Under the pieces are notes generated by a model. That model made no database searches and was not told where the DNA came from. It saw only the letters and a program-made list of their open reading frames with translations. Both the position numbers and the translations under genes were made by a program. Source: Minisyncoccia bacterium (lineage in GTDB: Bacteria; Patescibacteriota; Minisyncoccia; Phycocordibacterales; UBA918). From it: DNA of 64,000 bases. Shown here piece by piece: positions 1 to 64,000 of the stretch (positions are counted from its first letter, which is position 1; every line of letters begins with the position of its first letter). The stretch lies in NCBI GenBank assembly GCA_041742075.1, contig JBGSJJ010000015.1, positions 1,132 to 65,131 on the forward strand. The letters run 5' to 3'.

Positions 1-2808
1 CCAACCGCCTCTCCAATATCGACGAGATGGTTAGTTGTCAGGTCTACACCATAACACTGCTGACAGACACCTCGGAGGGTCTTACAGGTCATTGGTGAGC
101 GCACCACAACCGATTCGCACGTTGTACCTTCAATAGCAGTTGCGTCTCGACGACTGATCAAGTGTCCGCGCTTGAAAATAAGGTTACCCTTAGTATCTAC
201 CGCATCTTCGGCTAAGACGCGACCACGAATGGCTTTACTAAAGGCGATTTCAATACCTGAGGCACTGATTCGTCCGATCGTTACACCGTCTTTTGTTTTA
301 CAGTCTGCCTCCGTTACAATCGCGTCTTGCGCGACTACGAAGAGACGACGAGTAAGGTACCCGGCCTTTGCAGTTTGAAGGGCGGTGTCGGCTAGTCCTT
401 TTCGTGAACCGGTTGTTGTCGTGAAGTATTCAATTGGACTCATCCCTTCCTTCATTGAAGAAATTACGGGAAACTCTACCGTCTCACCTCGAGTGTTTAC
501 GATAAGTCCTTTCATACCGGCCATCTGAGCAATCTGTCCGAGTGAACCTCGAGCACCAGACTTCCACATATCGAAGGCTGAGCCTTGTGGGTCGAGCGTA
601 TCCGGGAGGATTTGTTCAAGTTCAGTCTTGGCTTTGTGCCATACTTCAACAATCATACGACGTCGTTCATCTCGTGAGAGAAGACCTTCGGCGAAGTGCT
701 CCGCAATGACTTTCTCTACATCGCGAGCTTTCGCTACAATGGAATCCTTTTCTTTTGGTACAACCACTTCGTCGATACCCCAAGTTGTTCCAGACACAGT
801 CGCGTACTTAAATCCAAATCGCTTGAGTTTGTCTACTACCGCTGGCACCGCATCAACCCCCTGGTCTTCAATCAAGTCCACAATCACGGTGAAGAGGTCT
901 CGCTGGGTCACCAGACTATTTACAAATGGGTGGTCACTTGGCAGAACGCTGTTGAACAGCAATCGTCCAACTGATGTTTCAAATACTTTTCCTTCATACT
1001 GTGCGTATTTCGGGGTATCAGTTGAGAGTACTTTAATCTTGGCTCTAAAGTCTACTACACCATAGTCGTACGCATTGATAGCATCGTTTGGACTAGAGAA
1101 GAATTTACCTTCACCATTTTTTCCTTCTACTATCTTGGTCATCCAAAATGCACCAAGCGCCATATCGAGAAGTTTTTCAGACACGACTGGTTCAGCTGAA
1201 CCCGGCTTCAAAACGTTCTTGTTGGCTGAGATGATCTCTCTCGCTTCCATTTGTGCTTCGTCTGAGAGTGGTACGTGGACCGCCATCTGGTCACCGTCGA
1301 AGTCGGCGTTAAAGGCGCGACACACGAGTGGGTGCACTTGGATAGCGTTACCTTCGATAAGGACCGGACGGAACGCCTGAATACCCTGACGGTGAAGAGT
1401 TGGAGCGCGGTTGAGGAGCACATACTTATGCTTAATCACGTCTTCAAGAATCGCCCACACTTCAGGCACCCCATCTTCAATCAATCGGCCAGCGCCACGG
1501 ATGTTGTAGGCAAGTTCTTGCTTCAAGAGTTGTGCGATAACGAACGGTCGGAAGAGTTCAAGGGCCATGTGCTTTGGCAGACCACACTGGTCAAGCTTAA
1601 GCTCAGGTCCAATCACGATTACTGAACGACCAGAGTAGTCGACTCGTTTTCCGAGTAGGTTCTGACGGAAGTAACCTTGCTTACTCTTAAGGTAATCAGA
1701 GAGTGACTTAAGTGGACGACGCTGCGCTTGACTCATCGCTGAGTACGCACCGTTACCATGTCGGATTGAGTTATCGATAAGCGCATCAACCGCTTCTTGG
1801 AGAATACGCTTTTCGTTACGCAAGATAACGTCTGGTGCCATAATGTCGATAAGCTTCTTCAGACGATTGTTTCGGTTGATAACACGCCTGTAGAGGTCAT
1901 TTAAGTCTGACGAAGCGTGTCGACCTCCTTCAAGCGCTACCATTGGCCGAAGGGCTGGAGGGATAACTGGCACTCGGTTGAGGAACATCCATTCTGGACG
2001 AACCCCTGAGTGAATCAAACCGCGGATGAGATTGAGACGTTTATCAAGCTTTGCTCGTTCTGCAATACCTGCTTTTTCACGCTCACTCTCGAGTCGATCC
2101 TTAAGCACCTTGAGGTCAAGGTTTTTAAAGATTTCGAAAATTGATTCAGCACCGATCTTAGCTTCAAAGAGATTTGAATATTTAACCGAATATTTATGGA
2201 ACGTTGTTTCATCAAGCACCACGCCTGGTTGAACGTTTTCAATTTCATGCTTCATTTCAGTCATGCGCACCTTGAGTGCATCTTTAGCATCTTCGTTTTG
2301 AAGTTCTTTCGTGCGTGACTTAAACTCAGTGTCGAGCTCTCGTAGGAGTCGGGCTCGTTCTTCTTCAGTTACTTTCGTAACAATATATCCAGCAAAGTAG
2401 ATGACTTTTTCAACTGATGCCGCAGTAATACCGAGAATAAGGGCAATTCGACTTGGCACACCACGGAGGAACCAAATGTGCGATACGGGTACACAAAGTT
2501 CAATGTGCCCCATTCGTTCACGTCGTACGATAGCGCGCGTGACTTCTACTCCACACTTCTCACAGACGATACCTTTATAGCGGATACCGCGATACTTCTT
2601 ACAAGAACATTCATAGTCCTCAACTGGTCCAAAGATACGTTCGTCGAAAAGACCGTGCTTTTCAGGGCGCTGGGTTCGGTAGTTGATGGTTTCCGGCTTG
2701 GTGACTTCACCAAATGACCAATCGAGAATACGTTCCGGTGAAGCGAGTTTTAAACTCACTTCCGTGAACTGTGTTGGGATTGCTCGTTTTTGTGTATGTG
2801 GATTCATA
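1..2808 (-). CDS. rpoC: DNA-directed RNA polymerase subunit beta-prime (RpoC), C-terminally truncated by the window edge. Start ATG at 2808-2806. Not in the ORF track because no stop lies inside the window.
   Basis: Manual minus-strand translation from 2808 gives [30 protein letters not shown]...[24 protein letters not shown] (Zn finger) ...[16 protein letters not shown] (catalytic NADFDGD). The frame stays open down to position 1. Confidence 0.9.
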
Positions 2809-2829
2809 TATTACGTAATACCAAGGCTA

Positions 2830-5800
2830 CTAAAAAGTGGTCATGTTATGTTGCTTGCCATCTTCACGAGTGAGGGTAACGTCAAGCGAGAGTCCACGAA
2901 GCTGATTAACGAGTACGTTAAAGGCTGCTGGGGTGTGTGGGTGACTGATTTTTTCACCTCGTACAATTGAGTCGAAAGCGGCGCTTCGTCCAATGATATC
3001 GTCTGACTTAATCGTGAGCATTTCACGGAGTGTATACGCAGCACCATACCCAAGGAGTGCCCACACTTCCATTTCTCCGAAGCGTTGACCTCCCACCTGT
3101 GCCTTACCACCAAGTGGCTGTTGCGTAATGAGTGAGTAGGGTCCAATCGAGCGCATGTGAATCTTGTCTTCCACCATGTGGTGAAGTTTAAGAATATACA
3201 TGTAGCCGACTGCTGTTCGTTGTTCAAACTTTTCACCAGTACGACCATCACGAAGTTGCATCTTGCCGTCAGTGGCAATTCCGGCTGCTGTAAGTTCTGT
3301 CTTGATTTCTTCTTCGGTAGCAGAAGCAAACGGTGGCACGATAGCTTGGTAGCCGAGTGTGTGAGCGGCCATTCCCAAGTGAAGCTCAAGAATCTGTCCG
3401 AGGTTCATACGACTTGGTACGCCAAGTGGTGTCAGGATGACGTCAATTGGTCGACCGTCTTCAGTGTATGGCATATCTTCTTCAGGCAAGATTCGTGAGA
3501 TAACACCCTTGTTACCGTGACGTCCCGCGAGCTTGTCACCCACTGAAACATTTCGGACCTGAGCAATCGTGATATGGATTCGCTTAATCACACCACTCTC
3601 GAGCTGATCACCTTGTTCACGAGAAAAGATTTTTACCCCAATCACGCGTCCACGCTTCCCTGCCTCAAGACGAAGTGACGTGTCTTTTACGTCTTTGGCT
3701 TTCTCACCGAAGATAGAACGAAGGAGTCGTTCTTCTGGAGTAAGTTGTGCTTCACCCTTTGGTGTTACTTTACCAACCAAGATATCTCCCGGACGCACTT
3801 CAGCTCCAATACGGATAATGCCGTTTTCATCGAGGTTGCGAAGCTTCATTTCACTTACGTTTGGGATGTCTGGCGTCGTGACTTCCGGCCCAAGCTTTGT
3901 GTCTCGAACTGATACATCCAATTCTTCAAGGTGAATTGATGAGAACTTACTTTGCTTAACGAGTCGTTCAGAAATAATAATCGCGTCTTCGTAGTTTGCA
4001 CCACTCCAACTCATGAACGCCACCATCGCATTTTGACCGACGGCAATCTGACCTTGGTCAGTTGAAGACACGTCAGCAATAATGTCACCTCGTTTTACGT
4101 TCTGGCCAATTGATACCGACACGCGGTGGTAAAAGGCTGAGAAGTCGTTTGTTCGTTGGAAGGTAGTAAGCGTGTATTCGTGCTTCTTTCCATCCTTACT
4201 CTTAATGACGATATGTCGTGCATCAGCTTCGATTACTTCACCAGCTTCGTGCGCAACAAGCACACGACCAGTGTCCTTGGCTGAAAGTTCTTCAATACCA
4301 GTAGCAACAATCGGTGCCTCAGGGATGAGACACGGCGTTGCCTGCTTCTGCATGTTACTACCCATAAGCGTACGGTTCGCGTCGTCATGGTTCAAAAATG
4401 GAATCATTGAGGTCGCTACAGAGAACGCTTGGTTGGTAGCAATATCCATGAAGTTCACGTCTTTCTTCAAAACCGTGCGTGGCTCTCCATTAATACGCGC
4501 CTCCACCATGTCTGGTACGATTTTGCCGTTTTTGTCTACTTCAACCGCTGCATGAGCAATCGTAAAACCTTCTTCTTCATGAGCGTTTAGGTACACTACC
4601 TCGTCAGTCAAAACACCCTTTTCTACCTTTACGTATGGAGTTTCGATAATACCGAATCGATTGACGCGAGCGTACATCGCGAGGCGAAGAATAAGACCAA
4701 TGTTTGGGCCTTCTGGCGTGTGAATAGGACAGAGACGGCCATAGTGACTTGGGTGTACGTCACGTACTTCAAAGCCAGCTCGTTCACGAGTAAGTCCACC
4801 CGGTCCAAGCGCTGAGAGAGTTCGAAGACCTTCAAGCTCACCAAGCACGTTTTGCTGTGGCATAAACTGTGAAAGTTGGTTGGTAGTGAAGAACTCCTTG
4901 ATAGCCGCCTGGAGTGGGCGGGGGTTGACGATTTGCATTGGGAGAGACGTCTCTGCTTCAATCGTCGACATTCGGTCTTGAATGTTTCGCTTCATGCGAG
5001 TCATACCTACTCGAACACGTTGCTGAATCATTTCACCAAAGTACCGTACACGACGGAACCCGAGGTGGTCGATATCATCAGCCGCTGAGCCCGCGGTGTG
5101 GTTAAGCTTAATGATGTGGCCAACAATTAACTTGAAGTCTTCCAGGGTAATAGTTCGTTCGTCAGTCGCTTTTTTATCGATTGGTCGATGAAAACGTTCA
5201 TTGAAGTGGTGGCGACCAATTTCAGATAGGTCGTATCGTTGTGGTGAAAAGAGTGAGTTGATGAATTCCTTAGCATTTTCTACAGTTGCTAGGTCACCAT
5301 CACGAAGACGCTTGTACATTTCGATGTACGCATCGTTCGTATTCTTCACTGGGTCTTTAAGGAGAGTCGCTTTGATGTAGTCAGGTCCACGCTCAACGTC
5401 CTTGAAGAATTTTTCCATCTCCTTGTCAGTTTCAAGACCAAGAATACGGAGGAGTGACGTAAGAGGAATCTTCTTCTTGCGGTCAATCTTGATATAGAGG
5501 AGTCCATCAGCTTCAGACTCAACTTCCATCCATGCGCCACGAGCAGGAATAAGCTTCGCACCGAAATGCGTCTTACCTTTTACGTCTTGTGAGGTAAAGA
5601 AGATACCGTAACTTCGAGCCAGCTGTGGGACAACGACTCGTTCTACACCGTTAATAATGAAGGTACCGTGTTCAGTCATGACTGGCACGTCAGCCATAAA
5701 GATCTCTTGATCTTTAGCACTATCAAACGTCTTGTTCTTAAGAACAACCGTTGCCCGAAGTGGGGCGTCATAGGTAAGCTTGTTTTCCTTAGCAAAAGCT

Positions 5801-6006
5801 GGCGTGCATTTCGGCGCACCCATTTCGTACTTTTTGAACTCAAGCTCGAACTTCTTTTCCGAGTAGTCGGTAATCGGAGAAAATTCTTTAAATACCTCTT
5901 TTAGACCAGTCTCAACAAACCACTGGTATGAAAGCCGTTGTGGTTCAATAAGGTCTGGTAGGTCAATAAGCGGCTTCTTAGCCAGCTTAAATGTCTTCTT
6001 TGGCAT
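2830..6006 (-). CDS. rpoB: DNA-directed RNA polymerase subunit beta (RpoB). Start taken at MPKKTF; the ORF extends to 6120 with upstream Mets at 6057 and 6120 as alternatives.
   Basis: 1096-aa ORF. KKPLIDLPDLIEPQ N-terminus and the beta subunit fork, flap and clamp motifs are conserved. Lies immediately upstream of rpoC. Confidence 0.93.
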   Translation of the reverse strand: MPKKTFKLAKKPLIDLPDLIEPQRLSYQWFVETGLKEVFKEFSPITDYSEKKFELEFKKYEMGAPKCTPAFAKENKLTYDAPLRATVVLKNKTFDSAKDQEIFMADVPVMTEHGTFIINGVERVVVPQLARSYGIFFTSQDVKGKTHFGAKLIPARGAWMEVESEADGLLYIKIDRKKKIPLTSLLRILGLETDKEMEKFFKDVERGPDYIKATLLKDPVKNTNDAYIEMYKRLRDGDLATVENAKEFINSLFSPQRYDLSEIGRHHFNERFHRPIDKKATDERTITLEDFKLIVGHIIKLNHTAGSAADDIDHLGFRRVRYFGEMIQQRVRVGMTRMKRNIQDRMSTIEAETSLPMQIVNPRPLQAAIKEFFTTNQLSQFMPQQNVLGELEGLRTLSALGPGGLTRERAGFEVRDVHPSHYGRLCPIHTPEGPNIGLILRLAMYARVNRFGIIETPYVKVEKGVLTDEVVYLNAHEEEGFTIAHAAVEVDKNGKIVPDMVEARINGEPRTVLKKDVNFMDIATNQAFSVATSMIPFLNHDDANRTLMGSNMQKQATPCLIPEAPIVATGIEELSAKDTGRVLVAHEAGEVIEADARHIVIKSKDGKKHEYTLTTFQRTNDFSAFYHRVSVSIGQNVKRGDIIADVSSTDQGQIAVGQNAMVAFMSWSGANYEDAIIISERLVKQSKFSSIHLEELDVSVRDTKLGPEVTTPDIPNVSEMKLRNLDENGIIRIGAEVRPGDILVGKVTPKGEAQLTPEERLLRSIFGEKAKDVKDTSLRLEAGKRGRVIGVKIFSREQGDQLESGVIKRIHITIAQVRNVSVGDKLAGRHGNKGVISRILPEEDMPYTEDGRPIDVILTPLGVPSRMNLGQILELHLGMAAHTLGYQAIVPPFASATEEEIKTELTAAGIATDGKMQLRDGRTGEKFEQRTAVGYMYILKLHHMVEDKIHMRSIGPYSLITQQPLGGKAQVGGQRFGEMEVWALLGYGAAYTLREMLTIKSDDIIGRSAAFDSIVRGEKISHPHTPAAFNVLVNQLRGLSLDVTLTREDGKQHNMTTF

Positions 6007-6412
6007 GGCGCCTACAGACGAATATTCGTCGGCCTTAGCAGTCTTATACATCGACATAAGTAAGAATGTTACGCGGTTTGTAAATCGCGATCTGCTTTGT
6101 CGTGCTTCGCAATTTGACACTCACCTTACACACAAAGTAAGGCTCGCACCAAATTCCTCACACTCCGCGCATCTCATCGATTTTCAACCCGCTTCGTTAG
6201 TAATGGAATGGGTTAGCAATGAAAACCGGCACATAAACGCACAAAAAGCACATCACCACTGACGTGTCCTTCTTGAGTATTTATTGTTGCACGATAACTA
6301 ATTGCATTCTGTGTGTTGTGGGGAAACACAGTGCTGTATATACACATTTCCCAGGTGTGCATACATCTACCTCCGCGACTTCACGTATCGTGACTCATCC
6401 GTGGTCGTTGGT

Positions 6413-6447
6413 GCGTTAGTGCCGGAGAGTATACTAGAGACCTTTTG
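6413..6447 (-). promoter_or_regulatory. Candidate sigma70-type promoter (TTGACT-N17-TATACT) for rpoBC, implying a 5' leader of about 400 nt.
   Basis: Minus strand reads ttgactttacaaaaggtctctagtatact. There is no ORF between it and the rpoB start. Confidence 0.35.
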
Positions 6448-6646
6448 TAAAGTCAACTTTTCCACTTGACAACAATACTACCAAGTAAGTGATATTTTCT
6501 GCAATATTCTTGACAAATTGACAAGAAAACACAATGTAATTCAATCTTGAGCGCGCTCCGCCTATTTTCTTGTCTAGACGACAGCGAAAATTCCTCACTC
6601 TCGTTCGTACCAGAGGAAAAGCACCACTAGGTACTTTTCCTCCATA

Positions 6647-6706
6647 CCCCAATTTTCTTATGGTCACCCTCGACAAGCACAGCGGGAACGCTGTGCTTTT
6701 TCTTTT
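6647..6706. repeat. Direct repeat copy 1 (52/52 with 1 mismatch, about 60 nt with looser flanks). A duplicated copy of the trmD 3' end lying just downstream of the mazF stop.
   Basis: ttcttatggtcaccctcgacaagcacagcgggaacgctgtgctttttctttt matches 7358-7409. It contains the hairpin AGCACAGCG-ggaa-CGCTGTGCT. Confidence 0.85.
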
Positions 6707-7040
6707 ATAACCCCAATTGCAGGCGCAACACATTCTCAACTGCTTGTAGATCACTAGCTGAGAGGTCAGCGATACGAGTGCCGAAACGCTGATGACTTAC
6801 GGTTCTAATCTGGTCAGTCATCGCTTTACTCCGCTGACGCTTAACAGTAACTAAACACTCACTTGGGTACACATGAGTGGTATTCGAAGTCAGCGGAACC
6901 ACCTGCACACGATTAAGATGCTTGTTAGCCATGTCATTACTGACTACAATCGCCGGTCGCTTCTTTTTCACTTCACTCCCTCGAGCAGGATTAAGATTGA
7001 CCCACCACACGGAGCCTCTCTTTGGTTTTAGAACCGCCAT
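6705..7040 (-). CDS. mazF: MazF/PemK/Kid-family endoribonuclease toxin (type II TA).
   Basis: 111 aa with VWWVNLNPARGSEVKKKRPAIVVSND...VVPLTS, typical of PemK/MazF. Overlaps the upstream antitoxin by 13 nt. Confidence 0.8.
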   Translation of the reverse strand: MAVLKPKRGSVWWVNLNPARGSEVKKKRPAIVVSNDMANKHLNRVQVVPLTSNTTHVYPSECLVTVKRQRSKAMTDQIRTVSHQRFGTRIADLSASDLQAVENVLRLQLGL

Positions 7041-7279
7041 ACATTTTCTGCTTCAAGCGTCTCATCAGTTCCATGTAGCCACTCACCCGCTTCGGCCTCA
7101 CGTGCGCTATCTTTAGCCATAGCTTTATACCCAGCTTCTATATCATCAACAATAACGTGCGGTCGAGCTAGTTGACTCAAGTACTCACCAACACCACGCG
7201 CACCGACTCGTGCTCGCAAACCTGCGTACACCTGCTCATCGAGCATTATTGTAATTTTCTTTTTTATGGCTGTTTTCAT
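7028..7279 (-). CDS. Antitoxin, probably leaderless, starting MKTAIKKKITIMLDEQVYAGLRAR (RHH/CopG-like). The ORF track extends it to 7306.
   Basis: Small ORF overlapping the toxin start. Operator palindromes sit immediately 5' of the ATG at 7279. Confidence 0.6.
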   Translation of the reverse strand: MKTAIKKKITIMLDEQVYAGLRARVGARGVGEYLSQLARPHVIVDDIEAGYKAMAKDSAREAEAGEWLHGTDETLEAENVWRF

Positions 7280-7316
7280 AATACGTATTATAATACGTAT
7301 TAGCATTTTGTGTCAA
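7280..7316 (-). promoter_or_regulatory. Promoter and operator of the TA cassette: TTGACA-N18-TATAAT, with two tandem 10-bp palindromes AATACGTATT overlapping the -10. The ATG lies about 7 nt after the -10.
   Basis: Plus strand 7280-7301 reads aatacgtattataatacgtatt (two perfect palindromes). The -35 tgtcaa is at 7311-7316 on plus. Confidence 0.55.
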
Positions 7317-7330
7317 TATACTGTTGTGCG

Positions 7331-8005
7331 CTACTCTTTCGCACGCCAAGCCTCAATCTTCTTATGGTCACCCTCGACGAGCACAGCGGGAACGCTGTGC
7401 TTTTTCTTTTTGTACTCCAGGACCTCAGGACGAGTGTACGTTTCCCCACTCGTTGCGCGTTCATCTTCAAGTGAGTCATGGGTACCAAGCACGCCTGGAA
7501 TATGCCGAACAACCGCGTCGATAATCGTGAGCGCCGGCAGTTCACCACCAGTGAGCACATAATCTCCAACTGAGATCTCTTCCGCCTTCAAAATACTTTT
7601 TACGCGACCATCAATCCCCTCGTAGCGACCTGAGATAAGGACCACGTGGTCGTACTTTTTGGCGTACTCTTTGGCAAGCGCTTGCGTGAATACCTGTCCC
7701 CGAGGCGACATAATCAGTGTCTTAATTTTCTTTGCATCTTTCTTCTTCCCTACTGCTTTCTCCCAAGCTCGCAAAATTGGTTCAGCAATCATCACCATAC
7801 CCGGCCCGCCACCATACGGCCGATCATCAACTTTCTTGTGCTTATCTTTCGTGAAGTCTCTTGGATTGTAGTAACTTACCGCTATTTTTTTTCCTCGCAC
7901 CTTAGCTCCCTTTCCCTTTTCAGTCTTCTGCGCACGACCAAGCACGCTGGCGCTCGTGTAAGCTTCGCAGACTTCTGGAAAAATTGTTATGACGTGAAAA
8001 TGCAT
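7331..8005 (-). CDS. trmD: tRNA (guanine37-N1)-methyltransferase TrmD.
   Basis: MHFHVITIFPE...PYGGGPGMVM...LTGGELPA. Canonical SPOUT TrmD motifs. Confidence 0.93.
   Translation of the reverse strand: MHFHVITIFPEVCEAYTSASVLGRAQKTEKGKGAKVRGKKIAVSYYNPRDFTKDKHKKVDDRPYGGGPGMVMIAEPILRAWEKAVGKKKDAKKIKTLIMSPRGQVFTQALAKEYAKKYDHVVLISGRYEGIDGRVKSILKAEEISVGDYVLTGGELPALTIIDAVVRHIPGVLGTHDSLEDERATSGETYTRPEVLEYKKKKHSVPAVLVEGDHKKIEAWRAKE
7350..7409. repeat. Direct repeat copy 2, lying inside the trmD 3' coding end. It encodes KKKHSVPAVLVEGDHKK.
   Basis: Near-identical to 6647-6706. Confidence 0.85.
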
Positions 8006-8068
8006 AGTAATAATAAAATCCTAGCATGGAAACAGGTAAGTAAGAACTCTTACAGAAACCACCCCAAC

Positions 8069-8106
8069 TAAACCTTTACCTATCATTAATGATAGGTAAA
8101 GGTTTA
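8069..8106. promoter_or_regulatory. 38-bp perfect palindrome taaacctttACCTATCATtaATGATAGGTaaaggttta overlapping the stop codon of the TrpR-like gene. Motif copy A. Either an operator or a bidirectional terminator hairpin.
   Basis: Perfect inverted repeat with 18-bp arms, followed by aaatttttt on plus. Confidence 0.6.
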
Positions 8107-8558
8107 AATTTTTTGAGTACAGCATCTGCCAGATTAAAAAGTAAAAAATGCATTGGGTATTGTTTGCGTAAATGACTGAACGTCAATGATTCTATATGCT
8201 CTTTTTGCTGTCGATTTTGGAGTGACTTTTTTGCTTGTCTATCCTCGACTTCTAATTGGTACGCTTTGAGTGAATCTTCGTAATGTGGCACCTGTCCCTG
8301 TAACCACTTCCGAGTTCGTGAGAAAGTGTTCGGACTTACATTAAAATTGTAGCTTATTTCTGCTTGTGATTTTCCGGCTAAAATGAGCTGTGCAATGAGT
8401 ATGCGTCTTCCGATTGTTATTCGCTCACTTTCAGTCAACAGTTCATTTATAAAGGTAACAACTCCATCCCTACTACTCATACACTCTGCAACAGACATAA
8501 GCGCATCGAGTGTGACCTGTTTCTCACTGTACTTTAATTTATTTATACTTTTACTCAT
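8076..8558 (-). CDS. TrpR-like / YerC-YecD family HTH DNA-binding protein. It occupies the position where rimM normally sits between the KH gene and trmD.
   Basis: 160 aa. LLTESERITIGRRILIAQLILAGKSQAEISYNFNVSPNTFSRTRKWL resembles the TrpR/YerC helix-turn-helix. Confidence 0.5.
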   Translation of the reverse strand: MSKSINKLKYSEKQVTLDALMSVAECMSSRDGVVTFINELLTESERITIGRRILIAQLILAGKSQAEISYNFNVSPNTFSRTRKWLQGQVPHYEDSLKAYQLEVEDRQAKKSLQNRQQKEHIESLTFSHLRKQYPMHFLLFNLADAVLKKFKPLPIINDR

Positions 8559-8572
8559 ATCACTCTATTTTA

Positions 8573-8588
8573 CTATCATCAATGATAG
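8573..8588. promoter_or_regulatory. Palindrome CTATCATcaATGATAG (motif copy B), 15-30 nt upstream of the TrpR-like start codon and overlapping its putative promoter.
   Basis: Shares the 15-nt core tatcatcaatgatag with copy C at 23501-23520. Confidence 0.5.
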
Positions 8589-8603
8589 ATAGAAATAGTA
8601 TGA

Positions 8604-8642
8604 AAATACCCTTCTTCGCTTACAAGCGAAGAAGGGTATTTT
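8604..8642. terminator. Bidirectional rho-independent terminator: 17-bp perfect stem AAAATACCCTTCTTCGC-ttacaa-GCGAAGAAGGGTATTTT.
   Basis: Perfect palindrome with A/T-tract flanks, between the KH gene stop and the TrpR-like gene start. Confidence 0.7.
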
Positions 8643-8659
8643 CAAGTCAGCTAAATAGT

Positions 8660-9013
8660 TTATATCTTCAAATCATCTATCGCCTCGTCGAGGGATTTTG
8701 GACTAACGCTCACCTCTTCAGTTGCTCCTCCGTAAGACTCAGTGGTGTCACTGTGCATAATCCGGCCACCTTCTGGCTCGTTAATCTTAAGGTTCACGCG
8801 GGCGTCGTGCTTCATACCGACGACTCGAAGTAGCGTACGGATCGCTTTCGCGGTATTGCCTGAACGACCAATAATTTTGCCCATATCTTCGGCATGTACG
8901 TCAAGCGTGAGTAACACTCCCATTTCATCAACGGTTCGATTTACTTTTACACTTTCTGGATGGTCCACAAGCGCCGTTACTACTGTTTCTAGAAATTGCT
9001 GATCTTCTTGCAT
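8660..9013 (-). CDS. KH-domain RNA-binding protein (YlqC/KhpA-like, UPF0109).
   Basis: GKIIGRSGNTAKAIRTLLRV KH motif. Conserved position after rpsP. Confidence 0.75.
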   Translation of the reverse strand: MQEDQQFLETVVTALVDHPESVKVNRTVDEMGVLLTLDVHAEDMGKIIGRSGNTAKAIRTLLRVVGMKHDARVNLKINEPEGGRIMHSDTTESYGGATEEVSVSPKSLDEAIDDLKI

Positions 9014-9110
9014 ATGCTTATGTTCGCTCTACTAAATTATGTCTAAGTGCTTAGAACTCATTAATGTTCTTAGCTCGTTATATAGTACGAGGCTCTTTAG
9101 CATACGTCAA

Positions 9111-9143
9111 CCGCCCCAACTTCACAAAGTGAAGTTGGGGCGG
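9111..9143. terminator. Perfect 15-bp palindromic hairpin CCGCCCCAACTTCAC-aaa-GTGAAGTTGGGGCGG downstream of rpsP.
   Basis: Perfect inverted repeat, but with weak T-tracts. Confidence 0.4.
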
Positions 9144-9158
9144 ACTAAAACGATATAG

Positions 9159-9638
9159 TTAGACTACTTTGGTTTCTTCCTCTGTCGGTACTACTTCAGC
9201 TGGAGTTTCCTCAACTACTGCAGTCGCAACTTCTTCAACCGGAGTGGCGGCGGCTTCTTCGGCTGCCTGCGCAACTGCGAGTGCCTCAGCTTCTGCCTTT
9301 GCCTTCGCGTCAGCTTCTGCTTTCTTAGCATCTTCCGCAGCCTTAATAGCGGCTTCGTCGATAATTGGAGACTTCTTAGAAAGCGCGTTTACTTTCTTGC
9401 CTTCAATCACTTTCTTCGTAATAAGAAGATTGTGTACGGTATCAGAAGGCTGTACTCCCTTACTCATCCAGTCAGTCACTTTCGCGCTGTCAATAATAAA
9501 ATGCTTTGTTTTTGGGTTGTATGAACCAACCTGATCCACGTGCTTATTGCTCTTTGGACCAGTTCGTTTATCAGTGACCACAATCCGGTACGACGGATCG
9601 TTTTTTCGGCCAACTCGTTGTAATCGCATCATTAACAT
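9159..9638 (-). CDS. rpsP: 30S ribosomal protein S16 with a long Ala/Glu/Lys-rich C-terminal extension. Start taken at MLMMRLQRVGR; the ORF track extends it to 9689.
   Basis: MRLQRVGRKNDPSYRIVVTDKRTGPKSNKHVDQVGSYNPKT matches bS16. Confidence 0.85.
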   Translation of the reverse strand: MLMMRLQRVGRKNDPSYRIVVTDKRTGPKSNKHVDQVGSYNPKTKHFIIDSAKVTDWMSKGVQPSDTVHNLLITKKVIEGKKVNALSKKSPIIDEAAIKAAEDAKKAEADAKAKAEAEALAVAQAAEEAAATPVEEVATAVVEETPAEVVPTEEETKVV

Positions 9639-9685
9639 ATAGTGGCCAGAAGAGTAACAGAAAGCACTGTTTTGGTCAATAGACA

Positions 9686-9720
9686 GCAAAATCCGCCCGA
9701 GTCAAAGCTGGCTCGGGCGG
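9686..9720 (-). terminator. Terminator hairpin CCGCCCGAG-N10-CTCGGGCGG followed by a T-tract on the minus strand. Terminates the islet-1 gene.
   Basis: GC-rich stem plus ATTTTGCTG on minus. Confidence 0.55.
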
Positions 9721-9751
9721 AGGAATGTGGGTGGTGGCGTGCTACAGGAAC

Positions 9752-10084
9752 TTACTGTTGGGGGAAGACTGTGAACAGTTCGGCTCGAGTACTCTCGTCC
9801 ATCTGACTAAGGATGTCTTCAGAAACCCAAACCGGGATAGTGCGCTTCGTGGGTCTCGGCGACTTCCAAACCGGTACATCGGGATCATCTGACCCCGTTA
9901 TGAGCCCAACGAGCTTATCGAGCGGTAATGGATCATCGTTCAGGGTATATGTTCGGCACAGATTAAGGAGCGGCGCACGGCCATATATTTCAGCGTCGAA
10001 ACCCAACCCCGATCTTTCGTGTACAACGATAGCCAAGTGCTGTTGTGCTGGTGGTACAGCACTGACGATGGTGACTTTCGGCAT
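9752..10084 (-). CDS. Hypothetical small protein (110 aa) in GC-rich islet 1. Paralog of the protein at 32078-32389.
   Basis: Local GC about 55-58% against a genome near 47%. Its own TTGACA...TATAAG-like promoter, an aaaagga RBS and a terminator. Shared motif CRxxxxx(D/E)D(P/Y)P...P(L/V)D...(L/I)VLI with the islet-2 protein. Confidence 0.5.
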   Translation of the reverse strand: MPKVTIVSAVPPAQQHLAIVVHERSGLGFDAEIYGRAPLLNLCRTYTLNDDPLPLDKLVGLITGSDDPDVPVWKSPRPTKRTIPVWVSEDILSQMDESTRAELFTVFPQQ

Positions 10085-10184
10085 GTTGGTTTTCCTTTTC
10101 CACGACTTGCAACTGAAGCCACCTTATAACAAATACACCGTTTGTCAATACTGAGCATTTCTGCTAAACTCAAGCCACTTATTT

Positions 10185-12143
10185 ATGACTACAGAAACAT
10201 ATACTGGACCACTCATGGTTCGTGGCAAAGGGGTCGGTTTTTTTAGAAGGCCAGAAGCACTCGAAGACGAAGAAGACATCGTTATTACTACCGAACAACT
10301 CGGGTTTGCACTTGATGGCGATATTGTTGAAATTACCCTTCTTCCGAAGGTAGCCGGCCGGCGGCGCGAAGGCAAAGTTACAAAAGTAGTAGAGTCCGCT
10401 CGGACTGAGTTTATTGGCGTGGTTCGGGCCCCTGAAGGGACCAGGACGACTCATTTCATGGTGTGTGATAATACCCGCATCCACATAAAGTTTTTGCTTC
10501 CTGAAGCCTCAAGTGACCTTGTAGGCATGAAAGTAGTGGTCACTATACGTGAGTGGAAAAATCCCCTGACTGAGCCAATTGCCACTATTATTGAAACTCT
10601 CGGCAAAGCAGGTGATCATGAAACTGAAATGCAGGCTATCATACGAGGTGGCGGTTTTTCGGAAAATTTCCTACCGCCGATTCAAGAAGCTGGGCAGGCA
10701 CTCTACGATAACCGCGAGCAGATATTTGCTGACGCGGTAACTGCCACACTCGGAGAAAACCCTACCAGGCGGGATATGCGTGATCGACTGACGATGACGA
10801 TTGACCCGAAAGACGCGAAAGACTTTGACGATGCGCTGTCGCTCCATGTACTTCCTGACGGTAACTACGAAATTGGTATCCACATTGCCGACGTCTCACA
10901 CTACGTTCGGGAAGGTGACGTAATTGACCAAGAAGCCCAGCATCGCGGAACTTCTATTTATTTAGTCGACCGGGTGATTCCGATGCTTCCTGAAGTCTTA
11001 AGTAACGACCTTTGTTCACTTCGGCCACACGAAGACCGACTGTCTTTTTCAGCCGTGTTCACCATGAACGATGACGCTCAGATAGTGAGTGAGTGGTACG
11101 GTCAAACCATCATCCACTCCAACCGACGCTTTAGCTATGAAGAGGCCCAAGAAGTTTTAGATACCCAAAGTGGCGACAATCTCGAAGAACTGAATACCAT
11201 GATGCGGCTCGGGCGACTGCTCCGCGCACGACGGTTTAAAGACGGCGCGATTGCCTTTGAGCAACCAGAGGTGCGTTTCGAACTCGATGAAAACGGCAAG
11301 CCAATCCGAGCATACACTAAGGTGCGTACCGAAACTATGCTCATGATTGAGGACTTTATGCTTCTTGCGAACCAAAAGGTTACTGAGTACATTTACACCC
11401 TCACTAAAAGTAAAAGCAAAGACGCCGCCTTTATCTATCGTATTCACGATTCACCGGACCCAGACAAAATTGAAGAGCTAGCGATTTTTATTCACGCGCT
11501 TGGGTATGAGTTTGAGACGAACAAAGGTCTCGTTACAGCCAAAAACATCAACAAGCTGTTGAAAGAAGTTGAGGGTAAGCCAGAAGAAAACCTCATCAAA
11601 ACCGCGACGATTCGATCAATGGCAAAAGCGGTGTACTCTACCCGCAACATCGGCCACTTTGGTCTCGCTTTTAAGTACTACACCCACTTCACCTCTCCGA
11701 TTCGTCGTTACCCCGACCTGATGGCTCATCGACTCCTCAGGAAACACCTAGACGGTGTCACGATTAGCAGTCGCGAGATGTCACACAATGAACGACTGGC
11801 TGTGCAGTGTTCAGAACGGGAGATGTACGCGGTGCGTGCCGAACGTGACTCCATCAAGTTTAAACAAGTGGAGTTCATGCTTGATAAAGTCGGACAGACT
11901 TTTAAAGGGATTGTTACCGGTGTGGCTGAATGGGGTATCTATGTGCAAGAGGTTGAATCGCAAGCTGAAGGGTTAGTTCGCCTTGCCTCAATTAAAGGTG
12001 ATTATTTCAATCACGAACCAAAGTCTTATCGCGTCAAAGGTGAGAAAACCGGTGCTGCTTTCGCACTTGGTGATGAGGTAACTATGAAGCTCACCCGCGC
12101 CTCACTTGAAGACAGGCAACTCGATTTTGAGCTCGTAAAATAG
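10185..12143 (+). CDS. rnr: Ribonuclease R / RNase II family 3'-5' exoribonuclease.
   Basis: 652 aa. RNB domain HIADVSHYV, N-terminal cold-shock/OB region, S1-like C-terminus. Confidence 0.9.
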   Translation: MTTETYTGPLMVRGKGVGFFRRPEALEDEEDIVITTEQLGFALDGDIVEITLLPKVAGRRREGKVTKVVESARTEFIGVVRAPEGTRTTHFMVCDNTRIHIKFLLPEASSDLVGMKVVVTIREWKNPLTEPIATIIETLGKAGDHETEMQAIIRGGGFSENFLPPIQEAGQALYDNREQIFADAVTATLGENPTRRDMRDRLTMTIDPKDAKDFDDALSLHVLPDGNYEIGIHIADVSHYVREGDVIDQEAQHRGTSIYLVDRVIPMLPEVLSNDLCSLRPHEDRLSFSAVFTMNDDAQIVSEWYGQTIIHSNRRFSYEEAQEVLDTQSGDNLEELNTMMRLGRLLRARRFKDGAIAFEQPEVRFELDENGKPIRAYTKVRTETMLMIEDFMLLANQKVTEYIYTLTKSKSKDAAFIYRIHDSPDPDKIEELAIFIHALGYEFETNKGLVTAKNINKLLKEVEGKPEENLIKTATIRSMAKAVYSTRNIGHFGLAFKYYTHFTSPIRRYPDLMAHRLLRKHLDGVTISSREMSHNERLAVQCSEREMYAVRAERDSIKFKQVEFMLDKVGQTFKGIVTGVAEWGIYVQEVESQAEGLVRLASIKGDYFNHEPKSYRVKGEKTGAAFALGDEVTMKLTRASLEDRQLDFELVK

Positions 12144-12150
12144 TCTATAT

Positions 12151-12196
12151 AAAAACAAAGAGCCGGCGCACTTCGTGCGCCGGCTCTTTGGTTTTG
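12151..12196. terminator. Bidirectional terminator AAAGAGCCGGCGCAC-ttc-GTGCGCCGGCTCTTT + GGTTTTG, between rnr(+) and smc(-).
   Basis: Perfect 15-bp GC-rich stem with flanking A/T tracts. Confidence 0.8.
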
Positions 12197-14470
12197 CTAT
12201 TTAGCCACTGTTGCAGCTTCGTCAAACTTTACCGACAAAAGCTTTGATACCCCATCACCTCCCATCGTCACGCCATAGAGTATGCCGGCCCGACTCATTG
12301 TCTCGCGATTGTGCGTAATTAAAATAAGTTGAGACTTTTGGGCTAACGCCTCAATCATGTCACCGTAGCGTCGACTATTAGCCTCATCAAGCGCTGCATC
12401 GGTTTCATCAAGAATAATAAACAGCGGCGGATTGACCTGACTCATAGCAAAAATAAGCGCGATTGAAGTCAGTGCTCGCTCCCCGCCTGAAAGCATCTCG
12501 AGACCGCGCACCCGCTTGTTTGGCAGTTTAACATCAAGCTCAATACCCTCTTCACCTTCCTCCTCCTCAGTCAGGTCAGTTTCTGTATCTTCTTCAAGTA
12601 CTGTCTCGTCTGCTTTTTTTCGTACTTTTGGCTTTACTCGCACCAGGTTAGCTTCCCCGCCACCAAACATAAGTATGAAAAAACGATTGAATTCTGTGCC
12701 GATTTTCTCAATACCAGTTATAAAATACCCACTCAGTTCGGCAGTGAGTTCAGCCATAAGTGTCTCTAGTTTCGTCACCGACTCTTCAAGGTCGGTAATT
12801 TCACGCACTAAAAACTCATCTCGTTCTTTGACTTCTTTGTATTCTTTTTCAATGTCAGCATTTACACCACCGAGTTCCTCTAGGCGAATTTTAATTTTTT
12901 CGAGCTCGCGTCTTCGTTCGTACTGTTTCGTTCTTTCCTCGCTTGCAATGTGCGCCAGGCTTAAAGAAGCACCATCTTGCATGACTTCAAGTTCATAATA
13001 CAGTGAGGCATCGCGACCAAGCAGGGTAACTGCTTCTTGCAGTTCACGCTTAAACTCTTCTCGCTCCCGTTCGAGAACGTTCCGCTCGTGATTTATTCTC
13101 GAGATAACTGCTTCGCATTCTCGCTGTGCTCCCATAACACGGAAAATTTCACGCTCTGCCTCCCGACTCTCAGACTGTTCCGACTCAATTGAAGCTCTCA
13201 GTTTTTTGTAGGCCTCTCTACGCTCTTCTTCTGATTTTTCACACTCGATTATTTGCTTAGCTAGTTCGGCGTGTTCTTTTTGTAACTCATCTAATTCCTT
13301 TTCTTCCGCATTGGTATTAGCGCTGACTGAACCGAGGGCAGTCTGAAGAAACTTCTTACCCAAATGCACCACATCAGACAAAGCTCGCTGAAGTAACGGA
13401 ACTTCAGTACTGATAAGTGAGCGGGTGGCCATATCTTCAAGCGCACTTATAAATCGCTTTACTTCACCCACTGGTATTGGAGCGTCGCTTTCGCTTTGAC
13501 TGACCCGCTCCATCTCGACAATTCTACGCTTGATATAGTCTACCTGCCCTTCAATGTTGCCACTTTTTCGAACCAGTCCTTGTCTTTTTTCTCGCACTTC
13601 TTTTGTCTCGCGCTCAAGCTGAAGCAACTCATCACTTTTAGCATCACGCTCGTGCATCTTGAGTAATTCTTTCGCTTGCGCCAGCTCACTCTCGAGCACT
13701 TCAAGTTGCTTAGTCGGTACCCGTATCTCTTTATCAAGTCTGTCATGATGCCAGGCAATATACGTATCCTCACGCTTGAGGTACTCAGCATAGACAGTAC
13801 CAAGTTCAGCCCGGAGCGAAATAGCTCGCTCAATTTTTTTAATTTGCCGTTCCAAAAATTGAATGTGGGGTGCGACCTCTCGCCTAAGAGACTGTACCTT
13901 TTCTATATTCTCCCTTGTCTTCACAAGCTTCTTATCAGCATCAGCAATCTTGTACTGATATACCTTGAGACCAAGGGCATCTTCGATCATTTCTCGGCGT
14001 TCCTTTGGACCAGCTGAGAGAATACGGTCGGCTTCACCTTGCGAAATAATATGGTGGCCAGTGGTACCAATGTTGGCGGCAGCTAGAAGCTCTTGGACGT
14101 CTTTCAGACGGACTTTTGAACCATTTATCAAGTACTCATTTTGACCATCGCGGTGAACTATACGCTCCACTACAATCTCATCAAAATCAACCCGAAACAC
14201 TCGACTGCGGTTATCGAGTACTACTACCACTGAAGCGCGGTTTGACCTTGAAACTGATTCTGAACCACCAAAAATAAGGTCTTCCCCTTTCTTCCCCCGC
14301 ATTGACTTAAGTGACTGTTCTCCAAGTACAAAGCGAAACGATTCGGCGACGTTACTCTTCCCGGAACCGTTTGGTCCCACTATGGCCGTAATCGGGGCAC
14401 TGAACTCAAGCTCGCCTTTCTTAGCGAATGATTTAAATCCTGAAATAGTAAGGTGCTTGAGGTACATCAA
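12197..14470 (-). CDS. smc: SMC-family chromosome segregation ATPase, short form (757 aa, no recognisable hinge).
   Basis: N-terminal Walker A GPNGSGKSN, extensive coiled coil, C-terminal LSGGERALTSIALIFA...ILDETDAALD signature and Walker B. The rnc-(pilin)-smc order recalls the rnc-smc synteny of Firmicutes. Confidence 0.7.
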   Translation of the reverse strand: MMYLKHLTISGFKSFAKKGELEFSAPITAIVGPNGSGKSNVAESFRFVLGEQSLKSMRGKKGEDLIFGGSESVSRSNRASVVVVLDNRSRVFRVDFDEIVVERIVHRDGQNEYLINGSKVRLKDVQELLAAANIGTTGHHIISQGEADRILSAGPKERREMIEDALGLKVYQYKIADADKKLVKTRENIEKVQSLRREVAPHIQFLERQIKKIERAISLRAELGTVYAEYLKREDTYIAWHHDRLDKEIRVPTKQLEVLESELAQAKELLKMHERDAKSDELLQLERETKEVREKRQGLVRKSGNIEGQVDYIKRRIVEMERVSQSESDAPIPVGEVKRFISALEDMATRSLISTEVPLLQRALSDVVHLGKKFLQTALGSVSANTNAEEKELDELQKEHAELAKQIIECEKSEEERREAYKKLRASIESEQSESREAEREIFRVMGAQRECEAVISRINHERNVLEREREEFKRELQEAVTLLGRDASLYYELEVMQDGASLSLAHIASEERTKQYERRRELEKIKIRLEELGGVNADIEKEYKEVKERDEFLVREITDLEESVTKLETLMAELTAELSGYFITGIEKIGTEFNRFFILMFGGGEANLVRVKPKVRKKADETVLEEDTETDLTEEEEGEEGIELDVKLPNKRVRGLEMLSGGERALTSIALIFAMSQVNPPLFIILDETDAALDEANSRRYGDMIEALAQKSQLILITHNRETMSRAGILYGVTMGGDGVSKLLSVKFDEAATVAK

Positions 14471-14485
14471 GGAGTAGGTTACGTT

Positions 14486-14947
14486 CTAGAAGTTTTCGCA
14501 CGGTATCACAGGCGCAGGGTAACTCGCATCAGCTGCTGGCGCCGAAACATTGAGGCTTTTAACATAACAACTACCAGTTCTTGATTCAAAACGTGCCCTG
14601 AGGGTGTATTCTGATTCGGAGACACTTGGGGTATATGAATACAAGTAGGGCGTCACATTGCGTGGATCTACCGGCATAGCGCCTAATACCCTTTGCTGTA
14701 CCAACCCACCAGTACCACTTGGGTTGGTAAATTCATTGCTAGTAGGGTAATCGCCATTTTTCTCACGATACAGAGCAAGGGCCAATTCGATGGTTTTCAA
14801 GTCTGAGACACGAGCCTTATCACGTGACTGCGTACGGGCGGAGCTTAAATTGGCAAAAACTACAGCGGCCAAGATACCAATAATTGCAATTACTACCAAG
14901 AGTTCAATAAGCGTAAAGCCGTTTTGGTACAAGCGATTATTTTTCAT
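14486..14947 (-). CDS. Type IV pilin / pseudopilin-like protein with a class III prepilin signal. Start taken at MKNNRLYQNG; the ORF track extends it to 15013.
   Basis: GFTLIELLVVIAIIGILAAV N-methylation motif and hydrophobic helix. Confidence 0.75.
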   Translation of the reverse strand: MKNNRLYQNGFTLIELLVVIAIIGILAAVVFANLSSARTQSRDKARVSDLKTIELALALYREKNGDYPTSNEFTNPSGTGGLVQQRVLGAMPVDPRNVTPYLYSYTPSVSESEYTLRARFESRTGSCYVKSLNVSAPAADASYPAPVIPCENF

Positions 14948-15069
14948 ATACCTTCTATAGTAACACGCACACAAACCCCAGGGACACTTCGCGTCCCTGG
15001 GGTTTGTTAACAAACTATCTTATGAAAGTGTGCGCCAAAACACATTTTTCTAAACAAGCAATTACGTAT

Positions 15070-15194
15070 AAAGCAAAGCAATTTTGAATAGAGTGCGCGG
15101 CGCTAACAAAAAATAATGAGAGGCGTACTTAGTGGTACGATGAAAATTATTTTTTGTGTAGCAACAAAGCAATCTGTCAAAATTGCTTTGCTTT
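15070..15194. repeat. 18-nt perfect inverted repeat AAAGCAAAGCAATTTTGA / TCAAAATTGCTTTGCTTT enclosing about 90 nt (with a nested 9-bp hairpin), immediately 3' of the rnc stop.
   Basis: Perfect complementarity read from the sequence. The right arm abuts the rnc stop codon. Confidence 0.6.
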
Positions 15195-15912
15195 ACCAAC
15201 CTTTGGCCTCAATGGCTTTAAGTGCCGCCTCCTGCTCCGCCTCCTGTTTTGCCCTTCCCTTACCTTCGGCTACTTTCGCTTTACCGATAAACACTCCGAC
15301 GGTAAAAATCCGGTCATGGTCAGGTCCTTCCTGTCCCAACGTCTCATAGGTAGGCGTTACGTTAGCATGTTCTTGTGCCAACTCTTGGAAGCGACTCTTC
15401 GGATCTTGCCACAAACGGCGCGCAATAATGTCTTCCGTCTTTTTAAAGAGTTGCTTAGAAATAAAATCCTTGGCTATTTCGTACCCTTGGTCTAAGTACA
15501 AAGCCCCAATAAACGCTTCAAACACATTCGCAAGAATGTACTGCCTAGCTCTACCAGTATCTTTTGCTTCCCCCTTCGACATAAGGAGATATTCGTTTAC
15601 CTCAAGTTTGAGGGCGGCTTCCGAAAGTGAGACGGTGTTTACGAGAGCTGCCCTGATAGCTGTCAATTCCCCTTCCGGTTTATCTGGGTAGGTACGATAC
15701 AGATAATCAGTCACGACTAATTCTAGTACCGCATCGCCAAGAAACTCCAGACGTTCGTTATGGTCTTGCTCTGCTTCACGGTGCTCATTTAGGTATGAAC
15801 GGTGGGTAATCGCAGTAAGCAAGAACGACTTATCAGTGAAGGTATACCCCAAAATAGCCTCAAGCGAGCTTAAGTCAGCGCTAATGTTTCTTTCGCCAAT
15901 GTCTTTTGTCAT
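15193..15912 (-). CDS. rnc: Ribonuclease III.
   Basis: ERLEFLGDAVL signature, C-terminal dsRBD. Confidence 0.92.
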   Translation of the reverse strand: MTKDIGERNISADLSSLEAILGYTFTDKSFLLTAITHRSYLNEHREAEQDHNERLEFLGDAVLELVVTDYLYRTYPDKPEGELTAIRAALVNTVSLSEAALKLEVNEYLLMSKGEAKDTGRARQYILANVFEAFIGALYLDQGYEIAKDFISKQLFKKTEDIIARRLWQDPKSRFQELAQEHANVTPTYETLGQEGPDHDRIFTVGVFIGKAKVAEGKGRAKQEAEQEAALKAIEAKGW

Positions 15913-15958
15913 AGCAAGTAGAGTCGATGCACACTAGCACATTTTTACAAATGTGCCA

Positions 15959-16861
15959 CTAGTTGCTCCCTCGACTCACCAAAATAGTGACTGCTTTTGT
16001 TACAATCGGTAGAATATCCTCATAGAAGTTAAGTTCGAGGATTTCGGACACTTTAAACCAGCGCGCGTCATCAAGACCACCCTTCTTCTCGAGCGTTAGT
16101 TCAGTATAGTCGCCTTTGGCGAGGAAGTAGGTCACTTGCTTGCGGACTTTTCCGAGTTCTGGATGCGACGCCACATATTCGTTCTTACCAAGCTCAGCTT
16201 CAATGGTGACCGTAAGACCAATTTCTTCACGGAGGGCCCGCCGTGCGCCATCTTCGATAGTTTCCTCATCAGCAATTTTACTTTTTGAAAGTGTCCAGTG
16301 ACCAAAAATGTCGTGCACGAGCGCAAAGTACATATTCCCTCCCTCTTGACTGTAGACGACCGCACCTGAGAGTCGCTGAATCGGCATTTGATCAAATGGG
16401 ATATCTCGCTTTGGCTTTTTACCTATCTCGTCTTTACCTGGTTCACCAATCTCCTTATAGACGGCACCTAAAACACCATTGACGAAGCGGCTGCTGTTTT
16501 CGCCACCAAACTGTTTGGCGAGTTCAATTGCTTCATTAATCGCTACCTTAGCCGGTACCTCTTTTCGGTCAGCAAACAACAGCTCATAGAGGCCTAATCT
16601 TAAAATATTCCTATCAACTGGTGAGATACGGTCAATCGGCCACTCAGGAGCAGCTTTCTCTATTACTTGGTCCAGTTCCGGTTGTTTACCCAAAACACCA
16701 TCGAGTAATTTTTCTATAAAAGGGTTGTCGGTCTTGTTGGGAGCAAACTCCTCAACGTTGCGTTCGAGTACTTCACCGACTTTTTTTCGGTCGATATCAT
16801 TTAAATCCCACTCAAAGAGGGTTTGAAGAACGATGGATCTTGATACGTGTCTATTTGCCAT
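15959..16861 (-). CDS. nusB: Fusion protein: N-terminal NusB antitermination domain plus C-terminal NUDIX hydrolase domain.
   Basis: N-terminus RSIVLQTLFEWDL...NILRLGLYELLF...AINEAIELAKQFGGENSSRFVNGVLGAV (NusB). C-terminus GHWTLSKSKIADEETIEDGARRALREEIGL (Nudix box, Ex7RxLxEExGL-like) within a Nudix-fold segment. Confidence 0.8.
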   Translation of the reverse strand: MANRHVSRSIVLQTLFEWDLNDIDRKKVGEVLERNVEEFAPNKTDNPFIEKLLDGVLGKQPELDQVIEKAAPEWPIDRISPVDRNILRLGLYELLFADRKEVPAKVAINEAIELAKQFGGENSSRFVNGVLGAVYKEIGEPGKDEIGKKPKRDIPFDQMPIQRLSGAVVYSQEGGNMYFALVHDIFGHWTLSKSKIADEETIEDGARRALREEIGLTVTIEAELGKNEYVASHPELGKVRKQVTYFLAKGDYTELTLEKKGGLDDARWFKVSEILELNFYEDILPIVTKAVTILVSRGSN

Positions 16862-16952
16862 AAAAATGTACTAACTGCTACTGTCTATCAGTATACAACC
16901 TATTTAAACAGCAAACACCAAGCATGGCTCGGTGTTTGGGGATACTGGGTTA

Positions 16953-17219
16953 TTACTTAGCTTCGGTAGGATTGTCTGGTGTACCAAGTTGAGACTTAAT
17001 TGCTTCTCGCTTCGCTTGCATACGCGCTTCCCTGGCTTCCTTCACTGCTGTGAGATTCATTACTTGTTTACCGTTGTAAAAACCACAACTAAGGCACATG
17101 TGGTGTGGTCGGTGATGCGCCTTACAGTTTGAACAAACAGCCATTTCTGGCGCAGTAAGAGCGTGGTGTGAACGGCGGTTCTTGGTGTGAGACCGCGTAT
17201 GTCGCATTCGGATTACCAT
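16953..17219 (-). CDS. rpmF: 50S ribosomal protein L32.
   Basis: RHTRSHTKNRRSHHALTAPEMAVCSNCKAHHRPHHMC matches bL32. Confidence 0.85.
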   Translation of the reverse strand: MVIRMRHTRSHTKNRRSHHALTAPEMAVCSNCKAHHRPHHMCLSCGFYNGKQVMNLTAVKEAREARMQAKREAIKSQLGTPDNPTEAK

Positions 17220-17289
17220 AATGGGCCAAACTATAGCAAATGTGGGTAAAAAAGCAAGCCTGCTTAGTAGATAGGCTCAAATAAGCTAT

Positions 17290-17730
17290 TTCGGGCCCAA
17301 AAGAAAAAGACCTCGGGAATCCGGGCCTTTACTACCCCTACTTCTGGGGCAGAGTACCGAGCGAACTCGGCTTGGTATGTCACGGGCCTTCGGCCACGTT
17401 TTGATAGTTTTTGGTCATTTTGAACCCATCCTCTTTTTTTTGCGATCAAGGTCCTTAAAGCGATTGCACTGCTCAAAGCTAGGTGCTGGCTGTGGCAGTC
17501 TCACTGCTGGATCGGTAGGGCAAGCGCCACAGCGCACCCTTACAGCGGGCTGTTTTTCGGCATTTCCCCCGAAAGAACCAGGGAGACCGACCGGCGGTGG
17601 CAGGACAGCGAAAGCAACAAAGTGAGGGCAAGTGCTCTCTGAATTAGGCTTACACGGAACCTTCCTTGACTTTAGAAGGTCAGTCACGACAGGGTCATTT
17701 ACCCTGAGTATAGCTAAACGCAAGACTTTT
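17290..17730. ncRNA. GC-rich noncoding gap, probably a structured RNA. RNase P RNA-like motifs are seen on the plus strand; the identity, strand and ends are unresolved.
   Basis: 570-bp gap between rpmF and rnhB with no plausible ORF and local GC near 58%. Plus-strand motifs: GGGAAUCCGGGCC (CR-I-like), GGGGCAGAG, GGGCCUUCGGCC (UUCG tetraloop), AGCGCACC...GCGGGCUG (P13/14-like), GCAACAAAG, CACGACAG. The minus strand ends in a hairpin followed by a T-tract near 17300. Confidence 0.25.
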
Positions 17731-17787
17731 CTCCCTTATCTTCACGTTTCTTGATTACTTCTTGTAATCAATCTTACTCTACTCCGG

Positions 17788-18453
17788 CTATATATTTTTG
17801 CAATAGCTGACCCGGTGGATATCTGTACAGCCATACTTTTTTATGGCCTGACGGTGGGCCGTCGTGCCATACCCTTTATGTACCCCAAGTGCATATTTCG
17901 AGTACTCTGGACGCTTCCCGACTCGCACCATATACCGGTCTCTGGTCACTTTTGCCATGATGGATGCCAGCCCAATTACCTTCTCTTTACTATCACCCTT
18001 AATTATTGTTTCTTGATGCACAAACTCTTTCGGTGCCCTTAGTCCCCCATCGAGCTTCACTAGCACCTCTTCCACCCCCATCTCTGCACCCATGCTTCCA
18101 GCTCGTTTCCCTAGGCCTTTCCTAGGGAAACTCCCTAGGAAAGGCCTAGGTTCAATTACTTTATAGAGGGCACGAGACATGGCCCTGGTGACAGACGGGA
18201 CGATACCAATCTGGTCGATTACTTTGGCAGACACCATTACTACGACATAATCGAGAGTACCTTCCCGCTTCAACATTTCTGCTTGTTTAAAAATTACTTC
18301 CCGCTTTAGCTCTGAAAGCTGCTTCGAATCATTCACTCCGGGTATAAGCGCCCAATCAAAATCACTTGGTACGAGCACTGCCCCAACCGCGACGGGTCCA
18401 GCCAAAGGCCCGCGCCCCGCTTCGTCTATCCCGATGAGCCATTTTTGATTCAT
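17788..18453 (-). CDS. rnhB: Ribonuclease HII, carrying an insertion of about 25 aa relative to E. coli RnhB that is encoded by a 41-nt perfect palindrome.
   Basis: GIDEAGRGPLAGPV...DSKQLS...KGDS...ASIMAKVTRD RNase HII motifs. Confidence 0.9.
   Translation of the reverse strand: MNQKWLIGIDEAGRGPLAGPVAVGAVLVPSDFDWALIPGVNDSKQLSELKREVIFKQAEMLKREGTLDYVVVMVSAKVIDQIGIVPSVTRAMSRALYKVIEPRPFLGSFPRKGLGKRAGSMGAEMGVEEVLVKLDGGLRAPKEFVHQETIIKGDSKEKVIGLASIMAKVTRDRYMVRVGKRPEYSKYALGVHKGYGTTAHRQAIKKYGCTDIHRVSYCKNI
18130..18170. repeat. 41-nt perfect palindrome CCTAGGCCTTTCCTAGGGA-aac-TCCCTAGGAAAGGCCTAGG lying in frame inside rnhB.
   Basis: 19-bp perfect arms. Encodes FPRKGLGKRAG within an insertion loop. Confidence 0.8.
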
Positions 18454-18537
18454 AGACTAAAGTATAGCAAAGATTGACAAATGCATTGAATATGTCATTA
18501 TTAAAACTGGCAAACGAACCTCAACAGGAGTTTGAGT

Positions 18538-18786
18538 ATGTCTGACCTCAGATTGGATCAAGAGAAAACTGCCCGAGAATTGGCGGACGAAGATTTCGCC
18601 TTGAACTACAAGTTCTATTCTATGATGATAGGGATCTTTCCTGTCATAGTGTCCGGCGTATCTTTTGGTGGTGCGGCCAGTGTAGGTGCCTTATTGGTGT
18701 TTAGTCTTTGCGCATACATATTATACCTACTAATTGTCGCCATCCGTTCCCTGTATCGTCTTATGCTCAGTTTCGTACCTCGCTAA
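18538..18786 (+). CDS. Hypothetical small membrane protein.
   Basis: caggag RBS 7 nt upstream of the ATG. Two predicted TM helices. Confidence 0.4.
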   Translation: MSDLRLDQEKTARELADEDFALNYKFYSMMIGIFPVIVSGVSFGGAASVGALLVFSLCAYILYLLIVAIRSLYRLMLSFVPR

Positions 18787-18807
18787 GAGCATTTATACAG
18801 AAAGCCC

Positions 18808-18846
18808 TGGCGCCTCCCTACTCTGGGGTGGCGCCACAATTTTTCT
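18808..18846 (+). terminator. Rho-independent terminator TGGCGCC-N15-GGCGCCA + caatttttctc.
   Basis: GC stem followed by a T-tract. Confidence 0.6.
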
Positions 18847-18872
18847 CACCAGCCTATCCAGCTGGTTTTATG

Positions 18873-18910
18873 TTGTCTAAACCTACCTGTTAACAGGTAG
18901 GTTTAGACAA
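18873..18910. promoter_or_regulatory. 38-bp perfect palindrome TTGTCTAAACCTACCTGT-ta-ACAGGTAGGTTTAGACAA about 60 nt upstream of dnaE. Candidate operator or hairpin.
   Basis: 18-bp perfect arms containing a CTGT/ACAG core reminiscent of LexA-type boxes. Confidence 0.45.
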
Positions 18911-18970
18911 CAGTGTAATTTGTCATGGAGGTGGGAGTAAAAAATTTGCTATACTGGTGTCTACTATCCT

Positions 18971-21900
18971 ATGCCAGAAAAGCTGTTACAGTCTGACTTT
19001 ATCCATTTGCATGTGCACTCGCACTATTCCCTCCTTAATGCCATCCCGACCCCTAAAGAGCTAGCTGGAGCCGCCAAAGCTGACAGGCAAGAGGCGCTCG
19101 CCTTAACTGACAACGGCGCTCTCTATGGCACCATCGACTTTATTAAAGCCTGCAAGAAACAAGACATAAAACCAATTATCGGGATTGACGCCTATATGGC
19201 ACCACGGACTCGGTTTGATACTGAAGGCAATCTCGACAAACCACGCGCACGGTTGGTCTTGCTCGCTAAGAATAATGACGGCTACAAAAACCTCATCCAG
19301 CTCGTCACTCTTAGTAACACGGAGGGTTTTTACTATCGTCCCCGTCTCGATCGTGAACTCTTAGCTCGATTTGCTAGCGACCTTATCTGCATCCTTCCTT
19401 CATTTGCCGGTGAGACGACACAGCATTTAAAAAACAATGATCTGGAGAAAGCGAGTGCCGACCTTGATTGGTACAAAAAAACTTTCGGAACAGACTCTTA
19501 CCTTGAGATTACCCATCACCCTGAAATGCTTGACCACACGGCCCTCCAGTCAAAAATAAAACAACTTGCTTCAAGTTCGAATACGCCACTCGTAGCCGCG
19601 CACGACGTGTACTATCTAGAGAAGACTGACGCGGTCGCCCGGGAAGCGATGATAAAAATCCAGAATGGTGGTGTGGTTGACATCCATGAGGAACGGTCAG
19701 AAGACTTCTCTTTTATTACTCAAGCACAAGCACGAGAATTTTTTAAAGACAACCCCGAGGCGCTTTTGAACACCGTCAAAATCGCTGAAGCGTGTACTAT
19801 CGATATTCCCGTTGGCACCAAGTGGTACTTCCCTGACTACATCATCCAAAGTGGTAAAGCTCCTGACGATGAGCTCAAGGAACTCGCCTACGCCGGTGTG
19901 CCGTGGCGTGGTCTTTCACTCGATGACGAACTTATAAAAACGCGACTCGATTACGAACTTGAAGTGATTAAGAACAAAGGCTACGCCAAATACTTTCTCG
20001 TGGTCGGTGACTTGCTTCGCGAAGCGCGCGAGCGCGGTATTCTCACCACCATTCGAGGTTCAGTGGCTGGTTCACTCACCACCTATGTACTCGGTATCAC
20101 CAACGTAGACCCGATTGAGTACAAACTCCCCTTCGAGCGTTTTCTCAACCCTGAGCGACCGTCTGCACCCGATATCGACATGGACTACGCCGATAACCGT
20201 CGTGACGAAATAATCGAGTACGCAAAGCAAAAATATGGCGAGGATAAGGTAGCGCAAATCGGCACCTTCGGTACCATGATGGCGCGCGCAGCCGTGCGCG
20301 ACGTCGCGCGTGCCCTTGGCCACCCCTATGGTACCGGCGACCGTATCGCCAAACTCATCCCGATGGGTAGCCAGGGCTTTCCAATGACGATTAAGCGTGC
20401 GCTCGAGCTAGAGCCCGAGCTTCAAAAACTCTATAAGCAAGACGAGGAGTCGCGTGACGTCATTGACTTAGCGAAAAAGATTGAAGGCCGGGTGCGTCAC
20501 TTAGGTGTACATGCAGCGGGAGTTGTTATTGCGCCTGCCCCACTCTCGGAATTCGTACCAATTCAGCTCGATTCTAAAACTGGCAAGTTTATTACGCAGT
20601 ACGAAATGCACAGTGTGGGTGAAGACGGTGTTGGACTTTTGAAGTTCGACTTCCTGGGTATAAAAAATCTTTCTATTTTGGCTGACGCCGTTGAGCGTGT
20701 AAAGAAGATTCAAAAAATTGATATCGATATTGAAAATATTCCACTTGACGACATAAAGACTTTCGCCATGCTGGCTGCCGGACAGACGATGGGTCTATTT
20801 CAATTGAACGGTTCAGGCATGACGTCGTTTTTAAAACAACTCAAACCATCTTCGATTCACGACATAAACGCGATGGTCGCCTTGTATCGTCCCGGACCAA
20901 TGGAATCTATCCCTCAGTATATTGAACGCAAAAATAATCCGTCACTTGTGACGTATCTCGATCCTCGCATGGAAACCATCCTCGACCGTTCGTACGGGGT
21001 GATTACCTACCAAGACGACGTTATGACCATTGCTCGCTTGCTCGCTGGGTACAGTTGGCTAGAGGCAGACATTTTACGAAAAGCGATGGGAAAGAAAATT
21101 CCCGAGGTCATGGCCGCCGAAAAAGACAAGCTCATAAACGGCTTCCGCGATTTTGGAAAGCTCACACCAGCGCTTGGAGAAAAAATCTGGAAACTGATTG
21201 AACCGTTTGCGGCCTATGGGTTTAACAAAGCGCACGCCGCCAGTTACGGGCGGGTTGCGTACCAAACAGCGTACATGAAGGCTAACTTCCCGGTTGAGTA
21301 CATGTCCGCGGTACTCACCGCTGACTCTGGTGATACTGAAAAGATAGCCGAAATCATCCACGAGTGTGAACGCATGGGTATTGAAGTACTGCCGCCAGAC
21401 ATCAATGAATCCTTCGCGCCATTTTCGGTAGTACCAGCAAGTGGTGACACGCCAGCGCGGATCCGTTTTGGTCTCACGACTATCAAAAACTTCGGTGAAG
21501 GGATTGCCCACGCCATCATTACAGAGCGTAAAGCGAATGGTCCGTTTGAATCACTGTCTGACCTCCTCACCCGCGTGCAAGACAAAAACCTCAACAAGAA
21601 ATCCCTCGAAGCACTGATTATGGTGGGAGCGCTTGATCGTTTTAACGAACGCGGACTGCTCCAGCAAAACTTAGAATCAATTCTGGCCTGGAGTAAAGAA
21701 AGTAGTGCTGGTAAAGAAGCTAACCAAACCTCCCTCTTCGGCTCAAGTAGTGAAGGTATCCACGCCCTTACGCTCGCTCCCGCTGACCCAGCCACCACTG
21801 AGCAAAAGCTACTCTGGGAAAAAGAACTCCTCGGCGTCTACGTGTCTGGACACCCGCTCCAGCAGTACGAAGCTGAACTCAAAGCCCGTGCTTCAATCAA

Positions 21901-22225
21901 GGCTATTAAGGAGGACATGCGAAATGGTATTCCAGTGGTGACTGCTGGTATGGTAGAAACTGTCCGCGAACTCCTGACGAAAAAAGGCGACAAGATGGCT
22001 TTTGTGCTTCTCACCAACGAAACTGACGCCATTGAGATGGTTGCCTTCCCAGAAGTCTACAGGGCTAGTCGTGAACTACTTATGCCTGGCCAATGTATCG
22101 CCGTCAAAGGAAAACTCACTATCCGAAACGACGAACCGAGCATTGCCCTTGAGAAAGTGAAGTCACTGGCTCCAGCGCAAGCGAGCTTAGCACCACTGGT
22201 TGACACCACAAGCCTAAAGACATAA
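18971..22225 (+). CDS. dnaE: DNA polymerase III alpha subunit.
   Basis: 1084 aa. N-terminal PHP domain HLHVHSHYSLL, polymerase core, OB fold. Confidence 0.93.
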   Translation: MPEKLLQSDFIHLHVHSHYSLLNAIPTPKELAGAAKADRQEALALTDNGALYGTIDFIKACKKQDIKPIIGIDAYMAPRTRFDTEGNLDKPRARLVLLAKNNDGYKNLIQLVTLSNTEGFYYRPRLDRELLARFASDLICILPSFAGETTQHLKNNDLEKASADLDWYKKTFGTDSYLEITHHPEMLDHTALQSKIKQLASSSNTPLVAAHDVYYLEKTDAVAREAMIKIQNGGVVDIHEERSEDFSFITQAQAREFFKDNPEALLNTVKIAEACTIDIPVGTKWYFPDYIIQSGKAPDDELKELAYAGVPWRGLSLDDELIKTRLDYELEVIKNKGYAKYFLVVGDLLREARERGILTTIRGSVAGSLTTYVLGITNVDPIEYKLPFERFLNPERPSAPDIDMDYADNRRDEIIEYAKQKYGEDKVAQIGTFGTMMARAAVRDVARALGHPYGTGDRIAKLIPMGSQGFPMTIKRALELEPELQKLYKQDEESRDVIDLAKKIEGRVRHLGVHAAGVVIAPAPLSEFVPIQLDSKTGKFITQYEMHSVGEDGVGLLKFDFLGIKNLSILADAVERVKKIQKIDIDIENIPLDDIKTFAMLAAGQTMGLFQLNGSGMTSFLKQLKPSSIHDINAMVALYRPGPMESIPQYIERKNNPSLVTYLDPRMETILDRSYGVITYQDDVMTIARLLAGYSWLEADILRKAMGKKIPEVMAAEKDKLINGFRDFGKLTPALGEKIWKLIEPFAAYGFNKAHAASYGRVAYQTAYMKANFPVEYMSAVLTADSGDTEKIAEIIHECERMGIEVLPPDINESFAPFSVVPASGDTPARIRFGLTTIKNFGEGIAHAIITERKANGPFESLSDLLTRVQDKNLNKKSLEALIMVGALDRFNERGLLQQNLESILAWSKESSAGKEANQTSLFGSSSEGIHALTLAPADPATTEQKLLWEKELLGVYVSGHPLQQYEAELKARASIKAIKEDMRNGIPVVTAGMVETVRELLTKKGDKMAFVLLTNETDAIEMVAFPEVYRASRELLMPGQCIAVKGKLTIRNDEPSIALEKVKSLAPAQASLAPLVDTTSLKT

Positions 22226-22264
22226 AGTGACATTAGGAAATCAAGAACTAGTGGAAAATGAACC

Positions 22265-22843
22265 ATGCTTCATGCCCATAGACTTATCTTGGCTTGGGGT
22301 GGTACTCCAGTGTTTCTGGAATTAGGTGACATACACCTACCATCTGATTCAAAAAAACAAGCACTTGTTGATCTTTCAGTAACACGCACTCACGATACTC
22401 ACCAAGTAGCGTTCAAGCCCCAAGCTGGCCCTTTGTCTTGGTTATATTTCATTATGTGTTCTAAAGTTCATTCCCCTATTATGGCTTCAGTCTCATTCAG
22501 GAGTGAAGAGTGCACTTTAAACAATCAGATGCGACTCTGGTTGGATGACTTCATCCGCGACCGGGTTGAAACAGCCTGGTCAAGGACTAAGTTTACTCTG
22601 GTAGCCACCAGCCCAATTGCACCTGAAATCTCAGGTGACTCAGAACACTTTGAGTTCAGTATTAGACTCAGCCAGCCGAACACTGGTTTGGTACAACTTA
22701 CTTCATTACCAAATCTCCAAATCCATTGGACTGAACTCCTCCCGAAAGGACCTTACCGAACGAGAATACATGAAGCTTTTCAAGAATACTACCGTCTTAG
22801 AAAGCAACTCAAGAAACGTCCACGATTGGTAGAAGTCACCTAA
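22265..22843 (+). CDS. Hypothetical protein (192 aa).
   Basis: ORF with its own downstream terminator. No recognisable motif. Confidence 0.4.
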   Translation: MLHAHRLILAWGGTPVFLELGDIHLPSDSKKQALVDLSVTRTHDTHQVAFKPQAGPLSWLYFIMCSKVHSPIMASVSFRSEECTLNNQMRLWLDDFIRDRVETAWSRTKFTLVATSPIAPEISGDSEHFEFSIRLSQPNTGLVQLTSLPNLQIHWTELLPKGPYRTRIHEAFQEYYRLRKQLKKRPRLVEVT

Positions 22844-22852
22844 TCTTATCTA

Positions 22853-22887
22853 TGCACCGACCTTCTCTCTTGGGTCGGTGCAATTTT
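22853..22887 (+). terminator. Rho-independent terminator GCACCGACC-N9-GGGTCGGTGC + aatttttg.
   Basis: Stem plus T-tract. Confidence 0.65.
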
Positions 22888-22957
22888 TGACATAATCTAT
22901 TTTAAATGCATAATATAAATCGAATACACGTACACTGTTCACCTGAAGGAGACTTAC

Positions 22958-23374
22958 ATGGACATCAAGTCGCTAGAATTGCTGGTTCGAACATGGGCAA
23001 ATGAACAATCTCTCCCCTCTGCGGGGGTAACTGTCACAGTCTCAATTGTCTGCGCCGGAGATGGTCTTTCCACCCAAGCCACCATTGAGAGTACCGACAA
23101 CAACATTCTTCTTATGGACTTTCTTTCTGAAGAAAACTTTGAAGCAGCCGGTGTGCCGGCAAAGATTAATTTAATCAGAATTAGGAACGTACTACGTAAC
23201 ACCGCTGGAGACACGTACAACGACTTCCCGGACATCCGCTACTGTACCGTAGATGAATTCGTCAATCGAGTTACTGAGCGATCACTGCTCATGCAGCCGA
23301 ACTTCAGTAGAAAGTCGTTGACCTGCCTTAACCAAGTTCTCAAGCACCACGGATACCCCCAATTTCGCCCATGA
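22958..23374 (+). CDS. Hypothetical protein with an RNA polymerase alpha-CTD-like helix-hairpin-helix C-terminus.
   Basis: aaggag RBS. C-terminal PNFSRKSLTCLNQVLKHHG resembles the RpoA alpha-CTD motif PNLGKKSLTEIK. Confidence 0.5.
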   Translation: MDIKSLELLVRTWANEQSLPSAGVTVTVSIVCAGDGLSTQATIESTDNNILLMDFLSEENFEAAGVPAKINLIRIRNVLRNTAGDTYNDFPDIRYCTVDEFVNRVTERSLLMQPNFSRKSLTCLNQVLKHHGYPQFRP

Positions 23375-23382
23375 CAATACCC

Positions 23383-23418
23383 GCGCCGACCCCCAAGGGG
23401 TCGGCGCGATTTCTTTTG
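23383..23418 (+). terminator. Rho-independent terminator CGCGCCGACCCC-caa-GGGGTCGGCGCG + atttcttttgtt.
   Basis: 12-bp GC stem plus T-tract. Confidence 0.8.
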
Positions 23419-23446
23419 TTGACAATCTACCTTGGCACGCTAGTAT
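23419..23446 (+). promoter_or_regulatory. Promoter TTGACA-N16-TAGTAT for the thrS leader.
   Basis: Consensus-like hexamers read from the sequence. Confidence 0.5.
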
Positions 23447-23452
23447 GTATAC

Positions 23453-23695
23453 ACATTCAGAGATTGCTTCGGCTACCAACCGAGGAGGTATACAGTCTCT
23501 ACCTATCATCAATGATAGGTAGAGACAACCTACGATATTAGTCTAATCTGACCCTTAAGTGCTGACGAGAAAACACTTGTCAGAAACTCGGTGGAACCGC
23601 GGTTACAAGTACCCTTTCGGTACTTAAAAATCGTCCGAGTGAGCACACGAACTTTCGTGTATTCACTCGGACGATTTTTCAGTTATTAGTTTTAA
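23453..23695 (+). promoter_or_regulatory. Candidate T-box riboswitch leader for thrS. T-box core AAACTCGGTGGAACCGCGG at 23584-23602, competing terminator at 23626-23680, and a candidate Thr specifier ACC(A) in a hairpin loop at about 23473-23476.
   Basis: GGTGGAACCGCGG matches 13/13 of the GGTGGNACCGCGG T-box core. ACTCGG just 5' of UGGA can pair with CCGAGT in the 5' strand of the terminator AAAAATCGTCCGAGTGA...TCACTCGGACGATTTTT, which is the antiterminator/terminator alternative. The N of UGGN is A, complementary to U73 of the tRNA-Thr in this window. Confidence 0.5.
23495..23526. promoter_or_regulatory. 32-nt perfect palindrome GTCTCTACCTATCATcaATGATAGGTAGAGAC (motif copy C) inside the thrS leader.
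   Basis: Shares a 20-nt core with copy A (8075-8098) and a 15-nt core with copy B. Confidence 0.6.
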
Positions 23696-23705
23696 TTACT
23701 CACCT

Positions 23706-25460
23706 ATGCCAGAACAATTAGAAAAGACTCGACACACCCTCGCCCACCTGCTTGCGAAAGCTGTGTTGGTAAACTTTCCGCACGCCAAGCCCACTATCGG
23801 TCCGGCTATCGAGACGGGTTTTTACTATGACTTTGACTTCAGTGGTGGCGCGAGCCCAAGTGATGCCGACCTCAAAGTCCTTCAGACCACTATGCGCAAA
23901 ATGCTGAGTTCATGGACAGAGTTCTCCCACCGGGAAGTCAGCCCAGACGAAGCCCGAGCGGTTTTTGTGGGGAATCAGTTCAAACTAGAACTGATTGAAG
24001 AATTGGCAGAGAAAGGTGAGACTATAACACTATATACCGTTGGGTCTGGCAAAACTGAGTTTACCGACCTCTGTCGTGGTGGACACAGCGCGAGCCCAGC
24101 GAATGAAATCAGCGCTGATAGTTTCAAGCTGGATAAAGTTGCTGGTGCCTACTGGCGAGGCGATGAGAAAAATCCAATGCTCGTGCGTATCTACGGACTC
24201 GCATTTGCTGACAAAGATGGACTTGAAGCCTACGAAACACAATTGGCCGAAGCTAAAAAACGCGACCATCGAAAACTTGGGAAAGAACACGACCTCTTCA
24301 CCTTTTCAGAACTTGTCGGTTCTGGTCTACCGCTCTGGACTCCAAAAGGCACCGTCATCCGTCACGAACTCGATACGTTCATCTGGAAACTCCGCGAAAA
24401 GCATGGCTACCAACGAGTAACCATTCCCCACATCACCAAGAAAGACCTGTATGTCACGTCCGGTCACTGGGAAAAATTTGCCGATGAGTTGTTCCGTATC
24501 ACCACTCGCGAAGGTAAAGAATACGCTCTTAAGCCAATGAACTGTCCGCACCACACGCAGATTTTTGACCGTCAACCACACAGCTACCGTGACATGCCGG
24601 CTCGCTACGCTGAGACCACTATGGTCTACCGCGATGAGCAATCAGGCGAGCTGGGTGGACTTACCCGGGTACTTTCCATCACCCAAGACGACTCACACGT
24701 ATTTTGCCGCCACTCTCAGATTAAGGAAGAGTTCTTCCGCGTTTGGGACATCATCGACACCTTCTATGGAACCTTCGGTTTCAATCTTCGCGTGCGTCTA
24801 TCTTTCCACGAACCGACAGAGATGGAAAAGTACCTTGGCACGAAAGAGATTTGGGAGAATGCTGAGAATGCCCTTAGAGACATAGCGATAGAGCGTAAAG
24901 CAGATTACTTTGAAGCACCAGGCGAAGCCGCTATGTACGGACCGAAGCTCGACTTCATGGCCAAAGACTCCATTGGTCGTGAGCACCAAGTGGCGACCAT
25001 TCAGCTTGATATGAACCTCCCAGAACGCTTTGACCTTACCTGCATCAATGAAAAAGGTGAGAAAGAGCGTATCGTGATGATGCACTGCGCTATTATGGGG
25101 TCTATCGAACGCTTTACCGCAGTCTTGATTGAGCACCTTGGTGGCAACTTCCCGCTTTGGCTCGCTCCAGTTCAGGTAGCCATCATCCCGGTATCTGAAG
25201 TTCACGATGCCTACGCCACGCAAGTACACCAGGCACTCCGGGCTATCGGCATTCGAGCTGACTACTACGGCGACAATGACTCGATGGGCAAAAAGATTCG
25301 GACTGCCAAGCAAGCCAAACTTCCCTACTTCGTCGTCATCGGTGACAAGGAAGTGGAAGCAAAGAATGTGACCCTTGAAAGTCGTGATGGTGAATCTAGG
25401 CAAATTGACCTACACGCGCTCGGCAATCATCTCCTCACTGAAATTGAGGTGAAGAAGTAG
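23706..25460 (+). CDS. thrS: Threonyl-tRNA synthetase, short form lacking the N-terminal TGS domain.
   Basis: HTLAHLLAKAV editing-domain HxxxH, class II motifs, C-terminal anticodon-binding domain. Confidence 0.92.
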   Translation: MPEQLEKTRHTLAHLLAKAVLVNFPHAKPTIGPAIETGFYYDFDFSGGASPSDADLKVLQTTMRKMLSSWTEFSHREVSPDEARAVFVGNQFKLELIEELAEKGETITLYTVGSGKTEFTDLCRGGHSASPANEISADSFKLDKVAGAYWRGDEKNPMLVRIYGLAFADKDGLEAYETQLAEAKKRDHRKLGKEHDLFTFSELVGSGLPLWTPKGTVIRHELDTFIWKLREKHGYQRVTIPHITKKDLYVTSGHWEKFADELFRITTREGKEYALKPMNCPHHTQIFDRQPHSYRDMPARYAETTMVYRDEQSGELGGLTRVLSITQDDSHVFCRHSQIKEEFFRVWDIIDTFYGTFGFNLRVRLSFHEPTEMEKYLGTKEIWENAENALRDIAIERKADYFEAPGEAAMYGPKLDFMAKDSIGREHQVATIQLDMNLPERFDLTCINEKGEKERIVMMHCAIMGSIERFTAVLIEHLGGNFPLWLAPVQVAIIPVSEVHDAYATQVHQALRAIGIRADYYGDNDSMGKKIRTAKQAKLPYFVVIGDKEVEAKNVTLESRDGESRQIDLHALGNHLLTEIEVKK

Positions 25461-25492
25461 AAATTACTTCATACTCATACCCTCTGTCGTAA

Positions 25493-25526
25493 AGCAAAAC
25501 CTTTCATTCGAATGAAAGGTTTTGCT
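25493..25526. terminator. Bidirectional terminator AGCAAAACCTTTCAT-tcga-ATGAAAGGTTTTGCT.
   Basis: Perfect 15-bp palindrome with A/T tracts, between thrS(+) and the convergent minus-strand gene. Confidence 0.75.
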
Positions 25527-25597
25527 GTCTAAGTTATGTGCATACACCACTACGTCAAAACATTTGTGGTGTCGCAATTTTCGCACCCTCGACAAAT

Positions 25598-26527
25598 CTA
25601 GAATGCGAGCTCCTTGCCATTCGGCAAAACAACCGTACTGTTATCTTTCCACACGATACCGGCATCCTGAAGTGCTTTTCTGAATTCCATTGCCATATCA
25701 TATCGCTCAGGACTTTCATTGAGGTCACTTTCAGAAAGTAACACTTGGGTTCTCCCCGTTGTTACATCAAAGCCATGCAACATTCCGTTTGGACAACCTT
25801 CACCGCAATTGAGCGTGGTAATTATCGCTTTGGTTCCAGACGCATTCCATGTCATATCGTCAAATCCGTAGTTAGCGACAGTTGTTTCAAAATCAGGCTT
25901 TAGAGGTATTTTAATGATTGCGCTTGAACTTACATCGATTACATGGGTTATGTACGTGTAATCCCAACACATACCATCAGGTGGAGTACACCTTCTATCA
26001 TTAGTGAGAATATGTAGTAGTGACTGGGAGCTGTTAGTTGAAGTTGCGTGTGTGAAATTTCCTTCATTAAAACCAACAGCTTCTAAAACAAAGGCTTTCT
26101 CAAATGTATCAGTATCAAATTCCTCAATAATGAGTAGCTCGTTATTCCACTCAAGTACGTACGCACCCTTACCCAAACAAACATCATTCTCACTCACATA
26201 ATAACCCCAACCACACACCTGATGCACAAAACCCGTTTTACCTTGCCTAGAAAAAGAACGCGAGCCGATAACGTTGCCCCATTCTAGCTCACGGTAATTA
26301 CCACTCTTATACGAGTCATCACTGTTTGTACCTGAAGGCTCCATCACTTTAGAAAGTCGTTCTTCTAATAAGCTAATCTGCTCATTCAATAAGCGGATAT
26401 TCTGGTCATACGTCGTTACTAACGTATTCTTGTTTTGGCTTTGCTCAGTAATAAATAACCCTCCACTGACGAGTATTACTACGAGTAAACTTATCAGTCC
26501 TAAAATTGCGTACCGCGTGTTTTGCAT
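25598..26527 (-). CDS. Hypothetical N-terminally membrane-anchored extracellular protein (309 aa).
   Basis: N-terminal TM helix, a coiled-coil segment, Cys-rich C-terminal region. Confidence 0.5.
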   Translation of the reverse strand: MQNTRYAILGLISLLVVILVSGGLFITEQSQNKNTLVTTYDQNIRLLNEQISLLEERLSKVMEPSGTNSDDSYKSGNYRELEWGNVIGSRSFSRQGKTGFVHQVCGWGYYVSENDVCLGKGAYVLEWNNELLIIEEFDTDTFEKAFVLEAVGFNEGNFTHATSTNSSQSLLHILTNDRRCTPPDGMCWDYTYITHVIDVSSSAIIKIPLKPDFETTVANYGFDDMTWNASGTKAIITTLNCGEGCPNGMLHGFDVTTGRTQVLLSESDLNESPERYDMAMEFRKALQDAGIVWKDNSTVVLPNGKELAF

Positions 26528-26539
26528 ATAAATATGTTA

Positions 26540-26580
26540 GCACGAAAAATCCCAGACAGTATGTCTGGGATTTTTCGTGC
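26540..26580. terminator. Bidirectional terminator GCACGAAAAATCCCAGACA-gta-TGTCTGGGATTTTTCGTGC.
   Basis: Perfect 19-bp arms. Confidence 0.75.
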
Positions 26581-26743
26581 TTAGCGTAGCCAAGTCAGAA
26601 GTGCAACTTTTATGCCTTAATCACAAGCGTAGGAAAATTTTCCGCTACGAGACGTACGAGGAAAATGGTACGAGTCGTATTCAATATACGATGAGAACCA
26701 TTTTACCGAAGTACAACGACGTAGAGGAAGATTTTAACAAGCT

Positions 26744-29545
26744 TTAGGCTAATTCTTTTACGGCCTTCATTATCGCCATCTTCACCGCCTCTGCTTCGTC
26801 GGTATAGGTACCGTCGATAGCTGAAGTAAGCGCTACTATCGCCTTCTCAAGTTGTACTGAAGTAATCTTTGCAGATTCTGCTTCAAGCATTTCTGAGACA
26901 GCTACTCGTTCACCTTTTCGTGAGCGATATACGGCATCAAGGTCAGATGCTGCATCAGCGAGCGCTACCATTGGTCGGTTAGAGATCATCGCGAAGGCTG
27001 CAACCACGTTTCCTGTTACCAGTGCTTCAGCGAGTGAACCACTCGTGGTTGGGGTTACGTCTGTCTCAACAGCTACAGATTCTCCTTCGTTTAGGTCGCC
27101 AAGAAGGGCTTCCATTCGAGAGAGGTTGAGTACGATCCAACCATCTTCAGTTGGGAAAGTAACTTTCGCTACTCGTACTACACCATCAAGCTTTTGTGCA
27201 CGCTTCTCTAGTGAGTTTTCTGTGTGCATGAGGTATCGCATAGCGTCACTTGAAAGAAGAGCCTTTTGTGCGTGCGCTCGGTTTTCGAGTTCAGACATTT
27301 CATTTTCTTCTTCTGTAAGGGCCTGAGTGTAGGCAGCTTGGTACCCAATCACCGCTGGAGTAGCAGATTCTGCTACTGGGAGATTTTCTGGTACTACGTT
27401 CTTTACTGGTGCTGCTGTTGCTTGTGCAAAGAGGATAGCTGAAGTTGGGAGTTCTGCACTAATGTCAGTTACTGTACTAGCGTCAGTGTAACTTCGAGCT
27501 GGGAACGCCCCTGGAAGACTTACTCCAGCAAACGTGTCGCGACGAATCACTAGTAGGTAGGCAACAAAGGCAGACCAAAGTGCGAGAAGTGCGTAGAAGA
27601 TAAATGTAAGGGTTGGTCCAGCTTCAAAACCTGTGTATGGCACTTGCGTAAGCGCAATACCAGCTACCAGTGGTTGATTTCGCTCTTCAGTTACTGTTAC
27701 AGCTGATTTAGCGACATCTACTGAAACTTTACAAGTTCGTTCTCGACTTCCTTTACTGGCAACGAGTGTGTAGGTAGTGTCCTTGGTTGGCTTTACGGTA
27801 ATACTTCCGTCATAGTAGTCACTTCGTTCACTACTCTTGTATTCGTTTGTATCAAGAAGTTCTTTCTTGAAACTATCTACGAGAGTCACTCGAGTTGCCC
27901 TTGATGTTTCCCAAGTAATCTTCACTGATTCACCAGCTTTGATAGACTTGTCAGAAATCTTGAGCTCACACTTCGGTGAAGAAGAACCTCCTCCGCCACC
28001 TCCGCCACCGTCTTCAGCTTGAATTGAAACTGGACAACTTCGTTCTGAGGTAGCGTTCTTAATAGTAAGGTTGTAGGTAATGTCGTCATTAACTTGTACC
28101 ACCCGGTTTCCATTGTTTGCTACAGCACCAATACCTTGGTCGATAGATGCGCTGGTTACTCGGTCATTATAGGTCCAAGCGAGCGTGACACTGTCACCTT
28201 CACGAACTGAACTGTCAGAAGTAGTAAAGGTTACGTCACTACAAGTAAGTGGTTCTGGTGTGTTTGGTACTGTTACCTTAGTTGAACAAGATACAGTTCC
28301 GCCTTCGCCAACTGCTGTTAGGGTGTAGGTCTTTGTAGAAGTAGTATTTACAGTCTTTGAACCATTCTTGTCTACTGCACCAACTCCTTCATTTATAGTA
28401 ACGGTATCAGCGTTCTTGGTAGTCCAAGCAAGCGCTACATCACCACCACCAACTGGAAGCTCATCTGGTGTACCATCAAGCGTACATTCTGGTTCAGGTA
28501 CTTCTTCTTCGATAATTTCATCAAGTGCGGCACAAAGTGGCTTAAGACTATTTGGTGAAGATGTGTCTGGATAGACAGCGTGTACACCAATAGCTGTAGT
28601 AATCACTTGCGATACTGACAATGAATCATTGACTTGAGTTTGTACTGAAGCTTCACGTACGTTGTCAGCAAGGTCAGCTGAAGCGTTAGAAGTTGCTACT
28701 GTGGTTGCTCCGTTCTTTAGAACGAGCTTCCACTGTTCGTTTGGCTGAGAAACATTGACACGGTCGTTGTACCCGTCCCAACTTCCTAGAGTTACTTTGT
28801 AGTTTCCGACTGGTAGCGCAACTGACTTTTCTGAAGTTACACTTTCACCTTGACTCTTATCACTTCGGATTTTGCGATCGTCAGACGTGAAGTCAATAAT
28901 TGTTCGTCCAGCCTGTGGGGCAAACGGACAATGGTCAGGTGTAGGTTCTTCTGGTTTCTTCGTAACAACTACTGATTTAGTACACTGAACTGTTCCGCCA
29001 GGACCAGTCGCTGTCAAAATAAAGTTAGTTGGTTGCGTAACAGTCTCTGTACGATTGTTATTTAGAGCAACGTTACCAATCGCATTGTTGAAAGATGCAG
29101 TGTCTGCATTCTTAGTTGTCCAGGTAAGGACAACTGGACCACCTCCTTCTGGTACTGAAGTCTTGTCAACTTCAAGTGTACATTCAGGTGCATGCACAAC
29201 TGGTGGCACTTTTACCGTTACCTTAGTTGAACACGTAAGTGTGTCGTGACGACCTTCCTTGTGCATGTGAGCAGTATAGGTAGTCGTTTCAGTAGGCTTT
29301 ACGATTGCAAAACCATCACGAGCAAATTGCTTGTTAGGAATCTTATCGATAGTGACATATGAAATGTCTGAGTATGGTGCATTCCACACAAGCTTTACCT
29401 CTTCACCAGCAAAAACTTCGCTTGGTGTAGCGGTAAGACCCTTGCAACTCCAAGCCTCTACTGCTGGTACTGCAACAGAGTTTACTGTTGCTACCACAAA
29501 AAAGAGGGCGAAAGCGATGCTGTAAATTCGAGTAATGTTGTTCAT
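26744..29545 (-). CDS. Large surface protein (933 aa): signal peptide, about five tandem Ig-like domains of about 100 aa, an internal LPXTG-like sorting signal (VPYTG, TM helix, RRD), then a 270-aa C-terminal cytoplasmic domain.
   Basis: Repeated (E/K)CTL...W(T/N)(T/A)KNADT...G.V......TY.LTA.G.GGTV.C pattern. GGGGGGGG linker. QVPYTGFEAGPTLTFIFYALLALWSAFVAYLLVIRRD. Adjacent to the sortase gene. Confidence 0.6.
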   Translation of the reverse strand: MNNITRIYSIAFALFFVVATVNSVAVPAVEAWSCKGLTATPSEVFAGEEVKLVWNAPYSDISYVTIDKIPNKQFARDGFAIVKPTETTTYTAHMHKEGRHDTLTCSTKVTVKVPPVVHAPECTLEVDKTSVPEGGGPVVLTWTTKNADTASFNNAIGNVALNNNRTETVTQPTNFILTATGPGGTVQCTKSVVVTKKPEEPTPDHCPFAPQAGRTIIDFTSDDRKIRSDKSQGESVTSEKSVALPVGNYKVTLGSWDGYNDRVNVSQPNEQWKLVLKNGATTVATSNASADLADNVREASVQTQVNDSLSVSQVITTAIGVHAVYPDTSSPNSLKPLCAALDEIIEEEVPEPECTLDGTPDELPVGGGDVALAWTTKNADTVTINEGVGAVDKNGSKTVNTTSTKTYTLTAVGEGGTVSCSTKVTVPNTPEPLTCSDVTFTTSDSSVREGDSVTLAWTYNDRVTSASIDQGIGAVANNGNRVVQVNDDITYNLTIKNATSERSCPVSIQAEDGGGGGGGGSSSPKCELKISDKSIKAGESVKITWETSRATRVTLVDSFKKELLDTNEYKSSERSDYYDGSITVKPTKDTTYTLVASKGSRERTCKVSVDVAKSAVTVTEERNQPLVAGIALTQVPYTGFEAGPTLTFIFYALLALWSAFVAYLLVIRRDTFAGVSLPGAFPARSYTDASTVTDISAELPTSAILFAQATAAPVKNVVPENLPVAESATPAVIGYQAAYTQALTEEENEMSELENRAHAQKALLSSDAMRYLMHTENSLEKRAQKLDGVVRVAKVTFPTEDGWIVLNLSRMEALLGDLNEGESVAVETDVTPTTSGSLAEALVTGNVVAAFAMISNRPMVALADAASDLDAVYRSRKGERVAVSEMLEAESAKITSVQLEKAIVALTSAIDGTYTDEAEAVKMAIMKAVKELA

Positions 29546-29801
29546 AATATTTTGTAAAGGTTATTAATATTTTACGTACTTCTAAATACTCTCACCTACA
29601 CCCTAGACGTTTAGTACGTCCCTTGTACGCGAGAATATGAAAAGCCATAAAGATGACGAATCTTTAGATCATAGTCAGTTTTCGATGAGCGTTTTTGGCA
29701 CTTTGCCTAGGAGGAACGAGTCTTAAAGTAAGACCACTCTATACAAGTATCATAGCAAATTTATTTGGTTTTGTCAAGTTTTCCCCTGACTTCCTATCAA
29801 A

Positions 29802-30464
29802 CTAGAGTGGACTTGAACCAATTAAAATTGCCTCCACCATAAAGCGGTCATCTTTAGAGCCAAAACTATTGCAGGTGGCCAAGGTAAGCCGTGCTTCACC
29901 CGGTGTAAACGGCACTACCACCTCCTCAGCCGACGCTTCATACACCTTTTCGACTCGGTAGGTATACTCAGTGTCGTCTGACTGCAAGCGAATCCGATCA
30001 CCCCATTTTAGGTTTTGGATTCCATTAAAGGCCTGGAAGTTGCGATTCAGAACGTTCGGTAGGTAGCTAGAATGACCTAAAATAAAGATATTTCCAGGTT
30101 CTTGAAAATCGGCTGAGTCTGGATGGCGAACCACTCCCTCAAGTAGAGCCTTATCGAGTTCAGCAATCTCTCGTGACTCGGGGTTTAAAACCACCACCTC
30201 TTTGTTGTTAAGGCTATCAAAGATGATTTTATTGGGTTTCGGAGAGTCTACCATGACGATTTCAGGTTCTTCTCCAACAATTTCAGCCATTTCTTCAAGG
30301 ACGGTCTCTTCTACCGCCTCAGTCACGACTGGTTCTGGGTAGAAATCAAGCGCGTAGAAGATGCCATAGGTAACGGTAACTACCACAAAAAAGACTACAA
30401 AAAAGGGTATTTTTCGCAGTTTAAATTGAGCGTATAGCTCGTTAAAGGTAGTAGGTGTCTTCAT
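29802..30464 (-). CDS. Sortase-family transpeptidase.
   Basis: N-terminal TM anchor. NIFILGHSSY (catalytic His region), TLATCNSFG (TLxTC catalytic Cys), and an Arg further downstream. Confidence 0.7.
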   Translation of the reverse strand: MKTPTTFNELYAQFKLRKIPFFVVFFVVVTVTYGIFYALDFYPEPVVTEAVEETVLEEMAEIVGEEPEIVMVDSPKPNKIIFDSLNNKEVVVLNPESREIAELDKALLEGVVRHPDSADFQEPGNIFILGHSSYLPNVLNRNFQAFNGIQNLKWGDRIRLQSDDTEYTYRVEKVYEASAEEVVVPFTPGEARLTLATCNSFGSKDDRFMVEAILIGSSPL

Positions 30465-30806
30465 AAGTTGCTGTATAATACACTATTTCTAATAAATGTC
30501 AAGTAGATAGTGCTTTTATCTTTGTCATTTGGGTATTCTGAGTAAATCCTGCCTACTACCGTAGCGCAAGCCAAGCCCCTTGTCCACTAAAGACAAATGT
30601 CATTTTCTGCAGTGATTACTTGACAATTTTCTACAATATGCTATTATAAAAGGGTACTCAGAGCGCTTCTCGCGCTTGCACGTTCTCCTCTTTGTAGTTC
30701 TATCACCCAAACTCGCTTCGGCGACTTGGGTGTCATTCCTACAAGCATTTCTGAACGTAGGTACGTCTTACTGCCCCAATCAATTTAGTAATTACAAATT
30801 TTATTT

Positions 30807-31919
30807 ATGAACGAAAACGAACAAGTTGTGGTTGAGGTACCGGAAGAAAAGAAAACCGCCCTCACAAAAGTGTTTGCGATTGTTGGTTTCATTGCCATCA
30901 TTGTTCTCATGGTCTGGCTCTCAGTCAAAATTGTTGCCTTTGTACCAAATGCCTTTTCTTCACTCGCGTCAATTGCAGACAGTGTCTACAACTACGACGA
31001 GGACGAGAAGCTTAGTGTGGCAACTGAGAAGAGTGTGATCAATGCTGGTGAGGCTTTTACCATCACCTTTGAAAAAATGACCATTCCAGGTACGTATACG
31101 TTTATGTATACGTGTACTGACGGTGTGTCGGTTGAAGTTCGTAACGAGGCTGGCTCAATTGTAGCGATTAGTTGCGATACCGTGTTTGACATTAGTGAGA
31201 TGGACTCACTTGACGTCCGCGTCGCTTCAGAAAAGAATCGCTTTACTGACGTTGCCTATGCTCTCACCTTTACTCCAGACAATACCGACAAAGATGCTAT
31301 TTCAGTGCAAGGTATGGTGACCATCGTGAATGCCAGCATGCCAACCGTGGCAGAAGGTACTCCGGACACTGAGGAAACACCAGTTACTCCAGAAGTAATT
31401 GAGGAAACGGAAGAGGAAGTAGTGGCTGAACCAGAAGCTGAAGTAGTAGAGGAAACTACCACCACCCCAAAACCTCCAGTTGTAACAAAGCCGACTACTC
31501 CAAAGCCACCTCAATACCAATACGTAGAAGAAGTGACGTACACCACTCCTGTCTCTAACCCAAATGGCAACATCGACCTTCAGGTTACCTACAAAGCGGT
31601 CGGTACCATGAACGGTAAAGTATTTAGCCCTCAGTCAAACATTGAGACTGACGAAACAGGGGGTATTCAGTTTGAGGTAAAAAACATTGGTACCAAAACC
31701 AGTAACAGTTGGACCTATGAAGCACTTCTTCCTTCTGGAATTGAATACACTTCAGGTGTCCAAAAGCCACTTAAGCCACAGGAGCGTGCTCTCATCACCA
31801 TTGGTTTTGATGGCATCTCAGAAACTGGCACTGAAAAGTTTGGCGTCGAGCTTGAAACCAAGCAAGACGTTAACGCTCGAAACGACTCCTTCACTTGGGC
31901 AGTAACCATCGTTAACTAA
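30807..31919 (+). CDS. Hypothetical membrane-anchored extracellular protein with an acidic Pro/Thr/Glu-rich linker (370 aa).
   Basis: N-terminal TM helix (FAIVGFIAIIVLMVWLSV), low-complexity linker, beta-rich C-terminal domain. Confidence 0.5.
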   Translation: MNENEQVVVEVPEEKKTALTKVFAIVGFIAIIVLMVWLSVKIVAFVPNAFSSLASIADSVYNYDEDEKLSVATEKSVINAGEAFTITFEKMTIPGTYTFMYTCTDGVSVEVRNEAGSIVAISCDTVFDISEMDSLDVRVASEKNRFTDVAYALTFTPDNTDKDAISVQGMVTIVNASMPTVAEGTPDTEETPVTPEVIEETEEEVVAEPEAEVVEETTTTPKPPVVTKPTTPKPPQYQYVEEVTYTTPVSNPNGNIDLQVTYKAVGTMNGKVFSPQSNIETDETGGIQFEVKNIGTKTSNSWTYEALLPSGIEYTSGVQKPLKPQERALITIGFDGISETGTEKFGVELETKQDVNARNDSFTWAVTIVN

Positions 31920-31949
31920 ATTACTCCAGAGACTAGTAAGACGGCTCTA

Positions 31950-31995
31950 CAAAAACACCCGCCCCGAGGCCTTTGGCCTCGGGGCGGGTGTTTTA
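31950..31995 (+). terminator. Terminator AAAACACCCGCCCCGAGGCC-ttt-GGCCTCGGGGCGGGTGTTTT. Coordinates are +/-1.
   Basis: Long GC-rich palindrome with a T-tract, after the 30807-31919 gene. Confidence 0.7.
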
Positions 31996-32011
31996 TTTCT
32001 ACCTCAGGTAT

Positions 32012-32040
32012 GTTGACAATTCACTTATTTATACTATAAT
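32012..32040 (+). promoter_or_regulatory. Near-consensus sigma70 promoter TTGACA-N16-TATAAT driving the islet-2 gene.
   Basis: Read directly from the sequence. An aagagg RBS lies 6 nt before the ATG. Confidence 0.6.
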
Positions 32041-32077
32041 ACTACTGATACCCTGTCCCTCAAATCAAGAGGCCACC

Positions 32078-32389
32078 ATGACCAAGATCCCCTCGTACTG
32101 CAATCAGCTGGACTTTCCGTTGTTCGCAACGGAAAGCGGGAGCGTCGTTACCCCACGCCGCGCTGGGAACAAAGTCGCACTCGCCTACGTCGACGTCCGT
32201 CCGGCAGACCAGGCCTTCGGTATTCAGCCCAAGCAACCGGTCGCCCTCGCCGAGGTACTGATCCCGGCAAACGAACATGCCACCGCGTTCTGCCGCCAGC
32301 AAATGGTCGGCGAGGACTATCCGGGACCGACCTACCCGGTCGACCTCGAAGGTGAAATCGTCTTGATCACCCTTCAGCCCCAGGGCTGA
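32078..32389 (+). CDS. Hypothetical small protein (103 aa) in GC-rich islet 2 (about 62% GC). Paralog of the protein at 9752-10084.
   Basis: Strong promoter, RBS and downstream terminator. GC-rich third codon positions unlike neighbouring genes. Motif similarity with the islet-1 protein (FCRQQMVGEDYPGPTYPVDLEGEIVLI vs LCRTYTLNDDPLPLDKLVGLI). Confidence 0.55.
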   Translation: MTKIPSYCNQLDFPLFATESGSVVTPRRAGNKVALAYVDVRPADQAFGIQPKQPVALAEVLIPANEHATAFCRQQMVGEDYPGPTYPVDLEGEIVLITLQPQG

Positions 32390-32416
32390 GAAGTACAGGA
32401 CGAGAGCCTCAATCTG

Positions 32417-32446
32417 GAGCCCGCGACACTCGCGGGCTCTTATTTT
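32417..32446 (+). terminator. Terminator GAGCCCGCGA-cac-TCGCGGGCTC + ttatttt.
   Basis: GC stem plus T-tract. Confidence 0.75.
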
Positions 32447-32751
32447 ATATAGCGATTAATCGCTATATAAAAATGACTCGTCTATTTATCTAAGTTTCAT
32501 TTTTTGGAAGAGAAACGAAGGAATTGAAAAAATGTAAACAAGTAGTCTCTCTCGGCATATTAAATTAGATGAAATGCAAGATGTGGTAAGAAAATAATCT
32601 GAGGCGTATTCAAAAATTTACGTTATTTGTCACAGGTGGATATTTCAAAATTTTGATGAAGTACGAGGCGTGCAAAGCGTGTGAAGCGAAGCGTACTTGA
32701 TGTACGATGAGCTTCGCACGACTGCAGCACAACGAAGTAATTCGCAAAATT

Positions 32752-34935
<2,184 letters not shown>

Positions 34936-35017
34936 TTAGGGAAACAACAGTACGGACAACGACGACGAAGAACTGCCCCTTGTACCATTCAAGCCGGCAA
35001 GTCCGTGCCAACTATTT

Positions 35018-36943
35018 TTAGCGTACTTCCCAACCTTTTTTGGAAACCGCTTCGTAGACCGTCTCCATCACAGTGTTTACTTCTCCGTCAGTGAGCGTGC
35101 GCTCGCCAGCTTGGAAAACGAGTCTAAAGGCAAAAGAAGTCCGACCGTCTTTGGTAAACTCGTCAAACAACGTCGTACGTACTCGGAGAGGTCCGGCTGA
35201 AGGATTGAGGATAGACTCGATTGCTTCTGCGCTCGTGCCTTCCGGCACCCACAAAGCAATGTCACGACTCATCGCTGGGTAGACTGAAAACGGCACGTAC
35301 GAAATAGGCAGTGCTTTTGAAACAGCCTCGTAGGCCAGAGGAAGCGGTAATGACAAATAGAGATTTGTAAACTGCACCTCAGCGACACCTTGCGTGATAG
35401 TTTCATGAAGTGGTACACCCAAACACGTAGCGACTTCAGTGACCACTGAGGCCAAAAGAGCATCATCCTTAGGCGTGTACCCCGCTACCTTAGTCCGCAC
35501 TCCAAAAGCGAGGGCGACATGCTCCACGACACCAGCATCAGTTTTAGAAAAAACCGTCCCAATTTCAAAGATGCGGGTATCAGGCATTCCCAGCAGGTCA
35601 GTAAACGGTGTGTTCTTTGCCAGGACTTCAAGGAGGTTCGTGGCTAATGTGGAGCGTAGGTACGACTTATCACTGGCTAGAGCGTTTTGCAGTTGTACCT
35701 CATCCTTCGCCCGAAACGAAGAAGTTATTACTTCCGAAAAACCAAGCTGAAGAAGACAGGCTCGCACTTTTTCACTATAGTAATGTCGTACGTTAATATG
35801 CGTAAGCGGTACCGTTTCTGGCATCACCGAGGTAACTTTGTCGTAGCCAATAATACGACCAATCTCTTCAATCACATCCTCTTCAATTAAAATGTCAGTC
35901 CGTTCAAACGGAGCGGTTACTTCAAAGACGCCATCGTCTTTTTTAGCATAGCCAAAACCGAGTCCAGTAAATATCCCCTCGATGGTTTCAGTCTGCAGAC
36001 TAATTCCGAGCAAAGCCTCAGCATTTCGTTTCTTAATTGTAACCGCCGTGTTTTCCATAGTCTTTGGCCGAGCGTGTGCAAAGCCTTCTACATTTCCACC
36101 GGCAATTTTTATAATCAACGCTACTACTTCGGTTAAGGCATACGGAACAACTTTTGAAGCGACGTTGTTTTCAAATCGTTTTGAAGCGTCAGTTGAAAGC
36201 TTCAGCTTTTGCGACGCTTTTCTGGTTACTACTGGGTCAAAGTTCCCGGCTTCGAGAATGATGTTTTTGGTCTCAGCATCAACAATCGCGTACTGACCAC
36301 CCTTAATGCCTGCAATACCGGCCGGAGAATCGTCAGCCCCATTCACGATTAGTTGAATACTGGGATCAAGTTCATAGCGCACTCCGCCGAGGGTATCAAT
36401 CGCCTCCCCCACTTTTGCCATCCTGACACCAAAATGCCACGCATTATTTTCATCTTTCTTAAACTTATCGGCGTCATAGGCATGGAGAGGTTGCCCGAGA
36501 GCAAACATGACGTAGTTCGTCGCGTCAACAATATTGTTTATTGAACGTTGCCCGAGCGCTTCGAGCCTTGAAGCCAGCCACTCTGGGGACGGTCCAACAG
36601 TGATGCCGGTAACTAGTGCTAAGTCAAAGTGTCGACAATACTCACCATTTTCGATTGATATGACTAGGCGGTCTGTTTCCGGCATGATTGGAGTGAGTGA
36701 AAAAGGATCATGACTAAGCGGTGTCCCGGTGAGTGTGGAGAGTTCCCTGGCAATCCCCCGGTGACACAAACAATCAGACGACCGGTTCGGCAAAATCTTT
36801 ATATCGATAACAGCATCAGCGACGCCAACGGGCTCTATGCCGTCTATCTCAAAAGCTGAGAACGTCATTATACGCTCCACTTCCTGAACTGAAGGAGTAG
36901 CGTCACCCATGTAGTCTTTAAGCCAGCTGTGGAGTATTTTCAT
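35018..36943 (-). CDS. pheT: Phenylalanyl-tRNA synthetase beta subunit, short form (641 aa).
   Basis: N-terminus MKILHSWLKDYM...; B3/B4, B5 and FDX-ACB-like regions. Confidence 0.9.
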   Translation of the reverse strand: MKILHSWLKDYMGDATPSVQEVERIMTFSAFEIDGIEPVGVADAVIDIKILPNRSSDCLCHRGIARELSTLTGTPLSHDPFSLTPIMPETDRLVISIENGEYCRHFDLALVTGITVGPSPEWLASRLEALGQRSINNIVDATNYVMFALGQPLHAYDADKFKKDENNAWHFGVRMAKVGEAIDTLGGVRYELDPSIQLIVNGADDSPAGIAGIKGGQYAIVDAETKNIILEAGNFDPVVTRKASQKLKLSTDASKRFENNVASKVVPYALTEVVALIIKIAGGNVEGFAHARPKTMENTAVTIKKRNAEALLGISLQTETIEGIFTGLGFGYAKKDDGVFEVTAPFERTDILIEEDVIEEIGRIIGYDKVTSVMPETVPLTHINVRHYYSEKVRACLLQLGFSEVITSSFRAKDEVQLQNALASDKSYLRSTLATNLLEVLAKNTPFTDLLGMPDTRIFEIGTVFSKTDAGVVEHVALAFGVRTKVAGYTPKDDALLASVVTEVATCLGVPLHETITQGVAEVQFTNLYLSLPLPLAYEAVSKALPISYVPFSVYPAMSRDIALWVPEGTSAEAIESILNPSAGPLRVRTTLFDEFTKDGRTSFAFRLVFQAGERTLTDGEVNTVMETVYEAVSKKGWEVR

Positions 36944-36951
36944 AGGTACAA

Positions 36952-37674
36952 TTAAAACTGGCTAACAAAGCGCAAATCACCACTATATAAATTTCGAATA
37001 TCATCAATCCCATACTTCATAACAGCCAACCGGTCGATACCCATCCCAAACGCAAAACCAGAAAATTCTTCAGGGTCAATCCCCGCGTCACGAAGTACAT
37101 GCGGATGGACCATACCAGCTCCCATAATTTCTATCCAACGATTGGCCAGTTTGCTTTCACTTCCTCGTAGCATCATGTCTATCTCTACCCCCGGTTCAAC
37201 AAACGGAAAAAAACTTGGTCTAAACCGTACTTCGACATCTCCAGCAAAAAACTTTGAGAAGAAGTATTCAATCGTTCCCTTGAGGTGTCCCATGTGAACT
37301 CCCCGGTCGACATACAAACCTTCAAGCTGATGGAATTGGGCTTCGTGCGTGGCATCGGTAGCTTCGTTTCGAAATACTTTCCCCGGGACAATAACTCTGA
37401 TTGGCGGTTTGTTTGTTTCCATAAAGCGAGCTTGCACTGGACTGGTGTGCGTACGAAGTACCATTGGCTCTTGCGCATCAGTTGGTTTAAAGTAAAACGT
37501 GTCCTGCATGTCGCGCGACGGATGATCTTTTGGCACATTGAGACGGTCAAAGTTGTATTTTTCAAGCTCTGCTTCCGGTCCCTCCGCAAACACAAAACCT
37601 ATTTCAGCAAAAATACTATTGATTTCTGCAATCATCGTGGAAAGTGGATGTTGATGCCCGGCTGGAATTTTCAT
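36952..37674 (-). CDS. pheS: Phenylalanyl-tRNA synthetase alpha subunit, short form. Start taken at MKIPAGHQHPL.
   Basis: Class II core motifs. Gene order pheS-pheT. Confidence 0.9.
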   Translation of the reverse strand: MKIPAGHQHPLSTMIAEINSIFAEIGFVFAEGPEAELEKYNFDRLNVPKDHPSRDMQDTFYFKPTDAQEPMVLRTHTSPVQARFMETNKPPIRVIVPGKVFRNEATDATHEAQFHQLEGLYVDRGVHMGHLKGTIEYFFSKFFAGDVEVRFRPSFFPFVEPGVEIDMMLRGSESKLANRWIEIMGAGMVHPHVLRDAGIDPEEFSGFAFGMGIDRLAVMKYGIDDIRNLYSGDLRFVSQF

Positions 37675-37686
37675 ACTAAAACACAC

Positions 37687-38835
37687 CTACCTACTAATAT
37701 CGGCATATACCTGAAGGAAATACTCATCTTGCTTGACGTAGATGGTTTGTCCATCAATCACCACCTCGATGTCCGTACCAGGATACAGCAGTTGCACATT
37801 TTGCCATGACCGATCGTCTACCTCAACAACATACAACCCGTCACTCAGGTGCATAAGGACGAGGTCAGTTGTACCTGGCACAAAGTCAAACATTTTTACG
37901 TCTTGCCATTTTCGGTCAATCCGAATAGTGCTTCTACAGAGTGTTTGATTCTCAAGTTCACTATTGCCAAAATCGGTCGTACTCGCGAGTTGTGTATAGA
38001 GCTGAGCGAACACATGTTCACCATAGAGCTGAGCGGTCGTTGTGGCATCTTGATAATTTACACAGTAGTAGTATGGACGTCGTCTATCTTCACCCACCCA
38101 CTGCGCAAATACTTCTCCTTCACTTTCATACAACACAACGTCTTGTGTTCGTTTGGTGGTAGTGGCGAGTATGGGTGTAGTGCTCGGTGTGGTAAGAACA
38201 GGCGAGTTATTTCCGCTTGGCTTCTGAGTGGCAGTACTCGTCGCTGTAGTAGTCGGAGTTGCAAAAAGACTTCGTACGAACACATACTCACTGTTTACTG
38301 CGTACGTACTAGTAGCGGTACTGGTAGTAGATACAAGAAGACTCGTCGTGGTAGCACCTCTAAATGGTGTCGTGGTGGCTGGTTCAAAAAGTACCCCCGC
38401 CGAAACTCGCGGGTCAACCCAGTTGGTTATAACCCGAACCTGCGGAATAACCGGAAGATTAAAACTTCGCGCTTCGGTCACCAGCTGGGCAAAGACTGGT
38501 AGGTTTTTAACCCATGTCCGTACTCCCTCCCCTTCCACATACACTTCATGCAGTCCGGCTGGAACGTTTTGAATGTACGCTGCTTGCTGAAAGATACGCA
38601 TATTTTGTACCGGCTCACCATTAACGATAATTTCCGTCTCTTCGGCAGAGTTGGTGATATACATCCCGCCAACAATACGAAAACTCGTTTCTGAACTCAT
38701 CCAATTAAAACGGTAGCCAGTTGCATACAGCACGAGAAGTGGTACAAGGACCGTAAACATACCTAGCATCGACAAAAAAACTAACCGACGACTCGATTGT
38801 GACAAAGGCTTTAGCTGAGGTTGAGTGGGAGACAT
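37687..38835 (-). CDS. Hypothetical N-terminally anchored membrane protein with a Thr/Ser-rich linker (382 aa), adjacent to the GT2 gene and in an operon with pheS.
   Basis: TM helix near the N-terminus. TTTATSTATQKPSGNNSPVLTTPSTTPILATTTK low-complexity region. Confidence 0.5.
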   Translation of the reverse strand: MSPTQPQLKPLSQSSRRLVFLSMLGMFTVLVPLLVLYATGYRFNWMSSETSFRIVGGMYITNSAEETEIIVNGEPVQNMRIFQQAAYIQNVPAGLHEVYVEGEGVRTWVKNLPVFAQLVTEARSFNLPVIPQVRVITNWVDPRVSAGVLFEPATTTPFRGATTTSLLVSTTSTATSTYAVNSEYVFVRSLFATPTTTATSTATQKPSGNNSPVLTTPSTTPILATTTKRTQDVVLYESEGEVFAQWVGEDRRRPYYYCVNYQDATTTAQLYGEHVFAQLYTQLASTTDFGNSELENQTLCRSTIRIDRKWQDVKMFDFVPGTTDLVLMHLSDGLYVVEVDDRSWQNVQLLYPGTDIEVVIDGQTIYVKQDEYFLQVYADISR

Positions 38836-38840
38836 AGTGG

Positions 38841-40481
38841 TTAGTTACGTGCCTTTGGAGTGACCCAGAAGCCCATGTATTTTCCGAGCATTAGTCTCGT
38901 CTGAGCATCGAGTCCAGGGATCGCGCTGAAAATAATCATGGTAGCCGGCACGAGTATCCATTGTACCGCAAGTACCACGTAGCGAAGGCGACTCTTGTCC
39001 TTTGGACGCGGTGGAAGCATGGTGAGAGAAATAACAGAAGATACCACCAGACCAAACATCGCAATAATTAAGAGGTCACGGACCATGAGTGGCAGCTGAT
39101 AGCTGAGCACCGTCTGGTGAAACTCGTAGGTACCGAGAAAAATCGGGGCCCAGCCGAGGATGAAAAGCATAATTGGGTTAGTTACCAGTGCCCAGTACCC
39201 TTCCGCTTGCTGAAAGGCAATGATGATTCTTTTTCGGCGTGAGATCTTTGAATTTTTAGTAAAGTGGTACATCACATAGGCAAAGTTCTCGACGCCATAC
39301 GTCCACCGCCTATGTTGTCTATAAATATTCTTAACCGTTCCCCAGAGCGTCCCCGCTGCATTGGCGTCCATAGAAACCGGATACGAGAGTGGCACGACGT
39401 CGTATTCCCCGTCGTTTGCTATAAAAAGATTCCAAAAAATTCGTGAGTCTTCACTGACCATATTGGTTTGCCAATACCCAACTTCGTACAGGGCTTGAAA
39501 CGAAACTGAGTGTGAAGAAAACGTCGCCATCCGCTCTGGTCTCTCTTGCTGTACCATTTCCCAAAATGTCGAAGACATGGCTACTACGCGAGCAATCGCT
39601 GGCGCCTCCCAGATGTTGTTATTAAAAATCGGAACAGGTTGAAACGAAGACTTCAGTGGTCGCTTCGCCGTCATAAAATGCCAAATCAAACAGTTAAAGT
39701 AGTCAGGGTAGAGTACGGTATCAATATCGAAGATAGAGACCAGGGTATGGTTATACCGTATGCCGTGCGGGTCAAGAATCTCAACCCGGGCTCGCTCGAT
39801 AGCATAGGTAGCGTTTGACCCTTTACCCGCCATCTCTCCCGGCACATTGGCTGGGTGCGTCGTCACAAGAAACGCACCGAAAGTGTCTCCCCACTTCTCT
39901 TTCATCTTGCGCGCAATTTCTTCAGCCGGTAATCCAGCTCGTTCTTCCGTTGCTAAGACAACGATGATATTTTTTTTATCGTACTTAACGTTCGCGAGCG
40001 ACGTAAGTGTCTGCTCAATGATTGATTCTGGTTCTTTATAAAACGGCAACACCACAACCTGATGGATGTGGTCAAATGAAAATCGTTCAATGAGTACTCC
40101 CCAATCGAGTGAGAGGTGATGCCGAAGGCGTCGCCAGTTATAGCGAAGGTGGTACGAAAGAAAAGCCGTCTTAAGAACCCAGTAGATAGCAAACGCAATG
40201 ATGAAGTAGGCAGCCACAAACGGAGCAAAGTTTGAAAGCGCCAACACACCGATAAGTGTAATCCACGAAAAAGCACCCGGAAATATTTCTAGTAAACGAT
40301 ACAGCCGACGGTCACGACCAGTGAGTTCAGTGGCTCGACCGACTTTAAAGTCAGACCGGGTAGCATACGGCAAAAGCGATTGGGGTTCCTCCATATAGTC
40401 ATTAGTATAGCGCTTTCTCAGTATAAAAAAAGGTGCCAAAAGTACTATGTGTGGTGCGATTATGTTGCCATCTGTAAGCAA
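38841..40481 (-). CDS. Family 2 glycosyltransferase, processive type (cellulose/chitin/hyaluronan synthase-like) integral membrane protein.
   Basis: D, DxD (FDIDT) and QHRRW motifs. Multiple TM helices at both ends. Confidence 0.7.
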   Translation of the reverse strand: MLTDGNIIAPHIVLLAPFFILRKRYTNDYMEEPQSLLPYATRSDFKVGRATELTGRDRRLYRLLEIFPGAFSWITLIGVLALSNFAPFVAAYFIIAFAIYWVLKTAFLSYHLRYNWRRLRHHLSLDWGVLIERFSFDHIHQVVVLPFYKEPESIIEQTLTSLANVKYDKKNIIVVLATEERAGLPAEEIARKMKEKWGDTFGAFLVTTHPANVPGEMAGKGSNATYAIERARVEILDPHGIRYNHTLVSIFDIDTVLYPDYFNCLIWHFMTAKRPLKSSFQPVPIFNNNIWEAPAIARVVAMSSTFWEMVQQERPERMATFSSHSVSFQALYEVGYWQTNMVSEDSRIFWNLFIANDGEYDVVPLSYPVSMDANAAGTLWGTVKNIYRQHRRWTYGVENFAYVMYHFTKNSKISRRKRIIIAFQQAEGYWALVTNPIMLFILGWAPIFLGTYEFHQTVLSYQLPLMVRDLLIIAMFGLVVSSVISLTMLPPRPKDKSRLRYVVLAVQWILVPATMIIFSAIPGLDAQTRLMLGKYMGFWVTPKARN

Positions 40482-40542
40482 AGCATACGGATGGCCTCAC
40501 TCGGGTGTATGGACGTCTGGTCTACGACCAGACGGGAATGAC

Positions 40543-40587
40543 AAAAAAGTACCCGAAGAACACGAGTGTTCCTCTGGTACTTTTTTT
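40543..40587. terminator. Bidirectional terminator AAAAAAGTACC-N24-GGTACTTTTTTT, downstream of tRNA-Thr.
   Basis: Stem plus A/T tracts. A nested hairpin lies in the loop. Confidence 0.6.
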
Positions 40588-40629
40588 CATTCCCTACTCG
40601 CTTCACTCGTACTACACCTCTCGTATCGG

Positions 40630-40702
40630 AGCCATCTGTCAGATTCGAACTGACGACCTACTCATTACAAGTGAGTTGCTCTACCGACTGAGCTAAGATG
40701 GC
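40630..40702 (-). tRNA. tRNA-Thr (anticodon UGU). No encoded CCA. Discriminator U.
   Basis: Clean cloverleaf: acceptor GCCATCT/AGATGGC, D arm GCTC-AGTCGGTA-GAGC, anticodon arm ACTCA-CTTGTAA-TGAGT, T arm GTCAG-TTCGAAT-CTGAC. Confidence 0.9.
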
Positions 40703-40754
40703 AATCTATTTCCCTGCACTATCGTACATTCATCGACTCACTTGTAAAGGTTAC

Positions 40755-40830
40755 AAGTGGTTCGAAAGTGTCCCACACTTTCTTCACCTCTACCGACTGA
40801 GCTTTGTCCAGCGATTTTCTCTGGGGAGAA
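40755..40830 (-). pseudogene. Degenerate tRNA-like fragment: a D-arm-like AAAGCTCAGTCGGTAGAGG followed by a 9-bp hairpin containing CACTTGTAA, which is shared with the tRNA-Thr anticodon stem-loop.
   Basis: Sequence similarity to the 5' half of tRNA-Thr. No complete cloverleaf can be drawn. Confidence 0.3.
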
Positions 40831-41067
40831 AAAATCGGGACATACATTCACAATGGTCACTACGTTCCCTTGCTCATTTAAGATGGCAATTGTGCAAATC
40901 ACAGAGCGAAGCGACAATGATTTTCATACATAGAATTTTCTATTCCTAATGAAAATTCTATGCTTCTCTGGTTTCGTACCATCATTATATCCAGTGGTAC
41001 GGTCTGGAAGGATGCAAGTCGCACCATTATCACAATTTCTGCTCAAATTGCAACCTGAACAGTATGA

Positions 41068-41478
41068 TTAGTGTGATTTCCGTTCTGCCCGCTCTTCCTC
41101 AGTAAGCGCTACTTTTTCTTTATGGGCCGATATCTCTTCAAAATGAGAATGCGTCCTCGCTTTTCGTATTTCTTTAGCTACTTCCTTGTTACGCTTCAAT
41201 GCTCCATCTGACCACGTCTCTAATCTTAGCAGTACCAATTTAATGCGCTTGAGGAGCGTATGAATCAGGTAGTGCCAGGAAAGCCGAATATAGTTAAAGG
41301 TGCCTTGCTTTTTTCTCGTAGCCAAGCTGGCTTTAAAGCGAATTACTTTTCTATCAAGCCACGTACGAAGACCCGAGAGGAGTAGTCTGTCCCCATACGA
41401 ATCCTCTACCTTAAAAAGAACCGTGAGCGTAGTTAGAAGAAAGACACTCCCACCAAAGTAGATGAGTGCGCTGGCCAT
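41068..41478 (-). CDS. Hypothetical small membrane protein (136 aa).
   Basis: N-terminal TM helix, basic C-terminal half. Confidence 0.4.
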   Translation of the reverse strand: MASALIYFGGSVFLLTTLTVLFKVEDSYGDRLLLSGLRTWLDRKVIRFKASLATRKKQGTFNYIRLSWHYLIHTLLKRIKLVLLRLETWSDGALKRNKEVAKEIRKARTHSHFEEISAHKEKVALTEEERAERKSH

Positions 41479-41481
41479 ACT

Positions 41482-42066
41482 TTATTTAATTGAAACGCGA
41501 CTGACTGACACAATGGTCACGTTTTCTCCAAACTTTTGCACTGCGCCATTTACGAGTTCACCGATAGTTGTCTCAGGGTTCTTGATGAAAGGTTGCTCAA
41601 GGAGAATTTGCTCTTGGAAATATGAATTGAGCTTACCAGCCATAATCTTTTCTTGCATTTCGGCTGGCTTACCGACAATCTCCCCCGCGAAGACCTCCTT
41701 TGCTTTCTCAATACTTTCAGCACTTACTTCGTCGCGAGAAATAAACTTAGGAGCGAGTGCAGCTACGTGCATAGCAATCTCCCGAGCGAGCGCTACGAAC
41801 TCCGCATTTTTTGCTACGAAGTCTGTCTCACAGCCGAGGTGCACGAGTGCTGCTACTTCGTTTGTGTTGTGCACGTAGGCACCGATAGAACCAGCTCCGA
41901 GTACTCGGTCTGCTTTCTTGTCCGCTGCTTCACTACGCTTTTTCTTCAAAATGATAAGCGCCTTCTCCATGTCGCCACCTGCTTCTTCAAGCGCTTTTTT
42001 ACACTGCATTACTGAAATACCAGTCTGATCACGGAGGGCCTTAATCTGTGCTGATGTAATTTCCAT
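41482..42066 (-). CDS. tsf: Elongation factor Ts (short form).
   Basis: N-terminal UBA-like ITSAQIKALRDQTGISVMQCKKALEEAGGDMEKA. Confidence 0.9.
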   Translation of the reverse strand: MEITSAQIKALRDQTGISVMQCKKALEEAGGDMEKALIILKKKRSEAADKKADRVLGAGSIGAYVHNTNEVAALVHLGCETDFVAKNAEFVALAREIAMHVAALAPKFISRDEVSAESIEKAKEVFAGEIVGKPAEMQEKIMAGKLNSYFQEQILLEQPFIKNPETTIGELVNGAVQKFGENVTIVSVSRVSIK

Positions 42067-42118
42067 AAAATAAATCTAAGAACTAAATAATATGACTTCA
42101 CTCCCCTCTTGGATTAGC

Positions 42119-42901
42119 TTAGGCGCGGCGGTCAGCTGGCCTTGGACGACGAGTGTGTTCAGTTCGAACTGGTCGAGGTCGTTGCGTAACAGGCGCTGTG
42201 TAGTTTTTGCGACCTTCTTGGTACGCTGTCGCAAGTTCTTCAAGGGCGAGGATGATACTGGCCTTCAGTGCGTCATTAACTACAATTGGGTAGGTAATTT
42301 TCTTTGCATCACAGTCAGAGCTCATGATACCGATCACTGGTACTTTCATGTCGAGCGCTTCTTGCACAGCGATAGAGTCATGACGAGGGTCTACTACCAC
42401 CATAAAGTGTGGTGTTCGGTCCATGGCAATAATGCCACCAAAATTGAATTCAAGCTTGGTTATTTCACGACCAATTACCACTCGTTCTTTCTTGATATAC
42501 TTTCGTTCCATTTCACCTGATTCACGTTCAAGGACGAGTGCCTTGTAGCGTTCGATTCTTTTTCGAATCTCACTGTAGTTTGTCAAAATACCACCAATCC
42601 ACCGGTTTGTTACGTACGGCATTTCAATCCGCTTTGCAACTTCAGTTACATACGCTGAGGCTTCAGGCTTGGTACTCACAAAAAGTACGGTCTTGCCTTG
42701 TGCTCCCGCTTCAGACAGCAATGCTGATACTGCTTCAATTTGCGCTGATGTCTGTTCGAGGTCGATAATGTCGGTTCCCTCTTTGTTGGTAAAGATATAC
42801 TTAGCAACAGAAGGATGACGGCGACTCTTTGAAAAACCAAAATGAGCGCCGGCATTGAAGAGACGTTTGATGAGTGGTGTTGATGATTGTAATGTTGACA
42901 T
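42119..42901 (-). CDS. rpsB: 30S ribosomal protein S2.
   Basis: LFNAGAHFGFSKSRRHP...; gene order rpsB-tsf. Confidence 0.92.
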   Translation of the reverse strand: MSTLQSSTPLIKRLFNAGAHFGFSKSRRHPSVAKYIFTNKEGTDIIDLEQTSAQIEAVSALLSEAGAQGKTVLFVSTKPEASAYVTEVAKRIEMPYVTNRWIGGILTNYSEIRKRIERYKALVLERESGEMERKYIKKERVVIGREITKLEFNFGGIIAMDRTPHFMVVVDPRHDSIAVQEALDMKVPVIGIMSSDCDAKKITYPIVVNDALKASIILALEELATAYQEGRKNYTAPVTQRPRPVRTEHTRRPRPADRRA

Positions 42902-42950
42902 ATATAAGAAAAAGCGCGATAGCGCAACGTGGATGATGCTATCACATTAC

Positions 42951-43928
42951 TTAGGTCTCTGCAATAGCGGTCTCCGCCACCCCGATAGCCTCCACCACGA
43001 CGTCGAGCTCGCCTCTCCCGAGGATACCTTCGATATTGTGCCACGACTCTTTAATCCGGTGATCGGTAATTCGATTCTGGGGAAAGTTATAAGTACGGAT
43101 TTTTTCTGACCGGTCACCCGTTCCAATCTGATTTTTACGAACACTGGCGTGCTTTTTAGCCTCTTCTTCTTCGTGGAGCGACTCCAGCTTCGCAATAAGC
43201 ATGGTCATGGCCATTTCGCGGTTCTTAAGCTGAGAGCGTCCGGTCTGACAACGCACATCGATACCCGTCGGTCGGTGTATCAAACGCACGGCTGTTTCAA
43301 CCTTGTTGACGTTCTGCCCACCAGCGCCCCCGGAGCGAGAAAACTCCATATCGATATCGCTTTGGTTTATCTCAATGGTTGGCTTCCGGCGAAGGGGCAA
43401 AATAGCCACCGACGCGGTTGAGGTATGAATACGTCCCGCTTTTTCGGTCACCGGAATACGTTGCACCCGGTGCACACCGGTTTCGAACCGCAGTGCGTCA
43501 TAGACCGGAGCCCCAATTATTTCAAACACCCCTTCCTTGTACCCACCTGAAGACGACCTAGCTTCGTCTGAAACGGTCACCTGCCAGCCTTTTCGTTCTG
43601 AAAAAAGTCGGTACATTTGAGCTAATTCTTCAGCAAACAGCGCGGCTTCGTCCCCACCCACGCCAGCGCGCACTTCGAGGATTACCCCATACGGCTTCGC
43701 GTCTTCTTCTTTAGAAGATTCAATGATGCGTTCCATCTCAGCAAACATGACCTTGAGTTCGGCGGTAAGCGAGGTAATCTCCTCCTTGGCCATCTCGGCC
43801 ATTTCTGGGTCGAGAGCGAGCGCTTGTGCTTCTTCTAGCTTTTTATGGTACGTCTCAAACTGACTCGCCAAAAATTGCGTTTTAGGATGTTCTTTATATT
43901 CTTGCAATTTGTCGGGTGGAAAATCCAT
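42951..43928 (-). CDS. prfA: Peptide chain release factor 1. Start taken at [11 protein letters not shown]; the ORF track extends it to 43988.
   Basis: GGQ motif [11 protein letters not shown] and the RF1-type PxT tripeptide (RIPVTE). Confidence 0.88.
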
Positions 43929-44119
43929 AGGTAGGTAACTACTGTACTGTAAATTCATCGTTTTTACCAACGGTACCAAGAATTTCAAAAGGTGTTCTTA
44001 AGTATCTCTACAAAAGCGCAAAGCTCAGAAATAGGATGAAGGACGAAAACAGGAAAAAAGCCAAGCGGTATGTAGTTTTAAAAAAGAACATGAAGTGGCC
44101 TAGATACGAGGAGGGCAAG

Positions 44120-44167
44120 AAAAAATACCCGACCGGGACTTGAGTTGGTCCAGGGAGGGTATTTTTT
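44120..44167. terminator. Bidirectional terminator AAAAATACCC-N26-GGGTATTTTTT, downstream of rpmE.
   Basis: Stem plus A/T tracts. Confidence 0.6.
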
Positions 44168-44190
44168 CGTAGCTCGACAAAGTAGATAGG

Positions 44191-44448
44191 CTAGTTCTTG
44201 GTCTTTTTCGCTGCTCGGGCCTTGAAACGCTCTACCCGTCCAGCAGTATCCATCACCTTTTCTTGACCGGTATAGAATGGGTGCGAAGCACTTGAAACGT
44301 CTACATACGCAATCGGATATTCAACACCGTCAGTCCATTTCGCTTTGTCAGTTGCTTCTACGGTTGAACCCACGAGAAATCGTGTTCCACTTGAGTTATC
44401 GTGGAAAATGACCGCTCGGAAGCCTTTTGGATGAATATCTTTTTTCAT
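44191..44448 (-). CDS. rpmE: 50S ribosomal protein L31 (type B, lacking the zinc-binding cysteines).
   Basis: MKKDIHPK...HPFYTGQ...GRVERF. Confidence 0.88.
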   Translation of the reverse strand: MKKDIHPKGFRAVIFHDNSSGTRFLVGSTVEATDKAKWTDGVEYPIAYVDVSSASHPFYTGQEKVMDTAGRVERFKARAAKKTKN

Positions 44449-44500
44449 AAGCCACCACTATAGCAGAAAACCCTTACTTGGCAAGAGTATCTAACTACCT

Positions 44501-44600
44501 GGACTTTTTACGCCCGAGGTACCTGGGTCAATAATCAACTTCGTATGCGAGGCAAACAAGGAAAAATCGCCGAGGTGAACTCTATCCTTCAGTGAGGCGA
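44501..44600. repeat. Repeat unit R1 (about 95 nt): a terminator-like hairpin plus a TTGACC-containing module. About 90% identical to R2.
   Basis: ccgaggtacctgggtcaataatcaacttcgtatgcgaggcaaacaaggaaaaatcgccgaggtgaac...ttcagtgaggcgattttt. Confidence 0.8.
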
Positions 44601-44736
44601 TTTTTATTGGCCTGGAGAGCCTCGGGTAAAGAATTGCTTCAAAGACAAGGAATGGGTAACGGGGTTCAGGAGACGTATTTCTATACGGTGACTGAGCACC
44701 GTGGGACCCATGACGCAGTATTTGAAGCAATTATTG

Positions 44737-44835
44737 CCCGAGGTACCTGGGTCAATAATCGACTTCGTATGCAAGGCAAACAAGGAAAAAGCGCCGAGGT
44801 GAACTTTTTCGTTCAGTGAGGCGCTTTTTCCGCTG
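44737..44835. repeat. Repeat unit R2, a direct repeat of R1. The partial inverted copy GATTATTGACCCAGG at 44863-44880 can pair with its 5' end.
   Basis: Direct alignment with R1 shows 5 substitutions and a variable loop. Confidence 0.8.
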
Positions 44836-44857
44836 TTTAACGAAGCAGACGTGTTGA

Positions 44858-46204
44858 TTATTGACCCAGGATGCGGATTTCGTTCTCTAAGCGCTGCATC
44901 CGACTAACCACCTGATCCCCATAAAACTGGTTCTCCGGACGACTGGCTCCTCCCCAACCGGCATAGTACCGAAGAGCTGCCAGGCGTGGACTTGAGGCGG
45001 CGCCGTTGTCACGAAGCAAGAGAGCGGTCGCGAGAAAGGCATCTTGGTTATTGAAAGGATTGGCGGGAGTGCTTTTACCGATCAGTGAACGGATGGCATC
45101 AGAAGACGCGTTATACTGCCAGCCACTACCTGAATTGGTGTACCCGCCGTAAATCGCCCAGGTGCTTGGTATAAACTGTGATGGCCCCATTGCCCCTCCC
45201 CAGCCATACGGAACGCCACCGCGAATAAGCGGACAGGAAACTTGCTGACGATTGGTATCAAAACCGAGCGCTGTGCCAATCGCTTTAAAGACTGGAGCGT
45301 CGCGCTCAGGGTGCATCACAGGTCTACCACCGCGTATTTCACTGTATATACAACTGCCGAGGTTCGAACCGTAATTAGTCTCTTGCTCAAGAATTGACAA
45401 AATCAGTGTTGGGGGAATACCGGCTAGCCTGCCAGCAGTTTGAGCCAGGGTAACTGCTTGGGGAAACGGAATGGCGCCGCCACCGCCGAGGAGATCAAAC
45501 AGCTGAGCTCGCAGTTGCGCCGCTGATTTTTCTTGCGTCTGCAGAAGTTGCTGGTACGCCTGCTCCTCTCCTTTAGTGACACGTAAAATACGTTGCTTCT
45601 CCGCTTCTTGCTTTTCAATCCGTTCGCGCTCCAACTCTTGGATTACTTTCATCTCAGCCTCAGTCAGTTGCTTTATCTCAAGCGACTCCTTCTCAAATTG
45701 TGCATCAGACCGAATCTCCTGAAGCGCACTAAGAGAATTATTGAGCGACTCTTTCACGGCATGAAAACTATCTACTTCGGAAAAGAAATCGGAGAAGTTT
45801 TTGTTACTGAGGAGTATCTCAACCAAGGTGAAGTCATCGGCCGAACGTGTCTCTCGCATAATTTTGGCTAGTGACTGCTTTTGCTTAACCAGTCTATCGT
45901 TTAAGACTTCAATCACCTCTGCCTTGTCGCCGATTTGGGTAGTGAGAGAATCAATCGCGAGTTCGCGAGCTTGTACGCCGAGCTCGGCTTTTTTTATCTC
46001 ACCAGAAATAATAGTAATGTCACGTTCGAGTGAGCGACGTTCACTTTGCTTGTCTTCAACCAGCAGTCTCTGTTGAAGAATTTCGCGTTCTACTATTTGT
46101 AGCTGAGCCTCAATCCGAGCCCGCCTTTCTGCGTCAGTTTCGGCATACCCAAACTGCGGAAAGAGCATAGTAAAACTAAGTACGAAAAATAGTATCGCTT
46201 TCAT
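44858..46204 (-). CDS. Secreted coiled-coil protein with a C-terminal lytic transglycosylase (MltB/Slt35-like) domain.
   Basis: Signal peptide. Long heptad-rich region. C-terminal motifs GPSQFIPSTW and YGGYTNSGSGW typical of the MltB family. Confidence 0.6.
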   Translation of the reverse strand: MKAILFFVLSFTMLFPQFGYAETDAERRARIEAQLQIVEREILQQRLLVEDKQSERRSLERDITIISGEIKKAELGVQARELAIDSLTTQIGDKAEVIEVLNDRLVKQKQSLAKIMRETRSADDFTLVEILLSNKNFSDFFSEVDSFHAVKESLNNSLSALQEIRSDAQFEKESLEIKQLTEAEMKVIQELERERIEKQEAEKQRILRVTKGEEQAYQQLLQTQEKSAAQLRAQLFDLLGGGGAIPFPQAVTLAQTAGRLAGIPPTLILSILEQETNYGSNLGSCIYSEIRGGRPVMHPERDAPVFKAIGTALGFDTNRQQVSCPLIRGGVPYGWGGAMGPSQFIPSTWAIYGGYTNSGSGWQYNASSDAIRSLIGKSTPANPFNNQDAFLATALLLRDNGAASSPRLAALRYYAGWGGASRPENQFYGDQVVSRMQRLENEIRILGQ

Positions 46205-46224
46205 AGCAGGTACAGTATACCACT

Positions 46225-46270
46225 ATAAAAACACTGCACGTATGGGTATCCATACGTGCAGTATTTTTAT
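46225..46270. terminator. Bidirectional terminator: 21-bp arms ATAAAAACACTGCACGTATGG-gtat-CCATACGTGCAGTATTTTTAT with 1 mismatch.
   Basis: Near-perfect palindrome downstream of rplY. Confidence 0.75.
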
Positions 46271-46284
46271 AGGTCTCCTATAGT

Positions 46285-46902
46285 TTATTCAGCAACCTCC
46301 TCCTTACCCTTCTTGGCCACGACAACCGCTGCCATATCGACTACAGCTACTTCTTCTGGCTCTTCTTCTGCTTCACTGACGAGTGCTACTACTTCCTCAG
46401 GATCGGTCTCGACAGTTACCCCTTTCGGAAGTACCAAGTCTTTCACCTTAATCTGTACTTCAAAGTCAACGAGTCCAGATACATCAACATCGATGTGCTG
46501 TGGCAAATCGGCTGGCTTACACGTCACTTCAATGTCATGGAGAACTTTTGTGAGTGAACCACCAAGCTTTACCGCTGGTGCTTCACCGATAAATTCAAGT
46601 GGTACATTGGTTGTGAGTTCCTTTCCGGCTTCGATAGCGTAAAAGTCGACGTGTTCAATACCACCTCGCTCTGGGCTAAAAGCAACATCGTGAATCAAAA
46701 CTTCAACGGCTGTTGGCAAGCCCTCAAGCACAATTACGGTCGATTCTCCTGCTTCGCGTACCATTTTTTCGAGTACTACTTTTGGCACACTAATTGAAAC
46801 CGGTGCTTGTTTCGGGCCATATACTACACCAGGCACGTTACCGAGCGCTCTATCTTTTAAAGCGGATACGGTACGTACGGCAACTGCTAGTTTTACTGTC
46901 AT
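46285..46902 (-). CDS. rplY: 50S ribosomal protein L25 / general stress protein Ctc, with an acidic C-terminal tail.
   Basis: RALGNVPGVVYG and a two-domain bL25 architecture. Confidence 0.85.
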   Translation of the reverse strand: MTVKLAVAVRTVSALKDRALGNVPGVVYGPKQAPVSISVPKVVLEKMVREAGESTVIVLEGLPTAVEVLIHDVAFSPERGGIEHVDFYAIEAGKELTTNVPLEFIGEAPAVKLGGSLTKVLHDIEVTCKPADLPQHIDVDVSGLVDFEVQIKVKDLVLPKGVTVETDPEEVVALVSEAEEEPEEVAVVDMAAVVVAKKGKEEVAE

Positions 46903-46985
46903 ATGACACACACCTTACCATACTCCACAAAAAGCTCAATGGAGGCCGGCAGAATAGAGAGTAGTGCGTGCTATACTTTTTTTAT

Positions 46986-47990
46986 ATGTCACAACAATAT
47001 GATTTTGTAGCCATCGGCGATATTCTCGTTGATGCTTTTATAGAGCTCGATAAAGATGAAGCCGATGTCTCAATAGACATGGATACTGGTCGCAAAACCC
47101 TGCAAATTCCGTTTGGTGGCAAGCTCCCTTATAAAGACGCGGTTGTCATTAGTGGTGTAGGTAACTCGCCAAACGCCGCTGTAGGCGCGCATCGCCTTGG
47201 ACTAACCTCCGCCATCGTGACCAACCTCGGAAGTGATAGAAACGGAAGCGACTGTCTTGATGCGCTTCGGACCGAAGGGGTTCATACCGACTTTGTTAAG
47301 GTTCACGAAGGGATGCTCACCAACTATCATTACGTCCTTCGCTATGGTGCCGAACGCACGATTCTTATTAAACACGAGCAATACCCGTACTCCCTGCCCC
47401 ACTTTGATACTCCACCGCGCTTTCTCTACTTTTCTTCTGTTGGCGAACACGGGGTAGAATTTCATTTTGAGTTGGCACGCTACGTAAGCGAAAACCCGAC
47501 GTGCAAACTCGTGTTCCAACCAGGCACCTTCCAGATTAAGCTTGGTACTGAAAAATTGAAATCTCTCTACGAAGTAACCGAGATTTTCTTTTGTAACTTG
47601 GAAGAATCACAAGAAATTCTAAACACTAAAGAACGGGATCTCCCTACCCTACTCAAAGGAATTAAAGCGCTCGGGCCAAAACTACCGGTTATTACTGACG
47701 GCCCAAATGGTGCCTACGTCCTTGATGGTGAAGGCCAAGCCTGGCACATGCCAATGTACCCAGACCCAGCTCCCCCAGTAGACCGAACTGGTGCTGGTGA
47801 CTCATTCTCAGCTACGTTTACCACCGCGATAGCGCTCGGCTTTACTCCTGAAGTAGCGCTCGCCTGGGGACCAATCAACTCCATGAGCGTGGTGCAAAAA
47901 ATCGGCGCCCAGGCTGGACTCCTCAGTCGTGCTGAGTTAGAAGAATTGCTTAAAAATGCTCCCGAAGACTACCGCGCCCGAAAAATATAA
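46986..47990 (+). CDS. PfkB-family carbohydrate kinase (ribokinase-like).
   Basis: N-terminal GG motif region and C-terminal DRTGAGDSF PfkB signature. Confidence 0.8.
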   Translation: MSQQYDFVAIGDILVDAFIELDKDEADVSIDMDTGRKTLQIPFGGKLPYKDAVVISGVGNSPNAAVGAHRLGLTSAIVTNLGSDRNGSDCLDALRTEGVHTDFVKVHEGMLTNYHYVLRYGAERTILIKHEQYPYSLPHFDTPPRFLYFSSVGEHGVEFHFELARYVSENPTCKLVFQPGTFQIKLGTEKLKSLYEVTEIFFCNLEESQEILNTKERDLPTLLKGIKALGPKLPVITDGPNGAYVLDGEGQAWHMPMYPDPAPPVDRTGAGDSFSATFTTAIALGFTPEVALAWGPINSMSVVQKIGAQAGLLSRAELEELLKNAPEDYRARKI

Positions 47991-48008
47991 TTTATTCCTT
48001 TCCGTACT

Positions 48009-48039
48009 AAAAAACACTCTCACTCTGAGCGTGTTTTTT
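48009..48039. terminator. Bidirectional terminator AAAAAACAC-N13-GTGTTTTTT between pfkB(+) and the pilin gene(-).
   Basis: Stem plus A/T tracts. Confidence 0.6.
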
Positions 48040-48661
48040 AACTATTGTTACCGAGTCGACACAAGGTAAAGTTGTTCCCTGGAAGAGCGGTGTTTATGAC
48101 TTGTGCCTTGCCACAATTTTGATTCGTCCCTTCTAGTACAAACCAGAGGCTGTATTCTTGAAAACCGGCATTGCAGGTTGCGCCCGTTTGGTTACAGGCA
48201 CTATAGGCTGGTGAAGAGTACGTTTGACCACCTTTTGACACGGTAAAATTCTGGAGTACAGAGATATATGTTGGTACCAAGGCTGTCTCGACATGCGAGG
48301 TGATGTTGCCACTTTGCAAACCAGGCACAACACCAAGAGAAACCGCCGAAGCCGGGGTACCTGCGGTTGGTATACACTGAGCTGGTGTACCCGTATAGGT
48401 GTCACCAATACAGTACGCCCGCTCTCGAAAGTTATTGGCGCTCGAGTGTCCATTCGGGTACCGCCGATTGTCTGAGTAGTAAAGCTCAAGCGCCTTACTG
48501 TATTGATCGACTTGCTGGAGTATCTGTGCGTTCCGACTTTTTTCTCGCGACTGACCAGTCGCAACGACCACAATCGAAGCCAGTACGCCGATAATAGCGA
48601 TTACGACTAAGAGCTCAATCAAGGTGAACCCCTTTGTGTAGTAAGCACGCATACCATGCAT
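48038..48661 (-). CDS. Type IV pilin-like protein, paralog of 14486-14947. Start taken at MHGMRAYYTKGFTLIELL.
   Basis: KGFTLIELLVVIAIIGVLASIV prepilin motif. Cys pairs in the C-terminal region. Confidence 0.7.
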   Translation of the reverse strand: MHGMRAYYTKGFTLIELLVVIAIIGVLASIVVVATGQSREKSRNAQILQQVDQYSKALELYYSDNRRYPNGHSSANNFRERAYCIGDTYTGTPAQCIPTAGTPASAVSLGVVPGLQSGNITSHVETALVPTYISVLQNFTVSKGGQTYSSPAYSACNQTGATCNAGFQEYSLWFVLEGTNQNCGKAQVINTALPGNNFTLCRLGNNS

Positions 48662-48662
48662 T

Positions 48663-49643
48663 TTAAATTCCCCTGATTCGCTCAAGAATACTTGCTACAT
48701 CGAGCCCAAGGTGGGCGTTCAGTTCCTGTGCGGTTCCCGACTCACCAAAACGGTCTTGGACTCCGACTTTAATAACGCGCTTTGGCATGTATTCACTATA
48801 GTACTCAGAAATGGCTCCGCCTAACCCACCAATCACCTGATGCTCTTCGATAGTTACAATCACTTCGTGCTTGGCACCAAAATCATTGAGCGCTTCGGTA
48901 TCAAGTGGTTTGATGGTTGGCATATGCAACACCGACACACCGACGCCTTCGGCATTCATAGTCTCTGCCACCTTAAGCGCAGTATGAACAAGCGTTCCCG
49001 TCACAATAATCCCAACAGTCTTTACGTGGGATGGATCTTTTTCATAAAAAACTTCAGCTACTCCAATCGCAAAGGGTGAGGCTTCCGTGGTCACGACCGG
49101 AGTTTTTTCTCGAGCAATCCGAATGTAGACTGGGCCTTCGTATTTGGCCGCAGCCAAAACGGCTTTCCGGGCTTCAATCGCATCTACCGGGGCAATCACC
49201 ACCATTTTGGGAATGACACGCATAATAGCGATATCCTCAATCGCTTGATGGGTTGCTCCGTCTGGGCCAACTGACACGCCTGCGTGTGCTCCGATTATTT
49301 TTACGTTTGATTCGTTATAGGCAATCGTGGTCCGCACCTGTTCCCAACTTCGGCCTGGTGAAAACATAGCGTAGGAAGCAATAAAAGGTATCTTCCCCAT
49401 CGCTGCCATACCAGAAGCGACTGAAGCCATGTTTTGTTCGGCTATCCCTACCTGCACAAACCGTTCTGGAAACGCTTCCGCAAACAGATTGGTTCTGGTC
49501 GACTCGGTTAAGTCAGCCGACAGCGCGACGACTCGCTCGTCACGCTCACCAGCCAACCGTAAACCCTCGCCATACCCTTCACGGTTTGGCGTCTCTGTTA
49601 CGTTGTCGGTACATACATTTTTATCTAGGTGTTTTGCAAACAT
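48663..49643 (-). CDS. tktB: Transketolase C-terminal section (split transketolase, subunit B).
   Basis: Pyrimidine-binding and C-terminal transketolase domains. Follows the N-terminal section. Confidence 0.9.
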   Translation of the reverse strand: MFAKHLDKNVCTDNVTETPNREGYGEGLRLAGERDERVVALSADLTESTRTNLFAEAFPERFVQVGIAEQNMASVASGMAAMGKIPFIASYAMFSPGRSWEQVRTTIAYNESNVKIIGAHAGVSVGPDGATHQAIEDIAIMRVIPKMVVIAPVDAIEARKAVLAAAKYEGPVYIRIAREKTPVVTTEASPFAIGVAEVFYEKDPSHVKTVGIIVTGTLVHTALKVAETMNAEGVGVSVLHMPTIKPLDTEALNDFGAKHEVIVTIEEHQVIGGLGGAISEYYSEYMPKRVIKVGVQDRFGESGTAQELNAHLGLDVASILERIRGI

Positions 49644-49652
49644 ACTACATTA

Positions 49653-50549
49653 TTATGAGTCAGCTTTAGGAATGGTGCCGGCCAAAGTTCGCAATTTTTG
49701 AAGTGCTACACTTGCTTGCTCACTTTTTGGAACCCGGTCTTCCGGCCCCTTACCCGGCGGATTACCATGCCACCTAAAGTCTCTTTCAAACACATCAACC
49801 CCCTTAGACGGAATGGTGTGGGCGATAATCACTGAAGGCTTTCCATACAAAGACTGTGCTTTGCCGATAGCGTCGTTCACCATACGGATATTGTGTCCAT
49901 CGACTTCTTGCACGTCAAAATTGAAAGCTTCAAACTTATTTCGCAATGACTCAAGTGGCATCACGTCCATGGTGTAACCGTCTATCTGGATACCGTTTCT
50001 ATCAACAATCACAATCAAGTTGTGGAGTTTTTCTTTACCCGCAAGCATCGCCGCCTCCCAGATTTGCCCTTCGTTGAGTTCGCCGTCACCCGTAATGCAG
50101 TAGATGTACTTTGAGGAATACTCATTATTCATACGTTCCGCTATCGCCATACCGACTGCTTGTGAGAGTCCACTACCTAAGGGGCCAGAGCTCGTCTCAA
50201 GTCCAGGCAGTGCTACCCGATGTGGGTGGCCTTGGAGTCTTGATCCAAACTTACGCAGTGTGAGTAGTTCTTCAACCGGGAAGTACCCGCTATGAGCAAG
50301 CGTGGCATACAGAACCGGGCAAATATGCCCCGCCGATAACACGAGTCTATCGCGGTCTTCCCAGGCGGGATCTTTTGGGTTATGGCGAAGCACACGAAAA
50401 TACAGGAGCGCAAATATATCTGCCATATCAAGCGGACCAGCGGTGTGACCACTGCCAGCCGCCACGAGCATTTCAATAATGCTTTGCCTGATGGTGTTAG
50501 CAGTCAGCTCAAGCGAGTGAACCTCAGTTTCAGTAAGATAATGCATCAT
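49653..50549 (-). CDS. tktA: Transketolase N-terminal section (thiamine-diphosphate-binding subunit).
   Basis: GSGHTAGPLDMADIF...ITGDGELNEGQIWEA TPP-binding motif. Confidence 0.9.
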   Translation of the reverse strand: MMHYLTETEVHSLELTANTIRQSIIEMLVAAGSGHTAGPLDMADIFALLYFRVLRHNPKDPAWEDRDRLVLSAGHICPVLYATLAHSGYFPVEELLTLRKFGSRLQGHPHRVALPGLETSSGPLGSGLSQAVGMAIAERMNNEYSSKYIYCITGDGELNEGQIWEAAMLAGKEKLHNLIVIVDRNGIQIDGYTMDVMPLESLRNKFEAFNFDVQEVDGHNIRMVNDAIGKAQSLYGKPSVIIAHTIPSKGVDVFERDFRWHGNPPGKGPEDRVPKSEQASVALQKLRTLAGTIPKADS

Positions 50550-50567
50550 GACTGTAGTATACCGTAC

Positions 50568-51239
50568 CTACACACCAATCAGGGCACAAAGTTGTTTATA
50601 GGCTTCGGCCGGACTATCGGCTTTCGCTACCGCCGAGCCGGGCGCAAAGCGATTCACTCCAGCCTCTTTGAGTGGGAGAATAGTGTGTTCGTTTACCGCA
50701 CCGTCGACACTTATCGGAAGGTTTGGGTAAGTAGTGCGAAGCCTTGAAACAGTGGCCAAGGTTCGCTCATCAAACGGGAGTCCTTGCTTCCCCACTGTTT
50801 TAATTCCCATCACTTGGACAAAGTCTACTTGAGGGAGGTACTTTTCAACATCGCTCAGATCGACGTCGTTCGTGAATGCAAGCCCGAGCGTGTAGCCGTG
50901 CTCACGGGCGTGACTAATTATTTCTTCGTAGGCTGTTGTGCTCCCGTAGTGAATAATGATTCTTCGCACGCCACAACTAAGCAGTGTTCCAAAATACTGT
51001 TCTGGTGCTGTGACCATGCAGTCAACTTCAAGTTCAAAGTCAACCGAGAGCTCTTTGAGCTTGAGCAACTCATGATGGACATCGGTCGGCTCGGTAAATG
51101 GCCACGAGGTACTTGTGACAAACTCACCATCAACGATGTCTACCTGGAGGCTTTTAGCGGTACCCAGAAGAGCTGTAGCAAGTGCCTGTAGTTCAGCAAA
51201 CGAACTCGCTGGCAGTGATGGAATGACGGTATACTCCAT
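50568..51239 (-). CDS. rpe: Ribulose-phosphate 3-epimerase.
   Basis: TIM-barrel epimerase motifs DIVDGEFV...VMGIKTVGKQGLPFDE...SVDGAVN. Confidence 0.75.
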   Translation of the reverse strand: MEYTVIPSLPASSFAELQALATALLGTAKSLQVDIVDGEFVTSTSWPFTEPTDVHHELLKLKELSVDFELEVDCMVTAPEQYFGTLLSCGVRRIIIHYGSTTAYEEIISHAREHGYTLGLAFTNDVDLSDVEKYLPQVDFVQVMGIKTVGKQGLPFDERTLATVSRLRTTYPNLPISVDGAVNEHTILPLKEAGVNRFAPGSAVAKADSPAEAYKQLCALIGV

Positions 51240-51242
51240 GAG

Positions 51243-51698
51243 TTATTCTAACGCATCAATTTTATTAATCCGACGCGTATGGCGCTCCTCCCCGGTAAAC
51301 GATGTCGTGAGCCACTCTGCTACCGCTTCTTTGGCCTCCTCCTCCGAAACAAACCTGGCACCGAGCGAAAGCACATTGGCGTCGTTGTGCTCACGTGAGA
51401 GCGCAATAATCTCTCGAACACCCCCGTAGTAAACGGTTGCACGTATTCCCTTAAAGCGATTGGCTACCATGGCTTCACCCTGACCAGAACCACCCAGAAT
51501 AATCCCAAGACTGCCTGACGCCTTCTGCACCCGCTCGATTGCCAGCTTTATAAAATCTGGGTAATCATCAGTTTCGTTAAACCCTGTTGCGCCACAGTCA
51601 ACGACAGTAAAACCGAGCTCCGTACTCACGAACGGCACTAACACATTCTTCAGTTCAAAACCGGCATGGTCAGTCGCAAAGTAAATGGTCGGTTTCAT
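51243..51698 (-). CDS. rpiB: Ribose-5-phosphate isomerase B.
   Basis: FATDHAGFELK...GILGGSGQGEAM RpiB/LacAB motifs. Confidence 0.88.
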   Translation of the reverse strand: MKPTIYFATDHAGFELKNVLVPFVSTELGFTVVDCGATGFNETDDYPDFIKLAIERVQKASGSLGIILGGSGQGEAMVANRFKGIRATVYYGGVREIIALSREHNDANVLSLGARFVSEEEAKEAVAEWLTTSFTGEERHTRRINKIDALE

Positions 51699-51712
51699 GA
51701 GTTGTTTTAAAT

Positions 51713-52753
51713 CTAGCGTCCCCCTTTTTGGTTAAAAAACCGAGCCAGTGCTCCCACCTGTTCAACAAGCGTGTGTGTGTAGCTTGTTTCGTTGTCATAC
51801 CAAGCCAGCACCTTCACTAAGTTACCGTCAACCACTCGCGTCATCTCAAGGTCGGCGATAGAGGCGTAGCGGGCTCCTATGATGTCAGAGGAAACAATCT
51901 GCTCGTTCGTCACTGCAAAAATATTACCCCACTGTTTACTACTTGCCCCAGCCGTGAGCGCACCATTTACTTCCTCAACGGTAGTTGGTCGTGATGCAAT
52001 AAAGGTAACGTCAACCAGTGAACCGACCACCACCGGCACCCGGACCGCAATCCCATCGAACTTGCCCGCGAGTTCAGTGTGGACAAGCGTAGTAGCCACT
52101 GCCGCTCCGGTTGAAGACGGGATAATGTTCTGAGCCGCTGCACGCCCGCCTCGAAAATCTTTTTTACTTGGACCGTCAACGAGTGACTGTGAAGCCGTAT
52201 ACGCGTGAGTGGTGTTGAGAACAGCCTTTTCAATACCGATGGCTTCTTTAAGGATACCGATGAGTGGACTGGTGGCGTTCGTGGTACATGACGCGTTACT
52301 CACAATATCGCAGGTGGTCAAAATTTCGTCGTTGGCTCCCATGAGCACCGTCGCTCCAGTTATACCGACAGCGGTCGGATCGTCTTTTACTGGCGCTGAG
52401 ATAACAACTCGTTTTGCTCCCGCGGTAAGGTGAGCTTTTGACTTTTCATAGCTCGTGAAGAAGCCGGTAGATTCTACCACCACGTCGATATCCATATCCT
52501 TCCACGGAAGCAAAAGCGGATCACGTTCACTAATCACCCGTACCTCTTTGCCGTTTATAATGAGGGCTGAGTCACTAAAACTCACCTCAAAATCTGCCCG
52601 CCCATACGCAGTATCGTACTTCATCAGGTACGCAATGTTCTCTATATCACCGAGGTCATTGACTGCGACTACCTCAAAGTCAGGATTATCAAAAGCCATC
52701 CGAAAAAAAGTCCGGCCAATTCTTCCAAAACCATTAATTGCTACTCGTGCCAT
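51713..52753 (-). CDS. gap: Glyceraldehyde-3-phosphate dehydrogenase.
   Basis: INGFGRIGR NAD-binding motif and ASCTTN catalytic motif. Confidence 0.93.
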   Translation of the reverse strand: MARVAINGFGRIGRTFFRMAFDNPDFEVVAVNDLGDIENIAYLMKYDTAYGRADFEVSFSDSALIINGKEVRVISERDPLLLPWKDMDIDVVVESTGFFTSYEKSKAHLTAGAKRVVISAPVKDDPTAVGITGATVLMGANDEILTTCDIVSNASCTTNATSPLIGILKEAIGIEKAVLNTTHAYTASQSLVDGPSKKDFRGGRAAAQNIIPSSTGAAVATTLVHTELAGKFDGIAVRVPVVVGSLVDVTFIASRPTTVEEVNGALTAGASSKQWGNIFAVTNEQIVSSDIIGARYASIADLEMTRVVDGNLVKVLAWYDNETSYTHTLVEQVGALARFFNQKGGR

Positions 52754-52801
52754 ATAAATATACTGCTTATTACTAACTACCGCTTAGTATACGGCACCAG
52801 G

Positions 52802-54373
52802 TTACTTTTCTACAGCCTCGTTATCCTCACGACGACGCCGGCCGAAAAGTATAAAGCGGAGCGTTATAAGTGCCAAAATAATTAAGAGTAGCCACAGCAG
52901 GATGCGGAGCAACACTTCCCTCTCTTCGGTTGGCACCACTGGTTCACTCAGCGGAGTTGCTTTCGATACTTCAACCAGGCCCGCAAAATTCATTATTTCA
53001 TTCGCAAAGACATTGAACACACTAAAGGTAACCTCGTACTCGCCCGCTTCAGGCAACGCCGCTAACGTAGCTTCGTAGTAGGTAAAATCCTGGTTGGCGC
53101 GCAGGAGAAATGAGAAGACTTGTTGCTTGAGAGTTGGGTGTGTAAGCGTGACGGTAATCACTTTGAGTTGTTGGGGAAATAGCTCATACGGGATACGTAC
53201 GGTAAACGGATTATTTTGAGCTATCTGGAGAGCACCGTCTTTGAGAGGCATCACTTTACCATTTTGTACTATTTCTACTTGCGTAAAATCAATCCCCGGC
53301 ACACCCGGTGTGGTACTCGCTACGGGTAAACCGTCAGGTTCTTCGCTTGGCACAACACCTGCCTTACGAGCAATCGCGATGGCTCCAGAAGAACGGTTTC
53401 CTGACGAGTCGTAGGAAAATATAGTGTAGTACTGGGTACCGTGCTTAGACAGTGCCTCCATGTCTCTAAAAGAAGACGCTCTTCCTTCATACACTAAATA
53501 GCCATCATTTGGATCTACTGGGAAAAACAAGTGGTTACGGAGGATTCGTACATAGGAAAAATCGTTTTCAGTCGGAAGCGTCCAGTTTAAAAATACATCG
53601 TCAGTAATCGGTTGAGCAGTAAAAAAAGAAACGTTCGCTGGTGCGTCTGTATCAACCTCATCGCTCGTAGTAAAAGAGTCCCGTTTGAGTAAGACTTCTC
53701 TACCAAAGCGGTCATAGCCAAAAAGTTCATACTCATACCGAGTGCCCGGGGTAAGACCAGTCAACATGGTTTCGTGAGACTTAGCAAAGACGTTACTTTT
53801 GATTGAGCTCCCATCATAGACACTCGCTTCCCCGTACCTAAGCAAATACTGTACAGCTGAACTGGTTTCAAAAACAACCCTTGCTCCATTGGTACTTGGT
53901 GTGAGAGAAAAACTCGTCAGTGAAGCCGGAACTCGCGTACTGGGGTTTTGTGTGTCGGTAGAAGTTGCAGTAGGAGTTGGCGGGGGTAACGCAAACGTAC
54001 TCGTCGCCGAAGCCAGCGAGGAGCTTGAAAAATTAGAAAAACCGTCAAAGGCGACGACCGTATAACTATAGGTCGTACTTGCCGTTAGTCCGGTATCGGA
54101 AAAATTCAAAAGGGCTGTGGTAGTAATTAAGACCGCGTCACGATACAGCTGGTAGCCCGTCACTCCAGTGTCATCGGTTGAACTCGCCCATACTATATCT
54201 ATCTGGCTAGTCGCTATCGGAGTAGTCACCACGCCGGTTGGCGTGGTTGGTGCACCGGTATCAGTACCAATCAGCGTCCGCATGATTACGTTTGCATCGC
54301 TTGATGCCGCGAAAACCGGTACGGCCAGAAGTATACCGAGAGTAATTATGCTAATTCTAAAACACTGACTCAT
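52802..54373 (-). CDS. Secreted protein with fibronectin type III-like domains and a C-terminal TM anchor plus an RRRRE tail.
   Basis: Signal peptide. ...IDIVWASSTDDTGVTGYQLYRD... and ...TRYEYELFGYDRFG... FN3-like signatures. C-terminal hydrophobic helix. Confidence 0.55.
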   Translation of the reverse strand: MSQCFRISIITLGILLAVPVFAASSDANVIMRTLIGTDTGAPTTPTGVVTTPIATSQIDIVWASSTDDTGVTGYQLYRDAVLITTTALLNFSDTGLTASTTYSYTVVAFDGFSNFSSSSLASATSTFALPPPTPTATSTDTQNPSTRVPASLTSFSLTPSTNGARVVFETSSAVQYLLRYGEASVYDGSSIKSNVFAKSHETMLTGLTPGTRYEYELFGYDRFGREVLLKRDSFTTSDEVDTDAPANVSFFTAQPITDDVFLNWTLPTENDFSYVRILRNHLFFPVDPNDGYLVYEGRASSFRDMEALSKHGTQYYTIFSYDSSGNRSSGAIAIARKAGVVPSEEPDGLPVASTTPGVPGIDFTQVEIVQNGKVMPLKDGALQIAQNNPFTVRIPYELFPQQLKVITVTLTHPTLKQQVFSFLLRANQDFTYYEATLAALPEAGEYEVTFSVFNVFANEIMNFAGLVEVSKATPLSEPVVPTEEREVLLRILLWLLLIILALITLRFILFGRRRREDNEAVEK

Positions 54374-55134
54374 AGGGCGATAGCGGTGAGGGTGGTGGTG
54401 GCGATATATGTTCCCGGCGCCTGGTTTACACTCCCTCCTATCCCGACTCTAAACAGAATCGTTGTTGTAGCGCCAAGCGGGTGGTTCGAGCCATTTTTGG
54501 TGGCAATGACTTTAGTCGTTGTCGCTAGACCATCCCAACAGGTACTCGCTGAATTACCCGTACCACTGTTACAGTTGCCGGCTAAATCGAGGTAACGACT
54601 CGCAACATCTGCCCCCTCAGGCGAAAACCCGAGTTGAGAATCCGTTGCGTCAGTCGTAAAGGTGAAGTCAGGATTAGCTCCGGTCGGTACATAATCTAAA
54701 ATAGTGTTGGCGCCACTTTGGAGTGCCGGCGTAGTGGCAGACTGAATCATCAAAGCATAGCCCGCTGGGCTATCGGTAATCACGGTCACGGTCGTTGAAC
54801 CATTGGCTGTACCGCCACTAATACCTCCAATACTTGGTGAAAGTACGGTGGTCGTAGCCCCGGAAATAGAAATAAACACCTCTTGCATTTGCTGGTAACC
54901 AGCCCGGAGTTGGTAGTTCGTACTACCAGAATCGCCACTCCCTATCTCACCACCAGTCGATTCAAGAGAGTAGTTTGAAGAATTACTGAGTCCCCCGCTC
55001 GCATTGATACTATCACTCTGTATCGAGTAGTTGGTGCTCTGCATCACCGCGCCGTGGGCCACACTAATGAGTAGCGCAAAAATGAACGCTGTGCCGATTC
55101 CCTGAAAAATTGTACGAAAAGAACTAGTCCACAT
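54370..55134 (-). CDS. Secreted Thr/Ser/Gly-rich beta protein (254 aa), paralog of 56224-56928. Possibly WxL-like.
   Basis: Signal peptide. Shared motifs with its paralog: G(L/I)SGGT(A/S)NG.TTV(T/A)V, N...G...(A/G)S(T/C)W, GTY.ATTTLTA at the C-terminus. Confidence 0.5.
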   Translation of the reverse strand: MWTSSFRTIFQGIGTAFIFALLISVAHGAVMQSTNYSIQSDSINASGGLSNSSNYSLESTGGEIGSGDSGSTNYQLRAGYQQMQEVFISISGATTTVLSPSIGGISGGTANGSTTVTVITDSPAGYALMIQSATTPALQSGANTILDYVPTGANPDFTFTTDATDSQLGFSPEGADVASRYLDLAGNCNSGTGNSASTCWDGLATTTKVIATKNGSNHPLGATTTILFRVGIGGSVNQAPGTYIATTTLTAIAL

Positions 55135-55142
55135 GCTATTTC

Positions 55143-56204
55143 TTACGATTTACGTTTAAACTCGAAGCGAGAGAAAATAAACCGTATAAAAATAAAGAGA
55201 AAGACGAAAGACGCAAAAATGAGCGCAATTATTTTGAGAGGCAGAACGTAAAATACCACTGAGGCTTCATCAATAGCGTTATTATACCCTCGATTGACAT
55301 AGGCTTTGGCGACGTACCGACCCATCAGTAAATCTCGATTCCAGGTTATTTCACGAAGCCGAAGAGAGGCTGGCATAGCAAACCACGGATCAAGCACCTC
55401 AAAGCCAACCTCATCGCCCAGCATGTTAAAAATACGAATCTCTCCGTATGGATTAAGGTGAACTGAGCCAGTGTTTTCATACACTAGTCCAAAGGAAATC
55501 GGACCCTTCCCGTAAAACTTTTTATTTCCCAAGGTCGTAAAGGATTCAAGCTGACCAGAACGCTCAATATCACCAGGTGTGGTGACAAAGAAGAGTGTCC
55601 CAACACGGCTCACAATCGCTGAGGCCGCTGCCGCTCCACTGCTTCCATCGAGATCTGCTTCTCGACTTACCGTTGACACCACCACACTACCATAACGACC
55701 ACCCGGTTCAGCGTCAGCTGGTAAACTCACCGTCACAGGGATTCGTGCCCGCACTCCATGTTCAAGTTCAAACTCCGTTTTAGAAATCTGTATGTAGTCA
55801 CGCAAGGTATACGGACCTCGTTCTGACCCTAAGAGAGTAATGGCAGATGAACCATCAGTTGAACCAGCAGTGTCTTCTATGTCGAGCTTAAACCGCTTTG
55901 GTTCACTCATTCGGTTGGTGACCACAAGTTCGACGGTGCGTGACTGGCCAGGCGCAAGTTCAAGCTCTACTTTGCCAGGACCAACGACGAAGTCATTAAA
56001 AACCTCTTGGTTAGGTAGTACATCACGAGCATACGGGTCAGAGGTTGCTACAGCTACTTCGGACGAAGTACTGACTTCTGTCTCTAGCGGAGTATTTTCT
56101 CCTTCAGTTTCACTCTGGGCTAGGCCAAGAAGCGGAAAGAACGTCAGCGTTAGTACAACCAAAAGTAGTAGCGCAACTGCGCGGTTATGGAGCGAAGTTG
56201 TCAT
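55143..56204 (-). CDS. Cell-surface protein with DUF916/CscA-like architecture: signal peptide, beta-rich ectodomain, C-terminal TM helix, KRKS tail.
   Basis: FVVGPGKVELELAPGQSRTVELVVTN...C-terminal IIALIFASFVFLFIFIRFIFSRFEFKRKS. Confidence 0.45.
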   Translation of the reverse strand: MTTSLHNRAVALLLLVVLTLTFFPLLGLAQSETEGENTPLETEVSTSSEVAVATSDPYARDVLPNQEVFNDFVVGPGKVELELAPGQSRTVELVVTNRMSEPKRFKLDIEDTAGSTDGSSAITLLGSERGPYTLRDYIQISKTEFELEHGVRARIPVTVSLPADAEPGGRYGSVVVSTVSREADLDGSSGAAAASAIVSRVGTLFFVTTPGDIERSGQLESFTTLGNKKFYGKGPISFGLVYENTGSVHLNPYGEIRIFNMLGDEVGFEVLDPWFAMPASLRLREITWNRDLLMGRYVAKAYVNRGYNNAIDEASVVFYVLPLKIIALIFASFVFLFIFIRFIFSRFEFKRKS

Positions 56205-56223
56205 AAGTAACTAGAATTGTAGT

Positions 56224-56928
56224 TTAGTTTTCAGTCGCGGTCAACGTAGCTGTTGCAGTGTAAAAACCAGTCGGAAGTGCTGGAATTGGGTTGGCATCTA
56301 CACCCACCTTAAAAGTCAGAGTGGTAGTCGCTGAACCCACCGTTGCATCAGGGCGGTTTATGATTGTGACCGCGGTAGAGCTTGCATCCGGAACATTGTA
56401 CCAGCAACTTCCAGCAGTTGGAGTACCAGCACCGTTGTTACAGGTGGTATTTACTTCGAACAAAGCTACAGAATCGTCAGCGTCCGTAGGAAATACTGAG
56501 TAGGCAAACTCAGCTGTGCCGGTTGGTATGGCAAACGCAAGGTCTGGTGTACCTGGAGTAACCGGTGTGTAGTTAGAAATAAATCCTCCCCCTGAGCCTT
56601 CACGGTTCATGGCAGTGGAACTAGAAAATCGGATGGTCATGTTGTATCCCGTTGGATTGTTGGCGCGTACTGCTACGGTCGCTGTTCCGTTACTGATACC
56701 TCCCGTAAGCCCAGAGATGTTTGGTGTCATAGCTACGTCTGTAGCGGTAGTAACAAACGCAATTTCACCAAGAATTTGTTGACGCACGGTGAATGTGTCC
56801 ACATCAGAATCTTGAGCAATCATTACTTGTGGCTCAAAGAGGAAGTACGACGCGAGGACCAGTGTCGTGGCAATAAGACCAGCCAGTACAGCCGGAAATA
56901 GGTGTGAGCGTTGTAGTAATGATTTCAT
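56224..56928 (-). CDS. Secreted Thr/Ser/Gly-rich beta protein (234 aa), paralog of 54370-55134.
   Basis: Signal peptide plus the motifs shared with its paralog. Confidence 0.5.
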   Translation of the reverse strand: MKSLLQRSHLFPAVLAGLIATTLVLASYFLFEPQVMIAQDSDVDTFTVRQQILGEIAFVTTATDVAMTPNISGLTGGISNGTATVAVRANNPTGYNMTIRFSSSTAMNREGSGGGFISNYTPVTPGTPDLAFAIPTGTAEFAYSVFPTDADDSVALFEVNTTCNNGAGTPTAGSCWYNVPDASSTAVTIINRPDATVGSATTTLTFKVGVDANPIPALPTGFYTATATLTATEN

Positions 56929-57018
56929 AATGATGTTTAATTTGTTTTATTAATTGTACCTTCTTTTAACTATGATTTTTAACGTATTTTAGCGATACCT
57001 GTGGACAATCTACCGACT

Positions 57019-60000
57019 CTAGATGGCTCCCCCGCCGCCGCCACCCCCGCCCGTGGCCTGGTGGTAGACCCTGACTTCGATACCATCGAGCTGTAGGTCT
57101 GCAATGCTCGAGAGCACCCGGACCCGGAGGGTGGCGTCACTAAACTCGGCTGGCGTCCATGAGTGGCCCCAGGCATCGGTTGGGCCACCGAGCGTATAGA
57201 CTGCATCAGTGTTAGCTAGCGTTGGGGTGAGTTTGGTACTCGTGTAGTTTGAACCAGTGTTCCAAGATAGGTCAACCGCAATCGTCCCGGCTTGGTTTGA
57301 GTAGCGACTATCAAGCTTTACTTCGATACCGACAATCGTATTCGTGACCGGTATCGCAAAACCAAAACCGTTAAAGACATGGGTAGTTGCGCTTGGTGCT
57401 TGGGCGCGGGTGTTGTCTGAAACAAGCGCATTGCCCCCGTTTGTCCAACCACCGCTCTGGGCTGAGGGCCTAAGGAAGTTTGGGTTAGGTGCAATATTTT
57501 CTCCATCAGTTTCTTGGCCGGCTTCCCCGCCTCCTTCCTCTCCCCCGCCCGTTTGTACGCCCTGGCCGGCTGGTGGAGCACCACCAATAGACGCACTACT
57601 GCCTCCTCCACTACTACCAGTATTAGACTCACGGTTATGGTAGACCTGCGAGACTGCTCCACTCACGTTCGCTGAACCTATAATGTCTGCTGGGTAGAGC
57701 TTAAGCACTAAGGCTTCTCGCTTGTCGATATCGACGGTGTCACTCGTTACAATGAAGTTTTGCGTGGTTGAAGAAATAAACGAGGTGCTGAAGACAATTG
57801 TCCCCTGGGTCGCCGATGAAGTTGCAAACACACCGGTGCCCCCTACCTGCACGTCTCCTCCATCAAGCAGGCTATTGCTGTTGATGTCACGATAGAGTCT
57901 CAGGTCGGGAATAGAGCTGGTACTCACTCGATTGCTTATATCAGAGACTCGTAGTGTGAGTGAACTAATGGTGGTCGTGGCTGACGGCGTCAGCGAGAAA
58001 GCAAAGATTGCCACATCATTTTGGTTTTGAAAGCTAAAGACGTTACTCGGTTGCCCATCTTCATGTTCACCTAAGACGAGGTCGGGCACTGCGACATACG
58101 ACCAGTTAGTGGTATTGCCGCTATCAACGCAGCCGGTGAGGCAGCTAATCGGCGTCGTCGTAACACTAATGTTGCGTGAGTCCTGCACGTTCAAGTACGA
58201 AACCGTTGCGGTGGCGTACGGGTCAATGTAGTACTGCGTACCTGGGCTGGTCGAACGGAGAGAAAGTAGATTACCGGCGGTGCCGTTTAGCGTAAGCGTG
58301 CCTCTGGTTTCAAACTCATCACCAGCTCCAAACGTGAGGGTTGAAGAGCTGGTGACATTCTTGGTAAGGTTGAAAAAGCTCGTGGTAGCGTTGTTCTGTA
58401 TGGTCTGAGTGGTACCAGTAAGATAGACCGTACTTGTGGCAGCTCTAAAATTGCCATTAATAGTAAAGTCCCCACTGACACCAAGTGAGCTGGAAGCGAT
58501 TAAGGTCGCTCCACTATTTATGGTTAGGTTGGTAGTCGACGCATTCATTGGTAACGTGGTAGTACCGGCACTCGCTATGATAGTACCGAGGTCGCTAGTG
58601 CCGGTGAGAGTACCCGCGAGTTCCCCTGATACCCTGTACTCGTTAATCTCGACACCTGATACCCCGATAACGTATAAATTCGTACCGTCGGGATTAAAAG
58701 CAAGGCCGGTAGGAGCACCTTCTTGACTTGATACACTGAGGTTTCTTACGAAACTACCCGTCGAAACGTCCCAAGGAGTAGCAAGTGTGTACTTCACAAC
58801 CCTAGCAAACTCAACCCCTGAGACATAAAGTTCTGTGCCCAAAGCATTAAAGGCTATGCCCGATGGATATGAGTCCTGCGCCGCCACCGAGAAGGTATCA
58901 ACAAACGAACCGGTTGATACGTCCCACGGGGTACTGAGGTTGTATTCGTTAATGTCGAAGCCAGCTTCTCCAGAAACATACAACTTAGTACCATCGGGAT
59001 TAAAGGCAAGGTCCATTGGAAAAGTTTCCTGCGCCGCCACCGAGAAAGTATCAACAAACGAACCGGTTGATACGTCCCACGGGGTACTGAGGTTGTATTC
59101 GTTTATATCATTACCGAAATCACCGAGCACATAAAGTTTAGTTCCATTGGGATTGAAAGCTAAGCCGGACGGAGCAGTGTCTTGCCCCGCTACCGAGAAA
59201 GTATCAACAAACGAACCAGTTGATACGTCCCATGGGGTACTGAGGTTGTATTCAGTGATGTCGTCACCCGAAGAACCTATGACATATAACTTTGTACCGT
59301 CGGAATTAAATTCTAGGCCCATAGGAGAAGTCTCTTGTCCAGACACACTGAAAGTGTCCACAGGAGTTACTTGGTTACTGAAATACCCTTGCCCGCTTAG
59401 ATTTAGCGTACCACCATTATCACTGAAAGTTCCAGAGTTGGTCAGGTCACCGGTCGTGAGTGCTGTAGCGGGTGCGGTGAAGGAACCACCAGAAGCAATC
59501 GTAAGTTCGGAGGTCGAAGCGACGGTACTGCTTGAAACATATGAACCAATAATAGTAACACTACCGAGACTGGAAGAGCCCGTTAACGTACCATCGAGTC
59601 CCCTACCTGTTCCCGTGAGAAAAGCGAACTGTCCCGAGGTGGCGTTGTAGATACCGTCGTTGTCAAAAGAGCCACTGAAGGTAGACGAGGCAGCTGCCCT
59701 TAGGCTCGTCCCCGGCCAAACGTAGAAGGTTTGGTTACCTCGAATGTTGAGCTGGTCTTGGTTGGTACTAGTCGAAGTAGTAGTAGCACTGAACTGCAAG
59801 TCACTGTCGTTTTCAAAATCATACAAGGCAAATGGCGTCATGGTCATTTGGCTCGTAGTGGCACTTCTCGCAATCACGTGATCTTTATAGAGATTGAGTC
59901 CCGAGACACTGTTAGTTGAGGACGCTTGGTAGACCAAGGCGGCACGAACCGTGGTCGAGGCGTCTACGAAGAAGGTGTAGGTGGTCGAAGAGAGAAGCGA

Positions 60001-63000
60001 AGTCGTGTCCACACTGAAACTAAAAGCTCCGTTCGCGCTCACCGTGGTGGTTGACTGCGTACTTGGAGTAGTCGTACCGACAGCCAGTGTAATCGTATGG
60101 ACGCCAGTCCGCGGTGTCACACCCTGATCGTTGTACAGTGTTCCAGATAGAAGTATGGTCGGGGCAGCTGGTGGCGCGCCGATAGTCCACTGCGGGGTCT
60201 CTAGGTATTCGGTTAGAGCGGTGACACTACTGGTACCAAACCCCACCCGGAAGTCGTAGACTTCCCCATTGCTGGCGGTTCCGGTCGCGACCAAGCTCCA
60301 CTCAAGCTCGGTGTAGTCATCAGTTGAAATAGCAATACTGTCGGTCGGGTTTTCGTCGTCCTGAATTCGACCTTGATCGAAGTCACCAGTATTCTTACCA
60401 GTCGGTGCACTAAGTTGCGCCGTGGTTGACGCCCCCGAGGCAGCAATGTTGCTTGAGGCTCCAAACTCAATCGATGATGGAATCGTGTAGTAGACATGAG
60501 CCACAATCTGGTCAACGCGGGCAATCCGGTTAGCTCCGTTTGCTACTCCTTGCACCGCAAAGGCAAAGCCAAAGTTACCATTATTGAAGTCGGCTGGGGT
60601 CCAGGTCGTATTCCACAACGCCGTACTACTTCCATACTGCATCTGCCGATCACCAGTACCCCAGTTCGTGGTCACCGCTATGTTTGAACCCACGAGCGCA
60701 CCGTTGCGCATTAACTGCGCCGTGTTGTCACGAATTTCTCCCGCCGAACCCCCAAATCTGTGTCGCTCGATATGGACCTCAATACCAGTAATAGTAGCGG
60801 ACGTCGGAATATTGAGTCCGCCACTGGTTGACGCCACCAGATAGTTTGAAGCAGTGGTACTCGAAACCGTTAATTGCGCAAATACATTGTCCGAGCTGCT
60901 GCTATTGCCTGGATTAGTCCACGCAATCGAGCCAGCGCTGGTATTGTTGTTCCCTGTAAGCGCTGTTTGATAACTTGCTCGAACAGTGTTGGTGGTTGGT
61001 GTCTCAGCTGGTGGAATAGCGATAGTATAAGAAACCCACTGTTCAGTCGCACTGGTAAAGGTGGCTGGGTCGTGGGTACTTGACGCCGTAATGTAACGAT
61101 GAGCGGTGTTTGAGTTGGCACCATTGGTGGTACTGGCAAACTGCGTTATAAGCCCACTATATCCAGACGGTGCCACTGTCGCGGCGGTGTTGGTGCCAGC
61201 TGAAGTGTCCCCCGAACGAGTCACAATCGATAAGTAGTCACGGGCCCCGCTGGTAACTAAGTTTGGTGGATTGCTGTTTGTACCACTACCGTCAGCCGAG
61301 AAAGCGACGGGTGTACCGGCGCCACTGATGCGATACACAATATGCGTACTTTCTTCCGAAGTACCACTGGTGATGGTGAGTACTGGCGAGGTCGTGGTCG
61401 CTATCTGCCAATACACTGCTCCCGTTGTAAGATCACCGTTATAATCAACAGCAAACCTCTCCCAACCCGCTGGTTGATTAAGTGTGCTGGTACCAGCTGC
61501 TGTGTCGAGACTTATGAGTACCATCAGCAAATCCCCTACTTGTACCCCTGACGGCATAGTAATAACGTGCGCGGTTGTGTTTACATTTGACCGACCGCTT
61601 GACGTAGCTTGGATAACCGGAAATGCATCGTCAACCCCGACCGACTTCCACACGCTTGAAGAAGAAATCTTGTATTGGAGACCGAGTTGACTTACTGTGC
61701 TCGTGCTCGTGAGATCAACCAAGGTACGGAGGCGCACGTTTTGATTTACATCAGCGGTGATACTGGTATCTTGTGCTGCTTTCCAGGTTGCTGTCGTTTC
61801 TGAGCCGTCATCGTTACGGAAGCGAAAGCCTTCTTGTGCAATTGAAGACGGGGCACTATACGTACCGATGGTAAACGAAGCACTCGTATCATACGAGCTT
61901 AACGCTGTACTACTCGACTGACCAAGTCTGACTTGATAGACCTCACTTGTCGTCGCGGTACCGGTCGCCATAATACTCCACTCAAACTCGGAGTAGTCGC
62001 TCTCGGAAATAGTCACGGTGTCAGCTGGGTTCTCGTCGTCCTGGATTCGTCCAACGTCAAAGTCACTCGTACTCTTTCCGGACGGGGCGGTGAGCTTAGC
62101 GGTAGTGTTTTCTCCGGACGCAGTAATATTGCTACTTGGCGCCAGCACGATTGGTGGCGGGAGCGTGTAGTAGACCTTGAGGTAGAGATGGTCAACATTC
62201 CCAATTCGGTTGGCGCCTGAAGCTACTCCTTTGGCTGAGAACATCAAACCAAAGTCACTAGCGTTTATTTCGGCCGGTGTCCAGGTGGTTCCCCAGAGCG
62301 CTGTGCTACTTCCGTAGTTTATGTACTGCGGATTATTAAAGATAGTTCCCGCTGCTAAGTTACTACCAATCACACTGCCCGCTTTAACTAGTCGAACTGA
62401 TGAATCTTGAATTTCTCCTGTAGTACCACCATTTGAATACGTTTTTACAGCTGCCTCAATACCTACAATAGTTGCTTGCAGTGGTATAGAAAAACCAAAA
62501 GCATTAGCTTCAAGGTAGCGTGAACTAGTGACACCTGACGCAGTGAAACTAGCATAGCTCGCATCTTCATCAATAATGTTTGTCACACCACTCCAGGCGA
62601 GAGTGCCAAATGAATTGTCTTCACTTCCGACCGGATTGCTATCGAACTGGGTTCGAAGCGAACCTTTAGTTGGTGTCTCTTTCGGCGGAATCGCCATTGT
62701 GTACGTTATCCAAAATGAAGCGAGCGCAGGTACTGACTCCGGCTGTTCACTCACAGCCTCAAGATACCGATGCATAGTCTCGACACCATGTTCACCATTT
62801 ACACCATCTGCTTGTTTAAGAATAAGACCACTGTAGCCTGCTGATGGTCTCCGCAAAAGACCTACTGCACCAGAAGCGTCATAGGACCTTGCTGCTATCC
62901 ATAAATACTTTCTCTGTCCATCAGTCGTAAGCAGTGGAAAATCAGGATCAGCAGTCGTGCCTTCAAGAGCCTGCAGTACCGGATCACCCGCACCACTCAC

Positions 63001-64000
63001 TCGGTAAGCTACATACGCTGACGTATCAGCGGCCAGAGTAGTAAATGTAACAGAAGCATCAGACGTAGTTGCTCGTTTCCAATACACATCAGTGTTGTGA
63101 CTATTGGATTCTGCCTGGTCGTGCCACTTATTCCAACCAGCGCTTGATGGCGTAGTGTTACAGTTTATTGACAAGCAACTAAAAATAACAATTAACAGAT
63201 CATCTTCAACCACACCGCTCGGTAAGGTTATAGTGTGGTTAGTAACCGCGCCGACAGACGCACCACTACTCGTGGCCATGATAGTTGGAAACGAATCATC
63301 CTCAGCTAGAGTATGCCATGAACCGTCGGTTGATTTTTTGTACTGCAGGGCAAGTTGTTCAGTACGCGCTGTGCTGGAACTATTAACCAGGCCACGAAAA
63401 CGCAGGTTGCTGTTAGTTGGCCACGTGACATTAGTGTCTTGCAAGCCTAACCATGTCGCAGAGCTTTCTGAACCATTATCATTGCGGAAGCGGTGACCTT
63501 CTTGAGCAAATGGTGGTTGATACGTACCGATTGTCACCTGCGGATTAACCGCATAAGACGCCAAGGCGGTACTCGTACCAATTCCCATACGCAAGTCATA
63601 AACCTCGCCGCGGGTGGCACCTGAAAACTCAATACTCCATTCCATTTCTGCATAATCATCATTCGATATAACAATTGTATCACTTGGGTTTTCGTCATCT
63701 TGAATCCGGCCAGCATCGAAATCGCCTGAGTTTTTACCGGCTGGTGAAGTTAACTGCACAGTGGTTGAAGCTCCTGAGGCGGTTATGTTTGAGCTTGCAG
63801 AAAGTACGACTGGGCCATCTACAGTGTAGTAGACGTTCATTTGCATATAGTCAATATTAGCTTGCCTATCTGCACCACCCACATTTCCCTGAACAGCCAA
63901 TCCAATACCAAAATTATTACTATTTACCATTGCTGGTGTAAGCGCTGTACCCCAAGTGTCCGTAATTCCCCCATATTCATAATTTAGATAAACGGTATCC
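57019..64000 (-). CDS. Giant extracellular repeat protein (more than 2300 aa), N-terminally truncated by the window edge. At least three copies of a repeat module of about 570 aa, a 5-bladed beta-propeller-like segment (blades of about 50 aa, FNPDGTKLYV...EYNLSTPWDVSTGS), and Gly-rich linkers.
   Basis: The ORF frame stays open upstream of the listed Met (63930) to position 64000. The repeat boundary motif YG..T.LWGTTWTPAE(I/F)N...FG continues upstream. Long internal repeats are visible at both protein and DNA level. Confidence 0.7.
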   Translation of the reverse strand, partial: DTVYLNYEYGGITDTWGTALTPAMVNSNNFGIGLAVQGNVGGADRQANIDYMQMNVYYTVDGPVVLSASSNITASGASTTVQLTSPAGKNSGDFDAGRIQDDENPSDTIVISNDDYAEMEWSIEFSGATRGEVYDLRMGIGTSTALASYAVNPQVTIGTYQPPFAQEGHRFRNDNGSESSATWLGLQDTNVTWPTNSNLRFRGLVNSSSTARTEQLALQYKKSTDGSWHTLAEDDSFPTIMATSSGASVGAVTNHTITLPSGVVEDDLLIVIFSCLSINCNTTPSSAGWNKWHDQAESNSHNTDVYWKRATTSDASVTFTTLAADTSAYVAYRVSGAGDPVLQALEGTTADPDFPLLTTDGQRKYLWIAARSYDASGAVGLLRRPSAGYSGLILKQADGVNGEHGVETMHRYLEAVSEQPESVPALASFWITYTMAIPPKETPTKGSLRTQFDSNPVGSEDNSFGTLAWSGVTNIIDEDASYASFTASGVTSSRYLEANAFGFSIPLQATIVGIEAAVKTYSNGGTTGEIQDSSVRLVKAGSVIGSNLAAGTIFNNPQYINYGSSTALWGTTWTPAEINASDFGLMFSAKGVASGANRIGNVDHLYLKVYYTLPPPIVLAPSSNITASGENTTAKLTAPSGKSTSDFDVGRIQDDENPADTVTISESDYSEFEWSIMATGTATTSEVYQVRLGQSSSTALSSYDTSASFTIGTYSAPSSIAQEGFRFRNDDGSETTATWKAAQDTSITADVNQNVRLRTLVDLTSTSTVSQLGLQYKISSSSVWKSVGVDDAFPVIQATSSGRSNVNTTAHVITMPSGVQVGDLLMVLISLDTAAGTSTLNQPAGWERFAVDYNGDLTTGAVYWQIATTTSPVLTITSGTSEESTHIVYRISGAGTPVAFSADGSGTNSNPPNLVTSGARDYLSIVTRSGDTSAGTNTAATVAPSGYSGLITQFASTTNGANSNTAHRYITASSTHDPATFTSATEQWVSYTIAIPPAETPTTNTVRASYQTALTGNNNTSAGSIAWTNPGNSSSSDNVFAQLTVSSTTASNYLVASTSGGLNIPTSATITGIEVHIERHRFGGSAGEIRDNTAQLMRNGALVGSNIAVTTNWGTGDRQMQYGSSTALWNTTWTPADFNNGNFGFAFAVQGVANGANRIARVDQIVAHVYYTIPSSIEFGASSNIAASGASTTAQLSAPTGKNTGDFDQGRIQDDENPTDSIAISTDDYTELEWSLVATGTASNGEVYDFRVGFGTSSVTALTEYLETPQWTIGAPPAAPTILLSGTLYNDQGVTPRTGVHTITLAVGTTTPSTQSTTTVSANGAFSFSVDTTSLLSSTTYTFFVDASTTVRAALVYQASSTNSVSGLNLYKDHVIARSATTSQMTMTPFALYDFENDSDLQFSATTTSTSTNQDQLNIRGNQTFYVWPGTSLRAAASSTFSGSFDNDGIYNATSGQFAFLTGTGRGLDGTLTGSSSLGSVTIIGSYVSSSTVASTSELTIASGGSFTAPATALTTGDLTNSGTFSDNGGTLNLSGQGYFSNQVTPVDTFSVSGQETSPMGLEFNSDGTKLYVIGSSGDDITEYNLSTPWDVSTGSFVDTFSVAGQDTAPSGLAFNPNGTKLYVLGDFGNDINEYNLSTPWDVSTGSFVDTFSVAAQETFPMDLAFNPDGTKLYVSGEAGFDINEYNLSTPWDVSTGSFVDTFSVAAQDSYPSGIAFNALGTELYVSGVEFARVVKYTLATPWDVSTGSFVRNLSVSSQEGAPTGLAFNPDGTNLYVIGVSGVEINEYRVSGELAGTLTGTSDLGTIIASAGTTTLPMNASTTNLTINSGATLIASSSLGVSGDFTINGNFRAATSTVYLTGTTQTIQNNATTSFFNLTKNVTSSSTLTFGAGDEFETRGTLTLNGTAGNLLSLRSTSPGTQYYIDPYATATVSYLNVQDSRNISVTTTPISCLTGCVDSGNTTNWSYVAVPDLVLGEHEDGQPSNVFSFQNQNDVAIFAFSLTPSATTTISSLTLRVSDISNRVSTSSIPDLRLYRDINSNSLLDGGDVQVGGTGVFATSSATQGTIVFSTSFISSTTQNFIVTSDTVDIDKREALVLKLYPADIIGSANVSGAVSQVYHNRESNTGSSGGGSSASIGGAPPAGQGVQTGGGEEGGGEAGQETDGENIAPNPNFLRPSAQSGGWTNGGNALVSDNTRAQAPSATTHVFNGFGFAIPVTNTIVGIEVKLDSRYSNQAGTIAVDLSWNTGSNYTSTKLTPTLANTDAVYTLGGPTDAWGHSWTPAEFSDATLRVRVLSSIADLQLDGIEVRVYHQATGGGGGGGGAI

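Follow-up and report, generated by a model that had tools for sequence, protein, structure and literature searches.

The thrS leader (∼23453–23685 of the window, the whole 64,000-nucleotide stretch of DNA analysed here) is read, at a probability of about 0.87, as a T-box riboswitch of a distinct structural class in which read-through into thrS would be set by the charging of tRNA-Thr. Its T-box status rests on comparative evidence and not on the Rfam model: the same arrangement, with covarying helices, recurs ahead of thrS in over 120 further contigs, which bears out the T-box attenuation of thrS that had been proposed from the window by itself (the sequence-only reading). The CPR-like host suspected in that reading was also confirmed, the best ThrS relatives being those of Parcubacteria and Patescibacteria MAGs (78–82% identity). 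The leader appears to be a stripped-down T-box attenuator of a type found commonly among Patescibacteria (candidate phyla radiation). Regulation by T-boxes is textbook knowledge for Firmicutes and Actinobacteria, and this assignment would extend it to the candidate phyla radiation, where genomes are tiny and known regulators few. The features of the leader and the genes discussed with it are collected in Table 1.

Table 1. Positions in the window of the thrS leader elements and associated genes
Feature	Position	Strand	Description
TrpR-like gene with flanking palindromes	8070–8592	−	gene 8076–8558; palindromes 8070–8105 and 8573–8592; Pfam Trp_repressor, E 9.7e-12
Sigma-70-like promoter	23419–23446	+	TTGACA 23419–23424, 16-nt spacer, TAGTAT 23441–23446; 10/12 matches
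P1, 5′ strand UCAGA	23457–23461	+	pairs with 23547–23551; MFE fold agrees
Conserved junction strand GAUUG	23462–23466	+	G, A, U and final G invariant in alignment A1
Ultrashort Stem I	23467–23485	+	6-bp hairpin CUUCGG/CCGAGG; 7-nt specifier loop CUACCAA 23473–23479
Stem II, 18-pair helix	23486–23531	+	AGGU 23486–23489 / ACCU 23528–23531 around perfect 32-nt palindrome 23495–23526
Conserved junction strand CUAA	23543–23546	+	family: CUAA 98/112, CCAA 8/112 distinct leaders (among the matches listed)
P1, 3′ strand UCUGA	23547–23551	+	covariation and MFE fold
Stem III module	23557–23585	+	purine string AAGUG (RRRxG) 23557–23561; CUGAC 23562–23566 / GUCAG 23579–23583; AA 23584–23585
Antiterminator	23586–23640	+	A1 ACUCGG 23586–23591 / CCGAGU 23635–23640; bulge UGGAACC 23592–23598; A2 GCGGU 23599–23603 / AUCGU 23630–23634
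Intrinsic terminator	23626–23679	+	26-bp hairpin 23626–23651 / 23654–23679; UUUUU 23675–23679
thrS, regulated gene	23706–25460	+	584 aa; Pfam tRNA-synt_2b, HGTP_anticodon, tRNA_SAD
tRNA-Thr(UGU), U73	40628–40702	−	discriminator base as expected for UGGA; not the ACC-reading isoacceptor

The T-box core reported by the sequence-only reading is present as an exact match (GGTGGAACCGCGG, 23590–23602) and is the sole match in the window to GGTGGNACCGCG at one mismatch or fewer. The conserved T-box sequence AGGGUGGNACCGCG occurs as CUCGGUGGAACCGCG at 23587–23601; it is invariant in the family, although this invariance was partly imposed by the search pattern. All of the discriminator features given in Table 1 of PMC7583486 are present, including the order RRRxG, Stem III, AA and the G-U pair that ends A2 (G23599-U23634). 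Stem III covaries in the family alignment and is present in the fold of the window, and a further hairpin is inserted inside A2 at about 23607–23625. The MFE structure of 23553–23641 is exactly the antiterminator, with the 7-nt bulge included (z = −4.6). The full-length leader RNA folds into the terminator form (−98 kcal/mol, z = −10).

The layout described earlier, in which a UGGA bulge lies next to a strand shared with a strong rho-independent terminator, was recovered in each of its parts. ACTCGG stands directly 5′ of TGGAACC and is complementary to CCGAGT within the terminator hairpin, the 5′ arm of which includes the 3′ strands of A2 and A1. The strand at 23632–23640 can accordingly pair with 23586–23601 or with 23665–23673, but not with both. 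These mutually exclusive alternatives both covary across 62 leaders (95.5% paired for the antiterminator and 92.5% for the terminator), with compensatory changes in four of the six A1 pairs and a terminal A2 pair that is G-U in 37 leaders and G-C in the other 25. Among the matches listed, at least 92 of 110 leaders carry a terminator under the strict definition of a hairpin plus a U-tail.

By chance, 0.64 matches to the loose GGTGGNACCGCG pattern are expected per window at one mismatch or fewer, which is not significant alone, and the Rfam E-value for the whole window is 5.4. On these figures the element could be a plain promoter-proximal intrinsic terminator or attenuator with an accidental T-box-like 13-mer. 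However, the match is exact (an exact 11-base match is expected ∼0.03 times per 128 kb, by an arithmetic estimate), and more than 110 independent thrS leaders show conservation and covariation of the motif, codon loop, P1, Stem III, A1, A2 and terminator. The comparative data thus refute a chance motif, and virtually no weight is given to this explanation.

A T-box might instead act on translation through sequestration of the RBS, as do the ultrashort-Stem-I ileS T-boxes of Actinobacteria. The ultrashort Stem I T-boxes in previous descriptions are all translational (bioRxiv 10.1101/2023.02.28.530422; PMC7583486), and translational T-boxes are said often to have insertions in A2 like the one in the window (PMC7583486). 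This is nevertheless very unlikely to be the mode of action here: the alternative hairpin is a GC-rich stem with UUUUU directly after it, its end lies 27 nt short of the AUG, it covers no Shine-Dalgarno-like sequence, and the hairpin and U-tail are kept in most members, as counted above. In several loci, RBS sequestration is ruled out because thrS follows the element only after 250–700 nt or a complete ORF.

Upstream of the discriminator, P1 is a 5-bp long-range helix that closes a multi-helix junction containing the GAUUG and CUAA strands. Compensatory changes occur at all five of its pairs, and 88.6–91.7% of cells are paired. A possible UUG/UAA extension of P1 involves bases that are invariant across the family. 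The conservation of GAUUG was partly imposed by the pattern used for the metagenome scan, but the genome loci, which were found through ThrS, contain the strand too. A K-turn formed by GAUUG and CUAA was rejected on inspection, the sequences misfitting the K-turn consensus, as was a continuous helix of the two strands, given that the GAUUG/UAGUC pairing in the MFE fold of the window is not kept in relatives.

Stem I, ∼98% paired in the family, covaries at six of six pairs. Its terminal loop is laid out like an anticodon loop (YU-NNN-AA) and holds the threonine codon ACC (23475–23477) followed by a conserved purine, A23478, so that the placement of an ACC codon plus A in a small hairpin loop was correctly anticipated. 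A Stem I with a K-turn and specifier loop, which the same reading had envisaged, was not found: the conserved structure is the short hairpin, and both this structure and the Rfam alignment lack a long Stem I with a K-turn, an S-turn specifier loop and a distal platform of interdigitated T-loops. A second small hairpin, often with a GAAA loop, occurs in about half of the family, but no convincing counterpart of it was seen in the window copy. Inspection of 105 variable regions revealed no conserved S-turn or CGUUA-like F-box. With its 7-nt codon loop and invariant junction strands, the decoding module is well suited to structural work.

In E. coli, the thrS mRNA is repressed by ThrRS through mimics of the tRNA anticodon arm. 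As in the translational operator of E. coli thrS, a short hairpin whose 7-nt loop is like an anticodon loop is found here in a thrS leader, and its 6-bp stem and YU-NNN-AA loop do resemble an anticodon arm; the hairpin could therefore be taken as a tRNA-Thr mimic for ThrRS autoregulation, with the T-box motif incidental. Unlike that operator, the loop presents the codon ACC (110 of 111 matches listed) and not a threonine anticodon (GGU, UGU or CGU), which makes it complementary to tRNA-Thr and no mimic of it. On its 3′ side it is also followed by an entire T-box discriminator and by a terminator, covarying parts that autoregulation would leave without a role. The combination of codon loop, discriminator and terminator argues for an RNA-tRNA mechanism and not the RNA-protein mechanism of E. 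coli thrS, and we consider the mimic explanation highly improbable.

For the T-box, tRNA binding and antitermination can be proposed from the known mechanism as the following sequence of events. The anticodon of tRNA-Thr, presumably of the GGU isoacceptor, would form a kissing interaction with the ACC loop, and the free 3′-UCCA end of the uncharged tRNA would then pair with UGGA. This would stabilise the antiterminator and so allow RNA polymerase to read into thrS. Threonyl-tRNA would be unable to pair with UGGA and stabilise the antiterminator, with the result that the terminator would form. The variable base of UGGN is A, which, as had been pointed out, is complementary to U73 of the tRNA-Thr(UGU) encoded in the window. 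ARAGORN found 15 tRNA genes in the collected sequence, of which two, one in the window and one in another locus, are tRNA-Thr; both have U73, and both are of the UGU isoacceptor and not the GGU isoacceptor that reads ACC.

Relatives were collected as genome loci guided by ThrS and by a metagenome pattern scan in which the codon was left as NNN. The leader is common to ThrS-guided loci from at least 10 Patescibacteria MAGs, and the genome-derived members of the family are all Patescibacteria; JAKFXN01 and JAIEOU01 are examples of MAGs with the element. The codon-free metagenome scan returned at least 120 loci, 111 of which had a paired stem. All 111 paired matches listed carry a threonine codon (ACC in 110, ACG in one), and no other amino acid specificity was found among them under the pattern of fixed GATTG, CT..AA and a 6-bp stem. 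The bulge is UGGA in 109 of the metagenome loci and UGGG in two, and thrS lies downstream in 113 of the 113 loci with enough sequence, in both cases among the matches listed. Some of the sequences came from a pattern search that fixed GATTG, CT..AA and GGTGGNACCGCG, and the invariance of these motifs is partly imposed for that reason.

The five conserved helices (P1, Stem I, Stem III, A1 and A2) and the terminator all covary. P1 and Stem I together are 95.1% paired, with compensatory changes in 11 of 11 pairs, compared with 39% or less in slid controls. In a plain MAFFT alignment of 42 natural leaders, pairing reaches 93.2% and 20 of 25 pairs are compensatory, again with low values in the slid controls (≤43%).

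A covariance model of the family, R1, was built from 42 other leaders, with the window left out, and describes the same five helices. It has one match in the 64 kb of the window, at 23456–23641 (63 bits, E 2.5e-11, model positions 1–127). Fifteen of 80 genome loci were matched, all on the thrS strand, and the matches end within ∼170 nt of the thrS match except in two loci (L053 and L062). The titles of the matched loci name Patescibacteria lineages or no informative taxon, and none of the Bacteroidota-titled loci was matched. The window copy scores low for the family, in which values range from 51 to 105 bits, because its Stem II and its A2 each contain a large insertion. No further T-box was detected in the window by the motif scan, a relaxed scan for UGGNA[AC]C with an A1 complement, the Rfam E-value scan or the family model, and pheT (35018–36943) has no T-box leader.

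The Rfam T-box model, RF00230, gave a different picture. The leader scored 19.1 bits, far under the gathering score of 93, and its E-value rose from 0.016 on 191 nt through 0.042 on 501 nt to 5.4 on 64 kb. A scan with RF00230 had been suggested as the check on the sequence-only reading, and its result, taken as a refutation, would have led to a T-box being wrongly rejected. The Rfam alignment drops most of Stem I (33 nt in place of 86 model positions), and the CUAA strand stands where the F-box is aligned. The RF00230 threshold was reached by none of 13 related loci, and neither these nor the window contain any Rfam family above threshold; weak matches to miRNA and psbJ families were set aside as reflecting only the terminator hairpin. 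The standard Rfam model is evidently blind to the thrS leaders of Patescibacteria, so that annotation pipelines miss the whole family. That RF00230 does not recognise the element counts against the T-box reading, as does the fact that the family is without the elbow-binding platform deemed necessary for transcriptional T-boxes, which are held to need it for fast co-transcriptional capture of tRNA (PMC7583486, section 6.2).

Comparison with known T-boxes shows where the thrS leader agrees with them and where it departs. Like the class I transcriptional T-boxes (RF00230; B. subtilis tyrS, thrS and glyQS), it has the T-box sequence with a 7-nt UGGNACC bulge for NCCA, A1, an A2 with a terminal G-U, the RRRxG-Stem III-AA module and a mutually exclusive intrinsic terminator, together with a specifier codon for the amino acid of the regulated aaRS and a purine directly after it. 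It shares both its ACC specifier and its thrS target with the B. subtilis thrS leader. Unlike class I T-boxes, the leader has no K-turn, internal S-turn specifier loop, AG bulge or distal-loop elbow platform, and no recognisable Stem II S-turn or F-box Stem IIA/B pseudoknot was found in it. Leaders of the glyQS type are without these Stem II features. By contrast, the P1-closed junction with its GAUUG and CUAA strands is not a feature of class I, the model of which scores the Patescibacteria leader far under threshold (19 versus 93 bits).

The ultrashort (US) Stem I T-boxes, translational regulators of ileS in Actinobacteria, were reportedly described by Sherwood, Grundy and Henkin in 2015, and structures are known for leaders from M. 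tuberculosis, M. smegmatis and N. farcinica. The thrS leader resembles them in its short Stem I with the specifier in the terminal loop, in making no elbow contact, in the conserved discriminator core, in the extra helices beside Stem I and in the insertion in A2. The US class is translational and restricted to ileS and tRNA-Ile (bioRxiv 10.1101/2023.02.28.530422), whereas the leaders described here have an intrinsic terminator, occur with thrS only and specify ACC, with no ileS, Ile specifier or SD sequestration. [quoted passage not shown]

An ultrashort Stem I, hitherto found only in translational ileS leaders, is thus joined in this family to a transcription terminator, which provides a natural test of the elbow-platform rule. 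If the leaders work as inferred, they would contradict the need of co-transcriptional T-boxes for a long Stem I platform. At ∼120–150 nt from P1 to the 3′ strand of A1, they may also offer a compact scaffold for tRNA-sensing devices. In the literature searched, no report was found that joins T-boxes with Patescibacteria, CPR, Parcubacteria or Saccharibacteria. We regard as an even proposition the full claim that this is an undescribed T-box class, thrS-specific, transcription-terminating, with an anticodon-loop-like codon hairpin in a P1-closed junction and no tRNA-elbow contact, widespread in Patescibacteria, and that the Stem II DNA in the window is in addition an operator for a TrpR-like protein.

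The promoter assigned to the leader is of a kind seen across the family: at least 9 of 12 matches to a promoter were present in 89 of 112 upstream regions (among the matches listed), compared with 10 of 109 shuffles. In most family members, 5–12 nt separate the end of the −10 hexamer from P1, which lies downstream. In the window, transcription would start near 23453, ∼4 nt ahead of P1.

The family varies in the stretch that separates Stem I from CUAA, the median length of which is 25 nt; at 57 nt, that of the window is the longest among the matches listed. Stem II occupies this site, and it is the variability of the site that would allow a palindrome to be tolerated there. The sequence-only reading had the 32-nt palindrome in common with the TrpR-like gene. 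The full 32-mer occurs only once in the window, in Stem II, and does not recur at that gene, but a core of ∼16–24 nt does: 21 of 24 bases are matched at 8076–8099, and the palindrome at 8573–8592 has the same CTATCATCAATGATAG centre. TrpR-like genes are flanked by long perfect palindromes in six genomes, five of which share the core TATCAT-NN-ATGATA; besides the window, the arrangement is found in L201, L202, L203, L007 and L172. Given the match between its core and the palindromes flanking TrpR-like genes in several related genomes, the Stem II palindrome is probably an operator of the TrpR-like regulator, and it offers a candidate operator for the TrpR/YerC-like proteins that are widespread, and uncharacterised, in Patescibacteria.

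Protein-level control of thrS through this palindrome is speculative. Added to the T-box, a functional TrpR-like DNA operator ∼40–75 nt past the transcription start would place thrS under dual control, by roadblock or repressor as well as by tRNA, and an RNA switch and a protein switch would then lie on the same 32 bp. The palindromes around TrpR-like genes speak for such an arrangement, but among the 121 leaders in the matches listed only that of the window has the palindrome. In L093, L112, L161 and L095 the Stem II site holds unrelated long perfect hairpins; since the site is variable and so occupied elsewhere, the palindrome could have arrived as a duplicated or mobile hairpin and do no more than fill the role of Stem II. 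Palindromes in the Stem II of other leaders did not recur elsewhere in their own contigs, that of the window being the only one to do so, although the loci are short and the power of this comparison is low. TrpR-like genes next to thrS, considered as a sign of a functional link, were discounted, the two cases (L007 and L172) being no commoner than chance (∼1 expected in ∼170 loci, by estimate). Dual control is therefore held as a tentative possibility, with the odds somewhat against it.

At the TrpR-like genes themselves, the upstream copy of the palindrome overlaps the likely −10 region or the start of the gene. The palindrome 3′ of the TrpR-like gene in L201 (TCTCTACCTATCATTAATGATAGGTAGAGA) agrees with that in the thrS leader of the window at 29 of 30 bases, despite only 64% identity between the TrpR-like proteins of the two, which points to selection on the DNA sequence.

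Inspection of the window for the T-box core that the sequence-only reading had placed upstream of thrS located GGTGGAACCGCGG, and a search with the pattern GGTGGNACCGCG, allowing one mismatch at most, returned this site as its single match in the window. The other elements claimed from sequence were also recovered (see table), namely an ACC codon followed by A in the loop of a small hairpin and an antiterminator strand, ACTCGG, complementary to part of the 5′ arm of the terminator. The sole tRNA gene in the window, tRNA-Thr(UGU), does carry U73, and the tRNA-Thr genes seen in the window and related loci were UGU isoacceptors only. A σ70-like promoter puts the transcription start ∼4 nt 5′ of the structured RNA. 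Thermodynamic folding of the 5′ domain yielded a long-range closing helix (P1), Stem I, and an 18-pair Stem II; the truncated 3′ domain yielded Stem III and the exact antiterminator with its 7-nt bulge, and the terminator formed in the full leader.

At the gathering threshold, Rfam returned no match in the window. With permissive thresholds, the T-box model RF00230 aligned to 23447-23623 with a score of 19.1 bits (threshold, 93; E-values, 0.016 for 191 nt, 0.042 for 501 nt, and 5.4 for the entire window), Stem III and the T-box core being retained and most of Stem I deleted. Judged by RF00230, as had been proposed from the sequence alone, the leader would have been rejected, and a comparative analysis was therefore used.

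The best matches of the ThrS protein were Parcubacteria and Patescibacteria metagenome-assembled genomes at 78-82% identity, which, on the evidence of this protein, places the window in the Patescibacteria, in line with the CPR-like organism supposed earlier. The same T-box core was found 5′ of thrS in many ThrS-related loci, where it is preceded by GAUUG and a 6-bp hairpin stem capped by CUACCAA, the stem sequence varying between genomes. A metagenome scan with the codon unconstrained (GATTG-N6-CT-NNN-AA-N{60,90}-GGTGGNACCGCG) recovered at least 120 loci. Among the 120 matches listed, 111 had five or more pairs between the six bases flanking the loop, and the codon was threonine in all 111 (ACC in 110, ACG in 1); UGGA was present 109 times and UGGG twice. 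The 9 stemless matches among those listed had unrelated triplets in the codon position, and those run against the family model described below were not recognized by it. A ThrS homologue lay downstream in 113 of the 113 listed loci with at least 400 nt remaining 3′ of the element.

Lining up the leaders revealed a common order: the P1 5′ strand, GAUUG, Stem I with its CUACCAA loop, a variable Stem II hairpin, an optional second small hairpin, CUAA, the P1 3′ strand, a linker ending in RRRxG, Stem III, AA, the A1 5′ strand, UGGAACC, A2, the A1 3′ strand, and finally the terminator 3′ strand with its U-tract. The second small hairpin is present in about half of the family members, its loop frequently being GAAA or otherwise A-rich. 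P1 and Stem I were paired in 95.1% of cells, with 11 of 11 pairs compensatory (slid-partner controls, ≤39%); these constructs were anchored on the unique C[UC]AA, and P1 was therefore not selected for pairing. In 62 constructs, the antiterminator helices A1 and A2 were 95.5% paired (A1 compensatory, 4/6; controls, ≤49%) and the terminator 92.5% (5/9 compensatory; controls, ≤41%), so that covariation links one and the same strand to two partners, one upstream and one downstream. Such dual covariation is the signature of a switch. When 42 natural contiguous leaders, the window left out, were aligned with plain MAFFT, pairing over P1, Stem I, Stem III, A1, and A2 was 93.2%, with 20 of 25 pairs compensatory (controls, ≤43%). 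Under a strict criterion (≥7 of 9 pairs followed by ≥5 U within 8 nt), a terminator was found in 92 of 110 distinct leaders, and the stems were longer in most of the others. A σ70-like promoter was present in 89 of 112 leaders versus 10 of 109 shuffles, with the −10 hexamer mostly 5-12 nt 5′ of P1.

A covariance model built on 42 leaders, excluding the window, matched the window once at full length (23456-23641, 63 bits, E 2.5e-11), with no second match in the window up to E = 10. This score is near the bottom of the family range (51-105 bits); the window has large inserts at two places, Stem II (the 32-nt palindrome) and A2 (a hairpin). Among 80 genome loci, 15 were matched, all 15 on the thrS strand and most ending within ∼170 nt of the thrS match. 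Their titles named Patescibacteria lineages or lacked an informative taxon (two “bacterium,” one “Gammaproteobacteria”), and no Bacteroidota-titled locus among the 80 was matched. In two of the 15, L053 and L062, a small ORF separates the leader from thrS, ∼550-640 nt downstream, and the T-box may therefore control a two-gene unit there. Gaps of 250-700 nt between leader and thrS were seen in L002 (2750-2990), L053, L062, L091, and L110, with ∼240 nt of extra non-coding sequence 3′ of the terminator in L002. Other Patescibacteria thrS leaders carry the T-box core GGUGGAACC with different or more divergent 5′ domains and matched the family model weakly (31-41 bits; see table); no obvious terminator was found in that of L030. 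T-box diversity in Patescibacteria probably exceeds the thrS family described here.

These data demonstrate two alternative structures, a codon loop, a UGGA bulge, and an exclusive association with thrS; the leader noted from the sequence is real, and the reading given to it holds in substance. By analogy with the established T-box mechanism, uncharged tRNA-Thr would base-pair through its anticodon to ACC and through its UCCA end to UGGA, stabilizing the antiterminator and permitting read-through, and charged tRNA would be unable to pair, leaving the terminator to form. CUACCAA is laid out like an anticodon loop, with a pyrimidine, U, three bases, and two purines in turn, and the codon-anticodon contact would therefore be a loop-loop kiss of two pre-organized 7-nt loops. 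This short helix may be buttressed by the invariant junction strands and, in many members, by the second small hairpin through its GAAA-type loop. Both the discriminator and the logic behind it are textbook. What would surprise specialists is the decoding module, the ultrashort Stem I joined to a terminator, and the phylogenetic setting.

The canonical discriminator features listed in a review (PMC7583486, Table 1) are the bulge, RRRxG-Stem III-AA, and a G-U pair terminating A2. The window has a 7-nt bulge with 3′ ACC, AAGUG-Stem III-AA, and a terminal A2 pair, G23599-U23634, and its discriminator is canonical against this list. The decoding module of the family, in contrast, lacks the K-turn that had been looked for in Stem I, as well as the internal specifier loop, S-turn, and interdigitated T-loop platform of canonical T-boxes; no Stem II S-turn/F-box was recognizable in the family by inspection. 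All ultrashort T-boxes regulate ileS according to a preprint (10.1101/2023.02.28.530422). Whereas that class is from Actinobacteria, uses a Shine-Dalgarno sequestrator, and is organized by a IIA/B pseudoknot, the present family precedes thrS, has a terminator, is from Patescibacteria (for genome-derived members), and has its domain closed by P1. Because gene, terminator, and taxon differ, the family is a second ultrashort class. A literature search combining T-box with any CPR taxon name found no joint report; its coverage was incomplete, and the class is therefore probably, rather than certainly, undescribed. The leader reveals a divergent, apparently undescribed T-box class.

The 32-nt palindrome had been described as shared with a TrpR-like gene (Pfam Trp_repressor, E 9.7e-12). 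Its core does recur on both sides of that gene, but the window has the full 32-mer only once. In Patescibacteria, long perfect palindromes sharing the core TATCAT-NN-ATGATA lie on both sides of TrpR/YerC-like genes; upstream, the palindrome overlaps the likely −10 region or start, and downstream, it often overlaps the stop codon. In the related locus L201, the downstream palindrome, TCTCTACCTATCATTAATGATAGGTAGAGA, agrees with the thrS-leader palindrome of the window at 29 of 30 bases. The most economical reading of these sequences is an operator for putative autoregulation of the TrpR-like protein. Because the neighborhood of the gene differs between genomes, a small mobile cassette is the alternative, the putative operator being probable.

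In the window's thrS leader, the sequence coding for Stem II includes one palindrome copy. The family varies at this hairpin, which is longer in the window than in any of the other leaders compared (105 in all), and the palindrome was found in no other leader; judged from these comparisons, it is therefore a lineage-specific, tolerated insertion. That it gives the TrpR-like regulator control over thrS is conceivable but somewhat doubtful. Long perfect hairpins of unrelated sequence occupy Stem II in L093, L112, L161, L194, L139, L095, and L156, and did not recur elsewhere in these short contigs; GTAGTCCAATCGATTGGACTAC and GCAAACTTTCGGTTAACCGAAAGGTTTGC exemplify Stem II hairpins of the family. 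dnaE is preceded, 59 nt upstream, by a perfect palindrome of 42 nt (TGTTGTCTAAACCTACCTGTT/AACAGGTAGGTTTAGACAACA). It is similar to the pair of palindromes around the TrpR-like gene of L172, has CTACCT...AGGTAG in common with the thrS-leader palindrome, and may be a second putative operator type of this regulator family.

Coordinates of features in the window and in related loci (L handles)
Locus	Feature	Position	Strand	Remarks
Window	σ70-like promoter	23419-23446		TTGACA-16-TAGTAT
Window	Specifier ACC, then A	23475-23478		7-nt loop CTACCAA, 6-bp hairpin
Window	Stem II palindrome	23495-23526		
Window	A1 5′ strand ACTCGG	23586-23591		Abuts TGGAACC on its 5′ side; complementary to CCGAGT, 23635-23640
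Window	T-box core	23590-23602		GGTGGAACCGCGG
Window	Bulge TGGAACC	23592-23598		Directly 3′ of ACTCGG
Window	Terminator hairpin, 26 bp	23626-23651/23654-23679		CCGAGT in 5′ arm; TTTTT at end
Window	thrS	23706-25460		Pfam-confirmed
Window	TrpR-like gene	8076-8558	-	
Window	TrpR-flanking palindrome	8070-8105		Overlaps stop codon
Window	TrpR-flanking palindrome	8573-8592		15 nt upstream of start codon
Window	dnaE-upstream palindrome	18871-18912		
Window	pheT	35018-36943	-	
Window	Probably pheS	36952-38835	-	Upstream of pheT
L201	Palindromes, TrpR-like homologue	3966-3995, 4459-4488		64% identical; same rpsP-KH-[TrpR]-trmD context
L202	Palindromes, homologue of window's TrpR-like gene	3916-3953, 4446-4489, 4494-4533		Three copies, core ATATCATTAATGATAT
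L203	Palindrome, homologue of window's TrpR-like gene	3915-3952		One upstream copy, core CTATCTATCA..TGATAGATAG
L007	Palindromes, distant TrpR-like homologue	∼4909-4944, 5360-5395		Two copies, CTATCATATATGATA
L172	Palindromes, distant TrpR-like homologue	9071-9110, 9515-9556		Two, 40 nt, different core TACCTGTTAACAGGTA
L025	Divergent T-box-core leader	2837-2929		
L030	Divergent T-box-core leader	2875-2974		
L040	Divergent T-box-core leader	2869-2945		
L049	Divergent T-box-core leader	2832-2938		
L058	Divergent T-box-core leader	∼2780-2960		

No T-box-like leader was found at pheT/pheS in the window by motif, Rfam, or family-model scans, and T-box control is not general for the aminoacyl-tRNA synthetase genes within it. 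A sub-threshold Rfam match to the ribosomal protein L20 leader at 12081-12198 (+) (30.8 bits versus 58.7, E 0.044) overlaps an inverted repeat at 12151-12195, between RNase R-like and SMC-like genes, and is most likely a terminator hairpin. Two small overlapping ORFs of 111 and 92 amino acids at 6705-7306 (-), adjoining the rpsP-KH-TrpR-trmD cluster, look like a candidate MazF/PemK-type toxin and antitoxin. Near the right end of the window (63930 of 64000), a very large ORF of 2303 amino acids occupies 57019-63930 (-).

Follow-up and report, generated by a model that had tools for sequence, protein, structure and literature searches.

A sortase gene and the gene for its putative substrate, in which the sorting signal lies in mid-protein and precedes a conserved intracellular domain of predicted clamp-loader-like fold, adjoin each other in the window, i.e., the whole 64-kb stretch of DNA analysed from a Minisyncoccia bacterium, a tiny and uncultured member of the CPR/Paceibacteria (Table 1). 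This arrangement has not been described previously. We estimate a probability of roughly 0.6 that the pair represents a sortase system that is dedicated to one main substrate with an accessory clamp-loader-like tail and is conserved in Paceibacteria-type CPR bacteria. Sortase substrates carry a C-terminal signal by definition, and their membrane remnant is a short throw-away peptide. Literature searches found no paper with VPYTG, IPYTG or LPYTG in the sorting-signal sense and nothing on CPR sortase substrates that have cytoplasmic domains.

Table 1. Features of the sortase locus, numbered from the first nucleotide of the window
Feature	Position	Strand	Residues and details
Putative substrate gene	26744..29545	-	933 aa; stop codon 26744-26746
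Signal peptide	29453..29545	-	1-31; hydrophobic core 7-30 (hydropathy)
Ectodomain	27710..29452	-	
Repeat R1	29210-29452	-	
Repeat R2	28958-29194	-	
Unrelated insert in ectodomain	28499-28957	-	197-349; ~150 aa
Repeat R3	28262-28498	-	
Repeat R4	28010-28255	-	
Gly run	27983-28009	-	Eight Gly (513-520) and Ser 521
Repeat R5	27710-27982	-	
Stalk and sorting motif	27629..27694	-	618-639; VTEERNQPLVAGIALTQVPYTG
VPYTG pentapeptide	27629-27643	-	635-639
Candidate sortase-cleavage peptide			Spans the motif; LTQVPYTGFEAGP
FEAGP	27614-27628	-	Directly after VPYTG
TM helix	27545-27613	-	645-667 (hydropathy)
RRD stop-transfer charge	27536-27544	-	668-670
Low-complexity cytoplasmic linker	27335..27535	-	671-737; pLDDT ~50
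NLPV, within conserved linker motif NLP[T/V]...GY	27374-27385	-	Alignment A1
Tail domain D1, AAA+ lid-like	27089..27334	-	738-819; LENRAH...LLSSDA.R...P.EDGW
Tail domain D2, helical, collar-like	26747..27034	-	838-933; GSLAEAIVTGN...DLDA.YR...DGTY...KMAIMKA
Sortase gene	29802..30464	-	220 aa; Pfam PF04203 and conserved motifs
Sortase N-terminal TM anchor	30348-30410	-	18-40
Sortase catalytic His in LGHSSY	30063-30080	-	129-134
Sortase catalytic Cys in TLATC	29871-29885	-	194-198
Sortase catalytic Arg in DDRFMVEA	29829-29852	-	205-212
div370 partner gene	30807..31919	+	370 aa; transcribed divergently
div370 N-terminal TM anchor	30861-30944	+	
div370, other parts			P.AFSSLASLA motif, Cys-pair domain, P/T/E-rich linker, CARDB-like C-terminal domain
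Promoter-like site, div370	30620-30647		
Promoter-like site, just upstream of sortase start codon	30475..30502	-	TTGACA-16-TATTAT; 11/12 consensus matches
Promoter-like site, sortase-substrate intergenic	29749..29777	-	TTGACA-17-TATGAT; extended TG; 11/12 matches

The sortase and its gene neighbourhood

The preliminary description placed a sortase with a TLATC cysteine and a histidine region directly upstream of the substrate gene, as confirmed by its coordinates, its conserved motifs and a match to Pfam Sortase PF04203 (E=9.3e-18, 64.6 bits versus a cut-off of 26.6). The catalytic His, Cys and Arg are intact, and across 74 sequences, including 73 orthologues, the LGHSSY, TLATC and DDR.iVEA motifs show conservation of at least 90%. 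Among solved structures, 2kw8 is nearest in sequence (E=3.4e-7). The enzyme shares with the classical LPXTG/sortase systems of Gram-positive bacteria (classes A to F) that it is a membrane-anchored Cys transpeptidase with a catalytic His/Cys (TLxTC)/Arg triad. In contrast to these systems, no NCBIfam model for a described class (A to F or GN) reaches its cut-off with the window sortase: the best scores are 34.2 bits for class E (cut-off 160), 30.8 for SrtD (140), 29.7 for class D (165), 24.5 for class C (160) and 21.3 for class GN (TIGR03784; 158).

The pair belongs to a fixed gene block consisting of gyrB, a divergent CARDB-like membrane protein (div370), sortase, substrate, thrS and dnaE. 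The sortase gene is upstream of the substrate gene on the same strand in every informative locus (73/73 from genomes and 33/33 from metagenomes), so that sortase and motif are paired in 106/106 when both sources are taken together, with one sortase gene and one substrate gene per locus. Dedicated sortase/single-target pairs, such as SrtB-IsdC and the "marine" class GN, also comprise adjoining cognate partners with a noncanonical motif that are inherited as a unit. Unlike those pairs, the present locus is set among housekeeping genes (gyrB...thrS-dnaE) throughout a whole CPR class and its substrate bears a cytoplasmic module; the sortase is also far below the GN cut-off. The consensus match of the site 5' of the sortase points to a possible promoter, and the intergenic site suggests that the substrate gene has a strong promoter of its own.

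A div370 homologue is present in 67 of 84 loci (L001-L084), that of L004 carrying a weak CARDB annotation; the conservation pattern of div370 was taken from 61 aligned sequences (60 homologues of >300 aa and the window protein). Its position next to the sortase could indicate polymerisation, in which the enzyme would join the substrate to itself or to div370, as a pilus or fibre, rather than to peptidoglycan. The partial matches to the class C, D and E models are in line with this, and the tail-less and tailed isoforms proposed below for some lineages could correspond to fibre and base, with the tailed form as the base embedded in the membrane. Polymerisation is nevertheless improbable, given the lack of a sorting signal in div370, the single sortase and substrate genes per locus and the very variable ectodomain length (193-1278 aa before the motif).

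A sorting signal in mid-protein

The internal VPYTG motif, hydrophobic helix and RRD reported in the preliminary description were all recovered, as was the long cytoplasmic part, in which 263 residues follow RRD, so that the signal is not at the extreme C terminus. An AF2 model has a helix at residues 644-666, in agreement with the hydropathy-based TM segment, and no other [x]P[x]TG site with a TM helix was found in the six frames of the 64-kb window; the 80 best related loci are drawn from as many separate assemblies. Across 36 diverse homologues (alignment A1), the motif keeps P, T and G without exception and Y almost always, and P, T and G are again invariant in the 68-aa signal alignment (A2) with which related loci were sought. 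Stalk residues R13, Q15 and P16 are invariant inside the main class, and the TM helix has the conserved positions FY..LL..W.....Y. FEAGP and particular TM residues are more strongly conserved than a plain sorting signal would require, which hints at further interactions.

Signal peptide, pentapeptide (P2/T4/G5), hydrophobic helix and basic residues are shared with classical LPXTG substrates. The differences are that [V/I/L]PYTG stands here in an extended conserved context (R.Q.PLVAGI.L.Q-VPYTG-FEAGP), that the signal is internal and followed by a predicted folded cytoplasmic domain of ~260 aa, and that neither the whole protein nor four isolated signals matched a curated NCBIfam anchor model at E up to 10. 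The linker NLPT(G) was rejected as a second sortase site, as it lies on the cytoplasmic side and has no residue for the x position. In some relatives the signal is truly C-terminal (e.g., L050 and L055, which end in ...VIKKKVS and a stop codon), and it is nearly so in a tail-less clade. Since some homologues end soon after the TM helix, the motif is a genuine sorting signal of the C-terminal type.

The same observation, together with the invariant P, T and G, the constant pairing with a sortase and the lack of another substrate within the window, makes it doubtful that the motif is left unprocessed. The protein would then be a type-I transmembrane adhesin or receptor coupling its ectodomain to the clamp-loader-like domain, and the sortase would serve other substrates. 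An intact transmembrane link of this kind would fit the long conserved tail, the conserved TM helix and the fused form found in the majority of loci.

The ectodomain follows a signal peptide that is probably cleaved between AVEA and WS. Self-alignment supports the claim of about five repeats, which are ~80 aa long, mutually alignable and each bracketed by two Cys (C...W.T...TY.L.A.G..G...C); the insert and the eight-Gly run interrupt the series. The accompanying label "Ig-like" was not upheld for the window protein, as neither the whole substrate nor its repeats or insert gave a significant Pfam or NCBIfam match and the ectodomain had none in PDB sequence searches; DUF11-type and sub-threshold Ig domains occur in homologues only. 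The ectodomain differs among orthologues, e.g., by the presence of DUF11 in others.

A frameshift at about 27550-27700 had been considered, and none was found. The window ORF is continuous and aligns colinearly with a homologue of 927 aa (81% identity) and with dozens of further ones, and its longest A-run is 4, with no homopolymer of >4. Colinear homologues extend from 81% down to 22% identity, an identical protein is present in independent records, and 104 loci in two collections have the fused form. Homologues that end shortly after the TM helix, which had been put forward as a sign of fusion or artefact, do exist as a minority. Because internal signal, adjoining sortase and long tail are deeply conserved, they do not carry that meaning for the window gene. 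An assembly artefact, or a fusion or frameshift peculiar to the window, finds no support beyond the frame breaks in a minority of relatives; it was refuted by the homologue survey, and its likelihood is negligible.

Fold and modularity of the cytoplasmic tail

D1 and D2 are predicted with pLDDT >90 in two independent AF2 models, for which the top 23 and top 20 Foldseek matches in the PDB are all clamp-loader subunits. These matches cover ~200 columns with probabilities of 0.87-1.00 and marginal E values (1.1e-3 to 1e-1), and they span domains II and III (gamma/delta), i.e., AAA+ lid and collar. D1 matches domain II, and the lid alone superimposes on the RuvB lid with an rmsd of 1.8 A over 71 columns; weak Pfam Hda_lid matches to D1 occur in 3 of 36 members. 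For D2, Foldseek ranks gamma/delta of E. coli and delta of B. subtilis highest. Modelling thus makes the tail look like the lid and collar fold of a clamp-loader subunit without its ATPase core: AAA+ domain I is absent, with only ~70 low-confidence linker residues between the TM helix and D1 and no AAA Pfam match.

The tail has the predicted fold and the domain order, lid and then helical collar, in common with clamp-loader gamma/tau (DnaX), delta (HolA) and delta' (HolB). In contrast to these, it lacks domain I, follows a sorting signal and a membrane anchor, and has no sequence-level similarity to the DNA_pol3 delta/gamma families in HMMER/Pfam, PDB sequence or tail profile searches. An hhalign comparison of the tail profile with the single sequence of E. 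coli gamma residues 175-373 was not significant (E=0.099) and aligned the beginning of D2 with that of gamma domain III. The replication genes dnaE and gyrB belong to the same conserved block; neither holA nor dnaX was found among ten mid-size ORFs of the window.

As for the suggested search for the internal motif in homologues, the module of [V/I/L]PYTG, TM helix and tail is widely kept, being found in ~75 of the 120 best homologues under unrelated ectodomains. It occurs in at least 124 GTDB species, all Patescibacteria, and the family comprises 715 clusters at 50% identity, in which the tail is always C-terminal. Among 160 related loci from two collections, the metagenome loci having been retrieved with a degenerate PYTGFEAGP pattern, 104 have the tail fused, 19 keep D1 only, 11 lack the tail and 14 encode it in a different frame. 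Tail-only ORFs also occur.

Thirteen of the 14 frame breaks coincide with conserved A-runs (12 A9 and 1 A7), and all 13 require a -1 shift. They fall at three sites with flanks that are at most 78% identical, the run being in phase as A AAA AAA/G, and they separate a short product in the zero frame from a longer one in the -1 frame. The C-terminal peptide of the short isoform is conserved with the tail-less clade. This pattern suggests programmed slippage in these related loci, which would yield tail-less and tailed isoforms. The exact junction pattern of the L050/L055 A-run had no match in the metagenome collection. For dnaX, transcriptional slippage on A-runs is known from bacteria other than E. 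coli. E. coli dnaX produces tau and gamma by a programmed -1 frameshift at A AAA AAG (joined CDS in NC_000913.3). The A9/A7 runs of the 13 relatives resemble dnaX in phase and in short and longer products; unlike dnaX recoding, the slippage proposed here is deduced from conservation and concerns related loci rather than the window gene.

Given the topology, cleavage between T and G of VPYTG would leave an intracellular domain tethered to the membrane, and this part of the preliminary description stands. Its extension to regulated-proteolysis signalling is less well supported. In such a reading the sortase would act as a site-1 protease, and cleavage or its failure would alter the TM-tail remnant, which would be freed by an intramembrane protease or signal directly, reporting surface-protein assembly to the cytoplasm. 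The folded domain left inside and TM residues conserved beyond mere hydrophobicity are compatible with this, and there is a precedent: PMC11326707 cites Hall et al. (2019) for the sensing, in Streptococcus gordonii, of the membrane remnant ("C-peptide") of sortase A substrates by a two-component kinase. There, as proposed here, a remnant of sortase cleavage has its own function; the S. gordonii system differs in combining a short peptide with a separate histidine kinase, whereas here the remnant would be a TM helix with a folded domain of ~260 aa, and no kinase is linked. Signalling is unlikely, as Pfam and PDB sequence searches of the tail revealed no domain with a signalling role (DNA-binding, anti-sigma, kinase or other), and no site-2 protease or regulator gene lies within the conserved block. 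Furthermore, since the tail is dispensable, shortened or in a separate frame in relatives, an accessory module fits better than an obligatory cleavage-triggered signal.

Proposed mechanism and implications

In the proposed dedicated system, the substrate would be exported via Sec and held in the membrane by its [V/I/L]PYTG-FEAGP-TM-RR segment, and the neighbouring membrane-anchored sortase would cleave the T-G bond at the outer surface. We infer that the variable repeat ectodomain would then be joined to the cell wall or another envelope acceptor, leaving a remnant that begins at Gly and comprises the TM helix and the folded cytoplasmic domain. The tail would be an accessory module outside the sorting signal, with D1 and D2 arranged like clamp-loader domains II and III; in the relatives with a -1 frame, slippage at A9 would let one gene produce a tailed isoform besides a classical substrate that lacks the tail. 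Our best guess is that the tail is a cytoplasmic oligomerisation or scaffold module that clusters or positions the precursor or the membrane remnant; a role as a transcription-type signal transducer is less likely. It is a long shot that the tail, after cleavage or without it, oligomerises or docks on the replication/clamp-loader machinery of the same block as a Paceibacteria-specific transmembrane device, coupling envelope or host-contact status to chromosome handling, with -1 slippage at A9 setting the ratio of wall-anchored to tailed forms in some lineages.

The locus adds an unclassified sortase clade with a new motif, [V/I/L]PYTG, that may serve as an orthogonal ligation tag. It also provides an apparent example of the lid-collar fold of clamp loaders used as an orphan module and points to a probable new instance of A9-run recoding. 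The conservation of a folded cytoplasmic domain behind the sorting signal in a whole CPR class implies that sorting is tied to something intracellular, and it offers a concrete starting point for studying how the envelope is built in organisms with an almost unknown cell surface.

Sortase, substrate, and the internal sorting signal

The sortase and substrate ORFs adjoin on the minus strand of the window, where the preliminary description had placed them. The 220-aa product is a sortase (Pfam PF04203, E = 9.3e-18) with an N-terminal membrane anchor (residues 18 to 40) and a catalytic triad of His in LGHSSY, Cys in TLATC, and Arg in DDRFMVEA, each motif being ≥90% conserved among 73 sortase orthologues. 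The 933-aa substrate has a hydrophobic N-terminus, and its sorting signal is indeed internal: VPYTG at residues 635 to 639 (...GIALTQVPYTGFEAGP..., with predicted cleavage after T) is followed by a transmembrane (TM) helix at residues 645 to 667, RRD, and 263 more residues. Across all six frames of the 64-kb window, no other motif-plus-TM combination occurs. The substrate gene contains no frameshift and no A-run longer than 4; it is colinear with many homologues, one of them 81% identical.

The ectodomain consists of five repeats of ~80 aa, each framed by a pair of cysteines, together with a ~150-aa insert and an eight-glycine run, either a hinge that gives flexibility or a GGN tract prone to slippage. 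The five repeats previously described as Ig-like do align with one another, but “Ig-like” is only a label, as they match nothing in Pfam or PDB sequences.

The architecture is widely conserved. Among the best 120 of 364 homologues, ~75 retain [V/I/L]PYTG and a TM helix followed by 120 to 310 aa of tail, while their ectodomains vary in length and domain content (e.g., DUF11). Aligning 36 diverse tails showed P, T, and G of the motif to be invariant and Y nearly so, with conserved flanks ahead (R.Q.PLVAGI.L.Q) and behind (FEAGP and FY..LL..W.....Y). The tail begins with a linker of low complexity that carries an NLP[T/V]...GY motif; two helical domains, D1 and D2, follow, and both are conserved. 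A D1+D2 profile searched against 1.84 billion representatives matched 715 clusters (50% identity), at the C-terminus in every case. Scanning one genome per GTDB species gave at least 124 confirmed loci, all in Patescibacteria (labels include Kaiserbacteria, Nomurabacteria, and Parcubacteria/Paceibacteria), of which 80, from 80 different assemblies, were retrieved. Three loci (L008, L013, and L057) carry the MAG labels Patiriisocius, Acidimicrobiales, or Azotimanducaceae, and many others “uncultured Candidatus Saccharibacteria”; on a Patescibacteria-specific locus, such labels probably reflect bin contamination or generic naming.

A divergent subfamily (locus L003 and proteins P0046, P0066, P0067, P0074, P0079, P0087, P0105, and P0112) has the motif [L/I/V]PYTG-L(D/E)LGP and keeps D2, with D1 replaced by an unrelated ..Y.GF(K/R)SFA..GALT(I/V)(D/E)DIV.GL.R segment. 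Sortase synteny is unchanged in L003, the sole locus of this subfamily retrieved.

Fold and distribution of the cytoplasmic tail

Searches of Pfam, NCBIfam, and PDB sequences gave no match to the tail other than a weak Hda_lid match in 3 of 36 members. D1 and D2 both have pLDDT values of >90 in AlphaFold models of residues 610 to 933 and 737 to 933, and the top 23 and top 20 Foldseek matches of the two models in the PDB are exclusively clamp-loader subunits (E. coli gamma, delta, and delta', B. subtilis delta, and one RFC-like loader). These alignments span ~200 columns with domain order kept (probability, 0.87 to 1.00; E, 1.1e-3 to 1e-1), and D1 by itself fits the RuvB lid with an rmsd of 1.8 Å over 71 columns. 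By these matches, the tail resembles domains II (the AAA+ lid) and III (the collar) of clamp-loader subunits and shares their lid-then-collar fold but lacks domain I, the ATPase domain. Sequence-profile tests against the clamp loader fail, and the modeled likeness is one of fold rather than of membership.

Domain HMMs sorted 160 related loci into those with fused signal, D1, and D2 (54 genome and 50 metagenome loci), D1 only (6 and 13; in 4 of the 13, tails are long and D2 may be too divergent for detection), no tail (8 and 3), D1 and D2 in another frame (10 and 4), and contig truncation (2, L051 and L076, and 10). Homologues ending soon after the TM helix, which the preliminary description would have taken as a sign of gene fusion or assembly artefact, do exist, stopping ~40 aa past the helix with thrS next, but the fused class accounts for 104 of the 160 loci. 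An assembly artefact was excluded as the source of the architecture. Gene callers also report tail-only ORFs in ~25 of the top 150 representatives. The tail-less and uncoupled classes identify the motif as a genuine sorting signal, one able to form a true C-terminus. Judged from these sequences, the tail is accessory, being lost, shortened, or uncoupled in relatives.

Frame breaks at A-runs in related loci

Frame breaks belong to related loci only. In 14 split loci, the break falls at a run of exactly nine A in 12, at A7 in one, and at no run in one, and all 13 A-run breaks (genome loci L012, L017, L021, L024, L030, L034, L042, L050, and L055; metagenome loci L093, L112, L122, and L132) require a -1 shift. 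Runs of ≥7 A occur in the same interval in 6 of 64 non-split loci surveyed. The runs occupy three positions, ~95, ~150 to 174, and ~290 nt past the motif, in lineages whose flanking DNA is ≤78% identical, and the zero frame stops 2 to 15 codons on. At the first site, it reads ...VIKKK(V/R)S-stop, a textbook sorting-signal end; L050 and L055 have this end on A AAA AAG, in phase. From the second site, the zero frame runs on as KKKV..L..K(Y/H).G...-stop, and this continuation shares homology with the C-terminal end found in the tail-less clade (...NRKKVEALVAKY.G..K-stop). Because the zero-frame ends resemble sorting-signal ends or the tail-less clade, both frames look functional. Either programmed -1 frameshifting or slippage during transcription could explain the pattern, and either would yield tail-less and tailed isoforms.

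Genomic neighborhood and proposed role

The gene order gyrB(+), a ~360-aa divergent membrane protein(-), sortase(+), substrate(+), thrS(-), dnaE(-) is fixed in all 73 genome loci whose upstream sequence is long enough and in 4 loci from exact protein look-up; the window has the identical order on the opposite strand. Among 80 metagenome contigs sampled independently, sortase lies upstream of substrate in 33 of 33 informative cases. The membrane protein of the window (div370) has homologues in 67 of the 84 loci L001 to L084 and no sorting signal. Four promoter-like sites match the consensus at 11 to 12 of 12 positions. By the placement of three of them, the substrate, sortase, and div370 genes may each be transcribed separately, from canonical sigma-70 promoters.

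Features of the window in and around the sortase-substrate locus
Feature	Position	Strand	Remarks
Sortase gene	29802-30464	-	220 aa
Substrate gene	26744-29545	-	933 aa
Eight-glycine run	27986-28009	-	Residues 513-520, between repeats R4 and R5
div370 gene	30807-31919	+	370 aa; N-terminal TM anchor, P.AFSSLASLA, Cys-pair domain, P/T/E-rich linker, CARDB-like C-terminal domain
Promoter-like site (TTGACA/TATAAT type)	29749-29777	-	Exactly upstream of substrate gene
Promoter-like site (TTGACA/TATAAT type)	30475-30502	-	Exactly upstream of sortase gene
Promoter-like site (TTGACA/TATAAT type)	30620-30647	+	Exactly upstream of div370
Fourth promoter-like site (TTGACA/TATAAT type)	32013-32040	+	
309-aa ORF	25598-26527	-	N-terminal TM; between substrate gene and thrS
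Housekeeping block	15959-34842		
Second likely envelope-protein cluster	52802-63930	-	
2303-aa ORF	57019-63930	-	Second cluster
WxL-interacting peptidoglycan-binding domain protein	55143-56204	-	Second cluster; 27.4 bits, barely over the 27.3 cut-off
523-aa protein with fn3	52802-54373	-	Second cluster

A longer housekeeping block (nusB-NUDIX, [rpmF, rnhB], dnaE, thrS, substrate, sortase, div370, gyrB) covers 15959 to 34842 of the window, recurs in L001 to L084, and is kept down to 22 to 25% substrate identity, so that replication genes flank the surface-protein module in all genomes examined. The 309-aa ORF has no Pfam match and looks like a lineage-specific insertion into this block, as among related loci it is found only in L042. 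In L002, a second, shorter substrate gene, which also matches the sorting signal and encodes a short tail, lies directly downstream of the first (11618 to 13405 of that locus), and one substrate per sortase is therefore not a strict rule everywhere. No member of the second envelope cluster of the window carries a PYTG-type signal.

The reading with most support is that Paceibacteria have a dedicated sortase-substrate system, in which cleavage at VPYT/G would anchor the fast-evolving ectodomain, and the TM-tethered clamp-loader-like domain would stay inside the cell; fiber assembly by the sortase and a receptor that escapes cleavage are weaker rivals. The collar domains of clamp loaders are oligomerization elements, and this property, together with the optional nature of the tail, favors by analogy a scaffold or clustering module, a role we propose with low confidence. 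The signaling or regulated-proteolysis role put forward in the preliminary description is possible, and streptococcal C-peptide sensing offers it a loose precedent (Hall et al. 2019, cited by PMC11326707), but the locus offers neither a supporting domain nor a linked protease.

Full-text literature searches turned up no account of the motif, of the locus in CPR, or of any sortase substrate whose cytoplasmic domain is folded; their one relevant result was that CPR commonly carry a sortase family (PMC6744442). The proposed system is of real interest for specialists in sortases and the CPR envelope.

Follow-up and report, generated by a model that had tools for sequence, protein, structure and literature searches.

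A GC-rich single-gene cassette, probably acquired horizontally, beside gyrB in a Kaiserbacteria-like genome

The 64,000-nt stretch of DNA analysed here (the window) comes from a Candidatus Kaiserbacteria-like genome (CPR/Patescibacteria), and holds a short GC-rich segment, islet 2, between the genes for a 370-aa surface protein and gyrB. We favour the view that islet 2 is a real single-gene cassette, probably acquired horizontally from a donor with a higher GC content; in kind, it is most plausibly an ordinary orphan gene specific to its lineage. A previous description, made from the sequence alone (the sequence-only reading), had presented it as one of two horizontally acquired paralogs with a selfish or accessory function, the other being islet 1, located 22 kb away on the opposite strand. 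The location of islet 1 is as described, and the gene in islet 2 and its signals are present. The paralogy and the proposed functions did not hold up when we compared the two proteins and searched for relatives of the gene.

Results and discussion

A self-contained transcription unit

The features discussed in this and the following sections are listed in Table 1. The 103-aa ORF, its perfect promoter and the strong terminator behind it were all correctly recognised in the sequence-only reading. The promoter is of sigma-70 type and matches the consensus at 12 of 12 hexamer positions. Transcription is predicted to start near 32047, giving a leader of about 31 nt with an SD-like motif, which is indeed AAGAGG as first described, but is 5 nt rather than 6 nt ahead of the ATG. 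Terminator T2 has stem arms at 32417-32426 and 32430-32439, followed by TTATTTTAT, and is predicted to act in the plus direction only. The ORF spans the interval between promoter and terminator, so that the unit is monocistronic. Taken together, the consensus promoter, the short SD-led leader, the 103-codon ORF and the intrinsic terminator would make islet 2 a genuine autonomous cassette.

The cassette is preceded by a second terminator (T1) belonging to the 370-aa gene. A counterpart with the same A-run, hairpin and T-run was found at the equivalent position in relatives, and we take T1 to be native and outside the insert. On the other side, an AT-rich tail extends to the gyrB stop codon at 32752; its GC content of 35.2% (32447-32750) agrees with the value of about 33% given for this region earlier. 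Between T2 and gyrB there is no ORF of at least 40 aa besides spurious overlaps, and the AT-rich spacer within this tail has neither a convincing ORF nor an RNA family match.

Table 1. Coordinates of islet 2, islet 1 and the hairpin element, in the window unless a related locus (L) is named.
Feature	Position	Strand	Details
Terminator T1, bidirectional intrinsic, of the upstream 370-aa gene	31952-31994	+	20-bp perfect stem, A-run/T-run flanks
Promoter, sigma-70-type	32013-32040	+	TTGACA 32013-32018, 16-nt spacer, TATAAT 32035-32040
Shine-Dalgarno-like motif	32067-32072	+	AAGAGG
Islet 2 ORF	32078-32389	+	103 aa; ATG at 32078
In-ORF hairpin	32113-32136	+	Perfect 10 bp, UUCG loop; codons 12-20; CTTTCCGTTG-TTCG-CAACGGAAAG
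Terminator T2, intrinsic	32416-32448	+	GC-rich 10-11-bp stem, 3-nt loop, T-tail
Palindrome	32443-32472		Perfect, 30 bp; arms TTTTATATAGCGATT and AATCGCTATATAAAA
AT-rich spacer	32473-32637		Between palindrome and hairpin element
Hairpin element, copy by gyrB	32638-32760	+	3' arm overlaps last gyrB codons
Hairpin element, other window copies	15070-15193, 26626-26742, 44082-44206, 44620-44742, 44746-44869	+	
Hairpin element, other window copy	6074-6192	-	
Hairpin element, L004	7061-7182, 2021-2142		
Hairpin element, L005	1390-1519		
Hairpin element, L006	1570-1693		
Hairpin element, L011	5444-5561		
Hairpin element, L018	5128-5251		
Hairpin element, L019	2414-2535		
Hairpin element, L023	25-144		
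Hairpin element, L027	2789-2914		
Hairpin element, L030			Five copies
Islet 1 ORF	9752-10084	-	110 aa; flanks 9690-10184

A coding sequence with foreign base composition

At 61.5% GC, the islet 2 ORF stands well above the window (47.4%), and when the 64 kb are ranked by GC content in 300-bp windows, the top three fall at islet 2. The value of about 62% originally given for the whole segment applies to the ORF; the interval 31950-32446 has only 57.1% GC. The excess is strongly periodic, with GC fractions of 0.66, 0.43 and 0.75 at the first, second and third codon positions (chi-square p=7e-6 for codon periodicity). This pattern is the signature of a real coding sequence from a GC-rich background. 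Third-position GC (GC3) compares with 0.32-0.54 in 18 other ORFs of the window, from which we calculate that it lies about 4-5 standard deviations out. Amino-acid composition cannot account for it, and the gene for ribosomal protein S16 has a GC3 of 0.41, so high expression is not the cause of the shift either.

The promoter and the flanks of islet 2 are AT-rich and native-like, which makes the cassette a compositional mosaic. Horizontal transfer, fairly recent and from a donor with about 60% GC or more, is the most likely source of the coding part, whose GC3 has not drifted towards the host value.

An insertion between conserved genes

Using the neighbouring 370-aa protein as a query, we recovered 24 related loci. 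The gene order sortase, 370-aa gene, gyrB is kept in the relatives wherever the contig extends far enough, and the neighbours of islet 2 (sortase, surface protein, gyrB and pheST) are core genes. The 370-aa gene and gyrB are convergent, with a spacer of 88-396 bp in 22 relatives, 554 bp in a 23rd (L011) and 839 bp in the window. None of these 23 spacers contains the islet 2 ORF, the compact ones have no remnant of the gene, and there is no nucleotide similarity to islet 2 elsewhere in the window or in the relatives. Since the relatives have short spacers without the gene, islet 2 is a lineage-specific insertion, which would have placed the cassette in an otherwise short convergent spacer. The sequence-only reading had islet 2 as acquired, and the GC3 outlier, the empty slot in 22 relatives and the lack of homologs (described below) agree with this.

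The longer spacer of L011, a distant relative (contig JACCDR011537274.1), contains an ORF of its own between the 370-aa gene and gyrB. This ORF (5065-5376, minus strand) also encodes 103 aa, but is AT-rich (GC 0.34) and unrelated to islet 2. The slot therefore tolerates accessory genes, and small ones seem to land in it repeatedly.

The closest available relative is distant, with 76% identity in RNase R and 53% in the 370-aa protein, and so synteny provides neither a date for the insertion nor its exact junctions. An approximate right-hand limit comes from the palindrome behind T2, whose left arm overlaps the T-tail of the terminator. Its right arm and the next ~30 nt (32454-32498) align with an intergenic spacer of L003, the closest relative (7168-7206); this alignment scores 32, whereas shuffles reach 30 at most. 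The insert therefore seems to extend over roughly 32000-32455, with both ends approximate. At the corresponding position L003 carries an imperfect palindrome of 14 bp, and the palindrome in the window may be an elaborated ancestral site rather than a component of the insert. It had been described as a perfect palindrome of 20 bp; it is real, though the 20 bp are only the core of a perfect 30-bp palindrome. This sequence occurs once in the window and in none of 100 shuffles, and has no match among viral contigs.

As for the means of insertion, the search for a donor, a mobility gene, a target-site duplication or a prophage around islet 2 was negative. The flanks share just a trivial TTTTAT repeat and no meaningful direct repeat, and the single tRNA of the window is 8 kb away. 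Two technical or local origins were also considered and rejected. The islet 2 protein is also found on an NCBI contig of 130,757 bp, and the window is matched at 100% identity, through both junctions, by two Logan assemblies from different runs (L001 and L002). These matches rule out an assembly chimera. Sequence comparison likewise led us to reject an origin by internal duplication or as a copy of a native gene in a shifted frame.

An orphan protein

The predicted protein has a mass of 11.2 kDa and an acidic pI of 4.7, and by eye no signal peptide or transmembrane segment is evident. A word-indexed search of 5.8 billion clusters returned only the protein itself (islet 1 gave the same result), and phmmer against 1.84 billion representatives returned the protein itself and one further sequence, P0002 (E=3.5e-16). 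We reject P0002 as a repeat-summed artefact. It is a 1126-aa protein of near-identical tandem repeats of ~58 aa, and its score sums ten near-identical weak matches; one unit has a raw score of 55, or about 26 bits, which is at chance level in a library of 2.4e11 residues. Nothing resembling the islet 2 protein was found among about 15 billion proteins.

The protein also had no match in Pfam, PHROGs, NCBIfam, PADLOC or the PDB sequences, tblastn against phages and plasmids gave only hits with E of 3 or higher, and a scan of viral contigs found nothing. The literature search returned nothing directly relevant to the cassette. The empty PADLOC, Pfam, PHROGs and NCBIfam searches, together with the absence of a partner gene, mobility gene or prophage, give no backing to the anti-defence, addiction or regulatory function suggested by the sequence-only reading. 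A single-sequence AlphaFold2 model is all-beta, though unreliable (pLDDT 47.8), and a Foldseek search of PDB with this unreliable model gave nothing with E below 1. The product would be small, acidic, soluble and probably beta-rich. With neither donor nor homolog, and neither mobility gene nor prophage, the argument for a horizontal origin is one of composition and synteny: the base composition is deviant and the gene is absent from syntenic spacers, while a donor or mobility signature was not found.

Might islet 2 instead be non-functional foreign DNA, a high-GC or mobile-element fragment, junk or a pseudogene, whose frame and signals are fortuitous or decaying? High GC favours long ORFs, an 80-aa ORF is also open antisense to the islet 2 ORF, and we estimate that an open frame of 104 codons at 62% GC has about a 5% chance per frame. 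There is also no homolog to support conservation of the protein, and the two Logan assemblies, being identical to the window, offer no variation that could show purifying selection. Against this, a promoter with all 12 consensus positions, an SD motif 5 nt ahead of an ATG, a stop codon and a terminator are correctly ordered around one frame, which is intact and has a codon periodicity typical of real coding sequence. We therefore regard non-functional DNA as an unlikely explanation.

Promoters and leaders in the window

The 64 kb contain only two perfect promoter sites. Allowing up to one mismatch gives six sites, compared with 1.16 in shuffles, and most of the six are upstream of a correctly oriented ORF. 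Near-consensus promoters (TTGACA-16/17-TATxAT) also precede neighbouring native genes. The islet 2 promoter is therefore native in style and is no mark of selfishness, contrary to what its perfection had been taken to suggest.

The other perfect promoter (TTGACA-18-TATAAT, 7316-7287, minus strand) belongs to a toxin-antitoxin pair inserted between trmD and rpoB. The pair consists of a MazF/PemK-family toxin (6705-7040, minus strand; Pfam E=1.6e-28) and an antitoxin-like ORF upstream of it (about 7028-7279). Its ATG lies at the predicted transcription start, and the mRNA looks leaderless.

Most of the 41 larger ORFs also have no SD motif, and in many of them a TATACT or TATAAT box lies 7-12 nt ahead of the ATG (for example at the starts 18453, 18971, 30464, 46204 and 50549). 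This suggests that leaderless mRNAs and leaderless translation may be widespread in this genome. Three small cassettes are exceptions, with leaders that contain SD-like motifs: islet 2, islet 1 and a third at 22887-23374 (plus strand). The third follows the terminator of the preceding gene and consists of a TTGACA-16-CATAAT promoter, a 43-nt leader with AAGGAG and a 138-aa ORF (22958-23374). Its GC content is normal (0.48), it has no Pfam domain, and it is not similar to islet 1 or islet 2. Transcription of islet 2 would presumably be constitutive and its translation SD-led, in a genome of mostly SD-less or leaderless genes.

These observations bear on whether islet 2 could be a native lineage-specific gene, with its GC content resulting from peculiar selection, fast evolution or de novo origin, and its counterparts lost or diverged in the relatives. 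Its promoter is of the same type as those of its native neighbours, similarly built orphan cassettes with normal GC content (islet 1 and the 22958-23374 ORF) occur in the window, and no donor was found. However, a native gene is hard to reconcile with a GC3 this far beyond that of the other ORFs, for which neither amino-acid composition nor selection by high expression (as judged from the S16 gene) offers an explanation, nor with the compact spacers of the relatives, which preserve no remnant. A native origin thus seems distinctly unlikely, and we retain the acquired gene as the preferred reading.

Protein gene or structured RNA

Islet 2 is a discrete transcription unit with its own promoter and terminator, and in principle its product could be a structured RNA of about 400 nt, either non-coding or with a dual function, in which case the GC content would reflect RNA structure in an AT-richer genome. 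Two observations are in keeping with this. Its folding z-score is -3.08 when the terminator is included, and the ORF contains a perfect 10-bp hairpin with a UUCG loop, of a kind that shuffling the ORF reproduced in just 9 of 3000 cases (p about 0.003). But the z-score drops to a weak -2.09 without the terminator, and the strong three-base periodicity is unexpected for a non-coding RNA. Searching Rfam 15 at E up to 10, the best matches in 31900-32800 are hairpin look-alikes far below their gathering scores; the only gathering-level match in the whole window is a tRNA. The periodicity, the weak folding without the terminator and the lack of an Rfam family together indicate a protein gene rather than an RNA gene, and we reject the structured RNA as highly improbable.

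No detectable relationship to islet 1

The sequence-only reading had islets 1 and 2 as acquired paralogs of one selfish or accessory family, with an anti-defence, addiction or regulatory role, and based this on a collinear set of motifs. The two do have several features in common: both encode small (110 and 103 aa), acidic orphan proteins, both are monocistronic with a promoter, a purine-rich RBS and a terminator of their own, and both are placed in conserved spacers. Islet 1 sits between rpsP and rnr, where three relatives have a spacer of 75-385 bp without an ORF, and its terminator (CCGCCCGAG...CTCGGGCGG) lies ahead of the rpsP promoter.

The similarity does not extend to the proteins. Pairwise alignment, in which a lack of significant similarity refutes the paralogy by the sequence-only reading's own account, gave a BLASTP match of E=1.9 on a different, non-collinear stretch, and Smith-Waterman scores were no better than those of shuffled sequences (p=0.26-0.42 across four gap settings, 1000-2000 shuffles). 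A regular-expression scan of the six-frame translation showed that the motif as originally written has no ungapped fit to islet 1. The sole ungapped piece common to both proteins is CR-x5-[DE]D, which also occurs by chance at 42227. The single-sequence AlphaFold2 models differ in their secondary-structure patterns, islet 1 being a beta-hairpin with helices (pLDDT 43.1) and islet 2 all-beta, although both models are of low confidence.

Nor is islet 1 GC-rich, as had been claimed: with a GC content of 0.523 and a GC3 of 0.532, it is within the range of ordinary genes, and so shows no compositional sign of horizontal transfer. Combined with the alignments and the lack of any match in PADLOC or PHROGs, this makes a common family of acquired paralogs hardly tenable. 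On the available alignments, paralogy of islets 1 and 2 is not supported, and islet 1 is by all appearances a lineage-specific orphan cassette in its own right.

A recurrent hairpin element

Between the AT-rich spacer and gyrB lies a copy of a ~123-nt hairpin element, which relatives also have next to gyrB without the ORF; it is therefore not part of islet 2. A covariance model built from the copies of 7 relatives finds 7 copies in the window and 14 in relatives (Table 1). The stems differ completely between copies, and yet 90.9% of cells pair, compared with 35-40% in slid controls. Double-sided (compensatory) changes occur at 40 of 45 pairs, and covariation scores 0.82, where the slid controls give 0.08-0.16. 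Conservation is found in blocks of the internal loops (CGAGGCG, GAG..GUAC-loop-GUACGRUGA and CAACAAAG).

G-U pairs outnumber A-C pairs on the modelled strand by 51 to 10. In 6/7 copies in the window and in 3/6 of the copies in L027 and L030, the element abuts or overlaps the stop codon of a gene to which this strand is antisense; these genes (gyrB and others) lie on either strand. The element has no match in Rfam. One possibility is a new class of RNA element, of the cis-antisense or 3'-end type, in Kaiserbacteria-like genomes.

Three of the copies occur in one 0.8-kb intergenic stretch between two minus-strand genes (44082-44869). The last two are only 3 nt apart, and small minus-strand ORFs (44191-44448 and 44491-44730) are interleaved with the copies.

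Similarity to known systems

Phage morons are reportedly autonomous one-gene units consisting of a sigma-70 promoter, an ORF and a factor-independent terminator. They are also said to be located between two conserved genes, to deviate in composition from their surroundings and to be absent from related genomes. Islet 2 resembles them in all these respects, having its own promoter, ORF and terminator, a deviant composition, conserved genes on both sides and no counterpart in relatives. It has the architecture of a moron outside any phage or prophage, however: it lies on the chromosome, between a surface protein gene and gyrB, with no phage genes nearby and no match in phage or viral collections.

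Islet 2 is also similar to the ORFans of CPR/Patescibacteria, being a short hypothetical gene that has no homologs or domains and belongs to a small, streamlined genome, and having two more such cassettes (islet 1 and the 22958-23374 ORF) in the same window. It differs from these in its outlying GC3 and in its SD-led leader in a mostly SD-less or leaderless genome.

A third comparison is with small acidic inhibitors, such as anti-CRISPR, anti-restriction and orphan immunity proteins. The likeness is circumstantial, and consists of a length of about 100 aa, a pI of 4.7, a strong promoter, an orphan distribution and a deviant composition. Unlike these, islet 2 lacks an aca-type HTH regulator next to it, as well as any toxin or defence gene and any mobile-element context. 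It is surrounded by core genes, and PHROGs, Pfam and the tblastn search of phages all failed to identify an anti-CRISPR or anti-defence locus. Neither does islet 2 look like a type II toxin-antitoxin system, as it is monocistronic and without a match in Pfam or PADLOC; in contrast, the MazF/PemK pair in the same window (6705-7279) was readily recognised. One could speculate that the product acts as a stoichiometric binder or inhibitor, perhaps as an accessory protein of the immunity or anti-defence type.

A more far-reaching possibility is that islet 2 represents a new family of small acidic proteins, captured by an episymbiotic CPR bacterium from its high-GC host or from a phage of that host, with constitutive expression today and, for instance, a role in immunity or anti-defence. 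We give this little credence. If it were true, the foreign codon signature could be a clue to the identity of the host, and the cassette could owe part of its regulation to the UUCG hairpin and the 30-bp palindrome.

Conclusions

The paralogy that had made islet 2 look special is not real. As it stands, islet 2 is one more small orphan gene of the CPR, and a clean moron-like cassette of foreign composition in a streamlined chromosome. As a lead, the hairpin element beside it seems more promising, being abundant, strongly covarying and absent from Rfam. Islet 2 itself would matter if its protein inhibits a defence or toxin system, and identification of the donor would attest gene flow into an episymbiont and give some indication of its host.

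Follow-up and report, generated by a model that had tools for sequence, protein, structure and literature searches.

A putative chaperone-assisted surface-fibre gene cluster in an ultrasmall bacterium of the CPR

Five consecutive minus-strand genes in the 64,000-nt stretch of DNA analysed here (the window) probably represent a conserved surface-fibre cluster of an ultrasmall CPR/Parcubacteria bacterium, comprising a four-gene core and a giant neighbour (Table 1). Our leading interpretation, of moderate confidence, is that the core encodes a donor-strand surface fibre which a monoderm CPR bacterium assembles with a chaperone and without an usher, a minimal version, in the Parcubacteria, of the Pam/WxLIP system. 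The first-pass annotation of this DNA had reported the five genes, and their coordinates were confirmed; it had also guessed at a small-genome host, and the organism does belong to the CPR (Patescibacteria, Parcubacteria group). Gaps along the row measure −4, 8, 19 and 90 nt, and a family HMM search found no paralogs of the core elsewhere in the 64-kb window. For comparison we used 49 related loci, all from Patescibacteria MAGs or mis-binned contigs. The core is syntenic across this set, with the order 234-aa subunit, 353-aa chaperone, 254-aa subunit and FN3/TM protein constant in ∼46 of the 49 loci, and GAPDH is usually the next gene after it. Named homologs come from Kaiserbacteria, Parcubacteria and Pacebacteria.

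Table 1. Features of the cluster, in window coordinates
Feature	Position	Strand	Details
523-aa protein	52802..54373	-	signal peptide, three FN3-like domains, further beta domain, C-terminal TM helix, RRRRE tail
254-aa pilin-like subunit, distant PamT homolog	54370..55134	-	signal peptide, N-terminal extension, beta-sandwich aa 88-253
N-terminal extension of 254-aa subunit, aa 29-87	54874..55050	-	three S-x-N-Y-x-L motifs and AGYQQMQEV
353-aa WxLIP/DUF916-type, PapD-like two-domain protein	55143..56204	-	C-terminal TM helix, conserved RFEFKRK tail
234-aa pilin-like subunit, paralog of 254-aa protein	56224..56928	-	strand D-x-F-T-V-T-Q-x-I-x-x-E-I-S-F before beta-sandwich
Giant Sec-secreted surface protein, 3' 6.98 kb of 2758-codon gene	57019..64000	-	ORF open to window end
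C-terminal D4-type domain of giant and conserved tail YHQATG8AI	57022..57507	-	HMM 1.4e-62
Five tandem 51-aa repeats of giant, propeller-like blades	58597..59361	-	weak WD40 match, E 0.004
Extra D1 of giant	60136-60471	-	domain HMM map on full-length protein
Two complete D1-D2-D3-D4 modules of giant	62146-63810, 60466-62151	-	chunk BLAST, alignment, domain HMM map
D4 tail of giant's first module	63805-63999	-	domain HMM map on full-length protein

The 353-aa protein had been likened to DUF916/CscA proteins, with a C-terminal TM helix and a KRKS tail, and both parts of this call hold. The protein passes Pfam PF06030 (DUF916/WxLIP_PGBD; 27.4 bits, gathering score 27.3) and matches EfmWxLIP1, the solved WxLIP of E. 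faecium in the PDB (8e-7; profile E 4.8e-9). Its AF2 model (pLDDT 76.6) contains two beta-sandwiches and a TM helix at residues 323–346, which is followed by FEFKRKS at the C-terminus. Foldseek places this model closest to WxLIP (reference structures PDB 9i1y and 9i25; 9i1y/9i25_C, 5.9e-13, ∼272 columns over both Ig-like domains), then to RbmA (1e-10), and then to the chaperones CfaA, CsuC, Caf1M, EcpB, CupB2 and DraB (1e-9 to 1e-6). DUF3324, which the annotation had named as a check, was undetected by HMM in this protein (no match at E ≤ 1). In L049 and L050, two loci called Pam-type on the basis of PamR (127 bits) and Pam_pilin_C, the family HMM also matches a pair of TM-anchored paralogs each (4.7e-52, 5.3e-21, 5.7e-18 and 4.8e-11); these paired TM genes are equated with PamC/D by locus context rather than by a PamC/D model. 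The L049 paralogs themselves pass PF06030. The 353-aa protein is thus a genuine DUF916/WxLIP relative, with a signal peptide, two beta domains and a TM helix, and is homologous both to WxLIP and to the Pam-locus chaperones. We propose that it acts as a membrane-anchored pilin chaperone similar to PamC/D.

The two small secreted beta proteins had been described as paralogs, and the paralogy is borne out by 31% identity over 177 aa (E 3e-17) and by reciprocal matches between the family HMMs (3.6e-38 and 2.8e-33). Both are single-domain subunits. The 234-aa protein has 47 syntenic homologs and no match in Pfam or NCBIfam; for the 254-aa protein, homologs number more than 1585. The latter matches NCBIfam NF058579, CPR_pilus_PamT (E 1.3e-10), as do all 31 examined members of its family (best E 6.1e-14), although its match scores 41 bits, far below the equivalog cutoff of 240, and aligns residues 19–135 only. 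Judged from sequence, the 254-aa protein is homologous to PamT. Since the role proposed for PamT is that of a tip subunit lacking a donor strand, the protein could be a cap, and not a polymerising pilin.

Structure prediction likewise indicates a pilin-like fold. With the AF2 model of the 254-aa protein (pLDDT 70, medium confidence), the best-ranked Foldseek hits are CfaB, the PapG pilin domain, PapE, CsuA/B, FimA, Caf1, TasA and cannulae. Donor-strand pilins dominate the top 50, and most of the best-ranked hits have probabilities of 0.9–1.0, with marginal E-values (1.7e-3 or worse) and TM scores of 0.43–0.57. Within the beta-sandwich a Cys pair is conserved, as is the C-terminal strand of the family (G-x-Y-x-A-T-T-T-x-T-A). 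The N-terminal 55 residues (aa 29–83) are highly conserved though predicted to be disordered in the monomer (AF2 pLDDT <50): the extension has 17 invariant positions in the family alignment, a conservation equal to that of the fold. Pam-type locus L050 encodes a pilin-like protein of two domains whose N-terminus has this motif region too (E 2e-6). We regard the extension as a candidate donor or linker strand region. The 234-aa protein lacks the triple S-x-N-Y-x-L motif and retains the conserved strand that precedes the sandwich (Table 1).

The C-termini of these proteins had been called reminiscent of WxL domains. HMM and profile tests do not bear this out: the Pfam WxL domain is found in 0 of 31 members of the 254-aa family at E ≤ 10, hhalign of WxL against the small paralogs is not significant (E 0.068–0.14), and a WxL HMM run against the small-paralog sequences returned nothing. 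Nor did we find the two WxL-domain proteins (PF13731, two Trp-x-Leu motifs) expected of a WxL/Csc cluster. The annotation had suggested modelling the ∼240-aa paralogs and had listed pilins beforehand as a result refuting its WxL reading; pilins are what the 254-aa model finds.

An FN3-domain protein with a C-terminal anchor had been reported at the far end of the core, and the 523-aa protein fits that description, with a Pfam fn3 match (3.1e-7, 2 stretches) and, read from the sequence, a C-terminal hydrophobic helix followed by RRRRE. Homologs occupy the equal position in 43 related loci. The PamR model (NF058578) matches neither this protein nor 5 of its homologs. We propose that it serves as a membrane anchor or fibre terminator, PamR-like in architecture only.

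These components suggest how a fibre might be assembled. All of them would be exported by Sec, and the pilin-like 254-aa and 234-aa subunits would be held and stabilised by the 353-aa protein, which would stay fixed in the cytoplasmic membrane through its C-terminal helix and lend them a strand. The N-terminal extension or linker strand of one subunit may then displace the chaperone strand in the next, joining subunits head to tail, and the FN3 protein would anchor or terminate the fibre at the membrane via its TM helix. Published models support this scheme: in AF2 models of WxLIP–WxL pairs a WxLIP strand completes the WxL beta-sandwich (PMC10599100), and the Pam model includes TM-anchored chaperones and a terminator with FnIII domains and a TM helix (bioRxiv 10.64898/2026.03.03.709456). 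The giant encoded upstream would be a cargo or adhesin that varies between lineages and is displayed together with the fibre or next to it; any physical link between the two is our inference.

Upstream of the ATG at 63930 the reading frame of the giant contains no stop, so that it runs off the window, as had been recognised. Its 2326 aa in the window are 100% identical to residues 433–2758 of a database protein, P0361 (2758 aa), which recovers the N-terminus that the annotation had sought and places 432 aa (1296 nt) beyond the window. The full-length protein comprises three D(1)-D2-D3-D4 modules and an extra D1 domain; at least three modules of about 570 aa had been claimed, and the number stands, with a length nearer 557 aa. 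The modules were also said to be 50–60% identical and prone to recombination and phase variation. We find 37–57% identity between the proteins (chunk BLAST), and the modules are not obviously recombination-prone because their DNA is only 54% identical, with a longest common exact run of 12 nt; phase variation is likewise unsupported. A common run of 48 nt occurs solely between two propeller blades, and three of the blade copies show up as a 153-nt repeat in the DNA. The five-bladed propeller itself corresponds to the five 51-aa repeats, whose WD40 match is weak. Gly10 linkers are not present, the sole Gly run of four or more being the C-terminal G8, which upholds the reported poly-Gly C-terminus (...QATGGGGGGGGAI). 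The C-terminal D4 is 30–40% identical to the internal copies. In 8 related loci a giant with this C-terminal domain lies at exactly the corresponding position, and the G8 tail is conserved in these 8 and in 5 of 150 representatives. Searches of Pfam, NCBIfam and PHROG assigned the giant to no family, and the PDB yielded no relatives. The pilin HMMs do not match the giant, neither a pilin-like domain nor a donor motif was detected in it, and its C-terminal domain is unrelated to the small proteins.

In many of the loci the slot upstream of the core is empty or holds unrelated genes. The giant sits in this variable 'cargo' slot and is probably a host- or substrate-binding cargo. A serious alternative, to which we give somewhat less than even odds, is that the core forms a fibre or complex and the giant is a mere neighbour, an independent secreted or S-layer-like protein in a hypervariable slot. 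Many loci have unrelated large proteins or HTH proteins at this position, or run directly into GatB, Obg or SecA; D1–D3 are missing from nearly all giants of other loci; and a 90-nt gap separates the giant from core proteins with which it has no domain in common. Set against this, the gene adjoins the core on the same strand, and in the 8 loci this place is likewise taken by a giant that shares its C-terminal domain and poly-Gly tail. Large partners are also a feature of related systems, since Pam-type loci too have large fibre-like proteins (the Pam preprint describes a 'tail fibre-like protein'; bioRxiv 10.64898/2026.03.03.709456) and WxL clusters have a large variable partner.

A different view of the core would do without a polymer altogether: in a non-filamentous WxL/Csc-type complex, the small proteins would be a wall-binding platform, stabilised by the DUF916-type protein, on which the giant is displayed. 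The true WxLIP kinship of the 353-aa protein, the equal gene order in an E. faecalis WxL cluster (L054) and the presence of only single-domain subunits and one chaperone agree with this, and the model published for WxL proteins describes a platform instead of a pilus (PMC10599100). Under relaxed hhalign settings, moreover, the WxL motif positions are collinear (GYxLxI/GWxLxV, YxATxTLTA/YxTxLTWxL). We nevertheless consider such a complex rather unlikely. The WxL domain is undetected by any statistical test, PamT, to which the 254-aa family is significantly related, is a pilus protein, and polymerising pilins are the best fold matches. It is difficult to see why a monomeric wall binder should have an N-terminal extension that is long and invariant but disordered, and the C-terminal domain of the giant is unrelated to the small proteins. 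Much less plausible, and already disfavoured, is a sortase-dependent Gram-positive-type pilus or LPXTG-anchored adhesin cluster. The host is monoderm and small secreted beta-sandwich proteins do adjoin a giant surface protein, but none of the translated sequences ends in an LPXTG-like motif, no sortase or isopeptide-domain match was obtained among the five proteins, and the folds match donor-strand pilins, not isopeptide pilins.

The chaperone-assisted fibre that we favour can be set beside three known systems. It resembles chaperone–usher pili (Pap, Fim, CFA/I, Csu, Caf1) in the model folds of subunit and chaperone and in the proposed logic of donor-strand complementation and exchange. It differs in having no outer membrane, a membrane-tethered chaperone and no usher (no usher family among the five proteins in Pfam or NCBIfam), and there is no sequence similarity. 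The relation is analogous or very remote only.

WxL/Csc clusters are known from Lactobacillales and Bacillales and combine WxL proteins with a WxLIP of DUF916-DUF3324-TM architecture (Siezen 2006, PMC1534035; Hassan & Williamson 2023, PMC10599100). The first-pass analogy to them stands in part. Both combine a WxLIP-type protein, for which sequence and fold agree, with a pair of small secreted beta proteins and a large surface protein that varies, and for both a chaperone-like insertion of a WxLIP strand into its partner is predicted; the order of large protein, small beta protein and DUF916-TM protein in L054 is identical. The analogy fails in that the WxL domain (PF13731) is undetected in either small protein or the giant, whose C-terminus is a D4-type domain with a G8 tail instead of the WxL of 'large WxL' proteins, and DUF3324 is undetected by HMM. 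The cluster also has an additional FN3/TM gene, long conserved N-terminal extensions on its small proteins, and a Patescibacteria rather than a Bacillota host.

The Pam pilus of CPR bacteria, described in Ca. Mycosynbacter amalyticus (Troman et al., bioRxiv 10.64898/2026.03.03.709456), is a closer match than Csc/WxL. We compared the cluster with it using NCBIfam models NF058578, NF058579 and NF058581. No filament is known from the present lineage, and no two-domain PamA/PamB-type major pilin, Pam_pilin_C or PamR was found in the window. The cluster differs from Pam in having no two-domain PamA/PamB/PamE pilins (no match of any cluster protein to Pam_pilin_C, NF058581, at E ≤ 1), one chaperone instead of two, an FN3 protein of 3–4 domains without similarity to PamR, and a PamT similarity far below the equivalog cutoff. 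Its hosts belong to the Parcubacteria group (Kaiserbacteria, Nomurabacteria, Zambryskiibacteria, Paceibacteria), whereas Pam has been reported mainly from Saccharimonadia and Microgenomatia (bioRxiv 10.64898/2026.03.03.709456). The two have in common a CPR host, Sec export of the components without a trans-envelope machine, a PamT-related subunit and conserved Cys pairs. Each has a large fibre-like protein close by and, beside the operon, a conserved housekeeping metabolic gene (GAPDH here, ATP synthase in Pam). The TM-anchored, PapD-like chaperone is homologous to the paired chaperone-like genes of L049 and L050, and the candidate anchor is, as in Pam, an FnIII-rich protein that has a TM helix at its C-terminus. 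Because the Pam-locus chaperones are themselves DUF916 proteins, the Pam and WxL readings converge, and the cluster forms a link between the 'Pam' pili recently described from the CPR and the 'WxL' surface clusters of lactic acid bacteria.

All five ORFs of the surface-gene region are co-oriented on the minus strand (table). The first four are spaced at −4, 8 and 19 nt, and 90 nt separate the 234-aa gene from the end of the giant gene upstream. The remaining window is ordinary chromosome, with genes for RpoB, RNase R, SMC, DnaE, GyrB, PheT and RF, and a block encoding GAPDH, RpiB, Rpe and a split transketolase lies immediately downstream of the cluster. Within the window, no further paralogs of the cluster proteins were found, and a promoter/terminator scan gave counts not above those of shuffled sequence. 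A PfkB kinase gene and the transketolase genes flank an ORF that resembles a type IV pilin and has the N-terminal methylation motif (PF07963, 3.9e-8); hence, type IV pilus components also occur near this cluster. Two other ORFs, of 933 and 382 aa, have no Pfam match at E<=1e-5 and have otherwise housekeeping neighbours.

Features of the window and of the two Pam-type loci (L049, L050), each in the coordinates of its own sequence
Feature	Sequence	Position	Strand	Remark
Surface-gene region	window	52802-64000	-	five ORFs
523-aa protein (FN3/TM)	window	52802-54373	-	ORF
254-aa protein (pil254)	window	54370-55134	-	ORF
353-aa protein (chaperone-like)	window	55143-56204	-	ORF
Cytoplasmic tail of 353-aa protein	window	55143-55180		RFxxxRFEFKRK
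234-aa protein (pil234)	window	56224-56928	-	ORF
Giant ORF	window	57019 to window edge	-	ORF
Tail of giant	window	57022-57051		Gly-rich
ATG in giant frame	window	63930		frame open upstream
GAPDH-RpiB-Rpe-split-transketolase block	window	48663-52753	-	
Type IV pilin-like ORF	window	48038-48685	-	PF07963
933-aa ORF	window	26744-29545	-	
382-aa ORF	window	37687-38835	-	
TM-anchored chaperone-like pair	L049	1100-2113, 3667-4680		both pass Pfam DUF916 (PF06030)
Cohesin-domain protein	L049	5962-6471		
TM-anchored chaperone-like pair	L050	9863-10954, 10920-11936		PF06030: one sub-threshold (14.2 bits), other no match

The named homologs and the 49 related loci all belong to Patescibacteria, mostly to the Parcubacteria group (Kaiserbacteria, Nomurabacteria, Zambryskiibacteria, Paceibacteria), which bears out the CPR host proposed in the first-pass annotation. 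The gene order pil234, chaperone, pil254, FN3/TM is kept in ∼46 of the 49 loci. GAPDH follows the FN3/TM gene in ∼28 related loci, mostly where the contig reaches far enough, and this conserved pairing of a surface cluster with a central-metabolism gene recalls the reported linkage of pam operons with ATP synthase. Some cluster contigs are deposited in the bins Azotimanducaceae, Nanoarchaeia and Balneolia (L006, L017, L022) and many more carry the label 'uncultured Candidatus Saccharibacteria'; these odd names probably reflect mis-binning or generic labelling.

The 353-aa protein is of the WxLIP/DUF916 type and is chaperone-like, so the earlier assignment to DUF916 was correct. It scores 27.4 bits against Pfam PF06030 (GA 27.3) and matches the solved E. 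faecium WxLIP both by phmmer (8e-7) and with the family profile (4.8e-9). In the AF2 model (pLDDT 76.6), a signal peptide precedes two beta-sandwich domains, and a TM helix lies at the C-terminus. The family also has an invariant strand, SR(I/V)GTLFF(I/V), a candidate for donation to the subunits. Foldseek placed WxLIP at the top of the matches to this model (9i1y; 9i25, 'bound to long WxL'; ∼1e-12), followed by RbmA and then by the chaperone-usher chaperones CfaA, CsuC, Caf1M, YadV, EcpB, CupB2 and DraB. Published AF2 modelling of a WxLIP-WxL pair has a WxLIP strand completing the WxL beta-sandwich (PMC10599100), in the manner of donor-strand complementation. The short cytoplasmic tail past the TM helix is almost invariant among 48 homologs, which hints at a cytoplasmic partner, or at a topology or retention signal of the chaperone-like protein.

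The 254-aa and 234-aa proteins are paralogs (31% identity, E 3e-17), and both are pilin-like. The 254-aa family is large (>1585 clusters, 55-77% identical), and all 31 sampled members match NCBIfam NF058579, 'CPR-type pilus protein PamT', with a best value of 6.1e-14 and every score far under the equivalog cutoff; the 254-aa protein is a PamT relative. Its AF2 model (pLDDT 70) shows a beta-sandwich at residues 88-253 and disorder at residues 29-83. Few parts of the protein are as conserved as this disordered segment, which has three S-x-N-Y-x-L motifs, the sequence AGYQQMQEV and 17 invariant positions. In the subunits, AGYQQMQEV and FTVTQxITxEISF are the candidate N-terminal donor segments. 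When the model was compared with the PDB using Foldseek, nearly all of the best matches were donor-strand subunits (CfaB, PapG pilin domain, PapE, CsuA/B, FimA, Caf1, EcpA, TasA, TLP-1 and cannulae), at marginal E-values (1.7e-3 or worse). A Cys pair and a strongly conserved last strand, G-x-Y-x-A-T-x-T-L-T-A, are present in both paralogs.

The first-pass annotation had likened the cluster to Csc/WxL clusters, and the organisation and the DUF916 protein sustain that analogy, but the membership of the small proteins in the WxL family does not hold up. For comparison, we used the Enterococcus WxL clusters L051-L054 and 120 WxL proteins, and built a WxL alignment. Pfam PF13731 matched none of the 31 members of the 254-aa family. 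An hhalign comparison of the 254-aa family with the WxL alignment was not significant (E 0.068), pairing only GYxLxI with GWxLxV, and neither was a combined pilin-domain profile against WxL at two mact settings (E 0.14). HMM-versus-sequence searches between the small proteins and WxL gave nothing significant in either direction, nor did a first WxL alignment of 7 sequences. WxL homology of the small proteins thus gained no significant support from four kinds of test. Under relaxed settings, both WxL motif positions align collinearly with the combined profile, and the C-terminal strands of the small proteins and WxL look similar by eye; the resemblance counts as a lead rather than a result. The WxL chain of 9i25 is missing from the Foldseek top 50, which is uninformative because the WxL profile matches no PDB chain.

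PamT is part of the Pam pilus, which was described in Ca. Mycosynbacter amalyticus in 2026 and comprises PamA and PamB filaments, seen by cryo-EM and assembled through donor-strand exchange, together with the PapD-like, TM-anchored chaperones PamC and PamD and an FnIII+TM terminator, PamR, all without a trans-envelope machine (bioRxiv 10.64898/2026.03.03.709456). Scanning genomes with the chaperone profile yielded 47 syntenic loci and two divergent ones, L049 and L050, which we called Pam-type from their Pam_pilin_C and PamR matches: L049 has a Pam_pilin_C-type pilin, and L050 a PamR homolog (127 bits, 6.5e-37). The chaperone family HMM matches all four TM-anchored proteins of these loci (4.7e-52 to 4.8e-11). 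Given these matches and those to PF06030, the chaperone-like proteins of Pam-type loci are members of the DUF916/WxLIP family. A two-domain pilin-like protein of L050 also carries the triple S-x-N-Y-x-L motif at its N-terminus (E 2e-6). L049 also encodes a cohesin-domain protein. Neither WxL nor DUF916 is mentioned in the Pam preprint (bioRxiv 10.64898/2026.03.03.709456), and among the papers searched, none links 'WxL' with 'donor strand' in the sense of donor-strand complementation, or DUF916 with CPR.

All 2326 residues of the giant that the window encodes occur, at 100% identity, in P0361, a representative library protein of 2758 aa; therefore, 432 codons lie beyond the window. The N-terminus that the first-pass annotation had hoped to recover by contig extension came from this protein. 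A search for encoding contigs with three cluster proteins returned only a 4.7-kb Logan contig, and P0361 has no record in that contig resource. In full, the giant begins with a signal peptide and the module domains D2-D3-D4, D1-D2-D3-D4, D1-D2-D3-D4 and D1, and continues with a T/S-rich region, five 51-aa blades, a further beta-rich region, a Gly/Glu-rich linker, D4 and G8-AI. The Gly10 linkers described earlier are absent. Its modules, earlier deemed prone to recombination and phase variation, are 37-57% identical in protein and 54% in DNA, and no exact match between them exceeds 12 nt, so the proposal was rejected for the modules; such exchange is conceivable only for two of the blades, which have a 48-nt stretch in common. 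The domain families D1-D4 (window 60136-63810; proteins P0374-P0506) occur widely and in shuffled order (11,514 representatives at E<=1e-3). The giant has no match in Pfam, NCBIfam or PHROG and only weak WD40 matches in the PDB (phmmer), where the D4 and D3 profiles found nothing credible; a phage collection gave one weak D4 match, to 'tail tubular protein A' of an uncultured phage (MW202478.1, E 8e-6). Many D3-containing proteins start at residue 2 without a signal peptide. The tail, V(R/K)(V/P)Y(H/T)Q(A/T)-Gly8-10 plus two residues (AI, EI, GL, GI or RI), also occurs in loci L002, L004, L009, L011, L034 and L037 and proteins P0362, P0363, P0368 and P0369, and is kept among homologs that share only 34-53% identity in their C-terminal domains. 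The tail resembles some kind of signal for sorting or attachment.

On balance, the cluster probably builds a minimal, usher-less, chaperone-assisted donor-strand fibre, kin to Pam pili and, via the chaperone, to WxL clusters. Membership tests rejected both a sortase pilus and a classical chaperone-usher system. The main rival, a non-polymeric WxL-like surface platform, would accommodate the WxLIP-type chaperone and the Csc-like organisation; with the small proteins pilin-like by fold, a PamT match in the 254-aa family and no significant WxL match, we consider it unlikely. Independent of that choice is the possibility that the giant is merely a neighbour. It contains no pilin-like domain, and the slot upstream of pil234 is variable, holding unrelated secreted proteins of 700 to >3000 aa in other loci and an HTH protein or GatB/Obg/SecA in further ones; in eight loci, this place is taken by a giant that shares the C-terminal domain and the poly-Gly tail. 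We give this possibility appreciable weight, short of preferring it, and the size, secretion, repeat architecture and position of the giant suggest an adhesin.

Parcubacteria/Paceibacteria form the largest CPR group, and cultured members are almost absent; we know of no means of host contact in them besides type IV pili. The cluster is conserved (>1500 subunit homolog clusters; synteny in ∼46 of the 49 genomes sampled) and essentially unannotated. Should it form a fibre, the largest CPR class would have a pared-down Pam-type pilus, and the 'pili-like' appendages of ultrasmall groundwater bacteria would gain a concrete candidate; by way of the common DUF916 chaperone, donor-strand complementation may then also operate in the WxL clusters of enterococci, listeriae and lactobacilli, long an enigma. 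The link that DUF916 makes between the WxL clusters of Firmicutes and the Pam pili of CPR bacteria is the most interesting by-product of the analysis. Tentatively, WxL/Csc of Firmicutes, Pam of Saccharibacteria and the four-gene cluster of Parcubacteria could all be branches of a single, ancient donor-strand system of monoderms ('chaperone without usher'), with a membrane-tethered DUF916/WxLIP chaperone as its hallmark and WxL domains as diverged pilin-type acceptor domains; the Parcubacteria form would be widespread (>1500 clusters at 90% identity) and the minimal one, with single-domain subunits bearing a long N-terminal donor segment, and would display hypervariable giants for host contact.
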